64,000 nt of DNA from Candidatus Krumholzibacteriia bacterium (GCA_963836185.1 CAWIIQ010000001.1:485597-549596), one strand, 5' to 3'; shown: positions 1 through 64,000, numbered from the stretch's first letter. Notes: generated by a model not told the origin, from the sequence alone. Program-made: numbers and translations.

Positions 1-1025
1 CCGACGGTTCCCTCAGGGGCGTCCTTACGAGACATCCTCGCTACATCATCGAGAAGGACTGCACCGGCTGCGGGGATTGTGAGAAAGTCTGCCCCGTAAT
101 TGTCGAAGACCAGTACCAGTACGGCATGGTAGGCAGGAAAGCGGTCTACGTCCCGTTCAGCATCGCGAACCCGAGGATCGTCGCTATCGATATCGAGAAC
201 TGCATCCTCTGCGGAGCGTGCGAGAAGGCATGTCCGGCCGACGCAATCGATTTCACCCAGAAGGCCGAAAAGCGCGAAGTCATCGCGAAGACGGTTATAG
301 TAGCGACGGGATTCAGGCTGTTCGACCCTTCCATCATCGAGAACTACGGGCTCGGCAGGTTCAAAAACGTCGTCACGTCGATGCAGATGGAGAGGCAGCT
401 CGTCCCGACAAGGCCGTACAACAATGTCCTGAGGCCGAAGGACGGGAAGATGCCCGACAATATCGCTTATGTCCTCTGCACCGGGTCGCGCGATGTGACG
501 CTGGGCAACCCGATATGCTCGCAGGTCTGCTGCATGTACTCGATGAAGCAGGGGCAGCTCCTGCTCGGCGCCCTGCCGATGGCCGACGTCACTATCTACT
601 ACATCAATATCAGGGCGTTCGGAAAGGGATTCGAGGAGTTCTACCAGGGCACGAGAGATATGGGGGTCGAGTTCGTCAAGGGGAAGGTCGGCACGATCGC
701 GGAGAAGGATGACGGCGACCTGATAGTGAGATACGAGGATATGCAGGATGGTGTGGTCAGGGAGGCCGAGCACGACATGGTCGTCCTTTCGGTCGGCATG
801 CTGTCGAACCCCGAGGCGGGCATGCTCTTCAAGGGCGAGGCCCTCGAGCTCGACGAGTTCGGCTACGTCAGGCAGGTCGACAGGCTGAGCAATCCGGCCA
901 GCACCAATATTGAAGGCGTCTTCGTTGCCGGCACTGCCTGCGGGCCGATGGATATCCCCGATTCGATAGCTTCAGCGGGGGCCGCGTCGGCCGAGGCTCT
1001 GAGTTTTATAAAGAGGAAAGTATGA
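1..1025 (+). CDS. HdrA-like/QmoA-like FAD and iron-sulfur oxidoreductase subunit, 5' partial (frame continues upstream of the window)
   Basis: The frame is open from base 3. Two CxxCxxCxxxCP ferredoxin motifs are present (CTGCGDCEKVCP, CILCGACEKACP). The C-terminal 'GVFVAGTACGPMDIPDSIASAGAASAEAL' parallels the C-terminus of the next HdrA-like ORF. The stop overlaps the next start (ATGA). Confidence 0.65.
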   Translation, partial: DGSLRGVLTRHPRYIIEKDCTGCGDCEKVCPVIVEDQYQYGMVGRKAVYVPFSIANPRIVAIDIENCILCGACEKACPADAIDFTQKAEKREVIAKTVIVATGFRLFDPSIIENYGLGRFKNVVTSMQMERQLVPTRPYNNVLRPKDGKMPDNIAYVLCTGSRDVTLGNPICSQVCCMYSMKQGQLLLGALPMADVTIYYINIRAFGKGFEEFYQGTRDMGVEFVKGKVGTIAEKDDGDLIVRYEDMQDGVVREAEHDMVVLSVGMLSNPEAGMLFKGEALELDEFGYVRQVDRLSNPASTNIEGVFVAGTACGPMDIPDSIASAGAASAEALSFIKRKV

Positions 1026-2977
1026 ACAGCAGGATAGGCGTTTATATCTGCCAGTGTGGCTCCAATATCTCGGACTACGTCGACGTCGAGAAGGTCAAGG
1101 AAGCTGTCGAGCAGGAAGAGGGCGTTGTCCTGGCGAAGATCACGATGTTCGCCTGCGCCGACTCGACACAGCAGGAGATCGTCCAAGACATAGAGGAAGA
1201 GAAGCTCGACGGAATGGTCGTCGCTTCATGCTCGCCCAAGCTTCACCTCGGAACGTTCAGGAGCGTTGCCGAGAGGGCGGGCCTTAACAGGTACAATTAC
1301 GTTCAGTCAAATATCAGGGAGCAGGCCTCATGGGCCCATTCCGACAAGCCGGCCGAGGCGACAGAGAAGGCCATAAGAAATGTAAAGGCGGCGATCGCCA
1401 GAACGAGGCTTGCCGCGCCTCTGATTCCCCCGATGATCCCGTCGGAGAACACGGCGCTCGTCGTCGGGGCGGGTATAGCGGGGATGAGGGCGGCGATCGA
1501 CCTGGCCGATACAGGCTCGAAGGTCTATCTCATCGAGAAGGATCATTTCGTCGGCGGAAGGACGGCGCAGTGGGGCGAGCTCTTCCCTACCGGCCAGACC
1601 GGGGCCGATGTGATAACGGACCTCTACCGCGAGGTGGGAAAGCGGGAGAACATCACACTTTATACGGGGTGCGAGGCCGTCTCGAAATCGGGGAGCATGG
1701 GGAATTTCGCGGTTCAGCTGAGGATCGATCCGCGCGGCATCAGAGGCGGAGACAGTCTTCCCGGGTCCGCTGATTTCGAGACGAGGCTCGTGCGCGCGAT
1801 AGCCGCATGCCCCGTAAGTGTTCCCGACATATTCGACTTCGGCCTCTCGGAGAGAAAAGCGCTCTACATCAATCCGGGCGGACTGCCAGGACTTCCCGTC
1901 GTGGACCGCGAGGCGTGCACCGGGTGCGGCGAATGCGTGAAGATCTGCCCCGAGATCGATCTCGAGCAGAAGGATGAGCTCGTCGATATCAAGGCGGGAT
2001 CGGTCATCATCGCTTCCGGGTTCGATCCGTACGAGCCGAAGCAGGGCGAGTTCGGATACGGGGAGATAGACAACGTTATTACGATGCAGCAGTTCAGGAG
2101 ACTTATCGAGACGTGCGGGAAGAAGCTCGTCTTCGGCGGAAAAAAGATACGCAGCATCGCATGGATCTTCTGTGTCGGCAGCCGGCAGACGGGAGAGCTC
2201 GAAGGGGAGAACAAGTACTGCGCGAGGTACTGCTGCACATCGGCGATACACTCGGCGGTCGTGGCGAAGAAGAGGTTCGCGGACATCCGGAACTATCACT
2301 TCACCAGGGGCGTCAGGACATACGGCAAGTACGAGACTATATACGAGGAATCTGCATCGCTTGGCGACATCTACCTGCAGTCGACCGAGGACGATCCACC
2401 CGTCGTGAGCGTGGAGGATGGAACGACCCTGGTAAAGATCAACGACATTATGACCGAGGAGAAGGAACTCGAGGTCGCCCCCGACCTCGTCGTCCTCGTC
2501 ACGGGGATGGTCCCGCGGGCCGGGAGCACGATCGGCTCGATAATGAAGGCGCCGGCCGGGCTGGACGGTTTCTTCAACGAGGTCCATCCGAAGCTCAAGC
2601 CGGTCGAGACGGTCATCGACGGGATCTTTCTGGCGGGCACGTCGCAGGGGCCGAAGAATATCACCGAGACGGCTATGTCGGCCCATTCAGCGGCGATCAA
2701 GACACATACGCTTATCAGCAAGGGTGAGATAGAGCTCGAGCCGACGATGGCCCTGGTAGATCGGGGAGCCTGCGAGTGGTGCGGGAAATGCGCCGCCGCA
2801 TGCCCCTTCGACGCGATAGACGAGGTGAAAGAGGGTGCGAAGAGCGTTGCGGCCGTCAACGAATCGGCATGCAAGGGATGCGGGATGTGCCTGCCGGTCT
2901 GCCCGGTGAACGCTGTCCAGCTCAAGGGATTCACGGACGCCGAGATAGAAGCGATGATCGACGCGATGGCGGAATGA
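1022..2977 (+). CDS. hdrA: HdrA-like flavoprotein (heterodisulfide reductase subunit A family / QmoB-like), 651 aa
   Basis: N-terminal 'RIGVYICQCGSNI' 4-Cys cluster domain typical of HdrA. FAD motif 'VVGAGIAGMRAAIDLAD'. Inserted ferredoxin 'CTGCGECVKICP'. C-terminal 2x[4Fe-4S] ferredoxin 'CEWCGKCAAACP...CKGCGMCLPVCP'. 'GIFLAGTSQGP' motif near the C-terminus. Confidence 0.8.
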   Translation: MNSRIGVYICQCGSNISDYVDVEKVKEAVEQEEGVVLAKITMFACADSTQQEIVQDIEEEKLDGMVVASCSPKLHLGTFRSVAERAGLNRYNYVQSNIREQASWAHSDKPAEATEKAIRNVKAAIARTRLAAPLIPPMIPSENTALVVGAGIAGMRAAIDLADTGSKVYLIEKDHFVGGRTAQWGELFPTGQTGADVITDLYREVGKRENITLYTGCEAVSKSGSMGNFAVQLRIDPRGIRGGDSLPGSADFETRLVRAIAACPVSVPDIFDFGLSERKALYINPGGLPGLPVVDREACTGCGECVKICPEIDLEQKDELVDIKAGSVIIASGFDPYEPKQGEFGYGEIDNVITMQQFRRLIETCGKKLVFGGKKIRSIAWIFCVGSRQTGELEGENKYCARYCCTSAIHSAVVAKKRFADIRNYHFTRGVRTYGKYETIYEESASLGDIYLQSTEDDPPVVSVEDGTTLVKINDIMTEEKELEVAPDLVVLVTGMVPRAGSTIGSIMKAPAGLDGFFNEVHPKLKPVETVIDGIFLAGTSQGPKNITETAMSAHSAAIKTHTLISKGEIELEPTMALVDRGACEWCGKCAAACPFDAIDEVKEGAKSVAAVNESACKGCGMCLPVCPVNAVQLKGFTDAEIEAMIDAMAE

Positions 2978-3037
2978 TACGAGGTTTCAAGGTGATGAAC
3001 GAAAAGAAACGTACAGTCGACCATATGAGAGAGCGGC

Positions 3038-3271
3038 GTGAGGTCCCCTCCGAAGCGAAGGAGCGGGTCAAGAGATTACAACGCGATAAAGAGGGCGATA
3101 AAGAAGGCCCTGGAGGGCGAGGAGCTGACGATACTCGAGATAGCGGAAAAGACGGGGATGGAGCCCGAAGATGTCACCTTCTACCTGATGACGATGAGGA
3201 AGTTCGGCGAGGTCGAGTTCGTCGATGACGATGATGTGGACGATTATTACAGCTACAGGATAAAGGAATGA
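3038..3271 (+). CDS. small acidic hypothetical protein (77 aa, GTG start), possibly winged-helix-like, sitting between the hdrA-like and qmoC-like genes
   Basis: The ORF fills the gap between the two genes and ends 5 bp before the next start. Acidic C-terminus 'FVDDDDVDDYY'. No recognisable family. Confidence 0.3.
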   Translation: MRSPPKRRSGSRDYNAIKRAIKKALEGEELTILEIAEKTGMEPEDVTFYLMTMRKFGEVEFVDDDDVDDYYSYRIKE

Positions 3272-3275
3272 CCGG

Positions 3276-4424
3276 ATGGCACGGATAAACCCGGGATTTG
3301 CCGGAGAGATAGAGAAGTTCGGAGCGGTGGATTTCACCGTCTGTTACAACTGCGGCAACTGCACCGCCGTATGCCCTCTCTCCGAGAACGACAATACATT
3401 CCCGCGCCGCCTGTTGAGATACACCGTCCTGGGACTCGAAGAGGATATTCACAAGTCGACCGATCCCTGGCTCTGCTACTACTGCGGCGACTGCAGCTCG
3501 ACCTGTCCGCGCCAGGCAAATCCCGGCGAGATCATGATGTCGCTGAGGCGTTATCTCACGGCAAGCTACGACTGGACTGGGCTCTCGAAAAAGTTCTACA
3601 CCTCTAAAGCCTGGGCGTTCGGCGCGATGGGCCTTATCTCGGCTGTCGTCATCCTTCTCTTTGCATTCTTCCTGCCCCTTACAGCCGATCCGGCGATACT
3701 AATCGGGCCGGACGGGGGAGTAAAGATAAACAGCTTCGTCAAGGGGATGGAGCCCGAGGTCTTCGTGCGCTGGATCGAGACGGGCGACTGGGTGATGGCG
3801 GGCATCATCTCGTTCTTCCTGATATCGAATATATTCAATATGTACAGGAAGATAGTGATCAGGAGCGGCAGAAAGATCCCGCTGAAGCTCTACGTTACCG
3901 AGGCGTGGCAGCTCTTCTTCCACTTCGGTACGCAGTTCAGGTTCTCCAAATGCAGCGACAGGTCGTACTGGGTCCTGCACTGGCTGCTCATGTCGGGGTA
4001 TACCCTGATGTTCACGATGATAGTCGTCTTCCTTCCCTGGTTCCAGACGGAGAGAATACACCCGATCTATCACCCGCAGAGATTCATCGGGTATTACGCG
4101 ACATTCGGGATCCTGCTCGCCATCATCGTCTGGTCGGTCAAGAGGCTGCGCAAGTCGGGAGAGATCCACAAGTATTCGCACAAGACCGACTGGGTCTTCC
4201 TCATCATGCTTTTCCTCACGACCGTGACGGGGATTCTGGTACATTTTTTCAGGATCGGCGGGATGGCCCACGCCACCTACTACACCTACGTGATCCACCT
4301 GGCCGTCCTCGTTCCGATGCTGATGATCGAGGTGCCCTTTTCCAAGTGGTCGCACCTCGCATACCGCCCGCTGGCGATATATTTCACGAACCTCGTCAAC
4401 GCCGCGAAAAAAAGTTCAAAGTAA
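3276..4424 (+). CDS. QmoC/HdrE-like membrane subunit: N-terminal 2x[4Fe-4S] ferredoxin domain fused to a multi-helix heme-b-type membrane domain
   Basis: Motifs 'CYNCGNCTAVCP' and 'CYYCGDCSSTCP', followed by about six hydrophobic helices with conserved His residues (HWLLMSGY, HPIYHPQRF, HFFRIGGMAHATYY). This matches the QmoC (HdrC-like plus HdrE-like) architecture. Confidence 0.65.
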   Translation: MARINPGFAGEIEKFGAVDFTVCYNCGNCTAVCPLSENDNTFPRRLLRYTVLGLEEDIHKSTDPWLCYYCGDCSSTCPRQANPGEIMMSLRRYLTASYDWTGLSKKFYTSKAWAFGAMGLISAVVILLFAFFLPLTADPAILIGPDGGVKINSFVKGMEPEVFVRWIETGDWVMAGIISFFLISNIFNMYRKIVIRSGRKIPLKLYVTEAWQLFFHFGTQFRFSKCSDRSYWVLHWLLMSGYTLMFTMIVVFLPWFQTERIHPIYHPQRFIGYYATFGILLAIIVWSVKRLRKSGEIHKYSHKTDWVFLIMLFLTTVTGILVHFFRIGGMAHATYYTYVIHLAVLVPMLMIEVPFSKWSHLAYRPLAIYFTNLVNAAKKSSK

Positions 4425-4506
4425 CAACCCCGGACATTTATGCTATCATGCCGCGTGCGATCGTATGTACGCGCGACAGCGCATGGCACCTGAGGCTGGA
4501 GTGATT

Positions 4507-5631
4507 ATGAAAATAAATATCCTTAAAAGTATCATGATAATCGGGTTGTTTCTCGTCTCCGCTTCGGCCGCATGGGCCGGTCAGGAGGACCCGATAAGGG
4601 CCGGCGTCTATATGGGCGACGGAGCGAGCATGGCCTGCGTGCTAGAGACATTCGAGGCGCTCAGGATCGATCCCGGGATCGTGCCGTCGCTGATAAGCCC
4701 CACCGATATCTACACAGGTGGGCTCGATGAGATCGATGTCCTGCTCTTTCCAGGCGGCAGCGGGAGCAAGCAGAACCTCAGCATGGGGAGCGGCTCGCAC
4801 GCGAGGGTCAGGGAGTTTGTTCTGGAGGAGGGAAAGGGCATAGTCGGGCTGTGCGCGGGCGGCTACCTCGTATCGTCCTCGAAGGATTATCCATGCCTGC
4901 ACCTGGTCGGGGCGGAGACGATCGACAGGGAGCATGACAAGCGTGGCAGCGCGCTGGTCGAGGTCGAGTTCAACGAGAGGGGCCTTGCGATATTCCCCGA
5001 GATGAAGGATCACAGGTACGGGTACATCCAGTATCACGACGGGCCAGTCTTCGTTCCGCCCGAAGGTGGGTACGATGCCTGCATATCGCTCGCCGTCAAC
5101 AGGAGCGACGTTCATCAGACCGGCCCTGAAGGGATGACAACGGGAAAAGCGTTCCTGCTCTGCGAGGAAGCGGGAGCGGGAAGGGTCTTTGCCAGCGCCG
5201 GCCACCCCGAGTCGACTGTCGGGATGAGGTGGATGGTGCCGCGTATGGTCCGGTGGGTAGCGCGAAGGGAACTCGTCTCCTACCCGGCTAACGTCACGAG
5301 GCCGGGATTCGGGACGTCTGAGATCATGCACAGCGATGAGCTCGAGACGGAACTCTACTGGAAGATCTTCGACGACGATCCCGAGGTCAGGATGGGAGCG
5401 GTCAGGGAGCTGAGGGAGAAACGCTACCGTAACGGGTTCAGGTGGGCGGCCGGCATGATAAGGGACAAGTCGCCCGAAGTCAGGGTGTTCGCTGCCGAAG
5501 TACTGGTCGAAGCCGAATATACCGCCGCTATCAATAATCTCGAGGCCGTCATCGACGAGGAGACGGACAACGCGATGCGGATGCGCATGCAGAAGGCGCT
5601 GGCCGACCTGAAGGCGATGGTCGCGGACTGA
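4507..5631 (+). CDS. secreted protein with a class-I glutamine-amidotransferase-like (BPL_N/DJ-1-like) domain and C-terminal HEAT-like repeats
   Basis: Likely start at MKINILK (the ORF track starts earlier, at 4465). Signal peptide '...LVSASAAWA'. 'GIVGLCAGGYLVSS' nucleophile-elbow-like motif. C-terminal 'PEVRMGAVRELRE...SPEVRVFAAEVLVEA' HEAT/PBS-lyase-like repeats. Confidence 0.5.
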   Translation: MKINILKSIMIIGLFLVSASAAWAGQEDPIRAGVYMGDGASMACVLETFEALRIDPGIVPSLISPTDIYTGGLDEIDVLLFPGGSGSKQNLSMGSGSHARVREFVLEEGKGIVGLCAGGYLVSSSKDYPCLHLVGAETIDREHDKRGSALVEVEFNERGLAIFPEMKDHRYGYIQYHDGPVFVPPEGGYDACISLAVNRSDVHQTGPEGMTTGKAFLLCEEAGAGRVFASAGHPESTVGMRWMVPRMVRWVARRELVSYPANVTRPGFGTSEIMHSDELETELYWKIFDDDPEVRMGAVRELREKRYRNGFRWAAGMIRDKSPEVRVFAAEVLVEAEYTAAINNLEAVIDEETDNAMRMRMQKALADLKAMVAD

Positions 5632-5639
5632 CGCCGCCT

Positions 5640-6536
5640 CACCTTTCCATTACCCGGTCTGAAAAGATAACTCAGTCACTGGCCGGCAGGGTCGCTGTCT
5701 GTAACCTCTTGCCGCTGGGTATATCCGAGCTCAAGAGAGCGAAGTTGCTGAAAACAGATCTGGATGAGATGATGTTCACAGGCACTTATCCGGTCCTTTA
5801 TGACAGGTCGATATCGCCCGTTGATTATTTCCCATCCTATGCTCAGACATATATCGAACGGGATGTGCGGGAAATAAAAAACATCGGGGACTTGTCGGTT
5901 TTCCAGCGCTTCGTCCGATTGTGTGCCGGCCGCACAGGTCAATTAATCAACTTTTCGAGCCTAGGCAACGAGCTTGGCATCAATTACAAAACGGTCCAGT
6001 CCTGGGTGTCAATACTTGAAGCGAGTTTCATCGTGTTCCTGCTTGCTCCGCATCATAGAAATTTCAACAAGCGAATAGTAAAGCAATCCAAGCTGTATTT
6101 TTATGATACTGGACTGCTGTGTTCTCTTCTCGATATCAGCAGCGCGGTTCAGTTGGCGAATCATTACCTCAGAGGATACATCTTTGAATCATTTGTGATC
6201 TCAGAGTATATCAAGATGAGGCTGAATGGCGGCATGAGGCCAAATACGTATTTCTGGCGTGACAACGCCGGACATGAGATCGACCTGTTGCTTGAAGAAG
6301 GTCAGGATCTTTTCGCGGTGGAGATCAAGTCGGGGAGACGATCAACAGTGACTTCTTTCGAGGTCTTAAGTACTTCCAGAAGGCCTCTGGTATCAGTTCA
6401 GACAGTTCCTTTCTCGTACATGGCGGCTCGGCGAACCAGGATCGAAAATACGGCCGGGTTCTGGGTTGGAGGGATATCCGGGATATATTGCCGGAGTAAG
6501 ATTGTCCTCAGCCTGTTGTGGCCATATCATCCTTTG
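5640..6536 (+). pseudogene. remnant of a DUF4143-type AAA+ ATPase gene: N-terminal Walker domain missing, and an internal 1-bp frameshift near 6340
   Basis: The translation starts mid-domain ('...SLAGRVAVCNLLPLGISEL...'). The C-terminus 'DFFRGLKYFQKASGISSDSSFLVHGGSANQDRKYGRVLGWRDI' is only recovered by shifting frame. The 5' end overlaps the preceding gene. Local GC is lower than the surroundings. Confidence 0.6.
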
Positions 6537-6766
6537 AATATCAACTTGCCTGCGGGCACGTGAGCATTATCTTTAAGTATAGGTCCGCTGCTTCAATCCC
6601 CACCTGTGACGGATGTATGACGATTATCATCAGGATCACAACCCGCCGGGGGACAGACTCAAGACAGACTGCGAAAGCTGCATGAGCAATTATCTCTTTT
6701 TCAGGGGCTGTGCTATCATGGGTATCTGTAATGATCGATGTTTTTTATCGATAAGGAGGGGAATAA

Positions 6767-7696
6767 TGGAGTCACATGCCTCAGCGCGTTTGCGCATTCT
6801 GTATCTCTGTATGTCTATCATCGCGACAATCATTTCTTGATGGGTATTGCTGTTCCGGCTTCGGCAGATTTCACGCTGACGATCTACGAGCAGACGGGCA
6901 GCATCAACACCTACACATTCATCGCAGGACGATCATCAGTGTCTTTACGACGATATGGCAGGGTCTGCCCGGGCCCTCATCTCTCGGGATACATCGGGTA
7001 CGATTTCGGAACGGGCGGGTGCGAGTATTACGATATCTTCTTCTGCGACTCGGAGGGAGACGGCTCTGGATATCGGGCCGGGTAGATCCGCTGCCGTTCG
7101 ACATCTTCATTAAGCTCGAGTGCTGGGACATCAGCTGCCCTGACGGGGAACTTGTCAGCGTCTCCGACCTGGATCAGCGCGGGAAATAACATCGATGCCG
7201 TCGACGCTCGAGATCGATGGAGAGATGTTTTACGGCTCAGTCCGTTGTCGGAGGAAGTCTACGGCCTCTGCGATGAGCCGTTGGAGCTGAAGAACTCGAA
7301 CTTCGCTGATCGAGCGCGCTCGGGCCCCCCGACGCTGAGCATAACGAAGATGGGTTGCGGATCGACGGTGATCACGCTCGAGTATGGGTTCAGAACCTGG
7401 TATCGGCCATGTGAAATCGTAATTGACTATCCTCACTCGGGAACGACGTACTACATCGGCAGGCAGCACTACGATAGACGTAGCGCAGAACACGTGTGAG
7501 CAGCTCAGGTTCGACTGGAGCTTTACAAGGGCGATATCGCTTCTGTGTCAGATCGCCGATATCACCGGGAAGGTGGTACGAGTGGTATGAAGTGAGCGAC
7601 TGCGGAGGCGGGTCCGGCTGGGATTATCGTATCAAGGCGACGTGCCTGGCGAATCCGGCCTGCTTCGACTTCAGCGACTATTTTATCGATGCTTGA
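6767..7696 (+). pseudogene. frameshifted 5' portion of the Cys-rich repeat cargo gene (RBS AGGAGG plus ATG plus hydrophobic leader MESHASARLRILYLCMSIIATIIS; at least one degraded repeat copy)
   Basis: ORF fragments in three frames (6613..6840, 6738..7085, 7152..7499, 7496..7696) contain pieces of the same repeat ('CEIVIDYPHSGTTYYIG', 'YEVSDCGGGSGWDYRIKATCLANPACFDFSDYF'). Together they bridge to the intact ORF at 7689. Confidence 0.5.
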
Positions 7697-9629
7697 CGGC
7701 GCCAGCGGCTGCGAGATCGTGGTCAACTATCCTCACTCGGAGACGACGTTCTATATCGGCGGGCAGCACACGATCGATATAACACCGGACGGCTGTAACG
7801 GTGCGGTGAGCCTGGAGCTGTACAGGGGCATCACGCGTCTCTGCCATATCGCGGATATCGCGGGGACGTCGTACGACTGGTACGGGGTGAGCGACTGCGG
7901 AAGCGGACCGGGAGCGGACTATCGTATCAAGGCGACGTGCCTGTCGGATCCGGGCTGCTTCGACTTCAGCGAGTATTTCACTATGGCCGAAGGCGCTGGA
8001 GGCTGCGAGGTAGTCGTTAATTATCCGGACTCGAGCGCGACGTTCCTTGTCGGCGGGCAATACATGATCGACGTGATGCCGAACACATGTGACGGCCCGG
8101 TACGCCTGGAACTTTATAAGAGTGACCTGCTTCTTTGCCGGATCGCCGATATGAGCGGCAGGTGGTACAACTGGGACGGGGTGAGCGACTGCGGAAGCGG
8201 CCCGGGAGCGGACTATCGTATCAGGGCGACCTGCCTGTCGGATCCGGGCTGCTACGATTTCAGCGATTATTTTACCATTACAGTGCAGGATACCTCCGAT
8301 ACCTCCATGGAGCACGATCCCCTCGCCGCTATCGGCGATTCCTTCTTCGCCTGGGTCGGGAACGGCATAGGCTGGGTCACCGCGGAGGATGGCTACATCT
8401 TCGGAGATGTCCCCTACTGGTTTGACGCTCTGATCTCGCGAAAATCCTTCGATCCCGCGAACGGGCCCGTGATGATATTCAGGGTGTTCAATTCGATAGG
8501 AGCGTCAAACTTCATGGGCGGCTTCACATCCGTGCTGCCGCCGACCAACGACTTTCATTACAATAACATCGAGATAGGCGTCTATCTCCACTCTACGGGA
8601 ACCATCCGGCCGGCCTGGGATGTCAACAATGCCGGGTACTGGTCGACGACTCTAGCTGCCGGGTTCTATGACATAAAGATCGAGCTCGGTGATTCGGAGG
8701 GCACGGTCATGCTGGCGATCGACGATGTTGCCGGCTGGTCCTCGCCCCTTTCAGATTTCTCGGCCCCGGTCTGGTCGTCGGTCGAACACAGAACGACAGG
8801 AGGGCCGTATCATATACAGATAAATCCATATAACGAAGGGAGCAGGGTCTACGACGTATGGGCCTCGGGGACCGGATCGGCGCCGCCGCCCCCGCCTCCG
8901 CCGGAAGCGGCTCCGCACATCATATTCGTCGAGGATGTCGGTAATGACGAGGGGCGCCAGGTGAGGATGAAGTGGGAGGCGTCAGCCCTGGACGGGCCCG
9001 GTAGTCCGGAGCCTGTCACAGGTTACGCGCTGTGGCGCAGGATCGATACGCTGCCTGCATGGATCGATGTCGCGGCCGCGGCCGTTCCCGGCCCCGTACC
9101 GATGTATCCTCCCGGCGACTGGGATTATCTCGGCACCGTTCCCGCGTGCTGCGAGGAGACGTACGCGACGATCCTTCCGACACTTGCGGATTCGAGCGCT
9201 TCGAGCGGCGTCTTCTGGTCGGTCTTCTTCGTGAGGGCGCTCACTGAGACGCCGGAGATATATTTCGACTCAGCACCCGACAGCGGATACTCGGTATGTG
9301 ACATCATTCCGCCGGATCCCGGGGAAGATCCGGACCCGCAGCCGGCAGAGCATGACGATTATCTCGGCCGAAATTATCCCAACCCGTTCAATCCTGTCAC
9401 CGAGATCAGGTTCGGGCTGAAAGAGCATGGGCATGTCCTTATCAGGATCTACGACACTGGCGGGAGACTCGTCAGGACACTCGTTAACGGTGAGATGCCT
9501 GCCGGCGACCATGCCGAGGAGTGGAACGGTACGGATGACTTCGGAAGGATGGCGGCAAGCGGCATCTACTTCTGCCGCCTCGAGGCAAGAGAGCTGTCTT
9601 GCAGTATCAAGATGGTGCTCCTGCGATAG
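7689..9629 (+). CDS. secreted Cys-rich tandem-repeat protein with a T9SS-type C-terminal sorting domain (646-aa intact portion)
   Basis: Three about 98-aa repeats at 294-300 bp spacing, each of the form 'CE[IV]VVNYP.S..TF..GGQ...D..P..C.G.V.LELY......C.IAD..G..Y.W.GVSDCGSGPGADYRI[KR]ATCLSDPGC[FY]DFS[ED]YFT'. Also a PPPPPPP linker. C-terminus 'NYPNPFNPVTEIRFGL...IYFCRLEA...KMVLLR'. Confidence 0.75.
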   Translation: MLDGASGCEIVVNYPHSETTFYIGGQHTIDITPDGCNGAVSLELYRGITRLCHIADIAGTSYDWYGVSDCGSGPGADYRIKATCLSDPGCFDFSEYFTMAEGAGGCEVVVNYPDSSATFLVGGQYMIDVMPNTCDGPVRLELYKSDLLLCRIADMSGRWYNWDGVSDCGSGPGADYRIRATCLSDPGCYDFSDYFTITVQDTSDTSMEHDPLAAIGDSFFAWVGNGIGWVTAEDGYIFGDVPYWFDALISRKSFDPANGPVMIFRVFNSIGASNFMGGFTSVLPPTNDFHYNNIEIGVYLHSTGTIRPAWDVNNAGYWSTTLAAGFYDIKIELGDSEGTVMLAIDDVAGWSSPLSDFSAPVWSSVEHRTTGGPYHIQINPYNEGSRVYDVWASGTGSAPPPPPPPEAAPHIIFVEDVGNDEGRQVRMKWEASALDGPGSPEPVTGYALWRRIDTLPAWIDVAAAAVPGPVPMYPPGDWDYLGTVPACCEETYATILPTLADSSASSGVFWSVFFVRALTETPEIYFDSAPDSGYSVCDIIPPDPGEDPDPQPAEHDDYLGRNYPNPFNPVTEIRFGLKEHGHVLIRIYDTGGRLVRTLVNGEMPAGDHAEEWNGTDDFGRMAASGIYFCRLEARELSCSIKMVLLR

Positions 9630-9724
9630 AGGCACTCACAGATATTCGCCTGAATGAGCCTCCCCGCAACAGATCACGGTTGCATATCGGCCATTTTCAG
9701 CTATGCTGTTGTCAGGGGGTTATC

Positions 9725-11380
9725 ATGGAAAAGAGAGACCATCATGTCAGCGTAAGGATCGGATTGTTCATCCTCATAGCGGTCCTGATCATCGCTCTCC
9801 CGGTCTGTGGAACTTCCGCACAGACTGCTTTAAAGAAACAGGAAATAAAGGCTGTCTCATCGAAAGATGTCCGGCACGTAGTGCGGCAGGTCGAAGGATA
9901 TATAGTCTGGAGCGATGAACTGTCCAGGGAGGGTGGATACGGATTCCGGACGGAGGACGGCACGGTGGACCGGGCCGGATCGAGAAGGCGGGTCGAATTT
10001 CGCGCGGTCCAGGGAGACAAGGCGGTCTCGCCGGCGGATCTGATCGAAGTCTATGCCGGTGAGCTTGAAGAGGCCGGAGCGGCCGTTCTTTTCCGGGACG
10101 ATGAACGGATAACGGTCAGCCTGGATACCGGCGGGCATGGATCCTGGATCGAAGTCGCCGCGACAGATAACGGTTACACCGTGACCATCATAGAGGATAT
10201 TCCTGCTGCCGGTCTCTCCGCGCCTGTGACAGCAACGGGCACATTGAAGGATGTCAGTATAGCCTATCCCGTTCTGCATCCTGGAAGTGATATCACCGTT
10301 GCAGACAGGCCAGTTGCCCGTCCGCCCATGGTCACATACCATGTCTCTGCCACAGCTGGGCCGGGGGGAGATGGAACGGAAGAGAACCCTCTCTCTTCGA
10401 TCCAGGAGGCATTCGAGAGCGCGGAGGCACTCGGTGCGATGAAGGTGAGAGTTGTTCTCGCCTTTGGAGTATATGAGGGAGATCTGATAATAACGCGTTC
10501 TACCGACCTGATAGGCGACGAGAACATCCCGAAGATCCGGGGTACGATCGATGGGGCGGGTCTCGCGTTGACGATCGAGAATATCGAGATACGTGAGGCG
10601 CAGGGTGTGGGGGTCCGTCAGGACGGAGGAACGCTCGAGATGAATAACTGCCGGATCGTCAGTACGCAGCGCAGCGGCGCCGACAGGTCGAGCGGCAGGG
10701 GAGTCTTTCTCTCAGGAGGAGCGGCGGCACTGATCACACGCTGCGTTTTCCGGTCGAACGAAGGGCAGGCACTTCTCCTTACGGGCGAAGGGACCCGGGC
10801 GACCTGCAGCGATCTGCAGGCGACTTACAACCAGGTGCATCCGTCGTCGGCTGAATATGCCGCGGAAAACAACGACGTCAGCGGAACAGGGTGTGTCGAG
10901 GCGTCGGCTGGCGCGAAACTGCAGATGGAGGATTTCGATATCCTCGAAAATGAGTACATCGGCGTGCTCCTTCTCGATGGGTCCAGCGCGCACCTGCGTT
11001 ACGGGAGGATCGACGGGACGGAGAGAGCGGATGATCAGGGTGGATTCAACCTTGTAGCTTTTCGCGAGTGCGCGATCGAACTGCAGCATTTCGTCACAAG
11101 CAACTCGACCGCCGGCCTTCACATGTTCCATTCGACACTGCGGGTGATCGATATCGAACTGATCGGCAATTCGATCGGCATCTCGTTCCAGGAGCCGCCC
11201 GAGGGATATGACCTGGGCGCTTGCCTCTACGCATCCGAGAACAATATCTGGATGCAGGACAACGCGATCAATTTCGACGGGGTGGCCCTGTCCGTCCCCG
11301 ATGCGGGTGATATAGCCGGCATCGATGGTGAAGACGGAGAGGAAGCAGGAGCCTGGTGCCCCGAGGTGCCCTGGGAATAG
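9725..11380 (+). CDS. secreted right-handed parallel beta-helix repeat protein (pectate-lyase-fold-like)
   Basis: Likely start at MEKRDHH (the ORF track starts earlier, at 9599). TM/signal 'IGLFILIAVLIIALPVCG'. Repeated 'N.C.I..........G.G.F....A...I..C.F..N.G' beta-helix-like units. Confidence 0.5.
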   Translation: MEKRDHHVSVRIGLFILIAVLIIALPVCGTSAQTALKKQEIKAVSSKDVRHVVRQVEGYIVWSDELSREGGYGFRTEDGTVDRAGSRRRVEFRAVQGDKAVSPADLIEVYAGELEEAGAAVLFRDDERITVSLDTGGHGSWIEVAATDNGYTVTIIEDIPAAGLSAPVTATGTLKDVSIAYPVLHPGSDITVADRPVARPPMVTYHVSATAGPGGDGTEENPLSSIQEAFESAEALGAMKVRVVLAFGVYEGDLIITRSTDLIGDENIPKIRGTIDGAGLALTIENIEIREAQGVGVRQDGGTLEMNNCRIVSTQRSGADRSSGRGVFLSGGAAALITRCVFRSNEGQALLLTGEGTRATCSDLQATYNQVHPSSAEYAAENNDVSGTGCVEASAGAKLQMEDFDILENEYIGVLLLDGSSAHLRYGRIDGTERADDQGGFNLVAFRECAIELQHFVTSNSTAGLHMFHSTLRVIDIELIGNSIGISFQEPPEGYDLGACLYASENNIWMQDNAINFDGVALSVPDAGDIAGIDGEDGEEAGAWCPEVPWE

Positions 11381-11388
11381 GCAGGCGC

Positions 11389-13044
11389 CTAAGGCCGCAC
11401 GTGATTGTTCGTGTACTTCGTGATCAGCTGGTCGCGAAGCTGCGAGTATATCCCGTGCATCTCTTCCATGCGATCCCATGTCAGCTCTGTGAGATATTTC
11501 TGAGCCTTCTTCGGGCTCTTCTCAAAGAGCGCCGCACCCTTCTCGTCTATCGCCGCGATCTCATCGAAATAACGGACCTCGACCGGGTCGCGGACCCCAC
11601 GTACGTCCTCGATCGCCGCCTGCCACTTGAGGTAGAGGAGGTTGTCGACAAAATCTACCGCCCAGCGGTGCGAGTCCTCCGAGTACATCTCCGGATCGTA
11701 CGTGTTCCACGCCGGATGGATCTTCTTCACGCCGGCGTAGATGGGAACGTACGAACCGACGTGCTGGTTGTCTACGAAGTACCAGTAGATGCCGCCGACC
11801 GGGTCGGGGAGCCAGCCGCGGAGTTGGGCGACCATCCCGTAACCGCCCTTCGCGACGTTGCGCCGAAAGTCGATGTCGAGCAGGTGCCGCATGTCGGGAG
11901 TGGGGAAGGGTGTCGTCAGCGGGCTCTTCACGAATCCGCCCTCGCCGTCGGGGATGAGCCAGTCGTGGTCGGCCGTCATGTCGTATATCGTCCCCTCGAA
12001 GGTCGAGCGCTGGAATGCCATCACGTCCTGGACCGAGATAAGGGTGTCGGGCACAGCGGAGAAGGGGTAGATCGAGAGGGGCTCGACGTACTGGTGGTAC
12101 GAGTCGTTCTTCTCGAACAGGCTCTCGAGTGTCCGGTCGGGCCATTCCTTCAGCGACGGGCAGAAGGTCGAGTAGAAGAGCCAGAAGCGGCTCGTCGCCC
12201 ATTCGCGCGGTGTCGGTGTGTAAGCATCCTGCCATATGAACGGTGCGCCGCTGTCGGGGTCGTACCAGCCGTGGTCGATCGCGACCTGCATGTAGTTCTC
12301 TGAGGCCATGAACCACTCGGGCTGCGTCAGGTCGATCTCCCTGATGACCGACCAGTTGGGTATCATCGTGACGTGGTCGTCGGGAACGCGGCGGGCCGCC
12401 CAAAGCGCCCCGGGCTCGCCGCTGCCGGGCTCCCAGCCGGGGCCGATGCTGAAGAGCTCGAGTATCCAGGCCTCGTCGGGGTCGGCGATAGCGATCGTCT
12501 CCGACGAGGGGCCGCAGGAGGGAAGGAAGCCGTACTCATCGACAAGCGATGTGATCAGCAGGACGGCATCGATGGCCGTCTCGCATCTCTGCAGGGCGAA
12601 GATCATCGCCTGCTCTACCGTTATTATCTGCCCGCCCGTCTCGCGGTCGACGCCGAGCTCGCTGCGCTGGGCCTGAGTGCTCTCGCCGATCGCGAGTTGC
12701 TTCTCGTTCATGTGCGAGTATCCGGAGTGGAAGTATGCGAAAGTCTTCTCCACCTGCGGGATGTGGCCGATGACCTCCCATTCGCCGTGCGCGATCGCCG
12801 GGTCCTGCAGCCCCCAGTAGACGGGGGCGAGGCTCCCCTTCTTGAACTTCTGCGCCGGGACGTAGAAGAGGCGCGAGTCTTCGCAGGCATCGGTGTGCGA
12901 TGTGATGACCGAGCCGTCGACCGTCGCCTTCTTTCCAGCGACTACTATCGTGCAGGCGCCTGTCGGTACTGACTGGAGGGCGAGCAGTACGATCGCCGTG
13001 AACAGGCAGGTGAGTGATACTCGATTCATGGGAAATTTCATCAT
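11389..13044 (-). CDS. secreted C69-family dipeptidase
   Basis: Signal peptide followed by 'ACTIVVAGKKATVDGSVITSHTDACEDS', which matches the C69 N-terminal nucleophile-Cys motif (CT..V.GK.A..DGS....RNED). 551 aa is a typical size. Confidence 0.7.
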   Translation of the reverse strand: MMKFPMNRVSLTCLFTAIVLLALQSVPTGACTIVVAGKKATVDGSVITSHTDACEDSRLFYVPAQKFKKGSLAPVYWGLQDPAIAHGEWEVIGHIPQVEKTFAYFHSGYSHMNEKQLAIGESTQAQRSELGVDRETGGQIITVEQAMIFALQRCETAIDAVLLITSLVDEYGFLPSCGPSSETIAIADPDEAWILELFSIGPGWEPGSGEPGALWAARRVPDDHVTMIPNWSVIREIDLTQPEWFMASENYMQVAIDHGWYDPDSGAPFIWQDAYTPTPREWATSRFWLFYSTFCPSLKEWPDRTLESLFEKNDSYHQYVEPLSIYPFSAVPDTLISVQDVMAFQRSTFEGTIYDMTADHDWLIPDGEGGFVKSPLTTPFPTPDMRHLLDIDFRRNVAKGGYGMVAQLRGWLPDPVGGIYWYFVDNQHVGSYVPIYAGVKKIHPAWNTYDPEMYSEDSHRWAVDFVDNLLYLKWQAAIEDVRGVRDPVEVRYFDEIAAIDEKGAALFEKSPKKAQKYLTELTWDRMEEMHGIYSQLRDQLITKYTNNHVRP

Positions 13045-13146
13045 TTCATCCTTTATCGGGGTGCAGGGTCTGGATATCCGGACCGTCAGACTCTAACCTA
13101 TCGGGAGCGTCGAGTTCAAAATATTTCGAGGAAAAGATACGAATGG

Positions 13147-15714
13147 TCACCTGATGATCACGAATTTCCCTATCGTTCGCTTGAACTGCCCGTCCGAGGG
13201 GTCGACCGCGTATATGTATACTCCGCTCGTGACGTCCTGGCCGTTCCTTGATAGAAGGTCCCATCGCAGGGTGCCGTCTCCATTGCTTCCATCATGATAG
13301 AGCGACTGGACGAGATCGCCCGAGACGGTGAATATCCTTACCGTACTCCGGCACCGGGGGAGATTTCTGAACTCGCACTTGAGCCCCGTTGGATCGGCGT
13401 TGTTCGGTTCAAGCCTCCACGGGTCCATGCTGTCCGAAGTGACGGGATTCGGCACGACGTAGATCTCTTTGCTTTCAAATCCGCCTGGTTCCTGCGCGTC
13501 CGATCTCGCTTCGATGTACTGGAAGTTTGACATCGGCGAATCGTACAATCCCGGCTCCATCCGACCCTTCATCAGCTCCCGGTGGTCGAAGGCGACGACC
13601 GAGTAGAAGTAGGGCAGCCCGTTCTTGGCCATCCTGTCGAAGTACCTGTAATAGCTTCTGCCGCCCTCGAATCCCAGGCTGCGCCTGGCCATCGCCTCGA
13701 GGGTGTCGCACTCTTCCTCTTCCAGGCCGGGTGGGCAGGGTACCGTATCAAGGGGAGCGTACCTGACGCTGGCCTCGAACATGTCCAGATACTTCTGCCG
13801 GTCCCTGAGGTAGTTGAGCGGCTCGTATTCCCATCCCCCCTCCTCGAACGGCATCTTGAATGCATCGTTGGGCGGGACATCGTTGACGATGTCTCTGCTT
13901 TCGAGAAGGGTCCAGAGCTTCCTGGCAGGGCCACTCGCCTCCGATGTGCCGAAGGGCCTGTGCCAGTCGTCCGCACGGTATACCAGGTAACCCTCGAAAT
14001 CCTGCAAAAGGGTGAACTGGTCAGGGATCACTTCGCTGAGATCATCCCACAACACAGAGACCAGTCCGTCTCCGGGAACAAGTCTCATGTTCGGGGGCAC
14101 AGGAGCCGAGCTCACAACCCACGGGACATGGCTTTCCTTGCCGTCGACTCCCGTCATGTAGAACCGCAGGTCCGCATCCCACTTCTTGTAGCATCCTAAA
14201 TACCCGAAAATCCATTGTTCCTCTCTGCAGTCAGCGTTGACGTAGCATGAGTCCTTTCCTGGAAGGTCGATCACCCATTCAGGATGGTTGCAGGGGTCGG
14301 GCCTCAACATCTCGATCGGTCCCCATACGACCCGTTCCCGACCATCGACCCCTGTCTCGGGGTTCCGGTCGGCGTCGGCATAGAGGCCCTGGTAAGCCGC
14401 TACCGCGGCTGCGGCATTCTTGATCAGGCCGGACATCTTCTCGCCCCCTACGAATGCCAACTTGAACTTGAACTCATCTCCCGGTTCCAGCTCGGGGACG
14501 ACGAAGTATGAAAAAAGAAGCCTGTAATCACCAGGTGTCGCCGTGTCCTCGGGGCTGTTCCAGTCGCTCATCACCTGGTAGCGCTCGTAGTCGTTTGTAG
14601 GCTCTCCTCCGCTTTCAAAGGGGAGCAGCCCCCTGAAGTGCCTCACCTTTCTGGTGCCCACCTCGGCCAGTTTGCCCGGAGTGAAGCCGTAGTAGGCTGC
14701 CTGTGGATCTTCGACAAGCACAATGCCGAAATAGCCGTCCGTCAAACCGTTGTCGCCGTCATCGTCATAGACGTAGATGAGGTTTATCTTGACCGGGACC
14801 TCGTACCCTCCTTTTCGCGCGCAGCCGACGCCCCTCCACGTTCCGAGCATGTCGTCGAGGTAGTAACTGTCGTACTGGCGGGGGCCGGCATCCAGGTCGG
14901 CGTAAAGGCCGACATAGACGTCCTGCAGATAGCTGTCTCCGATGTTCTTGATGACGTAGCTTACGGCGACGAAGTTTCCGAGGTAATCGCCCCCCCACTG
15001 GTATGTCTCCTGCCTTACCATCAATCCCATCGGCTCGTGCTCGGGGTATATGGTGGAGGCGACTGCCTGGTCATCGGTATACCAGCAGGAGAACATCTGG
15101 TTTCCACTGGCGGCAAAATCCTCGTCGATCAGGCCGTCGCCGTCATCGTCCATGCCGTTGAGCCAGTCCTCGTCGATCAGGCCGTCGCCGTCGTCGTCGG
15201 GCCAGTTCGGGAACCGCATGCCTCCCGGGTCGCCTTCCGCCGCCCGGTAGATCACATCCCGGGGATCATTAGTGGGATAGAACTCGGTCTCCGGGTAACC
15301 CGTCGAGACTACAGGCTGGCCGTTCTTGAGCGCTCCGACCCATATCCCCGCGGCGTAGAGGAATTCTACGCCGGATCCCGCGGGGTACTGGGCGGATGGA
15401 GACTCTGACATCGGGTAGCGGCTGCCCGGCAGTGAGCCGAAGAACCCCCAGTTGGTGACGTTCATCTGGAGCTCTCCGATGTTGTGAACGTATGTCCCGT
15501 CAAGGTTGATAGTGCGGACCGGGCCGGTGTTCTTTGTCTCGGGCCAGGGGTCGCGGCGCTCAGCTTCCAGGCTGGTTGCGGGAAAGAGTATGATGACCGC
15601 AAGGCAGGCTGTGATAAGGAATCTTGACGCGGAGGCTGGCCTGACGCCTGTCCAGCGTCCGGGCATTTCGTTCTTACTACGGGCAGACATGCGAGACTCC
15701 ATTGACGGCGTCAT
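13147..15714 (-). CDS. 855-aa secreted T9SS cargo protein with thrombospondin-type-3-like Ca-binding repeats
   Basis: N-terminal signal. 'DDDGDGLIDEDWLNGMDDDGDGLIDEDF' DxDxDG repeats. C-terminal 'PNPVTSDS...STVRIFTVSGDLV...VTSGVYIYAV...FVIIR' sorting domain. A paralog lies at 41235..43318. Confidence 0.7.
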   Translation of the reverse strand: MTPSMESRMSARSKNEMPGRWTGVRPASASRFLITACLAVIILFPATSLEAERRDPWPETKNTGPVRTINLDGTYVHNIGELQMNVTNWGFFGSLPGSRYPMSESPSAQYPAGSGVEFLYAAGIWVGALKNGQPVVSTGYPETEFYPTNDPRDVIYRAAEGDPGGMRFPNWPDDDGDGLIDEDWLNGMDDDGDGLIDEDFAASGNQMFSCWYTDDQAVASTIYPEHEPMGLMVRQETYQWGGDYLGNFVAVSYVIKNIGDSYLQDVYVGLYADLDAGPRQYDSYYLDDMLGTWRGVGCARKGGYEVPVKINLIYVYDDDGDNGLTDGYFGIVLVEDPQAAYYGFTPGKLAEVGTRKVRHFRGLLPFESGGEPTNDYERYQVMSDWNSPEDTATPGDYRLLFSYFVVPELEPGDEFKFKLAFVGGEKMSGLIKNAAAAVAAYQGLYADADRNPETGVDGRERVVWGPIEMLRPDPCNHPEWVIDLPGKDSCYVNADCREEQWIFGYLGCYKKWDADLRFYMTGVDGKESHVPWVVSSAPVPPNMRLVPGDGLVSVLWDDLSEVIPDQFTLLQDFEGYLVYRADDWHRPFGTSEASGPARKLWTLLESRDIVNDVPPNDAFKMPFEEGGWEYEPLNYLRDRQKYLDMFEASVRYAPLDTVPCPPGLEEEECDTLEAMARRSLGFEGGRSYYRYFDRMAKNGLPYFYSVVAFDHRELMKGRMEPGLYDSPMSNFQYIEARSDAQEPGGFESKEIYVVPNPVTSDSMDPWRLEPNNADPTGLKCEFRNLPRCRSTVRIFTVSGDLVQSLYHDGSNGDGTLRWDLLSRNGQDVTSGVYIYAVDPSDGQFKRTIGKFVIIR

Positions 15715-15915
15715 GGTGTAGTCTGTTGTAGTCGGGTTATCGCGGTCCGGCTGGATATAATATAGCAGATATTTCCAGGAAGGTAAATGTTGAACGGGTC
15801 GTCAATGCCTTACCGAACGACTGTGTTCTGTCTGCTTGCGGAGCCTGGTTCTCTGTGATATAGGTAAGTAAGGGCATCAGGGACAACAGAAAATAATCAA
15901 AAAGGAACCTGCCGT

Positions 15916-16743
15916 ATGATCGGCAAAAAAGTCTCACATTACGAGATAACCGGGAAACTCGGCGAAGGCGGGATGGGCGTCGTATACGAGGCTTACGATA
16001 CCGTTCTCAAACGCAAGGTCGCGCTGAAGTTTCTGCCGGCAGGTCTTACTTCCGACGATGAAACACGCAAGCGATTCGTTCGCGAGGCGCAGGCCGCCGC
16101 AGCCCTCAATCATCCCAATATCTGCACCGTCCACGAGATCGGCGAGGACGATGGGCATATCTTCATCGTTATGCCCTGCATCGAAGGGGCCGGCCTGGCG
16201 GGGAGGCTCAAGGAGGGGCCGCTGTCCGTTGATGACGCGCTCGACATAGCGATACAGGCCGGCAAGGGCCTTGCCAGGGCTCACAAGAGCGATATCGTAC
16301 ACCGCGACATAAAGCCGGGGAACATCCTGCTGACAGAAGACGGCCATGTGAAGATCGTAGACTTCGGCCTGGCGAAGCTCGGTTCGATGACGAAGATGAC
16401 TGTGGTCGGCACGACGATGGGAACTGCAGGCTACATGTCACCCGAGCAGGCGAGGGGGGACGATGTCGACCACCGTTCCGATATCTGGGCGCTGGGCGTC
16501 GTGCTCTACGAGATGCTGACCGGCAGCATGCCGTTCCGCGGTGAAGTCGACGCGGCGGTGATCTACTCTATAATGAACGAGGAGCCCGAGCTCCTCGCTG
16601 AGGCCTGTCCCGGATGTCCCGCTGAGCTCCTCGAGATAATAAGCACCGCGCTGGCGAAGGAACCTGGCGAACGGTTCCAGTCGATAGGCGAGATGGTTAA
16701 GCGCTGGAAGCAGTACGCGGCGGCAGGAGTGTTCCGGCAGTAA
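15916..16743 (+). CDS. Hanks-type Ser/Thr protein kinase catalytic domain
   Basis: 'GKLGEGGMGVVYEA' P-loop, 'VALKFL', 'IVHRDIKPGNILL', 'DFGLAK', 'GTAGYMSPEQ'. Ends at an in-frame TAA 66 bp before the next ORF, which is in the same frame. Confidence 0.85.
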   Translation: MIGKKVSHYEITGKLGEGGMGVVYEAYDTVLKRKVALKFLPAGLTSDDETRKRFVREAQAAAALNHPNICTVHEIGEDDGHIFIVMPCIEGAGLAGRLKEGPLSVDDALDIAIQAGKGLARAHKSDIVHRDIKPGNILLTEDGHVKIVDFGLAKLGSMTKMTVVGTTMGTAGYMSPEQARGDDVDHRSDIWALGVVLYEMLTGSMPFRGEVDAAVIYSIMNEEPELLAEACPGCPAELLEIISTALAKEPGERFQSIGEMVKRWKQYAAAGVFRQ

Positions 16744-16809
16744 AGAGACCGTCCGGCGCGTCATGGGAGACGTATCGACCGTCGCATACCCGCGAGTATC
16801 ATCACGATC

Positions 16810-18333
16810 GTGGTGATTGTCGCTGCCGTGTTAGGGTACTGGTTTCTCAAGCCGGGGCAGAGTATCGAGTCGATAGCGGTGCTTCCCATCATCGATCTGT
16901 CGGGAGAAAATGAGGCGGGTGGCTTTGCCGACCAGATGACCGGCGTTCTGATCAACGAACTCGGTCAGATCAAGTCTATCCGGTGGACCAGCCACCGGAC
17001 TTCGATGACATACAGGGACTCAGACAAGTCGACCGATGAGATAGCCGATGAACTGGGAGTGGATGCGGTAGTTGAAGGAGAACTTCTGACAGATGGCACA
17101 CATATGACTCTTTCGCTGCGGCTTGTCGAGACAGATCCTGAACGTCAGATCTGGAACGAGCAGTACAAGCGGACCCTGACGGCGAACTTCACTCTTTACA
17201 GCGATATAGCGATGGATTTCGCGAAAAAGCTCGGTGCCATGATCAGTCCGGAGGCAGCAGCCGCGATGGCAGCCCGCCGTGATGTGGATCCTGAAGCAAA
17301 TGAAGCATACGGAAGAGGGATCTACCTGCTCGGTACATTCATTAATGCCGGAGAGGGAACCGAAGAGAGAAAAAGAGCTGAGCAGGCACTCGAGTATTTC
17401 AGGACATCGGTTGAGATCGACTCGACGTTTGCCAAGGGATGGGCAGGTCTGGCTGAGGCTTACATCAGGCTCTCCCACGCCAACACTCCATATCCCGGCG
17501 CGGTGGAAAATGCTCTCGAAGCTGTAAATCGGGCACTCGAACTGGACGATGCGCTGGGAGAGGCATATTTTACCAGGGCCCATATACTGTGGGAACATGT
17601 CTGGGATCAGGATGGCGCCAGGGATGATTTCCAGAAGGCTTTCGAGCTCAATCCATCGAATGCGTACGGGTATATGATCTACTCGTACTATCTGCAGGCC
17701 TGGAGAAGGTTCGACGAGTCCGCAGATGCCGCCGTGCAGTCCGTCAGGCTCGATCCGGCCTCATATATGCTCGGTATGGCCGCTCATCAACCGCTCTCCT
17801 TTGCCGGGAGAGTCGAAGCGGCCATATCCCAGCTAAGGAAGATCAGAGAGATGCATCCTGAGAAGATAGATGAGATAGAAGTTCTGGCGTGGACGCGAGC
17901 TGTCTATCGCTCAAACAGGCTTTGCGATGAGGCTATCGAGGTACATGAAAGGATATGGAATCTTCAGAAAGAAGAACTGAAAGACAGCAGTGAAGCTGTG
18001 ATCGAGAGGGAAAGACTGGAATACCTATGGCAGCTTGGTATGTTTCATTCCGATGCCGGGGACATCGAGGAGGCGGAGCGTCTCTGGAACGAGGTCCTCA
18101 GTGTCGTGGATATCGATACTATTGAAAAAGAGAATCCATCAGCTGCAGCTCAATACTACATGCACCACGGCGATAACGACCTGATGTTCAGGATTCTGGA
18201 GAAGATGTACGAAGAGAAGAGTATGTGGGTGACTCGAGTAACGTCTCTCCCTATTTACGATCGCCTCCGCGACGATCCGAGATATGAGGACCTCCAGAAA
18301 AGGCTGGGGTTGTACCCGTCCGCCGACCAGTAG
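16810..18333 (+). CDS. TM helix plus TolB-N-like plus TPR-repeat protein (the usual C-terminal half of sensor Ser/Thr kinases), in the same frame as the kinase
   Basis: The in-frame translation after the TAA gives 'PASIITIVVIVAAVLGYWFL' (a TM helix). This is followed by 'SIAVLPIIDLSGENEAGGFADQMTGVLINELGQIKSIRWTS' (TolB-N-like) and multiple TPR-like helices. Confidence 0.7.
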   Translation: MVIVAAVLGYWFLKPGQSIESIAVLPIIDLSGENEAGGFADQMTGVLINELGQIKSIRWTSHRTSMTYRDSDKSTDEIADELGVDAVVEGELLTDGTHMTLSLRLVETDPERQIWNEQYKRTLTANFTLYSDIAMDFAKKLGAMISPEAAAAMAARRDVDPEANEAYGRGIYLLGTFINAGEGTEERKRAEQALEYFRTSVEIDSTFAKGWAGLAEAYIRLSHANTPYPGAVENALEAVNRALELDDALGEAYFTRAHILWEHVWDQDGARDDFQKAFELNPSNAYGYMIYSYYLQAWRRFDESADAAVQSVRLDPASYMLGMAAHQPLSFAGRVEAAISQLRKIREMHPEKIDEIEVLAWTRAVYRSNRLCDEAIEVHERIWNLQKEELKDSSEAVIERERLEYLWQLGMFHSDAGDIEEAERLWNEVLSVVDIDTIEKENPSAAAQYYMHHGDNDLMFRILEKMYEEKSMWVTRVTSLPIYDRLRDDPRYEDLQKRLGLYPSADQ

Positions 18334-18347
18334 CCCGGGATCCGGCT

Positions 18348-19769
18348 CTACCTGACCAGCTTGACACCCTTTCCGTCGACAAATCCCTTCGCTATCTCCC
18401 ACGCCTTGTCCCTGGTCGTCACGTCCGGGTAGTCCGGCAGGCCGGTGATACCCTTCGCGGCGAACATCCGCGCGACTTCGAGGCGGACCTTGTGGGCTTC
18501 AACTGCCGACTCGCCGACTATCCGCAGGTATTCCTGCGGGGCGTGGAAGCCCATCCCGTTGTTCGAGGAGCAGTAGTCCCACCTGAACTGGGCGTGGCGG
18601 AGCATCTGCCTGATGCCGTAAAGCTCATCGTCGGTCGCACCTGCCTGGACAGCTGCCGCGACGTCGAAGTGGGCCCTTACGAGCGCGTCCTCCGCTGCCA
18701 TCCTCGCGTTGAAGCACCTCGTCTGGATCTCCTCGACGCGGCTCTTGACCTCTTCTTCTGTCCAGCGGTGGCAGACCGCGCAGCTGTTTGCGATGTTCAG
18801 CAGCGGGCTCTGAGCGTGGTGGTCGGAGTGCTTGACGCCGCCTTCGGCAACGTAAGGCATGTGGCAGTCGGCGCACGAGACGTTCCTGTATGCGTGGATA
18901 CCCATCGAGAACATCTCGTAGTCGGGGTGCTGCGACTTGATGATCGGCGTGCCAGATACGGGGTGGACCCAGTCGTGGAAAGCGTATTCGTCGTAGTACT
19001 CGATCATGTCGTCGACCGTCTTCCCCTTTTCCCACGGGAAGGTCAGATAGGCCTTCTTTCCCTCCGCTTCATCATTGAGAAAGTAGTACTCGACGTGGCA
19101 CTGCGCGCAGACGAGCGAACGCATCTCCTGGTGGGTCGCGTCGTCTATGTCCTGTCCCGCCGCGGCGAACGCCTCCCTCAGCGCGGGCCGGGTGATGATA
19201 AGGCCCATCGTCTCGGGATCGTGGCAGTCGCGGCAGCCGATAGGATTGACGATCTCGTCCTTGAGGTCATGGAAGTTCGAGGCGTAGAACTCCCTGATGC
19301 CCATCTTCTCCATCATCCGTGGGACATCGGGGCTCTTGCAGGTCCAGCATGTCGCTTCGTTGAAAGGGGTCTTGATCCGTTTCGTGTTCGTAACATCGTC
19401 GATCGCGTGGTAATGGCCCCTGGCCTGGAGGTAATCCTTACTGAATCCGTACCCGGCAAAGAGGATCACCTGTAAGGGATCGTCCTCGAGGTAGTCGCGC
19501 GGGTATGCCCCGCCGAATTTTGTCTCTGTATCGTCGATCTGAGTCCTCAGCCACGAATCGTACTCACTGGGGTAGTTCTCTCCCCACACGGCGTTGTCCG
19601 TCTCCCACTCGTCGAGCGGGACGACGGCTATCGCGGGGCGCTGCGCCTCCCAGCGGTGCTCCATTATAGAGAAGCCGAGGATGCCGAGAAGCACGACGAC
19701 CACGGCGAGCAGTACGATGATAAGTGTCCCCGCCCAGAGGGGGAGTTTCGGGCTGGATTTGTCGCTCAT
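18348..19769 (-). CDS. nrfA: pentaheme cytochrome c552 nitrite reductase (ammonia-forming) NrfA
   Basis: CWTCK (the CxxCK active-site heme) plus four CxxCH motifs (CRDCH, CAQCH, CADCH, CAVCH). N-terminal membrane anchor. 473 aa. Confidence 0.85.
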   Translation of the reverse strand: MSDKSSPKLPLWAGTLIIVLLAVVVVLLGILGFSIMEHRWEAQRPAIAVVPLDEWETDNAVWGENYPSEYDSWLRTQIDDTETKFGGAYPRDYLEDDPLQVILFAGYGFSKDYLQARGHYHAIDDVTNTKRIKTPFNEATCWTCKSPDVPRMMEKMGIREFYASNFHDLKDEIVNPIGCRDCHDPETMGLIITRPALREAFAAAGQDIDDATHQEMRSLVCAQCHVEYYFLNDEAEGKKAYLTFPWEKGKTVDDMIEYYDEYAFHDWVHPVSGTPIIKSQHPDYEMFSMGIHAYRNVSCADCHMPYVAEGGVKHSDHHAQSPLLNIANSCAVCHRWTEEEVKSRVEEIQTRCFNARMAAEDALVRAHFDVAAAVQAGATDDELYGIRQMLRHAQFRWDYCSSNNGMGFHAPQEYLRIVGESAVEAHKVRLEVARMFAAKGITGLPDYPDVTTRDKAWEIAKGFVDGKGVKLVR

Positions 19770-20332
19770 CGATTCGATCCCTTTCTTTTTCGGCTTATGC
19801 CGGCCGGGGGTAATTTCGGCCTCAGCACGGCATCGGACGACGACAGGCTCTTTACTTGTATATGTATATTCGTATGGCAGTCCCAGCAGGTCCGTTCCCC
19901 GGACCCGGCGAGCCGGATCATCGAGAACGAGCTGCCGTGACAGCGCAGGCAGTTCTGCTGTATGACGGGGATGGCTTCATGCGAGAGCTCGATGACCTGC
20001 GGTTCGGCGCCTGCTGTGAAGATCGCAGAGTGCTTCATCCCGTCGGTTGCCTTGAAGCGGTTCATCGCGACGATATTCTGATGGGGGAGATGACAGTCTG
20101 TGCATACGGCCGCCGTGCCGTGGCTGCCCCGCTGCCAGCTCGCGTAGGCGTCGGTCATCACGTGGCAGTTGGCGCAGGTCTCCGGTTCCTTGTTGAGGTA
20201 CGACATCGCGCGTGAGGAGCGGATAAGCAGGGCAGCCATACCTATGGAGATTCCGGCCAGGGCGTAGATAGTCACCTGCATGCCTCGCGGCAGGCCTTCG
20301 AGCCTTAAGAGAGTTCTGATATAAGAGAGCAT
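19766..20332 (-). CDS. nrfH: tetraheme NapC/NirT-family quinol dehydrogenase NrfH
   Basis: N-terminal TM helix. Four CxxCH motifs (CANCH, CTDCH, CLRCH, CWDCH). 188 aa. Its stop overlaps the nrfA start. Confidence 0.8.
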   Translation of the reverse strand: MLSYIRTLLRLEGLPRGMQVTIYALAGISIGMAALLIRSSRAMSYLNKEPETCANCHVMTDAYASWQRGSHGTAAVCTDCHLPHQNIVAMNRFKATDGMKHSAIFTAGAEPQVIELSHEAIPVIQQNCLRCHGSSFSMIRLAGSGERTCWDCHTNIHIQVKSLSSSDAVLRPKLPPAGISRKRKGSNR

Positions 20333-20463
20333 GATCTGAAGAGGATACTACATGGACAGTCTGACTGATTCAATGGGTAATTGAGTTGATGCTGGCACCT
20401 TTTTCGATTATCTTATAGATAAGCGGCACTTCCCGAAATAGAAACAATCCAGGCGGTGATGAA

Positions 20464-20967
20464 ATGAACCTGATCACGGAAATGGGAGCGTTCGCGTTCG
20501 CGAGCAGGCTGATGCGTCTCTCCGAGAGGCTCAAGTCAGAGGTCTCGACGGTCTACCATTCGTGCGGGATGGATTTCGACGATCACTGGTTCCTCGTTGG
20601 GTACATGCTGGCGGACCAGTCCAGCATGACGGTGGCCGACATGGCCTCGCAGCTCGGCGTCGCTCGGCCGCGGATCACCAGGATGATAGAGGAGATGGTC
20701 ACACATGGGCTCGTCAGGCTGGAGAGCGATCCGGAGGAGCCGGGGCAGAAGTGTGTGTCGCTGACCGACGACGGGGAGGAGACGGTCACCGAGTTGAAGG
20801 CGATCTGGCAGGCTGTCGGGGAAGCTACATCCGAGCTTATATCCGAATCACATCCGGAACTTCTCGAGGCGATAACAAAGATGGAGAAAGGCCTCGATGA
20901 CAGGTCCCTTTTCAGCCGCGTCTCGTCCAGGATCAACAGCTGCGAGGACAAGTTCGGCGACGGGTAG
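20464..20967 (+). CDS. MarR-family transcriptional regulator
   Basis: Winged-HTH core 'MTVADMASQLGVARPRITRMIEEMVTHGLVRLESDPEEPGQKCVSLTDDGEE'. Paralogous to 34477..34956. Confidence 0.7.
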   Translation: MNLITEMGAFAFASRLMRLSERLKSEVSTVYHSCGMDFDDHWFLVGYMLADQSSMTVADMASQLGVARPRITRMIEEMVTHGLVRLESDPEEPGQKCVSLTDDGEETVTELKAIWQAVGEATSELISESHPELLEAITKMEKGLDDRSLFSRVSSRINSCEDKFGDG

Positions 20968-21077
20968 GGTTTCGGATTCATTCAACTTCAGTCCAGGTAA
21001 CCGGTTACATTTTAGTGCTTGCAAGGGGGCGCCCTTGTGCCTATTGTCCCACCAGTTTGTGTCGAAACGGGAGGTAG

Positions 21078-22148
21078 ATGGGCCGGATCAGATTAGTCCT
21101 CGCGGATGGAACCCAGTTCAACGGTGAATCATTCGGCGCTCAAAAAGCCGTCAGCGGGGAAGTAGTTTTCAATACCGGGATGGTCGGCTACCCCGAAAGC
21201 CTCACAGATCCTTCATACCGCGGACAGATTCTCGTAATGACATATCCACTCGTCGGTAACTACGGAGTTCCGGGCGATGAGGCCGCCGACGGCATGCGGA
21301 AGTATTTCGAATCGGCGCGTATACAGGCGAGCGGGCTCGTTGTGGCCGAACATTCGACAGAGTACTCGCACTGGAACGCGGTGAAGTCACTTTCCGAATG
21401 GCTTTCGGAGGAGAGGATCCCCGGGATAAGCGGTATCGATACGCGAGCGCTTACCAGGCTCCTGCGGGAACGCGGGACCGTGCCGGGGAAGATCGTTCCG
21501 GCTGATGATCCAGGTTCAGCTGACATCCCCTTCGACGATCCGAATACGCGAAACCTCGTCGCCGAGGTGAGCGTCGGCGAACCGGTCCTCTACAGGCGGG
21601 GGCCGCGCAGGGTGGTGCTCGTCGACTGCGGCACGAAGAACAATATCGTCCGCTCATTCCTCAAAAGAGATATCACTGTCCTCAGGGTGCCTTGGGATCA
21701 TCCTTTCGATGAAGAGGAGGCGGACGGGTTCGTCCTCTCCAACGGCCCCGGTGATCCGAAGATGTGCGTCGAGACGATCGACCGCGCGAGGGAACTCCTC
21801 GGCGGCGATATCCCCGTGCTGGGGATCTGTCTCGGATCGCAGATCATGGCGCTGGCCGCGGGGGCCGATACATACAAGCTGAGGTACGGGCACAGAGGCC
21901 AGAACCAGCCCTGCGTCGAGTCGGGCACGAGGCGGTGCCGCATCACCTCGCAGAACCACGGGTATGCCGTTGACACGCGCACGATCCCGCAGGACTGGCG
22001 GGAGTGGTTCATCAACAGCAACGACGGGACGAACGAGGGGCTGGTGCATATCTCGAAACCGTTCTTCGGCGTGCAGTTCCACCCCGAAGCGTCGCCGGGG
22101 CCGGACGATACGGACTTTATCTTCGACATGTTCGTGAGGGCGCTATGA
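21078..22148 (+). CDS. carA: carbamoyl-phosphate synthase small (glutaminase) subunit
   Basis: 'VFNTGMVGYPESLTDPSYRGQILV', GATase 'LGICLGSQIMALA', '...QFHPEASPGP'. ATGA overlap with carB. Confidence 0.9.
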   Translation: MGRIRLVLADGTQFNGESFGAQKAVSGEVVFNTGMVGYPESLTDPSYRGQILVMTYPLVGNYGVPGDEAADGMRKYFESARIQASGLVVAEHSTEYSHWNAVKSLSEWLSEERIPGISGIDTRALTRLLRERGTVPGKIVPADDPGSADIPFDDPNTRNLVAEVSVGEPVLYRRGPRRVVLVDCGTKNNIVRSFLKRDITVLRVPWDHPFDEEEADGFVLSNGPGDPKMCVETIDRARELLGGDIPVLGICLGSQIMALAAGADTYKLRYGHRGQNQPCVESGTRRCRITSQNHGYAVDTRTIPQDWREWFINSNDGTNEGLVHISKPFFGVQFHPEASPGPDDTDFIFDMFVRAL

Positions 22149-25100
22149 TCGCTGCACGGGAAAAGCAGGTTAAGACGGTCCTGATACTCGGTTCGGGCGC
22201 TATACGTATCGGCCAGGCGGGCGAGTTCGACTACTCGGGCAGCCAGGCGATAAAGGCGCTGAAGGAGGAGGGCGTCAGGACGATCCTTATCAATCCGAAC
22301 ATCGCCACTATACAGACATCGGAGCAGCTAGCCGACGAGGTCTATTTTCTTCCCATCACGGCTGAGTTCGCCGAGAGAGTCATCGAGAAAGAAAGACCCG
22401 ACGGAATCCTCCTCGGATTCGGGGGGCAGACGGCCCTCAACGTAGGTGTCGAGCTCGCCGGTAACGGGGCCCTCGAGCGCCACGGCGTGCGTGTGCTGGG
22501 GACGCCGGTCGAGGCGATACTCAACACCGAGGACAGGGAACTGTTCACCGGCAAGCTGAACGAGATAGGCCTGAAGACTCCTTACGGGAAGGCTGTATCG
22601 AGTGTCGATGAGGCGGTCGCGGCGGCCCGTGAGGTCGGCTATCCGGTGATGTGCCGGATCGCGTACGCGCTCGGCGGCCTCGGATCGGGGATCGCCCGCG
22701 ACGAGAAAGACCTGATCCGCCTGGTGACCAAGGCCCTGTCGCACACCGACCAGGTCCTGGTAGAGGAATACCTCAAGGGGTGGAAAGAGATCGAGTACGA
22801 GGTCGTGCGCGATGAGGACGACAACTGCATCGTCGTCTGCACGATGGAGAACATCGATCCGATGGGGATCCACACCGGGGAGAGCATCGTCGTAGCCCCG
22901 ATGCAGACTCTCAGCGCCCGGGAATATTTCAATCTGCGCAAGATAGCGATTGAAACGATAAGGCACCTCGGGATCGTCGGCGAGTGCAACATACAGTATG
23001 CCCTCGACCCTCACTCGGAGGATTATCGCATAATAGAGGTCAACGCGAGGTTGAGCCGCAGTTCCGCTCTAGCGTCGAAGGCTACCGGCTACCCGCTCGC
23101 CGCTATCGCGGCGAAGCTAGCGCTGGGGCGCAGCCTGACAGAGCTTGAGAACGCCGTGACGAGAAGCACATCGGCATGCTTCGAACCGGCTCTTGACTAT
23201 ATAGTCCTGAAATATCCCCGCTGGGACCTGCAGAAGTTCAAGAACGTAAGCGAGTCGCTCGGCTCCGAGATGAAATCGGTCGGCGAGGTAATGGCGATGG
23301 GGAGGAGTTTCGAGGAGGTCCTGCAGAAGGCGATCCGGATGCTCGATGTGGGAGTGGCGGGACTGAATGGATTCAGGGATTATTTCGACGATATTGACGG
23401 CGAACTCGAGAAACCGACCGACAAGAGGCTCTTCGCGATCGCCGAGGCGATGCGTCGGGGCCGCTCCGTCGACGAGATCGCCGGCCTGACCGGTGTTAAC
23501 AGGTGGTTCCTTCACAAGATCCGGAACATCGTGGATGTGGAGCGCGAGTTTTCCGGCGTCGTCATCGATGATATGGATGAGGAACTGCTCCGCCGGGCGA
23601 AGAAAAAGGGCTTTTCCGATCTCCAGATAGCCGGACTGACCGGATGCTCCGGGGCCGAAGTGCGGGAGAAGAGAAAGAGTCTCTCGATTGAGCCGGTGAT
23701 CAAACAGATTGATACGCTCGCCGCCGAGTACCCGGCGCAGACGAATTACCTATACCTCACATATAACGGCACGGATGACGACATCGAGCTCACGTCGAAA
23801 AACAGCGTGGCAGTGATCGGCGGAGGGCCGTACAGGATCGGATCGTCTGTCGAGTTCGACTGGTGCTGCGTCAACTCGATCCTCACCCTGGCCGATCTCG
23901 GCTACAGCACGGTCATGATCAACTGCAATCCCGAGACGGTCAGCACCGATTACGATATATGCGACAGGCTCTATTTCGAGGAGCTCACGCTTGAGCGGGT
24001 CCTCGACATCTGCGAGAAGGAATCGCCCGCCGGCGTGATCGTTTCGATGGGAGGGCAGATCCCCAACAACATGGCTGCGGCCCTGTCTGAAGCGGGAGTG
24101 GCTGTTCGCGGCACCTCGCCCGGGGACATCAACCGGGCAGAGAACAGGCATGTCTTCTCGCGCCTGCTCGACGAGCTCGGGATCGTACAGCCTCCGTGGA
24201 AGGAGCTCACCAGCCTCGAAGAGGTCGAGGAGTTCGCGGACAGGATCGGGTACCCGGTGCTGATCCGGCCGAGCTTCGTTCTCAGCGGCGCCGCTATGAG
24301 TGTCGCGCTCAACAGGGACGAGCTGGCCGACTATCTCGAGAAGGCTTCGGACCTGGGCAGGGACCATCCCGTCGTCATCACAAAATTCATGACGGGGGCG
24401 AAAGAGATCGATATAGACGCCGTCGGGATGGATGGCGAGCTTTACTGTTATGCGATATCGGAGCATGTCGAGAATGCCGGCGTTCACTCGGGGGACGCAA
24501 CCCTCGTGCTGCCGCCGCAGAGGACCTACCTCGAGACGATGAGAAAGATCAAGACGATCGCCCGCAAGATCGCCCGGGCCCTGAATATCACAGGCCCGTT
24601 CAACATACAGTTCCTCGCCGTGAACAACGACGTCAGCGTGATCGAATGCAATCTGCGCGCTTCGAGGTCGTTCCCCTTCGTATCTAAGGTCTTCAGGATG
24701 AACTTTATCGACCTGGCGACGAGGATCATCATGGGCGAGAAGTTGCCCGGTATCGACAGGTCGTCGTTCGACCTCGACTACGTCGGAGTGAAGGCCCCGC
24801 AGTTTTCGTTCACAAGGCTGAAAGGCTCCGACCCCGTCACTGATGTCGAGATGACATCGACCGGTGAGGTCGCCTGCCTCGGCGACGATTTCAACGAAGC
24901 CTTCCTCAAGAGCCTCCTGTCGGTGGGATTCAGGATACCGGAGAGATCGGTGCTCGTGTCGGCAGGGCCTATCGACACCAAGGCGTACATGCTCGGAAGC
25001 GTCAAGGTCTTCGCCGATGCAGGCCTGAAGCTGTACGCGACCCGCGGTACGGCCGAGTTCCTCGATAAAAACGGGATCGAGGCGGAGATCCTGCGCTGGC

Positions 25101-25345
25101 CCCTGTCGAAGAAGAAGCCGGGAGCGATCGAGTATATCGCCGCGGGGGAAATCGATCTCGTCATCAACATCCCCAAGAACAATGAGCGCGACGAACTGGA
25201 CAACGATTATCTCATCAGGCGCGCCGCGGTCGATTTCGACGTGCCGCTTATCACAAACCGCCAGCTTGCGAAACGGTTCGCCGAAGCCCTGAGCAGCGGA
25301 GCCGCGTCCAGGCTGAAGGCGAAGAGCTGGAAAGAGTATGTCTGA
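22145..25345 (+). CDS. carB: carbamoyl-phosphate synthase large subunit
   Basis: 'KVLILGSGAIRIGQAGEFDYSGSQA', two ATP-grasp halves, an oligomerisation domain and an MGS-like C-terminus. About 1066 aa from the internal ATG (the ORF track's 22004 start is upstream read-through). Confidence 0.9.
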   Translation: MIAAREKQVKTVLILGSGAIRIGQAGEFDYSGSQAIKALKEEGVRTILINPNIATIQTSEQLADEVYFLPITAEFAERVIEKERPDGILLGFGGQTALNVGVELAGNGALERHGVRVLGTPVEAILNTEDRELFTGKLNEIGLKTPYGKAVSSVDEAVAAAREVGYPVMCRIAYALGGLGSGIARDEKDLIRLVTKALSHTDQVLVEEYLKGWKEIEYEVVRDEDDNCIVVCTMENIDPMGIHTGESIVVAPMQTLSAREYFNLRKIAIETIRHLGIVGECNIQYALDPHSEDYRIIEVNARLSRSSALASKATGYPLAAIAAKLALGRSLTELENAVTRSTSACFEPALDYIVLKYPRWDLQKFKNVSESLGSEMKSVGEVMAMGRSFEEVLQKAIRMLDVGVAGLNGFRDYFDDIDGELEKPTDKRLFAIAEAMRRGRSVDEIAGLTGVNRWFLHKIRNIVDVEREFSGVVIDDMDEELLRRAKKKGFSDLQIAGLTGCSGAEVREKRKSLSIEPVIKQIDTLAAEYPAQTNYLYLTYNGTDDDIELTSKNSVAVIGGGPYRIGSSVEFDWCCVNSILTLADLGYSTVMINCNPETVSTDYDICDRLYFEELTLERVLDICEKESPAGVIVSMGGQIPNNMAAALSEAGVAVRGTSPGDINRAENRHVFSRLLDELGIVQPPWKELTSLEEVEEFADRIGYPVLIRPSFVLSGAAMSVALNRDELADYLEKASDLGRDHPVVITKFMTGAKEIDIDAVGMDGELYCYAISEHVENAGVHSGDATLVLPPQRTYLETMRKIKTIARKIARALNITGPFNIQFLAVNNDVSVIECNLRASRSFPFVSKVFRMNFIDLATRIIMGEKLPGIDRSSFDLDYVGVKAPQFSFTRLKGSDPVTDVEMTSTGEVACLGDDFNEAFLKSLLSVGFRIPERSVLVSAGPIDTKAYMLGSVKVFADAGLKLYATRGTAEFLDKNGIEAEILRWPLSKKKPGAIEYIAAGEIDLVINIPKNNERDELDNDYLIRRAAVDFDVPLITNRQLAKRFAEALSSGAASRLKAKSWKEYV

Positions 25346-25355
25346 GGGTCGTCTG

Positions 25356-26774
25356 TCAGGCTTGCTTGAAATCCTCCTTGCGCAGGCCGTAACGCTTCAT
25401 CTTGTCGAACAGGCCTCTCGGGTGTATGCCAGCCATCTTCGCCGCCTCTCCCACTCGCCCATGACTCGCTTTCAGAACTCTCTCGAAGTATGTGCGTTCG
25501 AGGTTCTCCATGACGAGCCGCTTGAGTTCTGGCAGCGGCCTGTCAAGCCATTCGTCCTCGAAGTTCTGTATCAGGCTTTCGAGTGACGATTCCGAAGCCT
25601 GCCCGGCCGCGATGACCTGAGGCAGGTCGGCAGGGACGATCTCGTTCCCGTGACATAGAATCACGGCCCTCTCGAGTACATTGATCAGTTCCCTCACATT
25701 TCCAGGCCATCCGTAACTACTCAGCGCATTAAGGACCTCTTTGGAGATGCCCGTGATGTCTTTTTTCATCCTTACGCTGAGAATGTCGATGTAGTGGGCC
25801 GCCAGGGCAGGGATATCCTCTTTTCTGTTCCTCAATGGCGGCACGGTAAGCGTGATTACGCTGAGCCTGTAGTAGAGATCCTTGCGGAACAGCCCCGTCC
25901 TGATCTCATTTTCGATGTCACGGTTGGTTGCCGCTATGACTCTGGTGTCTACCCACATCGATTTTTCACTGCCCACCGGGCGTACCTCAAAATCCTGGAG
26001 AACGCGCAGCATCTTTGCCTGGAGGTGGATAGGAAGTTCCCCGATCTCATCGAGGAAGATCGTTCCCCCGTGAGCCATTTCGAACGCTCCGCGTCTCGAG
26101 CGCACCGCCCCGGTGAAGGCTCCTTCCTCGTGTCCGAACAGTTCGCTTTCAAGCAGCTGCTCCGGGAGGGAGGTGCAGTTTACCGCGACAAACGGTCCGG
26201 CCGAACGGGGCCCGTGTGAGTGGATGAACCTGGCGAGATGCTCCTTTCCTACGCCAGTTTCTCCCAGGGCCAGTATCGGGGCGCTGCTCGGGACGATCTT
26301 CAAGACCAGGTCCATGAAGATCTGCATCTGGGGTGAGTTGGAAACGAATTCCGCGATCCTGGGATAAGTCGTCTGGTACTTGCCGGAAAGGGGTTTTTCT
26401 GTAAGCTGACGGCGCGATTCGATCGTTGTCTCTATAGCCTCGAGCATGGTCTTCAGCGGCAGACTCGAGTACAGGACCACATCGGCGCCCTGCGCGACCA
26501 GGTTTGCGTTCTCTTCCTGGGATCTGCTGTCATGGAGAATGATCGTCGTGGGATTTTCGGGCAGATCGTTCAGCATCGCAATCGATGATTCTATCGGATT
26601 CGGCATCAGCGAGGAGCTGATTATCACTATATCGCCATTGGTACGTATCGCTTTCTGGAACGGATTCTTCAGGTGCCAGAAGCTTTCAACGGTCAAGTCA
26701 TGCCCCGACAGGTGCTTCCGTATCTTCTTGTCGAGCTCTTCGGTCTTGACGGCGATTACTACTCTCAGCAGCAT
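25356..26774 (-). CDS. sigma-54-dependent transcriptional activator (NtrC/Fis-family enhancer-binding protein) with an atypical N-terminal receiver-like domain
   Basis: AAA+ sigma54-interaction core 'ILALGETGVGKEHLARFIH', 'GAFTGA', 'GTIFLDEIGELP', 'ELINVLERAVIL'. C-terminal Fis-type HTH. The N-terminal domain lacks the canonical DD acidic pocket. Confidence 0.8.
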   Translation of the reverse strand: MLLRVVIAVKTEELDKKIRKHLSGHDLTVESFWHLKNPFQKAIRTNGDIVIISSSLMPNPIESSIAMLNDLPENPTTIILHDSRSQEENANLVAQGADVVLYSSLPLKTMLEAIETTIESRRQLTEKPLSGKYQTTYPRIAEFVSNSPQMQIFMDLVLKIVPSSAPILALGETGVGKEHLARFIHSHGPRSAGPFVAVNCTSLPEQLLESELFGHEEGAFTGAVRSRRGAFEMAHGGTIFLDEIGELPIHLQAKMLRVLQDFEVRPVGSEKSMWVDTRVIAATNRDIENEIRTGLFRKDLYYRLSVITLTVPPLRNRKEDIPALAAHYIDILSVRMKKDITGISKEVLNALSSYGWPGNVRELINVLERAVILCHGNEIVPADLPQVIAAGQASESSLESLIQNFEDEWLDRPLPELKRLVMENLERTYFERVLKASHGRVGEAAKMAGIHPRGLFDKMKRYGLRKEDFKQA

Positions 26775-26995
26775 TTCAGCTCCTTTCCATGAAATAATCA
26801 GTATATATATACCTGTTATCCAGGCCGGCCAATTACATCGTAATATCCTGTATTATACGTCCTTATATGCAATAAATCGTATTCATAAGCCATATCAGAT
26901 TCTGATATGAAGATTAAGGAATGAATAACGGTAACATTATACATGAAAATAGAATTAAAAGGTATAAATATACAGATAATTGAGAATCACCCGGG

Positions 26996-27010
26996 CGGTT
27001 GATTTTGCAT
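26996..27010 (+). promoter_or_regulatory. weak sigma54-like -24/-12 element (cGGttgattttGCat), spacing off by one or two from canonical
   Basis: GG and GC are separated by 10 bp rather than the canonical 12, and the flanks match poorly. Recorded only because the neighbouring gene encodes an enhancer-binding protein. Confidence 0.15.
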
Positions 27011-27169
27011 AACATCTTATCAATCAATAAGATAACGAGATGATACGTTTTCTTGGAAAATGGCTTGTAATATGCGTATACCCCGAATCGATCGTACAAT
27101 CCGCAAGATGGACCCGCGTTTCATATGCGGCGAGGCATTCAGAACGGAAAGGAACAGAGATAGACGGTT

Positions 27170-27388
27170 ATGGATAGCTTATCAAGAAGGCCTGATGATT
27201 CCGATGATCTCGATTTCGGGGATGACTGGTCTGATGATGATTTCATCGATCCAGACGACATTCCACTGCTTCCCACCAAGGAACAGCGCGAACTGGACGA
27301 ATATCTCGAGAGAAAAGAGAAAAAGCGCAAGCTTAAGAAAAGGCGCAAGGAGAAACATGACAGACATCGCGATGGCTGGGATGACTGA
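27170..27388 (+). CDS. hypothetical 72-aa highly charged protein (acidic N-half, Lys/Arg-rich C-half, ending ...DGWDD) in the AT-rich leader of the SpeH-like operon
   Basis: Open frame 'MDSLSRRPDDSDDLDFGDDWSDDDFIDPDDIPLLPTKEQRELDEYLERKEKKRKLKKRRKEKHDRHRDGWDD'. Weak RBS. Codon usage is atypical for the window. It could be non-coding. Confidence 0.25.
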   Translation: MDSLSRRPDDSDDLDFGDDWSDDDFIDPDDIPLLPTKEQRELDEYLERKEKKRKLKKRRKEKHDRHRDGWDD

Positions 27389-27455
27389 AGCAACGGATGT
27401 CCGGGATTCAGTCTCTGAGCCTCTTTCGTACATCGTGAAAGGAAATATCGATCCG

Positions 27456-27854
27456 ATGAAAAACGATGAAACCTGGTTCGGGCAGGGCCGGGAGGCCCCG
27501 GCCGATGTCTGGGGCCTCGCGTCCAGCATAGACATCTACGGATGTGATCCGGATGCTATCAGGGACGCTGACCTGATAAGGAGATTTACCGCCGAGTTGT
27601 GTGATCTCATCGAGATGAAGCGGTTCGGCGAGACACAGGTAGTCCACTTTGGTGAGGATGAGAAGGTCGCGGGGTACTCGATGGTCCAGCTGATAGAGAC
27701 GTCGCTGATCTCAGCTCATTTCGCCAACCAGTCGAATGCCGTATATCTCGACGTGTTCAGCTGTAAATCCTACGACCCCGATACGGTGCGGGAGTTCGCG
27801 CGTAAATATTTCGGCGGGCAGCATACCATCATGAATGTCAACTACAGGCGCTAG
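27456..27854 (+). CDS. pyruvoyl-dependent S-adenosylmethionine decarboxylase / arginine decarboxylase family proenzyme (SpeH-like, about 132 aa)
   Basis: RBS AAAGGAAAT plus ATG at 27456. 'DIYGCDP' (compare SpeH 'ELYGCDP'), 'LIETSLISAHF' (the ES self-cleavage/pyruvoyl site) and 'YLDVFSCK' (compare 'AVDIFTCG'). The ORF-track 27060 start is implausible read-through. Confidence 0.7.
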   Translation: MKNDETWFGQGREAPADVWGLASSIDIYGCDPDAIRDADLIRRFTAELCDLIEMKRFGETQVVHFGEDEKVAGYSMVQLIETSLISAHFANQSNAVYLDVFSCKSYDPDTVREFARKYFGGQHTIMNVNYRR

Positions 27855-27857
27855 GAA

Positions 27858-28823
27858 ATGAATATACGCACGAGCTGCGATCTCGAAGAAGCCGGCAGGG
27901 TCTGGCGTGAACTCTGGCCTGCCGAGGATGTCTTCGATTGCTGGGAAGTACGTGAATGCTTCCAGAAGAGCTTCGGCCGCCCGATTCATTTTATTATTGC
28001 AGAGTCAAACGGCAGACCCGCCGGTTTCATCGGACTCAGCTGGATAGATGAGGAGGGTTACTACGGACAGTTCCCCGGTGAGACATGGAGGGGCAGGACA
28101 TGGTTCGAGCAGAACCGGATCCCAGCCAGCTCCGACATCGTGAGAATGATGCTCTGGGACGCCGCGCCCGGCGACACGAAGCTTCGCTATCTCGTCGCCG
28201 ATTCCGGCGGGCTGCTTCCAGGAAGCACAGTCGATGAGACCGGATATATTTTCCGTCCGCCGCAGTACGGTTACGATTTCGAAAGATACTGGAATGCGTA
28301 TTCCGGCAAATCGCGGAAGAAGATCGGTCGGGAGATCGAAGCTCTGGGAGACCTCACATACTCGTATGACAGAGTTGATTCAGGGGACATCGAGTGGATG
28401 TTCGATACGAACAAGGCGAATTTCGGGGCCGATTCATACTTCGAAGATCCACGGTTTCTCGATGGTTTTGAGTCACTGATCTCGCTTTTATCAGAAAAAG
28501 GCATGCTGCGTGTCTCAAAGGTAAGTCTGAAGGGCAGGCGAGCCGCCGTTGACGTAGGAGCAGTATGCGGGGGACGGTATACAGTGCTGGCGGGGGCCAC
28601 CGACCCGGAACTGCGAGGGGTCGCGAAAGCGATCAACCTTTTTCATATTAAATGGGGATGCCGGTTGCGGGTCGATCAGATCGACTTTCTTTGCGGGGAT
28701 TTTGGATGGAAGAGACGCTTTCACCTCGAGCCGCGTCCCTTATTCCTGTCGACAAAGGCCGTTTCCGGGGCAGCAGTCGTGACTTCGGAAAAGAGAAAGG
28801 TCGAAAGTGTCATCGCATGTTGA
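27858..28823 (+). CDS. FemAB-like / GNAT-fold (Acetyltransf_6-type) acyl- or aminoacyl-transferase
   Basis: 321 aa. Starts 4 bp after the SpeH-like stop. The C-terminal half ('RVSKVSLKGRRAAVDVGAVCGGRYTVLAGATDPE...INLFHIKWGCRL') resembles BioF2-like/FemAB-like GNAT proteins. Assigned from memory of the family, not from a search. Confidence 0.4.
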   Translation: MNIRTSCDLEEAGRVWRELWPAEDVFDCWEVRECFQKSFGRPIHFIIAESNGRPAGFIGLSWIDEEGYYGQFPGETWRGRTWFEQNRIPASSDIVRMMLWDAAPGDTKLRYLVADSGGLLPGSTVDETGYIFRPPQYGYDFERYWNAYSGKSRKKIGREIEALGDLTYSYDRVDSGDIEWMFDTNKANFGADSYFEDPRFLDGFESLISLLSEKGMLRVSKVSLKGRRAAVDVGAVCGGRYTVLAGATDPELRGVAKAINLFHIKWGCRLRVDQIDFLCGDFGWKRRFHLEPRPLFLSTKAVSGAAVVTSEKRKVESVIAC

Positions 28824-30078
28824 TCCGGTGATCGTAGTCGGGACTACAGCTGACTATGTCGAGAGGATCGGCGAGAGGATGCCGGAGAGAACCATATTTC
28901 TTTCCGACCTCGATATATATGCGGATTCGTTACGTTCCATGCCCGCGAGAGTATACCAGGTCTTCTCATCGCTCCGCGATCCGGACGAGTCATTCTCCAG
29001 ACTGCGGAGATTCATGGATGATAAGGGGCTCAGCCCCGGAGGCGTAGCGTGCTTTGACTGCGAATCTCTTCTTCTCGCCGCCGATATCGCGCGGAGATTA
29101 TCTCTGCCTTTTCCCACATGGGAAGCCGTGATGAACACTCGCGACAAGCTCATCTCGAGGAGGCTGTGGCACGAGAATGGGATCAAGTGCCCCAGGGCAA
29201 TAACGGCGCGTGACGAGGATGACGTGAGAGCTTTCATAGAGATAATGGACCGTGCCGTTGTCCTGAAACCGGCCACGCTCAGCGGAAGCGAGCTGACTTT
29301 CGTATGTGAAAGGCCCGAAGACGCAGTCGAAGCGTTTCGTGTGATAAGAGACGGTCTTCGCCGGAGAGTGACCGACAAGACACTCAACAGGGACCGCATA
29401 GTCGACGAGAACATTGTCTTATGTGAGGAATATATAGATGGGCACGAATACAGCTGCGATTTTATCAGTGACAAACATGAGACAAAGATCATAAGGACGG
29501 CCCGAAAGTATCTGATGGAAGAGGGACCCGCCGGAACAGCGCAGGCGTATGAAGTGCCGGGGATGTCGCGTGAAAAAGCGGACGCGATCGATCTCGCCGG
29601 ACGTGTATCAAGAGCCGCCAGGGTGCTGGGGCTGGAGCGCTGCCAGGGGATGGCTGATTTCATCATGAGGGCTGGAGCGCCGTATTTTCTGGAGATAACA
29701 CCGAGGCCCGGGGGCGATTGCCTGCCGCAGATAATAGAGCATAGCTGCGGCATGGATATGCTCGGGACACATATCGATTTCTCGGCAGGAAGAAAACCGC
29801 GGATAGTTCCTGAGAAAGACTGGAAACATACCGTTGGACTCAGGATCCACGCGAAGAGGCGGGGGCGCCTGTCGGCGATCCGTCTCTGGGCCGACCGAGT
29901 CCGGCAGGAGATCCTGGAGACAGGATGGTACAGGGAACCGGGAGACAGGATCGGATTGCCGCCTGAAGACTACAGGACATGGGTCATAGGCCATGTGATC
30001 TTCAGGCCGCTTCAAGGAGTGGCCGTATCCGATCAGATCGAGGATCTGATGGAAGCGGTCGAGATCAGGATAGAGTAA
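28807..30078 (+). CDS. ATP-grasp family carboxylate-amine ligase
   Basis: 'VVLKPATLSGSELTFVC', 'CEEYIDGHEYSCDF', 'YFLEITPRPGGDCLPQI'. 423 aa. Overlaps the previous gene by 17 bp. Confidence 0.7.
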   Translation: MSSHVDPVIVVGTTADYVERIGERMPERTIFLSDLDIYADSLRSMPARVYQVFSSLRDPDESFSRLRRFMDDKGLSPGGVACFDCESLLLAADIARRLSLPFPTWEAVMNTRDKLISRRLWHENGIKCPRAITARDEDDVRAFIEIMDRAVVLKPATLSGSELTFVCERPEDAVEAFRVIRDGLRRRVTDKTLNRDRIVDENIVLCEEYIDGHEYSCDFISDKHETKIIRTARKYLMEEGPAGTAQAYEVPGMSREKADAIDLAGRVSRAARVLGLERCQGMADFIMRAGAPYFLEITPRPGGDCLPQIIEHSCGMDMLGTHIDFSAGRKPRIVPEKDWKHTVGLRIHAKRRGRLSAIRLWADRVRQEILETGWYREPGDRIGLPPEDYRTWVIGHVIFRPLQGVAVSDQIEDLMEAVEIRIE

Positions 30079-30090
30079 GGGTATTCAGCG

Positions 30091-31419
30091 ATGGCGGAAG
30101 AAAAGAATATGCTCGAACGGGCGCGGCTGATCTTGAGGCAGGATGTCCCGCCGATGGATCAGGGGCGTATGGAAAGATTCGTGGGGTCGTGCGTTTCACA
30201 GGCGGATCTCTTTCTGGATCTGCGGGAAAAACACGGAGCGCCTCTTTACATCGTCGATCGCGGCGGACTGGTAAACGAGTTCGAAAGAATGCGGGAAGCG
30301 TTCAAAGTACTTCCGGGCGAGGTCGAAATATTCTATGCCCTGAAAAGCAACAGTATGCCCGAGATCTCGGATATCCTCGCCGGCGCCGGCGCCGGCCTCG
30401 ATGTTTCGAGCGGAAAGGAACTGAGACTCGCGATAGAAGCGGGAGCGCGGTCGATAATATTCAGCGGACCGGGCAAGACGGATGACGAACTGGCCCTGGT
30501 GATCGATCATGCGGATCGTGTCACGCTGATGATAGACAGTTTCGGTGAGTTCGACCGGCTTGACCGGCTCACGCGGGAAAAAAGGAAAACGGTCAATGCA
30601 GGCGTACGGCTCACCGTGAATCCGACCGGTCTCTGGCGCAAGTTCGGGATCCCGCTCAAGGAGCTGGCCCGGTTTTTTGCCGGGGTTGACAGAAGCCCGT
30701 TCATCCAGTTCGAGGGATTGCAGTTTCATACGAGCTGGAACCTTACCCCTGAAGCGCATATATCATTTATCGGTGAACTGGGCGCGGCTCTGAAATCCCT
30801 GCCCGATATGATCTCGAGGGAGATCAGCTTCATCGATCTTGGAGGGGGGTTCTGGCCCGAGCACGGCGAGTGGCTTCGCGCCGGCGGCACAGAACCCGGC
30901 AGGTTGCGTAACCTCCTGATGCCGGAAAGGCCCGACACCTCGTCCAGATACATCCTGGAGAGCGCGGATATCAGTGAGTTTGCCGTAGGGATCGCGTCAG
31001 CGCTGGATAAGTCGCTTCCATCGTCGATTAACTGCCGATTCTTCATCGAACCGGGGCGCTGGCTCTGCCATCAGAACATGCACATCCTTCTGACAGTCGT
31101 AGATGTGAAGGCATCCGACATCGTGATAACAGATGCGGGCACTAATGCCATAGGGTGGGAAAGGTTCGAACACGACTATTTCCCCGTGATCAACCTGTCC
31201 GACCCGGATATCCGCGAGCATCCATGTCATGTCTTCGGATCGCTGTGCACTCCCCATGACGTATGGGGTTATTCGTATTTCGGCAGGGGGATCAGCAGGG
31301 GCGATGTGCTTCTTATACCCTCGCAGGGAGCCTATACGTACAGCCTCAGGCAGGAATTCATCAAGCCTCTCCCCGCTAAAGTCGTCGTGCAGGGCCCGCT
31401 CGATCTTCGCTGGTTGTGA
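30091..31419 (+). CDS. PLP-dependent decarboxylase of the Orn/DAP/Arg (alanine-racemase-fold, type III) family
   Basis: 'PLYIVDRGGL', 'IFYALKSNSMPEI' (PLP-Lys), 'GLDVSSGKEL', 'DLGGGF', 'EPGRWL', 'CHVFGSLCTPHD'. Confidence 0.75.
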   Translation: MAEEKNMLERARLILRQDVPPMDQGRMERFVGSCVSQADLFLDLREKHGAPLYIVDRGGLVNEFERMREAFKVLPGEVEIFYALKSNSMPEISDILAGAGAGLDVSSGKELRLAIEAGARSIIFSGPGKTDDELALVIDHADRVTLMIDSFGEFDRLDRLTREKRKTVNAGVRLTVNPTGLWRKFGIPLKELARFFAGVDRSPFIQFEGLQFHTSWNLTPEAHISFIGELGAALKSLPDMISREISFIDLGGGFWPEHGEWLRAGGTEPGRLRNLLMPERPDTSSRYILESADISEFAVGIASALDKSLPSSINCRFFIEPGRWLCHQNMHILLTVVDVKASDIVITDAGTNAIGWERFEHDYFPVINLSDPDIREHPCHVFGSLCTPHDVWGYSYFGRGISRGDVLLIPSQGAYTYSLRQEFIKPLPAKVVVQGPLDLRWL

Positions 31420-31564
31420 TAAATAGCGGTGCAGGACCCGCTCAGTGACGACCGGTATTTCGTTCAGGGCCCGCACGACTTTGACACGACAACTTTGAAT
31501 ATACAGGCGCCCCTCAGTGTATGTAGAATGAATCCAATCTCGTACACACACAAAGGAGGGCGCC

Positions 31565-32437
31565 ATGTTATTTTTTATAGGAGCTGCGGTCCTGTTCTTC
31601 TTCCTGATAGGCATCAGGATAGTCAGGCCCACTCACAGGGGGCTCGTCGAGAGGCTCGGAAAGTACAACCGCTTCGCTCAGCCGGGATTCCACTGGGTAT
31701 TTCCCCTGATCGAGCGGATGATCAGGATCAACGTCACCGAACAGATGGTCGACGCCCAGCCGCAGGAGATCATCACAAACGACAACCTCAACGCGCGAGT
31801 CGACGCCCAGGTATACTTCAAGGTCAAGAATGACGAAGAGAGCGTGAAGAGCTCGCAGTACAACGTCAACGACTACCAGTACCAGATAGTCAACCTCGCT
31901 CGCACGACGCTTCGTAACATCATCGGTACGCTGACCCTCAAGTCGGCGAACAGCGAGCGCGACAAGATCAACGGCGAGCTGCTCACAACGCTTGCCAACG
32001 AGACGAAGAACTGGGGTATGGAGATAGTCAGGACCGAGCTCAAGGAGATCGATCCTCCGAAGGATGTACAGGAGACGATGAACAAGGTCGTCAAGGCGGA
32101 GAACGAGAAGATCGCAGCGCTTGATTACGCCAACGCGGTGGAGCGCCAGGCGGACGGAACGAAGCGCTCCGAGATCAAGAAGGCCGAGGGCATCAGGCAG
32201 GCACGGATCCTCGCGGCCGAAGGAGAGGCCGAAGCGATCAGGCTCGTCAACGAGGCAGCGAACAAGTATTTCATCGGAAACGCGCAGATCCTAAGGAAGC
32301 TCGAGACGGTGGAGAACGCGCTGAAGAACAACGCGAAGATAGTCGTCCCTGCTGACTCGGAGCTGGTCAACGTCATCGGCGAGCTCGGCGGCGTCGTGCC
32401 GGTCGGAAGGAAGGGTGGCGCGGAGACGGAGGCGTAG
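31565..32437 (+). CDS. SPFH/band-7 (stomatin/prohibitin-like) membrane protein
   Basis: N-terminal TM helix, then 'IVRPTHRGLVERLGKYNRFAQPGFHWVFPLIE...' SPFH core. Ala/Glu-rich coiled-coil C-terminus. Confidence 0.8.
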   Translation: MLFFIGAAVLFFFLIGIRIVRPTHRGLVERLGKYNRFAQPGFHWVFPLIERMIRINVTEQMVDAQPQEIITNDNLNARVDAQVYFKVKNDEESVKSSQYNVNDYQYQIVNLARTTLRNIIGTLTLKSANSERDKINGELLTTLANETKNWGMEIVRTELKEIDPPKDVQETMNKVVKAENEKIAALDYANAVERQADGTKRSEIKKAEGIRQARILAAEGEAEAIRLVNEAANKYFIGNAQILRKLETVENALKNNAKIVVPADSELVNVIGELGGVVPVGRKGGAETEA

Positions 32438-32472
32438 GCGGCATTCCGCTGAAAAGAGACATCTATGATAAC

Positions 32473-32498
32473 GGGGGCGTTTTTCGCCCCCGTTTTTC
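32473..32498 (+). terminator. rho-independent terminator (GGGGGCG-TTTTT-CGCCCCC, then GTTTTT)
   Basis: Perfect 7-bp GC stem, 5-nt loop and T-run, 36 bp after the SPFH stop. Confidence 0.7.
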
Positions 32499-32582
32499 AT
32501 CTACCCCGAGATATCCTCCGAATAACGTTGCAATCCGTTCAGACTGTGCTAAAAATATAGTACGTTCAGAAAGGATTGAAAC

Positions 32583-33083
32583 ATGATGACGGAAGAACAC
32601 AATCATTTCATCGAGACATGGGGCTCGATGGGGGTGCTCTGGGGGATCAACAGATCGATGGCGAGGATTCACGCATTCATCATGCTCTGCGAGGAGCCGG
32701 TCGACCTCGAGACCGTATCCGAGGAGCTCAACATCAGCCGCGGCAACGCGAGCATGTCGCTAAAGGAGCTGAGGAACTGGGGAGTGATACACCGCGTCCA
32801 TATCTCGGGCGACCGTCGCGACTTCTATATCGCCGAGCCTGACATCTGGAAGATGCTCTTCAGTATCGCGCGGGTCCGCAAGGAACGCGAATTCGATCCG
32901 GCCCTCGAGGCGCTTCGCGGCCTGCTATCCAACGCGGGGCTGGCGAAGGGGAGCGGAGTCTATACACGGATGAACGATCTGGAGAAATCGTGCAGCAAGT
33001 TTGACAGGATCCTGATGAAGGCCCTTGGCAATGAGAAAAGGAGCAGGGTGATGCTCGACCTGCTTGCTGTCTACAAGGACTGA
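32583..33083 (+). CDS. GbsR/MarR-type winged-helix transcriptional regulator
   Basis: 'ARIHAFIMLCEEPVDLETVSEELNISRGNASMSLKELRNWGVIHRV' wHTH. 166 aa. Confidence 0.6.
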   Translation: MMTEEHNHFIETWGSMGVLWGINRSMARIHAFIMLCEEPVDLETVSEELNISRGNASMSLKELRNWGVIHRVHISGDRRDFYIAEPDIWKMLFSIARVRKEREFDPALEALRGLLSNAGLAKGSGVYTRMNDLEKSCSKFDRILMKALGNEKRSRVMLDLLAVYKD

Positions 33084-33111
33084 GAATCACCCTGCCGCCC
33101 CACCGTATCTA

Positions 33112-34480
33112 TTATTTTACGGTCCTTTCCGAGATGTCCACGCGGCCGCTGTCATAGTGCCCGCGCAGAATCGTCGGTACCCCGTCATCGCCGACGACCA
33201 CTTCGAGCCTGAAGAAGTCGAGCTCATCGAAACAGAACATCGTTTCTGAGATCGCGTACATCCTGAACTTCGGGCGCTCCTCGCGCTGGTAGTACAGCTG
33301 ACCGTCCTCGAACAGGATATTGCGGGGCCCGTACTTCCCGGCATAGCTCTTCATCGTCTTTTCGTCGATCTTGAAAGGTTCGCGGATCGCTTCGTAGCGT
33401 TCGAGCGCCCAGCCGAGACTTTCCTTCAGTTCGGGGATCTCCGCTTCTTCGTATAGCTTCTTGAGAGCTTCGTACTTCGCTACTTCGAGCGCGTCCTGCT
33501 GCGGAACCTGGATGTGAGGCTCGATTCCGGTGCCTTCCCAGTTGGTCATCGTTATCGGATTGACCGCGCGTCCGAAGGGAACACCGAGCTTGACGCCGAG
33601 GTCGGGGAATACCACAGTCGTGGTCGGGTGCGCCCCTCCGCCGGTCGTCTCGCCGATTATCGTGGCCCGTTCGAGGTTCTTCATGTTGTAGGTGAATTCC
33701 TCCGCGCCGGAGAAGGTCCTCCTGGCGGTGAGAATGTAGAGCGGTTTGTCGGCGAGGCTGGGCCCCTCGATATGCGACTGGGTCCAGAACTGCTTTATCG
33801 TGTCGGCCTCGCGGATGTAGAAGTTGTTGAGATGGGTAGCCTCCTCGAAGAAGTAGCTCGAGATGAGCTGGACCATCGTCGGGCTGCCGCCGCCGTTCTC
33901 GCGCAGGTCGATGATCACCGCGTAGCAGTTGGCGAGGAAGTTCATCGCCGCTACCGCCGTCGCGCCGCCGTATTTGGCGTTCGGCGAAGCCGTTGAACTT
34001 GAGGTACCCGATGTTGTTTTCGAGCCGCTCGACCCTTTCGAATCCGAAATTCGAATATGCCGCACGCGCGATGCGCATCTCCCTGTCATCGTCGGTCGGC
34101 TCATCCTGCCTGGCGATGCGGATATCTTCCTCGGTGGCGGGGAAGACCCACAGGTGCCGGTCATGGCTGATCTCCTCCATGTCCTCGGTCAATCTCCTGG
34201 TGAAGACGTCGAGATCGTCGAGGTCATCGTATTTGCCCTTCTTGAGGTTTTTGGACAGGGTCTTGCCCATCTTTTCGGCCGTCTCGGCGAAGATGTACGT
34301 CTTGTCGAGGTGGAACCGGACGCTGTCGATGATCGCGGCCTTCGTGTCCTTGTCGAGTTCCGCGGCATCGGCGCCGGAGGGAAGGAACACGAGGAATGTC
34401 GCGGCGAGCAGCACTGCCGCCAGCACGATTATTATGAGCGCCATTTTTAAAGTATTGTGATCACCGGTCTCTGTTTTCAT
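33112..34480 (-). CDS. secreted S41-family (C-terminal processing / tail-specific) serine peptidase, split by one frameshift near 34000
   Basis: The N-terminal ORF (33224..34480 frame) has a signal/TM segment and '...NIGYLKFNGFA'. The downstream frame (33112..34164) has 'YAVIIDLRENGGGS' (the S41 active-site region). They are joined by a 1-bp indel in 'ttcgccgaacgcc'. Confidence 0.65.
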
Positions 34481-34956
34481 CTCCTGTTCCTTTCTCCGAT
34501 ACGTTCACTGAGACTTCTTTCGTCGAAGGCGTCTTCGATGCCGGCGAGTCCGCTGAGAAAGTCGACTCCCGTCTCATCGACGACACCGGTAGTGACATCG
34601 CTGACATCTTTCCACAGCGGCTCGAGCGCCGTTACCGTCTCCCTGCCTTTTGCTGTAAGGGAGATCAGGCGCCGCCTTCCGTCATCCGCGTCCCTTTCGT
34701 AAGTAATAAGGCCCTTGCTGTGCATCCCCGCGACCATCTGGCTGACAGCCGGGCGGGAGACCCCGAGTTTATCCGCCATCTCCGAGGCGGTGATCCCGTC
34801 CCTCTGAGAGAGCATCCACGCGGCGAGAAACCAGGAGTCGTTAAAATCGATCCCCCGGTCGCGGTAGACCTTCGACGCCTCGACCTTGAGGCGCTCGGCA
34901 AGCCTCTTCATCCGGCTCGCCAGTGCGAAGATCCCGAGTTCTCTCAGTGTGTCCAT
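34477..34956 (-). CDS. MarR-family transcriptional regulator (paralog of 20464..20967)
   Basis: Same length class and alignable throughout ('MDTLRELGIFALASRMKRLAERLKVEASKVY...' versus 'MNLITEMGAFAFASRLMRLSERLKSEVSTVY...'). Confidence 0.7.
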   Translation of the reverse strand: MDTLRELGIFALASRMKRLAERLKVEASKVYRDRGIDFNDSWFLAAWMLSQRDGITASEMADKLGVSRPAVSQMVAGMHSKGLITYERDADDGRRRLISLTAKGRETVTALEPLWKDVSDVTTGVVDETGVDFLSGLAGIEDAFDERSLSERIGERNRR

Positions 34957-35114
34957 CGAAATGACCTCTTCCGGCTATTTAGTTAAGCCCTTAACCATCT
35001 CTGTATTAATATACGCCTGATGGGTCTCCGTGTTCCAGAAAAAATCATTAGATGATGGTATATATGCAGTTACATGAGCCTGGAGGTGCCGTTGTCAGAT
35101 CGTTCTGAAGGTAC

Positions 35115-35187
35115 GGTGGTCACATCAGTTGATAGTGTGGCGATCACATCAGTTGATGGTGCGGTGGTCACATCAGCCTGAAGGTAT
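35115..35187. repeat. three tandem about 24-bp direct repeats, each carrying the inverted repeat CATCA-GT-TGATG (candidate MarR operator array)
   Basis: GGTGGTCACATCAGTTGATAGTGT / GGCGATCACATCAGTTGATGGTGC / GGTGGTCACATCAGCCTGAAGGTAT, flanked by CTGAAGGTA on both sides. The array lies 160-230 bp upstream of the minus-strand MarR start. Confidence 0.55.
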
Positions 35188-35707
35188 AGGCGATCTCCCT
35201 GAACTGGTCGTGGAACTGGTTGAACTGTGCGCCCCTGGTGACCCCGCGGAAGATATAGATAGCCGATCCCCTCTTCTGCATGTACTCGAGTCTCGCCTCG
35301 TAGCGCGGCTCGGTATCGATGACGTACAGGATGTACATCGTCTTCTGCCCGCCAACCTTGATCTCGCCGCTGTCCTCGTACTGGTAGTAGGCTTTTCCCT
35401 CGGGGAGCCTCTTCTTGTAGCTGTCGAAGAACTTCTCCAGGTCCGGGTCGCTCTGCATCCGCATTATAATCACCTCGAACGCGGTGCCCCTGATCTCGGG
35501 GTCCGCGCCCTCCTCAAGCGGCGCGTGAGCCGCGACGACCCTGCCGCCGCCCGGATCTTCCTCCACGGTCCAGTCTGCCGGGAAGGTGATGTGGAAGCCG
35601 TTCACCTTGTCGCAGTAGACACCGGGATCGCCGGGGCACCTCGAACAGGAGAGCAGCGCCGCCGATGCAGCGAGAATACAGGTAAGAACGATGCAAGAGA
35701 GTTTCAT
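35168..35707 (-). CDS. lipoprotein of unknown function
   Basis: Signal peptide with lipobox-like 'LLSCSRC'. 179 aa. No recognisable catalytic motifs. Confidence 0.5.
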   Translation of the reverse strand: MKLSCIVLTCILAASAALLSCSRCPGDPGVYCDKVNGFHITFPADWTVEEDPGGGRVVAAHAPLEEGADPEIRGTAFEVIIMRMQSDPDLEKFFDSYKKRLPEGKAYYQYEDSGEIKVGGQKTMYILYVIDTEPRYEARLEYMQKRGSAIYIFRGVTRGAQFNQFHDQFREIAYTFRLM

Positions 35708-35875
35708 ACTCCGGACCTCCTGCGTGGATGATTACGTCATGGATATATCCTCATGTAGCCCGCCGGTCCGGTCAGTGTCAATCATCATTATCCGGCCCCG
35801 GTCTGTAATTGATTTACTCCTTTCCCTGTGATATAATCCCGGCGGCTCATCCCACATTAAAAAGGAGGGTGTCTC

Positions 35876-38298
35876 ATGGGCAACCGCATTATCCTTGCGG
35901 CGGCGCTTGGCGTTTTCGTCATTGCATCGGCAAGCGTATCCGTGCGTGCCGACTGGCCGGAGAATGGTCTATTGGTCTGCAATGAACTCAACACACAATC
36001 GAATCCCCTTGCCATACCTGACGGTATGGGAGGTGTGATCGTGGTCTGGAGAGATTATCAGACAGGTGATGATATTTATGCCCAGCGGTTCAACGTGAGT
36101 GGAACCCCGCTCTGGGACGCGCGTGGCGTCCCCTTGTGCACGGAAGCATCCAGTCAAACTATAGCCTATGCACAGATATGTTCAGATGGCTGTGGTGGTG
36201 TGATCGTAGCGTGGGGGGACGGCAGGAATGGCGACTGGGATATCTACGCTCAGAGGATCGGCCACGACGGGACCGCACGCTGGACCGTCAACGGGGTTCA
36301 GATATGCACCCTGGTTTCCAATCAACAGTATCCTCAGGCAGTACCTGATGGAGCGGGCGGCGCTTTGATCGTCTGGGAGGACTGGCGAAACAGCAATCTG
36401 GACGTCTATGCGCAGCGGATCGATGCCGGCGGGATAGTATGGTGGACCCACAACGGAGTCGCTCTCTGCACCGCGGTCAGTAACCAGACATGGATCAGAG
36501 CGGCATCGGATGGAAGCGGGGGGATGATCTGCGCATGGATGGACTCACGCGCAGGTAATTACGATGTCTATTCACAGAGGGTCGACGGGAGCGGGAACGT
36601 CCAGTGGACAACCGACGGAATGCCTGTCGCCACTCTCACGACAGTTGACGGGAATCCCTGCATCATTGCCGACGGATCCGGAGGCGCGTTCATAACATGG
36701 ATGGACGGGAGGCCCGGGACGGACGGTATTTACGGGCAGAGGATCGATTCATCCGGTAGTCCGCAATGGACCGTAAACGGGGTATCGGTATGCAGCGCCG
36801 CAAGCAGTCAAGTCTACTCCTATCAGGACCTCGATGGAGAGGGGGGGATGGTCGTAACCTGGCTCGATTACAGAAACGGTATATATGATGTCTATGCCCA
36901 GCGCATGAACGGTTCAGGAGTTGCTCTCTGGACGGTGGACGGGGTTCTTCTCGAGTCGCGTCCGCAAAACATGTACGACCCCAGGATCGTGTCCGACAAA
37001 GATGGAGGAGCGATCGTGACCTGGACGGAGAATGAAAACATATACGCTCAGAGGGTCGATGGAGCGGGAACGGTCCAGTGGCAGATGGAGGGGCTCCTTG
37101 TCTGCGGCGCCCCGGCCTACCAGGATGATTGCAGGATAGTGACGAACGAAGCCGGCGGAGCATATATCGTATGGCACGACTACCGGTCGGGAGATTACGA
37201 CGTCTATGTGAGCAACGTAGAGCCTGATGGATCTCTTTATAGTGCGCCCCCCTCGATATCTTCGGCGAATGATGTGCCGGCCGACCAGGGCGGCTATGTC
37301 TATCTGTCATGGGACGCCAGCCGGGATGAGCGCTTCCGGGGCGATCTTGTGACTCACTATTCCATATGGAGGGCGATCGATCCCGCCGCCGCCCTTCTGG
37401 CTGCCGGCAGCGGAAGGCAGATTCTTGAGGCGGGCGCCGGCAATGCTTCCGTCATCCCCCTGGCTGCCGATATTCCCATCGGCGCTGTAAAGATGGAGAT
37501 TCTCGACGGCGCGCCATGGTACTGGGAACTTGTTACCACACAGGAACTCTACTACCAGGACACGTACGGGCTGTCCGTATCGACACTCTGCGATTCCGTA
37601 GGCTTGGAAGAATGCTGGCACTACTTCCAGGTCGTGGCGCAGACTGCCGATCCGATGGTCTACTGGGCCTCGCAGCCGGACAGCGGGTACTCGGTAGACA
37701 ACCTGGCCCCCTGCCCGCCCCTGGCGCTTGCCGGCGAGCAGAGTTTCACGCCGGAGGGGCTGGAGCTGACCTGGGCGCCGAACACGGAGCCGGACCTCGA
37801 CTGCTACAACGTATACCGCGGCATCGGCCCCTCGTTCGACCCATCGCCCGGCAATCTGCTGGCCGAGGCATGCGACACACTTCTTTTCGACGGCGGCTGG
37901 TCGTGGGACTCGGATTTCTGCTACAAGGTCGCCGCGGTCGACGTACACGGGAACGAGAGCGGTTTCGCTCTGCTGTGCGCAGAGCAGGTCACAGGCGACG
38001 ACCCGATGCCGCTGCCGGAGGCGACTTTCCTCGCGCAGAACTATCCCAATCCGTTCAATCCCGCGACGACGATTGCGTTCGGGCTTAAAAGAGTCCGGGT
38101 CTGTGTCACTCCGGATATATGACGCGGCCGGACGACTCGTAACTACTCTTGTCGATGAATCAAGACCCGCAGGCAGATATACCACTGAGTGGAAAGGCAA
38201 AAGAAGCTGATGGATCATCCGCCGCGAGCGGCGTCTACTTCTACAGGCTTATATCGAAGGAGTTCGAGGAGACCAGGAAGATGATCCTGCTGAGGTGA
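35876..38298 (+). CDS. T9SS cargo protein with 7-8 tandem about 50-aa beta-propeller-like repeats, an Fn3-like domain and a sorting CTD (two 1-bp frameshifts inside the CTD)
   Basis: Repeats 'DG.GG.I..W.D.R.G..DIYAQRI...G...W..NGV..C'. 'YNVYRG' Fn3-like motif. CTD 'NYPNPFNPATTIAFGLK' then, after indels in two AAAA runs, '...VSLRIYDAAGRLV...' and 'ASGVYFYRLISKEFEETRKMILLR*' ending at 38298. The ORF track ends at 38122. Confidence 0.65.
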
Positions 38299-38359
38299 TA
38301 AGTAAAGATGATCCTGCTGAAGGGATGATTTTGTTGAAGCGATGATCCTGCGCATGTAG
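38278..38359 (+). repeat. tandem duplication of the gene's last 21-27 bp (AAGATGATCCTGCTGAGGTGA / AAGATGATCCTGCTGAAGGGATGA / GATGATCCTGCGCATGTAG)
   Basis: The KMILLR* codons recur twice more, immediately downstream of the true stop. Confidence 0.5.
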
Positions 38360-38488
38360 ATCTAGGGTTACGGCCGGATCCATATTGTCTGGTACTGTAT
38401 ATGCCGCATGCACATCTGAGCCGGTGGCGGATACTGCGAAGACCTGCTGCCATGACAGGATTTTTACGCACGATGGGACTGCCGTTTC

Positions 38489-38519
38489 AAAAAAAGCCAC
38501 TCCCGGCGCCGGGAGTGGC
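38489..38519 (-). terminator. rho-independent terminator (GCCACTCCCGG-CG-CCGGGAGTGGC followed by a 7-nt U-run on the minus strand), probably bidirectional
   Basis: 11-bp GC-rich stem. A7 tract on the plus strand equals a U7 after the hairpin on the minus strand. It lies 60 bp downstream of the DUF302-like gene end and 190 bp after the plus-strand cargo gene. Confidence 0.6.
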
Positions 38520-38577
38520 TTTCGTATTTCCTGACGCAAACAGGATATTTGCGAATTGCGCTGGTCAAGGCTCCAGT

Positions 38578-39598
38578 CTACTTTTCGAGCTGCTTCTTCA
38601 TATACTTCTCGACCTCTTTCTCGATCGAGCCGGGCATCTTCATGTTCTTCATGAAGGCGGTCGTGCCCGCATCCTCGAAGTAGACCTTCATGCGGTACAT
38701 CGTGTCGACCATCGCAACCCTTATAACACCCATCTCATCCTGGTAGACGACGATCTCGAGCGGGTATGCGCCGGCGTGCGAGAGGCCGGGGCACGCGAAA
38801 TCCTTGCGCTGCTCGTTCTGGCCGTTCTTGACTATCTGGTAAGACTTGGTGTCCATCGGCGAACCGGAGAGGCCCACTATAAATACGTTATGAGCCGGTA
38901 CGTGGACCTGGTAGACGAGCTGAAGGCCCCAGTGTCTTTGTCTTCTCCTTGAAGCCGAGGCCGATGTCCAGACCGACCGCTGAGACCGAGCCCTTCTTGA
39001 CGACGTACTTCTGGTTGACGAGCTTCTTGAAATCGCCGCCGGCGACGACGCCCATCGTCTTGCCGATCTTTCCCTCGGTACGGAACTCGCCGTACTGGGC
39101 GCTGCTCGGTGTGCCTTTTACGGCAGACTGGATCATGGCGCTGAGCTCCGCGAGATGCTTCGCGGAGACATCCATGTATTTCTTGTCTTCCATCAGGACC
39201 GTGCGTGTCAGAGGGATGGGATTTACGACCGAGACGTGCGTCCCTTCCTCGTCCTGAAATATGTTGATGCGGTCGAGAGCCGCGTATGGGCCGGTCTCGA
39301 CATTGGCGCCGACGATGATGTCGGCGAAATTCGGCTGGTAGACCACTATCACGCGGGACATGAAATCGCAGTTGTTCGGATCCTTCGAGTCTGTCGTTCC
39401 TGCGACTATCCAGCCGGAATTTATCGCGGCATCATTGATCGCGGCCGAGATCTCATCTATCGAGCCTTCAGCCTGCCGGACGACGTACTGGAAGACGCCG
39501 TATGTCTCTCCGTCTATCGCGTTTGCCGGAAGAGCCAGCGATACCAGGACGGCAAGCATGATGACTGAAATACTGATGCCTGATTTATAAATCTTCAT
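38578..39598 (-). CDS. secreted tandem DUF302-like two-domain protein, split by a frameshift in a GGGG run near 38900
   Basis: Signal peptide. Both halves show DUF302-like segments ('...CDFMSRVIVVYQPNFADII...', '...YPLEIVVYQDEMGVIRVAMVD...'). The joining frame reads through 'ctggggcctt'. Confidence 0.45.
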
Positions 39599-39619
39599 CG
39601 ATCGTCTCCTTGTTCACGG

Positions 39620-41021
39620 CTAGAAAGCAAAGCCTATTCCGAATTCCCACTGGTCCATTTCCAGTTCTATCATCTGCTGGCCCGGTACCTCAAGAGGATT
39701 CGGTCCGGATACCGAGTTGCTGAACGCGCGGGTCACGACAAATGAGAGCTCCTTGTCCATGCCGACGTCCTTGCTGATACCGAACGAAAGATGCTGCTCG
39801 ACGACCCCGGGAGCGAGGATGTTAAACATCACTTCACTCTCAGGTATCGGCTGACCGCCGTAAGAGTAACCGCCCCTGAACATCCAGCCGCCGTTTGTCA
39901 TGTACCAGGCGCCCGTCTTGAATATCATCATGTCCTCCCACCCGAACCCGGCGCCGCTGTCGTTGCCGAGCTGCGCTTCCTGGAGATTGGGGAGGATGGG
40001 ATTGGCGATAGACTTAACCTGGCTGTACAGTGATCTGCTGGACATCGAACGCCAGGCCCATGCCGGGGAATCCGAACGCGACGCCGGCGGTCCAGTTCGC
40101 CGGGATGTCGAATCCGCCCTGCTCGGCGAAGAGGCCGGCGTAGTCATCGAATTTGTCCATGTAAGTCTTGGTGACTGGTATGAGGCGCCGAATGAGAGGT
40201 ACCCGAGCCATTCGCCGAGGTATCCGACCTTCACGCCGTATCCGACCGCGCTGCTGCTCGCCGTTATTTGTGAGGTTGTCCGGATCTGACGAAAAGCCCA
40301 TCTCACCGAAAGCCTGCAGTCCTTTTGCCTCGAAGCTCTGCCATGCGAAGATCGGGGTGATGCCGATCCCGTGGCTGTTGGCGATGAGCACGGAGAATGT
40401 AGGGGCGACGAAGAGCTGCATGAGGTTGACGCCTGTCGGCGTCGTCTGGCCGAACATCCCGCCCGGATCGAAGGTCGCCGTGGGATAATCGGTGTTCATC
40501 CCGCCGTTGCCGTAGACTGCCAGGCCGAGGGCCATCGTCTCTTCATCATTCAGAAGCCAGTTCGCCGAGATCGTCGGTACGTAGAAGACAGGCGAATCGC
40601 TCTCGTATGTCCCGGGAGCGAGGCCGAATGTCCCGGGGTCCATCGAGGGATCGCCCGTTACAGTGTACCTGCGGCTCGGATTGAAGATCGACAGCGACAG
40701 GTCGTACTGCTTGCCGACGAATGCCATGCCGCCCGGGTTTGTGGCCGCTGCCATCGGGCCGAGGTAGAGCGCCGCGCCGGCTCCTGCGAGCGCCTTGTAC
40801 TTCACGCCGTAACCATGTGAGAAATAGCCGTTTGTGGCGGTTGCCGGGGCCGCGAGGGCGCCGAGCAGGAATACCGCGATGAGCTGCCCTGAGGATTGAC
40901 ATCGAGACTTCATGAGGAATACCCCCCTGTAAAATGAAAGATCTCTATCAGGTAAAAGATCTGCATCGAATGAAATGACGGTATCAGATGCCTGGAGCCA
41001 TATCAAACGAATGCCTGACAA
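39620..41021 (-). CDS. FadL/OMPP1-family outer-membrane hydrophobic-compound transporter (beta-barrel), split by one frameshift near 40030
   Basis: Signal peptide. 'NGYFSHGYGVKYKALAGAGAA' FadL-like N-terminus. Gly/aromatic-rich beta strands. C-terminal '...WEFGIGFAF' terminal Phe. Confidence 0.55.
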
Positions 41022-41234
41022 TATATATCGGAATAATAGTACCGGAATGATTATAAATCAACCGATTTGTACACATGGAATCAGGAGAATTGATTGGCAA
41101 ATGATGGGCGATAGGAGCATATTTATAGCAGGTAAGCAGAGGTCCTTTAAAGACAACTCAATCCCCACCGACCCCACCGGGTTTTTCTTTCCGGTGCGCT
41201 CGCCTGTGCGGCGGTCAGCCGGATACACATCTTA

Positions 41235-43318
41235 TTGCAGGGGGTAAAGCGATGCGCTCTCTTATTTCCACTCACTATCATCCTGGTCCTGGTACTCGTC
41301 CTGCCTGCGGATTCACGGGCAAGGGAGGATGGACATCTGGTAACAGACGGTAGTCGGGACAACCTCGGGATAATGGTGTTAGACGGCTCCGGGGTCCATG
41401 ACATCGGGAGCTTCTTCTCCATACTGGAAACTGGGGGATCTTCGGGTCGTATCCCGGCTCGAGCATTCCCATTGCGGATTATCCTTCGGCCATGTGGCCG
41501 GCGAGCAGCGGCGTCGAGCATCTATTTATCGAGGGGATATGGATCGGCGCGAGAAAGGGAGGCTGGCCGAAGGTATCGACATCGGCTTTCGAGAGGGAGT
41601 TCATGCCGACCGACGACCCGGTCGATATCATATACGACTCGTACGAGGGAGCCCCGGGGGGGATAAGGCTTCCGTCACCAGGCGCAGATGACGACGGCGA
41701 CGGGATGATCGATGAGGACTGGCTCGACGGACACGATAATGACGGGGACGGCCTTATCGACGAGGACTTCGCCGCCATTTCGCCGCAGATGTTCAGTTCG
41801 TGGTTTGCCGACAACATGCCGGGCATCACCGAGATCTATCCTGAACATGATCCCCTGGACATAGTGTTGAGGATGGAGACCTACCAGTGGGACGACGATG
41901 ATTTCGACGATTTCGTCGGTGTGAAGTTGACCATGACCAATGTCGGCGAAGAGGTCCTCGAGGATATCTACTTCGGGATGTTCACCGATGCAGATGTCGG
42001 GCGAAGGAGCGACGGGGAATACTACAAGGACGACGCCTGCGCGTACTGGAGGGGGATGAGAGAGTCGGGGGACGGTGAGGTATATGTCGATATCGGTTAT
42101 GCGTTCGACGCTGATGGAGACGGTGGAAGTACAACGAGTTATTACGGAACGATGATACTGGGCTGTTCGGTCGATCCGGAGTGGTCGACCGTGAAGGGCC
42201 GGGCAGAATGGACTGACATTCCGTGCTTTCACCGGAGGAGACCAGCCGTATGAGAACGGCGGCGATCCGACGAACGACTTTCAGCGCTACGAAATCATGT
42301 CGAAGGCCGGTTGGGACGCCGTTGCCCCGGATGGGATCGATGTCCGTTATCTCTGCAGTACCGGGCCGTATACCGAGCTTCAGCCCGGTGGTTCGATCAC
42401 ATTCCACATCGCGCATGTCTGCGGCTTCGGCCTCGAGGGGCTTCTCGACAATGCCGCTAAGTGCAAGCGCCTGTTCGACGGGATAACATTCGACTATAAC
42501 GGCGAAGAGACCCAGGTTCACTGGACGCTCGACGAGCCTGCTCTCGCCGGTGTGCTCGACATCAAGCCCGGCACATGCAAGAACCCGTTCAACATCAAGA
42601 ACTTCGAGTTTGCACATGAGCGGGAACCCGAACAAGGGCGGCAAGATGCCGGTCGCGATCCTCGGCGGCGAAGGATTCGACGTGACAGAGATCGATATAT
42701 CCACGATACAGGCTCAACGGAGTGGCGCCTCTCTGCAAGGGTCAGTCGTTCTGTGATGTCGCCGGGCCGGGAGAGAATGAGGGGCCGTGTCAGTGCGGGG
42801 AGGAAGGACCGGACGGATACACCGACCTTCTGCTGAAGTTCAGCAACCAGGAGATCGCCGCGACGAGGCTGATCCTGTCGATACCTCAGCCGGGCGAGAA
42901 ATGGACACTGGCGATGACAGGTGAGTTCAATGACGGGACGGAGTTCCAGATGACAGACTGCGTCACCTTCGTCGGCGAGCCGCCGAAGTTCGATAAGCCG
43001 GACAGGCCGATGCTCACAGGGGAGACGAGGCTGATGAGCGCGTCTCCCAACCCGTTCAATCCGGCGACGACGATAGCGTTCGAGCTCGCCGCGCCGGGGC
43101 AGGTGTCGATCACTGTCTACGATGTCAGCGGACGGATGATCCGAAGTCTCGTCGACGGGCACCTGCCTGCAGGGATGCACGAAGTGACATGGAACGGCCG
43201 TGACCGCAGCGGCGCCACCGTGGCGAGCGGAGTCTACTTCTACAGGCTCATGGCCGGCGAGGTCTGGAGACCCGTAAGATGGTACTATTGCGCTGATTGC
43301 AGGCACAGACCTTGACAA
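41235..43318 (+). pseudogene. multiply frameshifted paralog of the 855-aa Ca-binding T9SS cargo gene (at least four frame changes)
   Basis: Pieces in three frames align to 13147..15714 ('TGNWGIFGSYPGSS...SSGVEHLFIEGIWIGARKGG', 'DDDGDGMIDEDWLDGHDNDGDGLIDEDF', 'GGDQPYENGGDPTNDFQRYEIMSKAGWD...'). The CTD 'SPNPFNPATTIAFEL...VYFYRL' is present, but the end of the frame is wrong. Confidence 0.7.
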
Positions 43319-43353
43319 TGAGGACCTCCTGTATTACAATGTAATACAGGAGG
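43312..43353 (+). promoter_or_regulatory. sigma70 promoter (TTGACA-17-TACAAT) overlapped by a perfect 14-1-14 inverted repeat (CCTCCTGTATTACA a TGTAATACAGGAGG) that also covers the RBS
   Basis: -35 at 43312..43317, -10 at 43335..43340, AGGAGG at 43348..43353, GTG start at 43361. Classic autoregulated antitoxin operator. Confidence 0.75.
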
Positions 43354-43360
43354 TCTTGTC

Positions 43361-43579
43361 GTGAAAAAGCCGATCACAGTACGCCTGCCGGACGATCTGC
43401 GTGAAGAGCTTCAGGATATGGCCAGCCTGGAAAACATTCCGGTCAGTGACATTGTCCGTGAATCGATACGCAAATATATATCGGTCCACAGGTTCAGGCG
43501 TCTGAGGAACAAGGTTCTGCCTTTTGCCGAGGCCCAGGGGCTACTTACCGATGAAGATATCTTCGAGGAACTGGGATGA
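43361..43579 (+). CDS. ribbon-helix-helix (CopG-like) antitoxin
   Basis: 72 aa. 'KKPITVRLPDDLREELQDMAS' RHH N-terminus. Overlaps the PIN gene start by 4 bp. Confidence 0.7.
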   Translation: MKKPITVRLPDDLREELQDMASLENIPVSDIVRESIRKYISVHRFRRLRNKVLPFAEAQGLLTDEDIFEELG

Positions 43580-43977
43580 GGCTTGTTCTCGATTCAAATG
43601 TCATCATAGCCGCGTTCGCAACTCGCGGGCTCTGCCAGGCACTGTTCGAGTACTGTCTCGAAAACCACGACGTGATCCTCTGTGAAGAGATTCTCGGCGA
43701 AGTGAGGGCAGCGTTGCTGGGTAAAATAAAGGTGCCGGAGGAAGTAGTCGGCCAGATAGAGAGTTACCTGCGAAACAGCGCGGAACTGGTCAGGCCAGCC
43801 GCAGTTGATATTCCAGATCTCAAAGACAGGTCCGATCTGCCGATCCTTGGAGCGGCAGTTTCATCGGGAGCGGATTATCTGGTCACTGGTGATGGAGAGT
43901 TGCAGGCGCTCAGGAAGGTCGCTGATACGGCGATAGTATCTCCACGGACGTTATGGGAGAAGATGAAGAGTGGATGA
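43576..43977 (+). CDS. PIN-domain toxin (VapC-like)
   Basis: 133 aa. 'LVLDSNVIIAAF' (PIN Asp1), 'ILCEEILGEV', 'DRSDLPILGAAVSSGADYLVTGD' (PIN acidic residues). Confidence 0.75.
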   Translation: MRLVLDSNVIIAAFATRGLCQALFEYCLENHDVILCEEILGEVRAALLGKIKVPEEVVGQIESYLRNSAELVRPAAVDIPDLKDRSDLPILGAAVSSGADYLVTGDGELQALRKVADTAIVSPRTLWEKMKSG

Positions 43978-44018
43978 AGCTCTAGGAGCTTCTCAGTTTT
44001 TCCAGCCTGCGCCTCGCG

Positions 44019-47003
44019 TCATCGACCTCGATGATTCCTGTCGTCGGCGTGCTTCATGATATCGAGATACCGCTCGTAGTTCCTGGCGGCGAGATCGTAC
44101 TGCCCCTCTTCCTCGTATAGAACGGCAACACGGTAAAGATAAACAGGTACGAGCATGCGTCGGTCGGCGTCCGACGGGTCGATTGTCAGCATCCGCTCGT
44201 ATTCCTCGATCGCGCTCTTGTTGTCTCCGAGGGCGAGCATGGGCCCTGGCGACCACGTCCTGATGAAAGGCATGTTGTAAAAACCCATCTCGGTGTATGT
44301 CAGGGTAGGGGTGTACATCGTGTCTTTCGCTTCCATGAACGCGATCGCTTCGGCAGGGTTACCTTCGGCGAGGAGCACCTCCGCCTCGAAAAGTGTCGGC
44401 ATGCGGCGGATAACGCTCGATGCCGCCAGCGTCTTCCTCAAATACCGGAGAGGAGACCAGGGCATGCATGTCTTCCAGAGCGGTCCTGGCTCCAGCGAGA
44501 TCTCCCTTCTCGATGGCGTTTAATCCCTTGTAGGTGGTTATTGTCACCTCACCTGAAAGAGGGATCTCCAGATCCAGTTCTCGGCTGTTTCAACGAAATC
44601 ATCGATAGCCTCTAGTGATTCATCGAATCTATCCTCTTCATAAAGATGCTGGACCGTGAACATCTTCATAAAGAATCTGTCTCATGGGATGCGTAGATTT
44701 TAGAAGGTATTCTTGAGCTTCGCCTCCTGTTTTCTCGCTTCCCGGAATCTTCCCTGCATGCGCTTGTATCCCGCGCTGTATATCATACCAACGGCCCGCA
44801 TCCCGGGAGACCAGGCTGACTCTATGCCGGTTTCGATCCAGTAGTCGGCTTTGTCCAGGTCTCCCTCCATCGCGTACAGATAGGATACGCATAGCCTCGA
44901 TGTATAGAACTCGGGACTGATCTCGATAGCTTTTCAGATAGCTGGCTTTCGCTTCATCTATTCTGCCCATCCTGTAGAGGCAGTCACCCTTCGAATCCCA
45001 GGGATTGGCGTCGCCCGGTTTCAGGTATGTGTAGCGCTCGAAATACTCGAGGGCCTTGTCGTATTCGTTGATATCCAGGTGGATATATCCAAGCATGTTC
45101 AAAGCGTCCACATAGAGGGGGTCGAGCTCAAGGACCCTTTCCAGCAACCTGATTGCTTCTTCATACTTTCCCTGGGATCTCTTCCAGACAGCAAGGGTGA
45201 GGTATGCCCGCTTTTCCTTGGGATAATTGCTGGCTATCTCTCTCGAAGATCGTGATCGCTTTCTCCAGGTCGTGTTCGATCCGCTTGGCGTAAAATCCTT
45301 CTATACTCAGACGGTCCTTTTCGGATGCACGGTCCGAAGGCTCAGGGCCTTTATTATCAGGCTGTCGGCGGTCGCATGATCGAGCAGACGGGACTTGGTT
45401 ATACCGAGGTACAGATACGCCGAAGCGAAGGTCGAGTCTATCTCGATAGCTCTTTCGAATTTCAGTGCCGCGTCACGGAAGTAGAACCTGTCATAGAGAT
45501 CTATTCCGGAAAGGTAGTAGTTATATGCCTCCATCGAGTGTGTCGTTATCTCTGTAATCGGCCCGCTCTGCTCGGGGATCCGCAGCCTCGATACATCCCT
45601 TGTGATATCGCTGCTCAGATCGTCGATCTGGCTCTTGAGGATGCTTTCGACGCCGTCGCCCTCCGTGTTGGCCGTATGGAGGAGTTTCTTCGATCTGACA
45701 TCCATCACCTTCGCCTCGATAGCGAAGGAGTTGCCGGCCCTGATATAACTGCCGACGATGACCACATCGATACCGTCGAGCTCGCACAGCTCGAATCCGA
45801 GCTCCTTGTCGATAATTTCGGTCTTCTCTCTGCCGGTCTGCTGGAGAAGGTCCTGCATCCGTTCCCACGTCATCACCTGGAGCCGCCGGGACTGCTCGAG
45901 GCTCGTTATCAGGAGATTCGGGATCGCCGCGGAGAGGTAATCGAACGATTCGTCTCCGGTTCGGTTCTCGAATGTGATAACGGCGACCGGCCTCTGGCCG
46001 GCAACGAGCTCCGAACCGAAGAAGAGAGGCTTTATCACGAATATCGCTATCAGGAGCGCCGCGATGACGGCAACGGCTATGCCTGCGGTCCGGAGACGGT
46101 GCGGTTTTTTCGGTTTTTCCGTCGCGGGGCAGGGCTGGCATTCACCTGTGAAACGGAACTGTCCGTCTTTGTCCCCTCGATAGTCTTTCTTCTGCAGCGC
46201 CCGCAGGTCGGAGATCATCCCGTCGGCGTGCTGGTATCTCTCGCCCGGGATCCTTGCTCAACGCCTTCAGCGTGATCCGCTCGAGTTCCATCGGCACGCC
46301 GGTGCGGACCGAGGTCGGGGCAGGAGGTTCGTCGTTGAGGATCGAATAGATCACGGCCTGTTCGTACTCACCGGCGAAGGGCTGGCAGCCCGTGATCATC
46401 TCGTAGAGGACCGCGCCTGCCGACCAGATGTCGCTGCGCCCGTCGACGTCCTTTCCCTGTGCCTGCTCGGGCGACATGTAGGCGACGGTGCCGGGGGCGG
46501 CGCCCTCGCGGGTCAGGCGGGTCCGGTCGGAGAGCTTTGCCAGGCCGAAATCCATGATCTTCGCCGTGCCGTTGCTCTTGATCATGATGTTGGCCGACTT
46601 GATGTCGCGGTGGACGATCTTCTGCTGGTGGGCCTGGTCGAGCCCTTTCAGTGATCTGGATCATCAGTTCGATCGAGTCTTCGATAGGCAGCGGGCCGCC
46701 GGCTATCCGGTCGGAGAGGTTCTCGCCGTCGATATATTCCATCGCGATGAAGGGGCCCTCGTCGGAGTCCTCGATCTCGTAGATCGTCGATATGTTGGCG
46801 TGATTGAGCGATGCGGCGGCCTGCGCCTCGTTGATGAAGCGTTTGTGCTCCTCTTCGGGGAGCGCCATCCGGCGGGAGAGGAACTTCAGCGCGACCTTGC
46901 GGCCCAGCTTCGTGTCCTCGGCGAGATACACGACTCCCATCCCGCCCTCACCGAGCTTCTCGAGGATCGTGTAGTGAGATATCGTTTTGCCTATCATTGT
47001 CAA
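44019..47003 (-). pseudogene. paralog of the Ser/Thr-kinase/TM/TolB-N/TPR gene, broken into at least six ORF fragments by frameshifts
   Basis: 46368..47003: kinase N-lobe (GKLGEGGMGVVYLA). 46142..46585: C-lobe (IMDFGLAK...YMSPEQ). 45307..46218: TM plus TolB-N-like plus TPR. 44638..45147, 44359..44547 and 44019..44465: further TPR fragments. Two of the indels were traced to an extra G in 'cccggg' and an extra A in 'atcactg'. Confidence 0.7.
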
Positions 47004-47123
47004 TCGAGTCCCCTGCCTGACCCGGGCTCGTGACTGTTACCGCTTGATATGATGATATATCACATGGCGGCGGCGGATATACATAAAAAACGATCAGGTT
47101 ATTTGTTCAGTTACAGGCCGGTT

Positions 47124-49529
47124 TCATCTGAGCAGAGCCATCTTCCTCGTGATGATCGTTCCCGCAGCTTCGAGACGATAGAAGTAGATACCCGACGCTA
47201 CAGCCGATCCATCCCTGTCCGTACCGTTCCAGAAGGCGTCGTGGGAACCGGCCGTCTTCTGCTCATCCACGAGTATGTGCACGAGCCTTCCCGCGACATC
47301 GTAGACGGCCAGCCTGACGAAGCAGTCTCCCGGAAGTTCGTACCTGATCGTAGTGCTCGGATTGAACGGATTGGGATAGTTCTGCGCGAGGCGAACGTGG
47401 TCGACAGGAGGTATCTCCGTGCCGGTAGTGGTCAACTCGAGTTCTACCGGGATTTCAACCTGGTACGGCGAGCCGCATACGTCCTCGAACTCGACATCTA
47501 GCGTCACGGTGAAGGGGCCACCGGGGTAGGCGGACATGTCGAGCGTATATGTGTCTCCATTGCCGAATTCCGTGATGTCGAGCGGGATGAGGCCGTAATC
47601 CGCAGTGGAGTCAGGGAGGGTGAGCCATCCCGGTCCGTATTTCATCGTCGCGGAGACGTTGTAGGCGATACGGATGCCGGTGTTCTTCAGGCCCGCTTCG
47701 ATCTCCCAGAGCGGGTCGCTCCACGAGACCTCGTTGTATCCAGCTTCGACGAGTACAGGCTGTCCACAGAACCTGTTGGGAACGCGGGCGATGTTCGATC
47801 CGTAGCTGACGTAGCAGCGTCTGTCCTGGAGCATCAGCGCTATGGAGTCTGGAGATCCCAGAGCGATGTAGACGTCGAAGTAGAGGCTGTCCAGCTCATC
47901 GGAAGAGTCGAGTTCCCCGAACTCACTGAGTGTCGCCCAGGTAGCGGCGTTCTGAAGCTCGAACCTTCCGCGGGAGTTGTCGGGAGCGAACGGATAGAGG
48001 TCCGGAGCCGGCTCGAACAGTTCCGATGGAACATCGCCGTTGTTATGCACCTCGACCCAGTACCGTTTGAAATCGGCCGTGCCGTGGGTGACGGTCTCAG
48101 TGTGGAATATTCTGATGTCGAGCTGCGGGACCCCGAGGTCGCATTCAGGCATCACTCGTCCACGGATGCAGAGGTCGCCTATGTTGTTGTCTCCCTGGTC
48201 CTGGGCTTCCCAGGTAGTGCCGGAGTTGCTGGCCCACGACCTGTTCGTCTCCATCGGTCCGAAATGATCGTGCGGCAGGCAGCCTTGCCAGCCGGGCGTG
48301 TTGAAACTTACGGCTATGAAGATCGGGTCGCTGCAGACGACATCTATCGATTCGGGGAGGTCTATGCTGTAGAATCCCGATTCCTGAAGCGAACCGTTGT
48401 ACGGGCCGCCGAGGATGTTCTGCGGATTGCCGCCGGAGAAATCGTCGTAGATCGTTATCGAGTAATTGCAGGGCTCTGAAGTCGTCCAGATATCCACCGC
48501 GTACAGAAAACCGCTCCAGTCGGGGATATGCTCGATCATTCCCCAGTCGGTATAGTCCGCCCACCCCGAGTACCAGTTATAACCGTATTCGTCGAGGTAG
48601 TAGATCTTCTCACGATCGTCATGGAACCTGTAGCGGGATATGACGGCGGAGTAGGAGCCGATCTTGGCGTCTCCGTATTTTATGTAGAAGTAGCCCGCGT
48701 CTCCCCACGATGTTCCCCACGAGTTCTTCACGATCCATGCGCCCTCGCCTCCGCAAAGTGTGTCGTTCCAGCCTACGATCAGGACGCTGTGGTTCGGGTC
48801 CTCCGTCCCGGAATAAGTGAGACAGGTGTCCGTATCGTACTCGTTGAACTCGGCCCAGCTGCTGTACATCGAGGTGATCACCGGGCCGTAAGTCATCACG
48901 GCGTTCTTAATTGCTTCTTCGTCAAGAGCAGTCACCGGCGGATCGCCTGTTATGGACCGGAATTCCCGCGCGTTGACCTGCAGGTACGGAGTCGCGTCAA
49001 AGCAGCCTGCCATGTTGGGGCAGGAGCCGGGGTATACGTCTGTGCTCTCATTGACCGCTCCGAGAAGTGAGAGGTAATTCGCGGCGATCCAGGCGTTTCC
49101 GCCGACATTGCAGTTGTACCCATACAAGTCGTAGAAACGGTTGTCGGCGCAGGAGACGACGTTGTACTCCGAATAGTCGCGGGTCAGTACCTGCTGGATG
49201 TGCAGGGCAGATTCAAGACAGCCGATAGTTGCGAATGCCCAGCAGGTGCCGTACGGATTCTGGTTCTTTACAGAAGTGACGTCGCCGCTTGTCCGCCAGT
49301 CCCATGCCAGGGGAGCCTGAGGCATCGACATCAGCTTTTCCGGAGTGGCGTGCAGGTGATGCATGTACATCGGCGGCGGTATGAATCCGCCCTTCCCGAT
49401 GTCGGCCGGGGCCGGCCTTTCCGGTCCGGTCCTCTGTTGTCCGGTATCCTGTGACGCGTAGAGAAAAGTCGCGGCCGCAGCGAGCAGGATCACTCCAGCA
49501 ACGATTGTGAAACCTTTGCGAGTCTTCAT
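47124..49529 (-). CDS. secreted papain-family (C1) cysteine peptidase with a T9SS sorting CTD
   Basis: 'NQNPYGTCWAFATIGCLESA' (catalytic Cys). 'HSVLIVGW' and 'AWIVKNSWGTSWGDAGYFYI' (His/Asn region). CTD 'NYPNPFNPSTTIRYEL...IYFYRLEA...KMALLR'. Confidence 0.8.
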   Translation of the reverse strand: MKTRKGFTIVAGVILLAAAATFLYASQDTGQQRTGPERPAPADIGKGGFIPPPMYMHHLHATPEKLMSMPQAPLAWDWRTSGDVTSVKNQNPYGTCWAFATIGCLESALHIQQVLTRDYSEYNVVSCADNRFYDLYGYNCNVGGNAWIAANYLSLLGAVNESTDVYPGSCPNMAGCFDATPYLQVNAREFRSITGDPPVTALDEEAIKNAVMTYGPVITSMYSSWAEFNEYDTDTCLTYSGTEDPNHSVLIVGWNDTLCGGEGAWIVKNSWGTSWGDAGYFYIKYGDAKIGSYSAVISRYRFHDDREKIYYLDEYGYNWYSGWADYTDWGMIEHIPDWSGFLYAVDIWTTSEPCNYSITIYDDFSGGNPQNILGGPYNGSLQESGFYSIDLPESIDVVCSDPIFIAVSFNTPGWQGCLPHDHFGPMETNRSWASNSGTTWEAQDQGDNNIGDLCIRGRVMPECDLGVPQLDIRIFHTETVTHGTADFKRYWVEVHNNGDVPSELFEPAPDLYPFAPDNSRGRFELQNAATWATLSEFGELDSSDELDSLYFDVYIALGSPDSIALMLQDRRCYVSYGSNIARVPNRFCGQPVLVEAGYNEVSWSDPLWEIEAGLKNTGIRIAYNVSATMKYGPGWLTLPDSTADYGLIPLDITEFGNGDTYTLDMSAYPGGPFTVTLDVEFEDVCGSPYQVEIPVELELTTTGTEIPPVDHVRLAQNYPNPFNPSTTIRYELPGDCFVRLAVYDVAGRLVHILVDEQKTAGSHDAFWNGTDRDGSAVASGIYFYRLEAAGTIITRKMALLR

Positions 49530-49689
49530 TGATTCGTTCCTTTGTTTTTGCCATGCGGCGGCGAGGCCCGCAGGCCCAGGTCGCTTTAAATGTTGTGCTG
49601 TTACTTATTCGTTCCCTCGTTTAATATTATATCCATGATTCGGTGGTGGAGCAGGGGGGATTCGAAAAAATCCGTATAGAAAGGAACAT

Positions 49690-51336
49690 ATGATGTATAG
49701 AACGATGACTTTGATCCTTGCTGCTCTGCTTGTCTCTTCGCTCGCATGCTCCGAGCGGGAGTTCGGTGTTGCCGATGGCGCTCCGCGCGAGGTGTCGAAA
49801 CTCGAGATGCAGTCTATCGTGGAGTACCTCTCGAGCGACCTTCTCGAGGGGCGTGCTCCGGGGACCAGGGGAGGAGAACTCGCAGAGGAGTATATCCGCA
49901 GTCTCCTGAAATCTTACGATATAGAGCCGTACCAGGGTGAGTACTTCCAGGAGTTCGCTCTGTCCGGCTTTATCACTACGGATCTTGTTGTCGAGGCCAA
50001 CGGGGTGACGCTCGCTTTCCGTGACGACGTGGTCGGGAGCTTCACCAGGGTAGATCCCGAATTCGACATCAGCGGTCCGGCCGTATTCGTCGGCTTCGGA
50101 ATAAGTACCGGCACATGGTCGTGGGACGATTACAAGGACGTCGATGTGACGGGGAAGATCGTGATCTGCCGTGTAAACGAACCTGGACAGAACGATCCGA
50201 CCCTCTTCGAGGGAAACAACCTCACATATTACGGCCGGTGGACGTACAAGATCGAGGAGGCCGCCCGCAGGGGAGCGAAAGCGATACTTCTCGTTCACAC
50301 GGACCAGTCGGCCGGGTACGGATGGCATGTCGTGCGCAACTCGTGGGGAGGCGAAGAGCTTTACCTGGAGTCGGAGATCGATGACGATCTCATCTTCCGC
50401 GGATGGATTCGCGAGGAGAAACTCGACGACATGCTCCTGCCGACGGGAATATCGCTCGCCGACCTGCTCGCCGCATCGGAGAGCCGTGATTTCATCCCTG
50501 TCGACCTCAAGTTTGATATCGATATCTCGGGAAAGGGCGAATCGCGCAGCATCGATACGAGAAATGTCGTCGGGTACATCCCTGGAAGCGATCCGGCTCT
50601 GCGAGGCAGGGCGATCCTGCTCAGCGCCCATATCGACCACCTCGGGATGAGCGATACGGGGCAGGCAGAGGACAGGATCTACAACGGCGCTATCGACAAC
50701 GGATCGGCGGTGACCGCGATGATGCTGACGGCAAAACTGCTCAGGGAGCGCCACAAGCGCCTTAGATACTCCGTAATCATCCTCGCCTGCCAGGCGGAGG
50801 AGGCGGGCCTTCTCGGTTCGCTGTATTTCGCGAACACGATCGACCCAGCGGCGATCGTCTGCAACATCAACTACGAGTCATCGCCGGTATGGGGACCGGC
50901 CACCAGCCTGATGGGAGTGGGGTCGAAGTTCTCGACGATGGAGGAGCTCCTCACCGGAGTGGCCGACAGGATGGGGCTCGGATACTCCGAGTTTTCGATG
51001 TCGGACCGGGGATTCTTTTACCGGTCCGACCAGTTCAGTTTCGCGCGCAAAGGTATCCCGTCGATATGGATATCCGCGGGGCAGGATTTCGAGAGCGGGA
51101 CGAACCACCTCTACGAGTTCTTCGTCGGCGACTACCACACCGTCGACGACGAGTACGATCCCCAATGGGAGCTGGAGAGCCTTCGCCAGACGATCGAGGC
51201 GGCTGTACTTCTTGCGAACCGGATCAATATCGATACGCCGGAGATCATGTGGAAGGGTAAGCTGACTTTCCCCGTGGACGCAGACGCGAGGGCGATAGAG
51301 ATGGTTCCCGCAGAAGGAGATCAGGATGGCTCTTAA
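49690..51336 (+). CDS. M28-family metallopeptidase (lipoprotein) with a PA domain
   Basis: Lipobox 'LVSSLAC'. 'NVVGYIPG...ILLSAHIDHLG' and 'NGAIDNGSAVTAMMLTA' M28 zinc-ligand motifs. Confidence 0.75.
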   Translation: MMYRTMTLILAALLVSSLACSEREFGVADGAPREVSKLEMQSIVEYLSSDLLEGRAPGTRGGELAEEYIRSLLKSYDIEPYQGEYFQEFALSGFITTDLVVEANGVTLAFRDDVVGSFTRVDPEFDISGPAVFVGFGISTGTWSWDDYKDVDVTGKIVICRVNEPGQNDPTLFEGNNLTYYGRWTYKIEEAARRGAKAILLVHTDQSAGYGWHVVRNSWGGEELYLESEIDDDLIFRGWIREEKLDDMLLPTGISLADLLAASESRDFIPVDLKFDIDISGKGESRSIDTRNVVGYIPGSDPALRGRAILLSAHIDHLGMSDTGQAEDRIYNGAIDNGSAVTAMMLTAKLLRERHKRLRYSVIILACQAEEAGLLGSLYFANTIDPAAIVCNINYESSPVWGPATSLMGVGSKFSTMEELLTGVADRMGLGYSEFSMSDRGFFYRSDQFSFARKGIPSIWISAGQDFESGTNHLYEFFVGDYHTVDDEYDPQWELESLRQTIEAAVLLANRINIDTPEIMWKGKLTFPVDADARAIEMVPAEGDQDGS

Positions 51337-52024
51337 GACTATCGGGATGTTCGCCGGGATGAGCTGGGCCTCGTCTGTGGAGTACTACAGGATAATCAAC
51401 CGGACCGTCCAGGAGCGGATGGGGGGCAGCAATTCGGCGAAGATCATCATGAACAGCGTGAACTTCGCCGAGATGATCAGGCTTCGGGAGACCGGAGGCT
51501 GGGAAGCGGTGGGCGACGAGGTCGTCGATATCGCGATGCATGTCCAGGCAGCCGGCGCGGATTTCTTCATACTCGCGGTGAACACCGTTCATATCGTCGC
51601 CGATCGCGTGGAAGCGGCGCTCGACATACCCCTCCTTCACATAGCCGACGCTACCGCCGGAGCGATAAAGGCCGCCGGGATGAATAAGGTCGGGCTGCTC
51701 GGGACGAGGTACACGATGTGCGAGGATTTCTACCGCGTCAGGCTCGCTGAGAAACACGGCATCGATGTCGTCATCCCCGGTGAGGAGGATGTCGAGAGGA
51801 TCCACAGGATCATCCTCGATGAGCTCGTCATCGAGAAGTTCCTCGATGAGTCGAGAGACGCCTGTCTTGAAATGATCGACAGGCTCATAGCCGAAGGCGC
51901 CGAGGGGATCATCCTCGGGTGCACCGAGCTGCCGCTGCTTATCGAGGCGGAGCAGATCTCCGTGCCCTCATTCGATACGATGACGATACATGCCGTCGCC
52001 GCGGCCGAAAGATCGATGGAGTGA
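51326..52024 (+). CDS. aspartate/glutamate racemase-family protein (Asp racemase-like)
   Basis: 'KTIGMFAGMSWASSVEYYRIIN', 'FFILAVNTVHIVAD', 'GIILGCTELPLLI' (the two catalytic Cys regions, here C...T/C). Confidence 0.65.
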   Translation: MALKTIGMFAGMSWASSVEYYRIINRTVQERMGGSNSAKIIMNSVNFAEMIRLRETGGWEAVGDEVVDIAMHVQAAGADFFILAVNTVHIVADRVEAALDIPLLHIADATAGAIKAAGMNKVGLLGTRYTMCEDFYRVRLAEKHGIDVVIPGEEDVERIHRIILDELVIEKFLDESRDACLEMIDRLIAEGAEGIILGCTELPLLIEAEQISVPSFDTMTIHAVAAAERSME

Positions 52025-54050
52025 CCGGCCCGGTCACTTCTCCTTCGCGAACCTGTTGATCGAGTGGATCACCAGCGCCGGTGACTTTGCCCTCTGCGTC
52101 CTTGTCGAACGACATCTTGTTCTTCCCGAACTCATCTATCCAGATCCCTTCCTTGTCGGTCCGCTCGATGCCGATATCGGCCTTTTCCATCGGGTCGTTG
52201 ACCACCAGTCCGCCGTTTCTGTAGAAAACGGTGAAATCGGCGTTGACCTGGACGAGCCTGTATTTTCCGAGGTAAGGCCTGAACTCCTCAGGCACGTCAT
52301 CCGTCGATCTCCTCATGATCGGCATTTTTCGTGCATCGGGACGAGCTGGACAAGGCGCATCTCATCCGCTGTTCCGGATTCTCCCATGTCGAACTCGAAA
52401 TGGATCCTGTGGCCTATCATGCTCTTCCATTTGCCGTCTTCGCCGGGGTCCTGCAGCGGGAAGACCGCGGTGCCCGGTATCTCGACTGCGAGCGAGCCGT
52501 CACGTACAATTGCCGTTACGACATTACCGTTACTGGTATTTCTGTATTTGCCGAGGTATGGAGCGTAACGCGCCATCCGCCGCTGCCGCGTCACCTGTCT
52601 CCTCATCCCCGCGTACCCGGTGATCGAGTACCTTCAGTTCCCTCGGCCCGAACGAGATCGTCGACGATACCCAGTCGCTTATTCGGAGATGCCCCGAGTC
52701 GACAAAGTCTATCTCGAAGGCTGTGCAGTCGACGGGGACCCAGCCTGCCTCGCCCATGTAGATCTCGTTCCAGGCATGCTGGCCGAATTTGCCTCCCGAG
52801 ACGTACATGCATCCCCAGACTACCCGTGCGGGGATGCCGACGGACCGGCAGAAGGAGGCGAGCAGGAGTGAATGACCGCCGCATTCCCCCGCCTTTATGT
52901 CATAGACCTTCCTCGGCAGCCCGCCGCCGGGGATCGCGTAATCGATATTTTCGGCGACCCAGAGGCTGAGCCGTTTTGCCGCTTCCCATGAATCCTCGGC
53001 TCCCTCGGTGAGCTCGATTGCTTTCTTCGTGAGGACAGGATCATCGGCAACTACGTGATTGTTACTTTTGAGGTATTCAGCGATCGGATCGTCATCTTCG
53101 AAGCGGGGAGGGAAGGGGGGAGCGCCCGCTCCATCGTATCTCGGATGCTCGATCTCGAAGACGCCGTCGATGATATTTTCCGTCACCGTTCCTTCGAACT
53201 TCTGCCCCGGGACGTTCAGGCTCTCGGGAGTGGGCCGCGCTCCGCTAGGCTCCAGTATGGCCTGGACCTTCATATAGGTGATTCCGTGGTAGTCAGTGAT
53301 ATTTACCCCTGCGTCGGCCATGATGTTGCCGTCGAGCGAGGCGACCTCTATTTTCTTCTTTATCGATTTGTCGGCAAGAAATGAGTAACGGTCCTGCATA
53401 GCCTGTGTCTTGAGGATCATTCCCGTTTCCGTATCGATCCAGAAGGTCGTTTTCAAACCGGAGTCATTGTCGAACCTGTCGAGGACCATGGCGTCGTACT
53501 TGTTCCCGGCCAGTTTCAGCTTCTCAGTATCCGCTTTTGTATAAGTCACACTGTGGACCTCGGAATCCCTGACTTCGTAGTTGTTGAAAGACTTCTCTGA
53601 GAGGCCATCGTCTACAAAAGCTTTTTTCAGGTGCGGGAAAAAGAGTGTGTTCTCGAGGATGGTCCCTTCCGGCAGGAATGTGACACCGGTGTCGTCATCG
53701 AGCATCGAGTTGAAACGGGCCGAATCTCCGTCGACATGTACCGCTCCGCCGTAGTGTTGGCCGCCCTGTTTGATGTCGCTGTCATGATAGACGAAGTTCC
53801 CTGTTACAGGATCGATATGGTATGTGAATCTCATCTTCGAATCGAAGGTGCTTCCCAGGGCGGAGAGCTTCATGGTAAATGACTGTTCGAGCAGGATCAG
53901 CTTTGCGCCGTCCTTTTCGATCTCCGAGGTCTGTACTCTCGAGTACCCGCAGACCACCCCGGCGATCTCGACGCCATAGTAGTATTCCTCAGCCCGCGCC
54001 GGCGCTGCCGTGACGAGTATCAGGATAAGCAGAGTGATGACCTGTTTCAT
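51939..54050 (-). CDS. secreted transglutaminase-like cysteine-protease-fold protein with two C-terminal about 80-aa repeat domains; the C-terminal region is frameshifted twice
   Basis: 52530..54050: signal plus 'GECGGHSLLLASFCRSVGIPARVVWGCMY...GQHAWNEIYMGEAGWVPVDCT' (Cys-His-Asp core). The repeats 'YAPYLGKYRNTSNGNVVTAIVRDG...' and 'FRPYLGKYRLVQVNADFTVFYRNG...' are found in shifted frames at 52313..52606 and 51939..52325. Confidence 0.55.
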
Positions 54051-54121
54051 GATTTTCCCCTCCCGTGAACGAATGAGTGATTGATGATGCTTGCATGTAT
54101 ACTACATCGGTAACTTAAGGA

Positions 54122-54745
54122 TTATTCAGATTCCTTCTCCGGGCCTGCGAGGATCTCGATGACCCCGTTTTCTGTCAGCAACTCGACGAGGTCTCTTATT
54201 TCGGGCTTATAGGACTCATCGATACCGGCCTTGTCCATTATCGAGGCGGTGCTCATCATCGCCGCGTTTGGAAAAGGGAGGTGGAAGAGGAACGATCCCT
54301 GGGCGTTCGTAAGGCTTATCTTCCTCTCCTTCCTGTCCCGGCCCACACCGGTCCAGACGGTCACCGAACTTATGCGGTTCCCGCCCCTTGCCGTAGTGAA
54401 CATCGCGCCGGAGTTTTTCATCTCTCGTATGACCGTTCCCGTCTCTTCCCCGGGGCCGTCCCCGGCGATTTCCTCGAGGTCTATTTCCATAGATATTTTT
54501 GACTGGGAGAGGGTGTAACGATAGTATGGCCTCTTCTTCTCGTAGACCTCCTCCTTCGAGAGGATGCCGAGCGATTCCATCGCCTCGAGGAAGTCCTGAG
54601 CGGTGCGGATATGAAGGCCGAGCCTCGATGCCGCCTCCGAGGCGGAGATGTCGCGATACTTGGCGAGCAGGTCGAACATATCCCGGGCATAGTCCTTCGA
54701 GATGTATGTGCCGAGTTTTGCCGCTGTCGCAAAATCCATGATCAA
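54122..54745 (-). CDS. winged-helix (ArsR/MarR-like) DNA-binding-domain protein with a C-terminal extension
   Basis: 'ISASEAASRLGLHIRTAQDFLEAMESLGILSK' HTH-like. 207 aa. Confidence 0.4.
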   Translation of the reverse strand: MIMDFATAAKLGTYISKDYARDMFDLLAKYRDISASEAASRLGLHIRTAQDFLEAMESLGILSKEEVYEKKRPYYRYTLSQSKISMEIDLEEIAGDGPGEETGTVIREMKNSGAMFTTARGGNRISSVTVWTGVGRDRKERKISLTNAQGSFLFHLPFPNAAMMSTASIMDKAGIDESYKPEIRDLVELLTENGVIEILAGPEKESE

Positions 54746-54760
54746 GCCGTGCTTTCCTGT

Positions 54761-55627
54761 CTATGACATGATGCCGATTTTTACGGAGTTAAGCCTGTCG
54801 ATGATACGGACCGTCATGTCCCTTCTGTACAGGTCGAGAAAATCGATATACACGCCGGCCAGCGACTCGCAGAGCTGATTGAAAGAGAGGTCGTCGCGGT
54901 AGAGATAGTAGTCTTCCTTCGATATATTGACGGTGACGTTTCCCTCCGAGTCGAAGCAGACCCATGTGTCTTTCGAGATGTTCCGCGAGACGTTCCAGAG
55001 ATGGAAGTACTCCTTGCCCATCCTTACCGGGACGAGATAGACCTTCTCCGGTTCGATATAGGGAAGGGAGATCATATGCCTGCCGCAGAATCTCGCAAAC
55101 CCGAGGATCTCTCCCCAGTCGTAATCGGCCTTGCCCGATGGATAGGGCCGTTCGGTGAAGCCGTCGCCCAGCTCATCGACCGGCGCTGCGGCGAGCTCGA
55201 GGATGTCGCGCCCGCGCCACTTCGCCCTGCGCGTGACCATCATGTAGATCAGCACCCCAATGCATGGAAGTGTCAGGACCTTGAAGAAATTGAATATCGT
55301 CCTGTCCCTGAATCCAAAGACGCTGTCGGGCGCACTGGCCAGAGCCAGCGTCGCTATGAGAAGGTATACGAAAGATGCGATGTATGACAGCGCTCCCGAT
55401 CTTCGCTGGGCTGCGAGAGCGAAGCCGGTGAATCCGGTGAATATGATCGTGGCGGTGAACGCAACGCCGCGCCTTCCGAAGATGACAGCGGCAAGAGCTA
55501 TCACCACAAGTGACACAAAGGCCGGCAGCAGACCTGTGAGCGAATAGTCGGGTTTGAGCTTCTTTTCCTGGGGCATACCTTTCACCTCGCTGAATACTGG
55601 TTTCGCGCTCTCGAACCGTATTGTCAT
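54761..55627 (-). CDS. integral membrane protein of unknown function (four or more TM helices plus a cytoplasmic domain)
   Basis: Hydrophobic segments 'LLPAFVSLVVIALAAVIF', 'AFTATIIFTGFTGFALAA', 'YIASFVYLLIATLALA', 'LTLPCIGVLIYMMV'. Sits 16 bp upstream of the wHTH gene. Confidence 0.45.
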   Translation of the reverse strand: MTIRFESAKPVFSEVKGMPQEKKLKPDYSLTGLLPAFVSLVVIALAAVIFGRRGVAFTATIIFTGFTGFALAAQRRSGALSYIASFVYLLIATLALASAPDSVFGFRDRTIFNFFKVLTLPCIGVLIYMMVTRRAKWRGRDILELAAAPVDELGDGFTERPYPSGKADYDWGEILGFARFCGRHMISLPYIEPEKVYLVPVRMGKEYFHLWNVSRNISKDTWVCFDSEGNVTVNISKEDYYLYRDDLSFNQLCESLAGVYIDFLDLYRRDMTVRIIDRLNSVKIGIMS

Positions 55628-55795
55628 GTCGATTCCTTTTCTGTGAAGTGCTCCTGATTACGTTGTTGTTAATGCTGTTGCATACTTCAAACAAAGTGAA
55701 GTATACAGATATTGAATTATGTTGTCAAGGGGGTAGCATCTTTTTGTCCCGCATAACGGCTGATATGTCAGGTGTTCGTCTGAAGCCATATCCCG

Positions 55796-55824
55796 TTGAA
55801 GAAAGGGGATATACGTGGTATAAT
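55796..55824 (+). promoter_or_regulatory. sigma70-type promoter TTGAAG-17-TATAAT with an extended -10 TG
   Basis: cccgTTGAAGaaaggggatatacgTGgTATAATgcg, about 55 bp upstream of the 55880 start. Confidence 0.45.
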
Positions 55825-55879
55825 GCGACCCGGCTAGAATCATGAAAAAATATATCCGGCATCGCTTCGAGGGGCAGTC

Positions 55880-56503
55880 TTGTCCCGGAAGGAGAGATTT
55901 ATGCGAAGAGATAGAGTAGGCCGCACCGCGGCCAGCCTGATCGTGCTGTCGCTTGTCCTGGCAGCGGCGCTCCTGCAGCCGCCAGGGCAGGCCGCGGCAG
56001 AAGAGGAGAAGGCTCCGGGGAATGTTGCTGAGAGTTCTTCATACAGTCTCAGCCGGGCCGTCTTCGGTTCAGCCGGCCGGCAGTCTTCAGGGGCGGCTTA
56101 CTCGATAAACGGCACACTCGGGCAGCCGCATCCGGTCGGGTCCGTCTCCGGTACGAACTACGGGATGTTCGCCGGATTCTGGAGCTGGATCGATCCTGTC
56201 GCTACAGGCACGGACGATATGCCTCTCGCGTTCAGACTCTCCCAGAACTATCCAAACCCGTTCAATCCAGTTACGACAATAGACTATTCGATATCAGAGA
56301 AGGTTCCGGTCGACCTGGTGATATTCGATGTGTCCGGCCGCAGGGTTCGGACGCTTGTCAGGGAGAAGCAGCTTCCGGGCGGTTACTCGGTCGTCTGGGA
56401 CGGCCGCAATGACGGAGGCAGCCCCGTTGCGTCAGGAATCTATTTCTATCGGCTGGCCGCCGGCAGAAACAGCGGTGTAAAAAAGATGGTCATCCTGAGA
56501 TAG
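55880..56503 (+). CDS. small secreted protein with a T9SS sorting CTD
   Basis: Signal peptide. CTD 'NYPNPFNPVTTIDYSI...IYFYRLAAGR...KKMVILR'. Confidence 0.65.
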   Translation: MSRKERFMRRDRVGRTAASLIVLSLVLAAALLQPPGQAAAEEEKAPGNVAESSSYSLSRAVFGSAGRQSSGAAYSINGTLGQPHPVGSVSGTNYGMFAGFWSWIDPVATGTDDMPLAFRLSQNYPNPFNPVTTIDYSISEKVPVDLVIFDVSGRRVRTLVREKQLPGGYSVVWDGRNDGGSPVASGIYFYRLAAGRNSGVKKMVILR

Positions 56504-56516
56504 GGAGGAAAGAGCG

Positions 56517-59333
56517 ATGAGTAAAACTATCAAGGTTCTGGCGCTGATGACCGGGATGATTGTTCTCACCGTCTCGGTGAGCGCGCAGATACCCGGGCGC
56601 ATCAATTACCAGGGACTTGTCGTGGACAAAGAGACGGGCGAAAGCCTCGAGGGGCCGGTGGTCCTGACTTTCAGGCTGTTCAAGCTGGATGATTGCGACA
56701 CCGGCACCCAGTCAGATGCGTTTTGGTCCGAGATACATACCTCGGTCGATCTGGACAACGGGATATTCAGCGTCATGCTCGGAAGTGTGACGGCCTTTCC
56801 CGACAGCCTTAAATTCGACGAGGAGTATTGTCTCGGCATCGAACTGGATGGAGAGGAACTGCTGCCGCGGCAGCCTCTCTCATCGGTCGCCTATGCGATG
56901 AATTCTCTTCGGGCAGATACGGCGCTGACGGTCCTCGAGTATCCCTCTCACAACCACAACGATCTGTACTACACCGAAGCGGAACTCAACACCGCCGGGA
57001 CGCTGAACGATCCTGCGAACCCGGTTGACTGGACGAACCTGAAGAACGTTCCGGCTGATTTTGCCGACGGGATAGATAATACATCCGCGGGGGGATTCCT
57101 CGAGGTCCTCGCTGGAGAGGGGCTTTCGGAAGAGGTGCTTGGGGACACCAAGGTCCTCTCCGTCACGCCCGGCGGGATCCAGGAGACGATGCTCGCAGAC
57201 AGCGCGGTCACCGGGGACAAGATCCGCAGCAACTCGATCACTTCCTCGCAGATCGCCTCCGGTGCGGTCACCGCAAGCGAGATAGCTTCCGGGACTATCA
57301 CCTCCGCGCAGATAGCGGCGAGCACGATCACGGCAGCCGAGATCTCCGGCAATACGATAACCGCGGCTCAGATCTCTCCTGCCGCGATCACCGCCAACGA
57401 GATATCCGGCAACACCCTTACGGCCGATCAGCTGGCGACGGCCGCGGTCGACAGCGATGAGCTTGCCGACAGTTCTGTCACGACTGAAAAGATAGCCCCG
57501 GATGCCGTGACGGGAGCCGAGATTGCGGACAATGCGGTGACCACTTCGGAAATAGCCGACGGCACGGTCATGTTCGGTGATATCGGGCAGAACGGAGCCT
57601 CGGCAGGCCAGGTGATGATGTGGAACGGCTCGGCCTGGGTGCCTGACGACGACAGCGAAGGCGGAGTCGGGGACATCACTTCCGTTACGGCAGGCGCCGG
57701 ATTGAGCGGCGGCGGGGACACCCTTGATGTGACGCTTGCCGTCGATTTTGCCGGTACAGGTACCGTCGATTCAGTGGCTAGAAGCGACCACGGCCACGAT
57801 CTGACTTATGTGAACGAAGGACAGATCGATGCGGTCAGCGGCGCGATGATCGTAGACGGGACGATCGGTTTCGAGGATATCGCTCAGAACGGAGCATTGG
57901 CCGGCCAGGTGATGAAGTGGGACGGTCTGGCCTGGGCCGCGGCGGATGATTCTGTCGGTGCCGGTGGATCCGGCAGCGGGGGATGGGCCGACGACGGGTC
58001 CGTTGTCAGGCTCGAGGCCGGCATCGATTCCGTGGGGATCGGGACGGCAATGCCGACGGAGAAACTCGATGTAGTCGGAAACATGCGCGTGAGTGGAACG
58101 GCTGTGACCGGACCGGGGCATAACATCCACCCCGGCGGTAACGGCATCAATATTACCGGGGAGAATCACGAGGCGGATGGCGACAATGTCATAATAGGCG
58201 GAGGTTCGGAGAACCAGGCGCATGGCGATCATACGACGGTCGCGGGCGGCTGGCAGAATACTGCCGATAGCGACTTCGCGACAGTCGGAGGAGGGACATT
58301 GAACAGGGCCCTCGGAATGTATTCGGTCGTATCCGGTGGCGGAGGAGAATACTCCCACGAGGAAAACAGGGCGGAAGGCAATTACTGCGTGATCGGGGGA
58401 GGGAGTCAGAACAGGGCCGGGAGTACCTCAAGTCCCGAGGAGGATTATTACTACGCTACCGTCAGCGGAGGGCAGGACAACCGGGCAGAGAGAAGATACT
58501 GTACTGTGGGAGGGGGCCAGGAAAACAGAGCGAGTGAAGAGTACGCGACAGTCGGCGGCGGCAGGCAGAACACCGCAGAGGGGAGATCGACAGTCGGGGG
58601 CGGCAGCAACAACATGGCTCTTAACGGAAACAGCACCGTCGCGGGCGGTATGGACAATACAGCGCATAATGGTGCGACAGTCGGCGGCGGCAGTAATAAC
58701 CTCGCCAGCGGGGACGGATCGACGATTCCAGGAGGGCGAGAGAACGAAGCGACTGAAACCGGCACATTTGCCGCCGGATCGATGGCTAGAGCGAGGCACG
58801 AGGGCTCGTTTGTCCTCGCGGCGAGCTGGCCGTCGAGTGGTGACGATACGATCTCTACAGGAGGGGACGAGCAGTTCGTCATCCGTGCCGACGGGGGGAT
58901 CTACCTGACGAACACGAGCGAGCAGGCGACCTACAACCCCACGAGGTTAATAAATACTTCGACCGGAGCATATCTCGCCAATGACGGTACATGGCACGAC
59001 TCATCTGACCGGAACCTTAAGGAGAATTTCGAGCCGGTCGACGGTGAGGAACTACTCGAGAAGATCTCCGAACTTCCCGTCACGAAGTGGAACTACAAGA
59101 TCGACGATGGGAAAGCATCGCACATCGGCCCCGTAGCGCAGGACTTTTACTCGATCCTTGGCATAGGCAGCGACGACAGGACGATTGCCGCCCTTGACGA
59201 GGCAGGCGTATCTCTCGCCGCGGTCCAGCAGCTCTACCTGAGATCGAAGGGCCAGGAGAGCGAGATTGAGGACCTGAGAAATGAGATCAGTGAGCTGAAG
59301 AAGCTCGTCAGGACGTTGTTGGACAAAGAATAA
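56517..59333 (+). CDS. secreted tail-fibre/tailspike-like protein with a C-terminal S74 intramolecular-chaperone (auto-processing) domain
   Basis: Signal peptide. Long runs of 'S.I.SGA.T.SEIA.GT.T...I' and 'TVGGG..N.A.G..STV.GG..N' beta-helix-like repeats. C-terminal 'NFEPVDGEELLEKISELPVTKWNYKIDDGKASHIGPVAQDFYSILGIG...' plus coiled coil, as in endosialidase/tail-fibre chaperone domains. Confidence 0.6.
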   Translation: MSKTIKVLALMTGMIVLTVSVSAQIPGRINYQGLVVDKETGESLEGPVVLTFRLFKLDDCDTGTQSDAFWSEIHTSVDLDNGIFSVMLGSVTAFPDSLKFDEEYCLGIELDGEELLPRQPLSSVAYAMNSLRADTALTVLEYPSHNHNDLYYTEAELNTAGTLNDPANPVDWTNLKNVPADFADGIDNTSAGGFLEVLAGEGLSEEVLGDTKVLSVTPGGIQETMLADSAVTGDKIRSNSITSSQIASGAVTASEIASGTITSAQIAASTITAAEISGNTITAAQISPAAITANEISGNTLTADQLATAAVDSDELADSSVTTEKIAPDAVTGAEIADNAVTTSEIADGTVMFGDIGQNGASAGQVMMWNGSAWVPDDDSEGGVGDITSVTAGAGLSGGGDTLDVTLAVDFAGTGTVDSVARSDHGHDLTYVNEGQIDAVSGAMIVDGTIGFEDIAQNGALAGQVMKWDGLAWAAADDSVGAGGSGSGGWADDGSVVRLEAGIDSVGIGTAMPTEKLDVVGNMRVSGTAVTGPGHNIHPGGNGINITGENHEADGDNVIIGGGSENQAHGDHTTVAGGWQNTADSDFATVGGGTLNRALGMYSVVSGGGGEYSHEENRAEGNYCVIGGGSQNRAGSTSSPEEDYYYATVSGGQDNRAERRYCTVGGGQENRASEEYATVGGGRQNTAEGRSTVGGGSNNMALNGNSTVAGGMDNTAHNGATVGGGSNNLASGDGSTIPGGRENEATETGTFAAGSMARARHEGSFVLAASWPSSGDDTISTGGDEQFVIRADGGIYLTNTSEQATYNPTRLINTSTGAYLANDGTWHDSSDRNLKENFEPVDGEELLEKISELPVTKWNYKIDDGKASHIGPVAQDFYSILGIGSDDRTIAALDEAGVSLAAVQQLYLRSKGQESEIEDLRNEISELKKLVRTLLDKE

Positions 59334-59426
59334 AGGCTTGATAGACAAAGGGTTACATTCCTCCGCGTTTTTCCCGTTGTAATAACTGATAATAATTAGT
59401 GTATTATTATACGTGGCCTGATTATC

Positions 59427-60755
59427 ATGTGCCTTGCCGACTTACATCCATGTATCAGGGAGCGTGAAACGATGAGTATCTCTTCAGGACCCTGGATTCG
59501 TTTGCTGTATCGTCTATTATTCTGCTTTCGATCTCCGCTGTCGCGCCGCGGCGGGGCTATTCTCGGGCCTGAGCAGATCGTCCAGGCGGGCGGCATGGAT
59601 ATTAACATTCCCGGATACTCGGTCCCCTCGTTTGTCGACTGGAACAGTGACGGCCTGAATGATCTCGTGGTAGGAGAGGGAAGCGGGCTCACCGGGTTCG
59701 GCCTTGTGCGCGTATATCTCAACAGCGGCACTCCGGGTGATCCCGCCTTTACGGGGTATTTTCATGCGCAGTCGAACGGGTCCGTGCTGCAGAGTCCCGG
59801 CGGCGGCTGAATGGGGATCTTTCCCCGCGTGGTCGACGCGGATCTGGACGGCCGGAAGGACTTGCTCACAGGCGAGGCCGAAGGCAACATCAGGCTCTAT
59901 CTCAATATCAATACAGATACAGATCCGTCATTCGATGGCGGCACTCTGATCGAGGTCGGCCCGGCCGGCTCGAAGACAGCCATCGATGTCGGGCAGCGCA
60001 CGACCCCTGTTGTAGTCGACTGGGACAACGATGGCAGGAGGGATATCGTCGTCGGCAGCAAGGACGGCGTGGTGAGGCTCTACAGAAACACCGGCACCGA
60101 TGCGGCATGGGATTTCGAAAGCGCGGAGATGATACTCGATGGAGGTATCGATCTCGTTGTACCTGCTCTTCGATCGAGCCCGCATATCGAGGACCTCGAC
60201 GGCGACGGGAAAAAGGACATTCTTGCAGGCAACACAGCGGGCCAGATCATGACCTGGTTCAATACGGGCACGGATGCCGTGCCTGTCTATAACGGATACA
60301 CCCCTGTCGAGTCGGACGGTTCGGCGATAGACCTCGCTGGCGACCAGAGAGCGCGGCCTTTCGTATGCGACTGGAACGACGACGGGATCAGGGATCTGTT
60401 GATCGGGTACGGCGACGGCCTGGTACGTCTGTACATCGGCCTGTCCGACCTGACGGAGTGCGTGTGCGATACTCCTGCTTCGGTCCGGTTCCTGCAGGCC
60501 TGGCCCAATCCATTCAATCCCGTTACGACGATCGGATTCGAACTCGATGTGAGGGGGCCGGCGAGTCTTCGCATCTACGACGCTACGGGAAGACTGGTAA
60601 AGACTCTCGCGAACGGCCTCTTCGACGCGGGGCTTCACGAGACGGTCTGGAACGGGACGGGGGACGCAGGCCAGCGGGTCTCGAGCGGGATGTATTTCTG
60701 CAGGTTCGAATCGGGGACATTCCGGCAGACCCAGAAACTCATACTGCTGAGATAG
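59427..60755 (+). CDS. FG-GAP/VCBS-like beta-propeller repeat protein with a T9SS CTD, interrupted by an in-frame TGA at 59808
   Basis: 'FVDWNSDGLNDLVVGE', 'VVDADLDGRKDLLTGE', 'VVDWDNDGRRDIVVGS', 'EDLDGDGKKDILAGN', 'VCDWNDDGIRDLLIGY' repeats on both sides of the stop. CTD '...WPNPFNPVTTIGFEL...MYFCRFESG...KLILLR'. Confidence 0.65.
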
Positions 60756-60778
60756 TCACTTAAAGCGAAGCCCGCAGC

Positions 60779-63700
60779 TCAATATTCTTTGCTCCAGTTG
60801 ATTTCCAGCCCCGTTTCCTGATCCTGATCGATGAAGCTCTCGATCTTGAAACGTTTCGTCAGCTGGTACTCGAGGTTGATCAGGAAATTGGCCGTGTTCT
60901 CCAGGCCCTGTTCGTACTTGAGCATAGTCTTTGTGTTTATGTACTTGCCTACGGTCAGGGCCGTCTCATTCGGATCCCTCGTGCTCTGCTGGAAGGTGAA
61001 CATATCCACGCCGAGTCTTTTTGACATCTCCCCTTCCAGTTTCGAGGCGCCGAATACCAGCAGGATCTCCGTGGTCCGTTCCTGAAGCAGGTTCGACTGG
61101 GAGCCATCGAGGTTGTCCATTGTCTGGCCGAAAAGGAGGAGGGACATGATATCGCTCTCCGACTTGGCCGGATTGGAGGTGAGCTCGATCTCTGGCTCGA
61201 GCGCCGTTCCAGTGAGCTTGATGAAGATGTCTATGTCGGTCACTTTCGCTTTCAGGCTCAGGTCGAACGACGGATTCATCTCGTCCTCTCCATAGAAGAA
61301 GACACTGCCGCGCTGGATCTCGAAGTACCTTCCCATGAAAGAGAGCCTGCCCTTGGTCGGTTTAAGTTCGCCTGTTATGACAGGCCTGTCTCCCTGCTGC
61401 CTGATATGAAGGTCGCCCTCCAGCTCGAAGTTGATCCGTTCGCTCTCGATCCGGAAGGAGTTGGGAATGGAGATCGTCACGTCGATATCCATTCCTTTGA
61501 AGCCCTCCGGTTCACCTGCGCCCAGACTGTCCGGATTGCTGTTTTCAGCCGCCGTAGTGTCGTTCGAGATACGGAAGGAGTCGGCAGCTACCCACAGGAT
61601 CGCGTCGCCTTCGACATCGTGAAGACTCTCCTTCATCTCGGGAAGGCGGAGCAACGCGCGCTCGATGACGACGCTTCCCCTGACGGACGGTCTGGCAAGG
61701 TCGCCTCCGAATTCAAGGTTTATTGTCGGGGAGGCCTGAAGATCGCTCGCTACCGCGATGGACATGTCTTTCGTGTCGAGCCGGCCGCTGAAGCCGGGGT
61801 TGGCGATATCTCCGGCTGCGGTGAATTCTATATTCATGATTCCTTCAAGGTCGATATCGGGCGGAAGCAGCGGATCGAGGTCGGTGAGGGCCAGTTCCTT
61901 CGATTTGATTTCTACAAGCATCTCAGCGGCTTCAGGATGCTCGAGCTTGAAAGGGGCAAGAGTAACATCCAGCGGGTATTCGAAGACACCGGTCAGGACA
62001 TCCTGTTTCGATTTCGTAAGTGAGAGACTGGCAGACAGGCCTGAAGTACGGGATCCGGCAGCTGCTCCCGCTGCGTTCCTCGAACTCATCAGCCGTGTAA
62101 GTGCTGTATCAGATACAGCCTCGCGCGCGTACGTCCCGTCTATGGAGAGCAAGTATTTTTCAAGCTCCTCGCCCCCTGTAAATGCGCAATCGAGCTGAAC
62201 GACAGCTTCGGGATCTGAGAAGGTGCCCCTGGCCGCTATCCTTCCGCTGAGCGAACCAATCAGCCTGGGACTATCGGATATAAAGGGATTAGCGTTGCCC
62301 GACACCGGCATCCCGTCTATGACCATGTCCATCATGAGCGGGCCCTTCTTGAACGATCCATCTTTCTGAAGGGGTGGAAGGGTGCTTTCCAGTGAGATGA
62401 TCGTCTTCTTCGGGCCCTCGATACCAAACGACGCCTGAACGGCATGGTCGTCTGATGACACGTTGAAGTTGATCGCGGTCCTTCTCCCGTCGACGATCGT
62501 TATCCCGCTTATCATACCATCCGCGGTAACTCTCGAAAGGCCATCGGCGCGTACGTCGACAGTCACGCTGTCGGGCCAGAGGCGGTCAGTGATCCTGATC
62601 ATCTTTGGCTTCTTTGGCACAGCGATCTCGATATGAGCTTCCAGGTCGGAGGAGTCAGGGGACGCGGACCCGTTCGCCCTTATGCTCCCGATGCTTCCCT
62701 CGAGAGAGAGCCCGTCCACGATGAAGCCGCCCCCGGCGATCGTGGATATCGTGAACGGACCTGTCGATGCCAGGGTCTGCCCTGAGAGAGAAGTGAAGAA
62801 GGTGTCGGCGCGAACGGAGAAGCCGTTCCCCTGCGGCATCCTCAAAGCGATAAGTATGTTCGAGTCGATTCCGTCGGCGGCAAGCCTTACGGCCGGGCCG
62901 GTCGTATCGCCAGGTTCCGCCTGATCGGTGTAGGAAGCCCTGACGCTGTCGAACATGACGACGCTTGTCTGGAGCCCTTCGGGAAGGAAAAGGCCGGCGG
63001 TCGTTATCCCCTCGTTCCTTTCTGCAGTCCCGGAATATCGCGGGATGACCAGGCCATCGGTGGAAAGCATGCCTTCGATGCCGATTGAATACAGACGGAT
63101 CGTCCTTCGTTCCCGTGATCCTGCAGTCAGCGTTCATCGTCAGGTTGATACTTCTGCCGGCGAGCCGTTCCAGCCGCCGGACGAGAAGCGAATCGGAGAG
63201 TGACACTGCGGCTGCGAGATCGATCATCTCTCCGGCGATGCCGCCTTCCGCCGAGATCCTCAGCCCCTCGAATACGACCAGGGCGGTATCGACGGCCATG
63301 CTGCCGCCGCTGCCTTTGATCGAGACGAGGGCGGTATCGATCCATTCCGTTCTACCTAGATCGAAACGCCCCGCGATGGAGCTTCCGCTGTCTTCCGGCG
63401 CTATTGCCGCCTCAAAATCTATCATCATCGGGCCGAGGTCTACGATTGCGTCTCCCTTTCCCGTCAGTGGAGCGAGCAAGCGCGGGCCGGGAAGCAATGC
63501 GGAGCCGGCCGCTGTTATCTCACGGCCATTGTGCGCGATTGTTCCGCCGACACTGAGTGAGAACGGCCCATCGGCCCGCCACAGGGCCGTCATGGAATCC
63601 CATGATGAAGAATCGGGCTGGAGCATCGTTTTCAGCGAAGCGGGAGGTTCGGGCCACTCCCCGCGAATGTCAAACCGGCCGCTGCGCGTGGAGTCGATAT

Positions 63701-64000
63701 CCGCGCTTACAGAGATTTTTCCGAACATCCCTTCGGTGTGAAGGTCCCGTATAGCAATATCGCCGGTCACGCCGTCCACGCGCACATTCCCGGCGAGATA
63801 AACCGTTCCCGAATCGGGCCATGTCCCGTCAGTGCGTGAGAGTGTCACATCGATGCCGGAGGAGAGATCGGCGACGGCGCTTGTTATGATCCTTATACCG
63901 GAGGTCTCTAAAAGAAGATCTGCCGTATATGGATCGCTTCTCTCCACGGGAATAAATCCCGAGACATCTATAGAATCCAGGGAGGTTCCACCCGCTGTAA
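60779..64000 (-). CDS. TamB-like (translocation and assembly module / DUF490) large envelope protein; the 5' end lies beyond the window and there is one frameshift near 63090
   Basis: C-terminal 'LTVGKYINTKTMLKYEQGLENTANFLINLEYQLTKRFKIESFID' DUF490-like tail. Long beta-rich repeats. The upstream frame (62655..63947) is real down to '...CRITGTKDDPSV', where it joins the 60779..63070 frame. Confidence 0.55.

Follow-up and report, generated by a model that had tools for sequence, protein, structure and literature searches.

A conserved sigma-54-associated operon in a Candidatus Krumholzibacteriia bacterium that may build a putrescine-derived amide

The window analyzed here is a stretch of 64,000 nucleotides from a Candidatus Krumholzibacteriia bacterium (GCA_963836185.1 CAWIIQ010000001.1:485597-549596). 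Five co-directional ORFs are packed tightly at positions 27170-31419, and they form a genuine operon that encodes four enzymes together with a small charged protein. A mini-ORF of 72 aa, 60% of them D, E, K or R (27170..27388, + strand), is followed on the same strand by genes for a predicted SpeDC-type pyruvoyl L-ornithine decarboxylase with the AdoMet_dc fold (27456..27854), a tandem-GNAT (Fem-type) transferase (27858..28823), an ATP-grasp ligase modeled as the L-amino-acid-ligase type (28807..30078) and a fold-III PLP decarboxylase of the Orn/DAP/Arg family (30091..31419). The four enzyme families had been named in an earlier note on this DNA, and all score above the Pfam gathering thresholds (PF02675, 86 bits, E 2e-24; PF13480, E 6e-22; PF02655 and PF13535; PF02784 and PF00278). 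Of the two gene overlaps described there, the 17-bp overlap between the GNAT and ATP-grasp genes is present, but in place of the 4-bp overlap a gap of 3 nt separates the pyruvoyl decarboxylase stop (27854) from the GNAT ATG (27858); the ATP-grasp stop and the PLP decarboxylase ATG are 12 nt apart. The reading frame of the AdoMet_dc-family ORF is open, stop to stop, from 27060 and ends at 27854. A start at ATG 27456 gives 132 aa, the usual length for the family, and an alternative ATG at 27357, with the RBS AAGGAG, would give 165 aa and a 32-nt overlap with the mini-ORF. The leader of about 680 bp (26775-27455) is AT-rich as claimed (GC 0.38-0.47 compared to about 0.55-0.60 in the flanks), although the mini-ORF sits inside it.

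Hundreds of species of anaerobic bacteria, spread over many phyla, have the same enzyme set, and relatives of the ATP-grasp gene are present in 368 species-level genomes. In 63 of the 80 best loci, spanning at least 10 phyla, the synteny search called for in the earlier note recovered the genes in the order pyruvoyl decarboxylase, GNAT, ATP-grasp, PLP decarboxylase, and because this order is common to so many related loci the arrangement is far beyond chance. A three-gene core of GNAT, ATP-grasp and PLP enzyme, lacking SpeDC only, is present in 12 of the 80. In L065 the GNAT is naturally fused to the ATP-grasp enzyme, and in L068 the ATP-grasp enzyme is fused to the PLP enzyme, which indicates that the steps are coupled. 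The only recurrent neighbors of the cassette are regulators: no conserved transporter or protease and no conserved dedicated tRNA gene was found nearby, and SpeE, CASDH, HSS/SpeY and NIS synthetase are absent from the cassette and its conserved neighbors.

The divergent sigma-54 enhancer-binding protein reported earlier is a 472-aa protein (25356..26774, - strand; PF00158, E 3e-66) that also contains AAA_lid_14 and HTH_8 domains and has an atypical N-terminal domain with no Pfam match. Of the 80 loci, 37, drawn from several phyla, have a full-length ortholog (E<1e-100) next to the cassette and divergent to it, and the protein is the cassette's dedicated regulator. A consensus match to a sigma-54-type promoter (TGGCTTGTAATATGCG; -24 GG / -12 GC) is located at 27061..27076 on the + strand, and the mini-ORF belongs to the sigma-54 transcription unit. 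A pattern scan placed such a match 5' of the unit's first gene in 33 of the 42 loci that have a divergent activator; matches were rare and mostly distant in loci without one. A repeat search in the intergenic region recovered imperfect palindromes of the type (C)GGTAT-N-ATACC(G) (repeats I1, I3, I5 and D1, D2) at 26799-26815, 26927-26943 and 26958-26976, to which no strand is assigned. The corresponding intergenic region of other loci also contains a related palindrome, TCGGTA-N6-8-TACCGA, and the k-mer ATACCGA is present in 24 of 34 regions; these palindromes may be binding sites of the activator (putative UAS). The promoter match and the conserved upstream palindromes support sigma-54 control, in line with the tight regulation proposed before. 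The enhancer-binding protein, positioned at the palindromes, would drive transcription from the -24/-12 promoter, and in other lineages a TetR-type regulator takes its place.

The mini-ORF product is acidic and aromatic in its N-terminal half (net charge -12) and basic in its C-terminal half, has a short acidic tail (GWDD), and shows no Cys, no Pfam match and no zinc ribbon. Since ORFs of at least 72 codons arise in 6% of shuffles of the region, its reality rests on conservation rather than length. The mini-ORF carries a gene annotation in public records, a homolog 75% identical differs mostly by D/E and K/R swaps, and the HMMER homologs (n=8) have DPEDIP and EYLERKxKKRRQKxRRKEKHDKY in common. 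The extreme C-terminus is not conserved, with close homologs ending in E, Y, D or G. The mini-ORF is a real, fast-evolving gene.

The pyruvoyl enzyme had been labeled a SpeH-like member of the AdoMetDC family; the family assignment (PF02675) stands, but the identity as an AdoMet decarboxylase does not. SpeDC is a known polyamine enzyme class, comprising pyruvoyl-dependent L-ornithine decarboxylases derived from class 1b AdoMetDC, for which the catalytic Ser/His/Cys and four diagnostic residues have been defined (Li et al., J Biol Chem 2023; PMC10407285). An alignment of 17 family members (127-149 aa) showed the invariant pattern SMxQLIETSLISAHFAN..Y.DVFSCK. Equivalents of T. maritima Ser63 (the pyruvoyl precursor), His68 and Cys83 are present in ETS-LISAH-F...DVFSC, invariant in all 17, with the register taken from alignment to the AdoMetDC motif and coverage of positions 4-104 of the 107 in the PF02675 profile. 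The diagnostic Gln, Thr, Phe and Tyr are all present, in order and family-invariant (Q-LIE-T-S-LISAH-F-ANQSNAV-Y-LDVFSC). Over 114 aa the enzyme is also 58% identical to the ODC domain at the C-terminus of a SpeD-SpeDC fusion in locus L058, which matches the characterized Desulfotignum (D. phosphitoxidans) protein in length (278 aa) and Ser pair (Ser79/Ser229). By sequence criteria the pyruvoyl enzyme is thus a SpeDC-type L-ornithine decarboxylase, with ornithine as its predicted substrate. An AdoMet decarboxylase proper (SpeD/SpeH) was rejected: TIGR03330 gave 27.7 bits against a cutoff of 75.65, Thr and not Glu precedes the processing Ser, HFAN stands in place of HTWPE (in the L058 fusion, the N-terminal domain has the canonical AESHFTIHAWPE), and the partner SpeE is absent from the cassette and the scanned parts of the window. 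The SpeDC genes described (PMC10407285) cluster with speD/speE, casdh/casdc or hss; the present gene is instead accompanied by those for a Fem-type GNAT, an L-amino-acid ligase and a non-LysA fold-III decarboxylase, a context that the paper does not mention.

The AF2 model of the GNAT protein (pLDDT 89.6) showed two GNAT domains in one chain. Its best Foldseek PDB matches were the aminoacyl-tRNA-dependent peptide synthases Sbb17/Sba18 (E 6e-12, TM 0.59/0.65), followed by FemX and MprF/A-PGS. These proteins and one of unknown function made up the top 22 matches, with acetyl-CoA-dependent tandem GNATs lower. The FemAB-like label given before agrees with both PF13480 and these matches, and the protein is probably an aminoacyl-tRNA-dependent transferase of the Sbb17/FemX type. 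It has the predicted tandem-GNAT fold in common with Sbb17/Sba18 (glycylthricin-type streptothricins), FemX and MprF (E about 1e-11, TM about 0.6), but at just 10-17% identity and in a gene context and taxa unrelated to streptothricin or peptidoglycan loci.

The ATP-grasp ligase label was likewise borne out by PF02655 and PF13535, with a weak LAL_C2 match in addition. The AF2 model (pLDDT 90.3) was closest to the L-amino-acid ligases BL00235 (TM 0.80/0.82), BacD/YwfE (0.75) and RizA (0.67), and the enzyme models as an L-amino-acid-ligase type with LAL-type N- and C-terminal domains. Its family has the invariant motifs GVACFDCE and PRPGGDCLP, and the NCBIfam LAL equivalogs all scored far below their cutoffs.

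The Orn/DAP-type label of the PLP decarboxylase (PF02784 and PF00278 above gathering) also holds, and the enzyme is not a LysA ortholog. It resembles the N-citrylornithine decarboxylase FslC and BtrK over its full length, and its active-site motif GSLCTPHD, invariant in 66 of 73 relatives, is closer to GPSCMQHD of FslC, with C-x-x-H-D in common, than to GPxCE(S/T)GD of LysA. NCBIfam scores were all far below cutoffs (lysA TIGR01048, 139 vs. 297.9 bits; nspC, 45 vs. 409; FslC, 67 vs. 500), and LysA (diaminopimelate decarboxylase) was rejected on this score and on the replacement of C-E-(S/T)-G-D by C-T-P-H-D in those 66 relatives. In FslA/FslC (rhizoferrin), BtrJ/BtrK (butirosin side chain; BtrJ is an ATP-grasp enzyme) and CASDH/CASDC, the substrate of a fold-III PLP decarboxylase is an amino acid that has previously been attached to another group. 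The cassette differs from these pairs in having no NIS synthetase, acyl carrier protein or dehydrogenase, in a ligase of the L-amino-acid-ligase type, and in the addition of a predicted tRNA-dependent transferase and a predicted pyruvoyl ornithine decarboxylase. The PEP-CTERM/exosortase A locus also combines a fold-III decarboxylase (TIGR03099) with a FemAB-family (PF13480-type) protein and a sigma-54 activator, but TIGR03099 gave 108 bits on the PLP enzyme against a cutoff of 478, and the exosortase, acyl-CoA ligase, ACP and polysaccharide genes are absent here.

Our tentative reading, to which we give slightly less than an even chance, is that the cassette is a sigma-54-activated operon building a small intracellular putrescine-derived amide of the pseudo-peptide or aminoacyl-diamine type. 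The SpeDC-type enzyme would convert L-ornithine to putrescine as a supply step, dispensable where the genome has another putrescine source. The ATP-grasp enzyme would activate an amino-acid carboxylate as an acyl-phosphate and join it to an amine, the fold-III PLP enzyme would strip the free alpha-carboxylate from the ligated amino-acid moiety, following the logic of FslC, BtrK and carboxyspermidine decarboxylase, and the Fem-type tandem GNAT would use aminoacyl-tRNA to place one more aminoacyl group on a free amine. We infer the order of steps, the product and all substrates except ornithine. The earlier suggestion of a conjugated polyamine or amino-acid-derived product, outside standard spermidine synthesis, is strengthened because the pyruvoyl enzyme is of the SpeDC type, and is further supported by the ligase and Fem-type models and by the lack of an aminopropyltransferase, which had been noted before and holds for the cassette and the scanned parts of the window. 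The lack of a conserved transporter or protease nearby was counted in favor of the putrescine-amide reading, and Peptidase C39-like genes adjoining the cassette in 6 loci were counted against it. The pyruvoyl enzyme is more conserved (mean column identity 64% in the loci sampled, which come from several phyla) than would be expected of a simple supply enzyme, and this speaks against that role. The small acidic-tailed or LysW-like proteins inside the transcription unit hint at a protein acceptor, against a small-molecule amide.

A carrier or scaffold pathway is a possible but doubtful alternative. Here the small acidic-tailed (or LysW-like zinc-ribbon) protein would be the acceptor, the ATP-grasp enzyme would join an amino acid or putrescine to one of the carboxylates of this protein, and the decarboxylases and Fem-type transferase would act on the tethered group, yielding a released amine or a permanently polyaminated protein. 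LysW itself is loaded by an ATP-grasp ligase at its acidic EDWGE tail (PMC10433800). As in the cassette, the LysW/LysX and ArgW/ArgX systems encode an ATP-grasp ligase together with a small protein whose acidic tail contains Trp. About 22 activator-type loci have, at the position of the mini-ORF and just 5' of the enzymes, an analogous charged small ORF with an acidic, aromatic tail such as DWDD, EDWD or GDLD; of such ORFs anywhere in the loci, 15 of 18 are at this position, and one lies directly 5' of the ATP-grasp gene (L058). In 5 related loci (L008, L012, L014, L016 and L018) the position, inside the sigma-54 unit, is held by proteins matching the Pfam LysW model (31-42 bits, cutoff 27). 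The C39-like peptidases would also fit a carrier. However, no such small ORF was found in the 19 TetR-type loci, in about a third of the sigma-54-type loci or in nearly all loci without a recognized regulator (L022 is the exception), so it is not an obligatory substrate unless encoded elsewhere. The variable C-terminus differs from the terminal Glu of LysW, the ligase resembles free-amino-acid ligases and not LysX/RimK (GSGSELT where LysX has GSWGR; PMC10433800), and a PLP or pyruvoyl decarboxylase requires a free alpha-amine. A LysW-type system as such was rejected for the cassette: the mini-protein has no Cys or zinc ribbon, no EDWGE motif and no conserved terminal Glu, LysX_arch scored 15 bits against a cutoff of 276, and the kinase, reductase, aminotransferase and hydrolase genes of LysW systems do not follow in the cassette. 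Within the putrescine-amide reading, the small protein would be an accessory of sigma-54-type loci only, and may be an acceptor, carrier or binding partner.

We consider it improbable that the cassette remodels the cell envelope, for example by side-chain addition to a peptidoglycan precursor or other envelope amine by the Fem-type and ATP-grasp enzymes, with diamino-acid decarboxylation or putrescine attachment. Two enzyme classes, Fem-type transferases and ATP-grasp ligases, are known as builders of peptidoglycan side chains, and FemX is among the GNAT matches, but the best match, Sbb17, is a small-molecule enzyme. A secreted PG_binding_1 protein is encoded in the same transcription unit in several Desulfobacteraceae loci and L005, though in few loci overall, and Mur, Pbp, flippase and lipid-carrier genes are not conserved in the cassette neighborhoods. 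A c-di-AMP riboswitch lies 5' of a secreted protein and the cassette in an Omnitrophota locus (L019), but in L022, the second case, it lies at a long distance from the cassette. Least probable is a variant of a known spermidine, homospermidine, DAP-to-lysine or rhizoferrin-like siderophore pathway, in which the clustering is nothing new: SpeDC is a polyamine enzyme and the PLP enzyme has lysA as its best curated match and is FslC-like, but the sub-cutoff NCBIfam scores, the replaced LysA substrate motif, the missing SpeE, CASDH, HSS/SpeY and NIS synthetase, and the different cluster types listed in the SpeDC paper (PMC10407285) all argue against it.

The earlier note had proposed an undescribed system, and no NCBIfam equivalog, PADLOC model or open-access paper assigns the cassette to a known pathway. 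An unlikely form of the acceptor idea is a new carrier system in which an intrinsically disordered acidic-tailed mini-protein, swappable with LysW-like proteins in some lineages, would be loaded by an L-amino-acid-ligase-type ATP-grasp enzyme, after which two decarboxylases and a tRNA-dependent transferase would process it. If true, a protein would serve as the scaffold on which a polyamine-like product is assembled, or a regulatory protein would end up covalently polyaminated.

Five co-directional ORFs were identified by ORF scan on the + strand at 27170-31419: a mini-ORF of 72 aa (27170-27388), an AdoMet_dc-family gene ending at 27854 (PF02675, E 2e-24), a GNAT (27858-28823; PF13480, E 6e-22), an ATP-grasp gene (28807-30078; PF02655/PF13535) and a PLP decarboxylase (30091-31419; PF02784/PF00278). 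The families predicted for the four enzymes in the earlier note were each confirmed by Pfam, all above the gathering score, and the 17-bp overlap of GNAT and ATP-grasp is present; the 4-bp overlap also claimed there is absent, the other junctions being gaps of 3 and 12 nt. The leader is AT-rich as described (GC 0.38-0.47 over 26775-27455). The start of the pyruvoyl decarboxylase is ambiguous: ATG 27456 yields 132 aa, near the size of most relatives (127-149 aa in the alignment), whereas the alternative, ATG 27357, is served by a strong AAGGAG site, and a gene starting there would share 32 nt with the mini-ORF. An Rfam scan of 26500-31800, leader included, recovered no riboswitch; its only match, a sub-threshold RsmY-like hit (18 bits vs a gathering score of 57) at 27316-27423, covering the mini-ORF's purine-rich 3' end, probably reflects chance.

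Hundreds of unnamed proteins are related to the ATP-grasp enzyme, and an alignment-based scan with one genome per species found a relative in at least 368 species-level genomes. Locus counts rest on the best 80 loci among these 368 genomes, in which all ORFs were compared with the window proteins. The four-gene synteny that the earlier note had proposed to seek elsewhere was found in many phyla, with the order decarboxylase, GNAT, ATP-grasp, PLP kept in 63 of the 80 best loci; 12 keep the last three genes without the pyruvoyl decarboxylase, and 4 are interrupted by contig ends. Groups named in the record titles are Desulfobacterota, Omnitrophota, Planctomycetota, Zixibacteria, Krumholzibacteriota, Ignavibacteriales, Fibrobacteraceae, Lentisphaeria, Nitrospirota, Verrucomicrobiota and Hydrogenedentota, with one cultured strain, Dethiosulfatarculus sandiegensis SPR (L049). 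Two natural fusions, each a single frame, join GNAT to ATP-grasp (L065:5999-8278, 760 aa) and ATP-grasp to PLP decarboxylase (L068:6980-9550, 857 aa), which argues for coupled steps. Clustering of neighbouring ORFs in the fetched loci revealed no conserved transporter, protease or extra enzyme around the cassette, regulators being the only other recurrent genes. Six loci (L017:9753-10478, L039:9660-10397, L046:6759-7523, L048:9545-10267, L063:4538-5281, L071:3200-3964) encode a standalone Peptidase_C39-like protein (~245 aa, motif STCGPTCLH) next to the cassette, and four others (L044, L059, L060 and L085) a member of a second Cys-containing family (195 aa, YDCVPT, without Pfam match).

A full-length ortholog of the sigma-54 enhancer-binding protein encoded divergently to the window cassette (25356-26774; PF00158, E 3e-66) was found, also divergent, in 37 of the 80 loci, and a TetR-like regulator in 19. 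The window carries a -24/-12 element at 27061-27076 (TGGCTTGTAATATGCG), 94 nt upstream of the mini-ORF. Among 42 loci with a divergent activator, 33 have this pattern ahead of the unit's first gene; where the activator is missing, it turns up rarely and mostly at a distance. These consensus matches suggest that the operon may be sigma-54 dependent. A palindrome, TCGGTA-N6-8-TACCGA, is common to the intergenic regions of the loci, 24 of 34 containing the k-mer ATACCGA, and the window has weaker forms at 26799-26815, 26927-26943 and 26958-26976. Two Omnitrophota loci carry c-di-AMP riboswitches above the gathering score (RF00379), one preceding the gene for a 137-aa secreted protein directly 5' of the cassette (L019:4470-4597) and the other ~5 kb from it (L022:365-492).

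The first enzyme belongs to a strongly conserved pyruvoyl family, in which 17 aligned sequences from several phyla show 64% mean column identity and SMxQLIETSLISAHFAN..Y.DVFSCK is invariant. In a Desulfobacula locus (L058), a fusion gene (L058:4745-5671, - strand) joins a canonical SpeD domain (AESHFTIHAWPE) to a second, SpeDC domain. This gene runs divergently from a cassette variant (L058:6609-9539) that consists of a charged small ORF (ending DSDNDWPE), ATP-grasp and PLP decarboxylase and lacks the GNAT. Read from MLDKNI, the fusion has 278 aa and processing serines at 79 and 229, exactly the architecture of SpeD1SpeD2 from Desulfotignum phosphitoxidans, in which the C-terminal domain has demonstrated L-ornithine decarboxylase activity (PMC10407285). 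The window enzyme is 58% identical to the C-terminal domain of the L058 fusion. Of the residues described in PMC10407285, the Gln, Thr, Phe and Tyr diagnostic of the ornithine decarboxylase group as well as the catalytic Ser, His and Cys all occur in the family without variation (QLIE-T-S-LISA-H-F ... V-Y-LDVFS-C). Based on this identity, these residues and the L058 architecture, the gene called a SpeH-like pyruvoyl decarboxylase in the earlier note is better read as a SpeDC-type, putatively putrescine-making ornithine decarboxylase; the PF02675 assignment stands, and the AdoMetDC equivalog model scores only 27.7 bits against a cutoff of 75.65. The SpeDC gene clusters listed in PMC10407285 include speD/speE, casdh/casdc or hss, whereas the partners in the window are GNAT, ATP-grasp and PLP enzymes. 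Although Pfam recognises the enzyme, sequence searches returned no solved-structure relatives, even with the family profile. A second SpeDC-like copy (E 4e-52 to the window protein) lies ~3 kb downstream of an Omnitrophota cassette (L019:12421-12831).

The PLP decarboxylase retains the PLP lysine, His, GGG loop, EPGR, Cys and GAY. It is not a LysA (139 bits vs a cutoff of 298), and it aligns over its full length with the N-citrylornithine decarboxylase FslC and with BtrK. Its GSLCTPHD motif, invariant in 66 of 73 relatives, is nearer to GPSCMQHD of FslC than to GPxCE(S/T)GD of LysA, and this likeness hints at a substrate with an acylated distal amine.

The GNAT (AlphaFold, 35 homologs, pLDDT 89.6) was modelled as a tandem GNAT, and its best PDB matches were the aminoacyl-tRNA-dependent transferases Sbb17/Sba18 (acting on streptothrisamine), FemX and MprF/A-PGS, with acetyl-CoA-using tandem GNATs ranking lower. 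By sequence, no solved-structure relatives were found for it, and exact look-up of the window GNAT and of P0020 returned no record. No conserved nearby tRNA genes that could supply a dedicated tRNA were found in the 60 loci scanned; three tandem tRNA-Gly(GCC) genes lie directly 3' of the D. sandiegensis cassette (L049:10222-10522) and in none of the other 59. The ATP-grasp model (pLDDT 90.3) matched L-amino-acid ligases best, BL00235 (TM 0.80/0.82) followed by BacD/YwfE and RizA, rather than RimK or LysX.

Most likely, the cassette makes a putrescine-derived amide. Ornithine would be decarboxylated to putrescine, amide bonds would be formed by the ATP-grasp ligase and the tRNA-dependent transferase, and the fold-III decarboxylase would remove the alpha-carboxylate from the ligated amino-acid moiety, yielding a putrescine-derived pseudo-peptide or aminoacyl-diamine. 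What has been observed is limited to the family and fold assignments, SpeDC sequence criteria, synteny and regulator association; the sequence of reactions and the substrates used are inferred. The 12 loci that have lost SpeDC are consistent with a supply role for this enzyme, and the lack of a conserved exporter suggests an intracellular product.

An attractive alternative is that the mini-protein serves as carrier or acceptor. Length was rejected as support for the mini-ORF, 72 codons being reached in 6% of shuffles, and it is taken as a gene on conservation. It is annotated in public records, with a 75% identical homolog differing mostly by D/E and K/R swaps. A word-indexed homology search returned only 2 proteins; an exhaustive HMMER search returned eight true homologs of 66-83 aa, sharing DPEDIP and EYLERKxKKRRQKxRRKEKHDKY, and one spurious long protein. 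Small ORFs built on the same plan but without recognisable homology (an acidic/aromatic N-terminal part, then a basic stretch and a brief acidic tail, for example DWDD, EDWD or GDLD) are found between sigma-54 promoter and enzymes in ~22 activator-type loci; a search for such ORFs on both strands throughout the loci gave 18, of which 15 were at this position. In five Desulfobacteraceae loci the position is occupied by LysW-model (PF21344) zinc-ribbon proteins (31-42 bits in the four scanned; L012:5094-5592, L014:3591-4090, L016:5056-5588, L008:5008-5181, L018:5080-5289), all upstream of the cassette and 3' of the sigma-54 promoter, with long acidic, aromatic tails and sometimes a secreted PG_binding_1 protein. 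LysW is an amino-group carrier whose EDWGE tail is loaded by an ATP-grasp ligase (PMC10433800), which makes such a role appealing; use of the LysW lysine pathway is not expected in these five genomes. However, TetR-type loci and a third of sigma-54-type loci yielded no such ORF, the last residues vary among homologs, the cassette ligase is not LysX-like, and the window has no LysW homolog (tblastn with LysW-like, C39-like and PG-binding proteins found none), all of which argue against an obligatory role.

A rival to the putrescine-derived amide is envelope or peptidoglycan modification, to which the PG-binding partners and the riboswitch in L019 would point. That the genes form an ordinary known pathway is unlikely, given sub-threshold equivalog scores and missing partner enzymes. 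A graspetide/microviridin-like RiPP, suggested by ATP-grasp, GNAT and small peptide, was rejected because the ligase is LAL-type by structure and most loci have no small ORF, as was a defence system, PADLOC giving no match.

Elsewhere in the window, heterodisulfide-reductase-like Fe-S/FAD oxidoreductases, NrfAH-like genes (cytochrome c552 nitrite reductase and a NapC/NirT partner) and both carbamoyl-phosphate synthase chains, small and large (126-4424, 18348-20332, 21078-25345), fit an anaerobic, nitrite-ammonifying organism. A FlgD_ig-type domain, which could be a shared C-terminal sorting/secretion tag, closes two large proteins (7689-9629, 47124-49529), of which one is a papain-family protease that also has a lectin-like domain.

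No description of the cassette was found among NCBIfam equivalogs, PADLOC models or the full text of open-access papers. All its parts belong to known enzyme families, and we therefore rate it as a small amide-forming, decarboxylating biosynthetic operon linked to polyamine metabolism, not as categorically new. In Desulfobacterota, Omnitrophota, Planctomycetota, Zixibacteria, Krumholzibacteriota and other large anaerobic and candidate phyla, polyamine metabolism is poorly mapped. The module described here is compact, comprises four enzymes and a dedicated regulator, and occurs in at least 368 species-level genomes. It would pair a recently recognised type of pyruvoyl ornithine decarboxylase with ATP-dependent and tRNA-dependent amide formation and a conjugate-type decarboxylase, and is small enough for direct test by heterologous expression. 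Should the product prove to be a new putrescine conjugate, a widespread metabolite would be added, together with a new extra-translational use of aminoacyl-tRNA; if the mini-protein is the acceptor, the module would represent a new carrier-protein logic.
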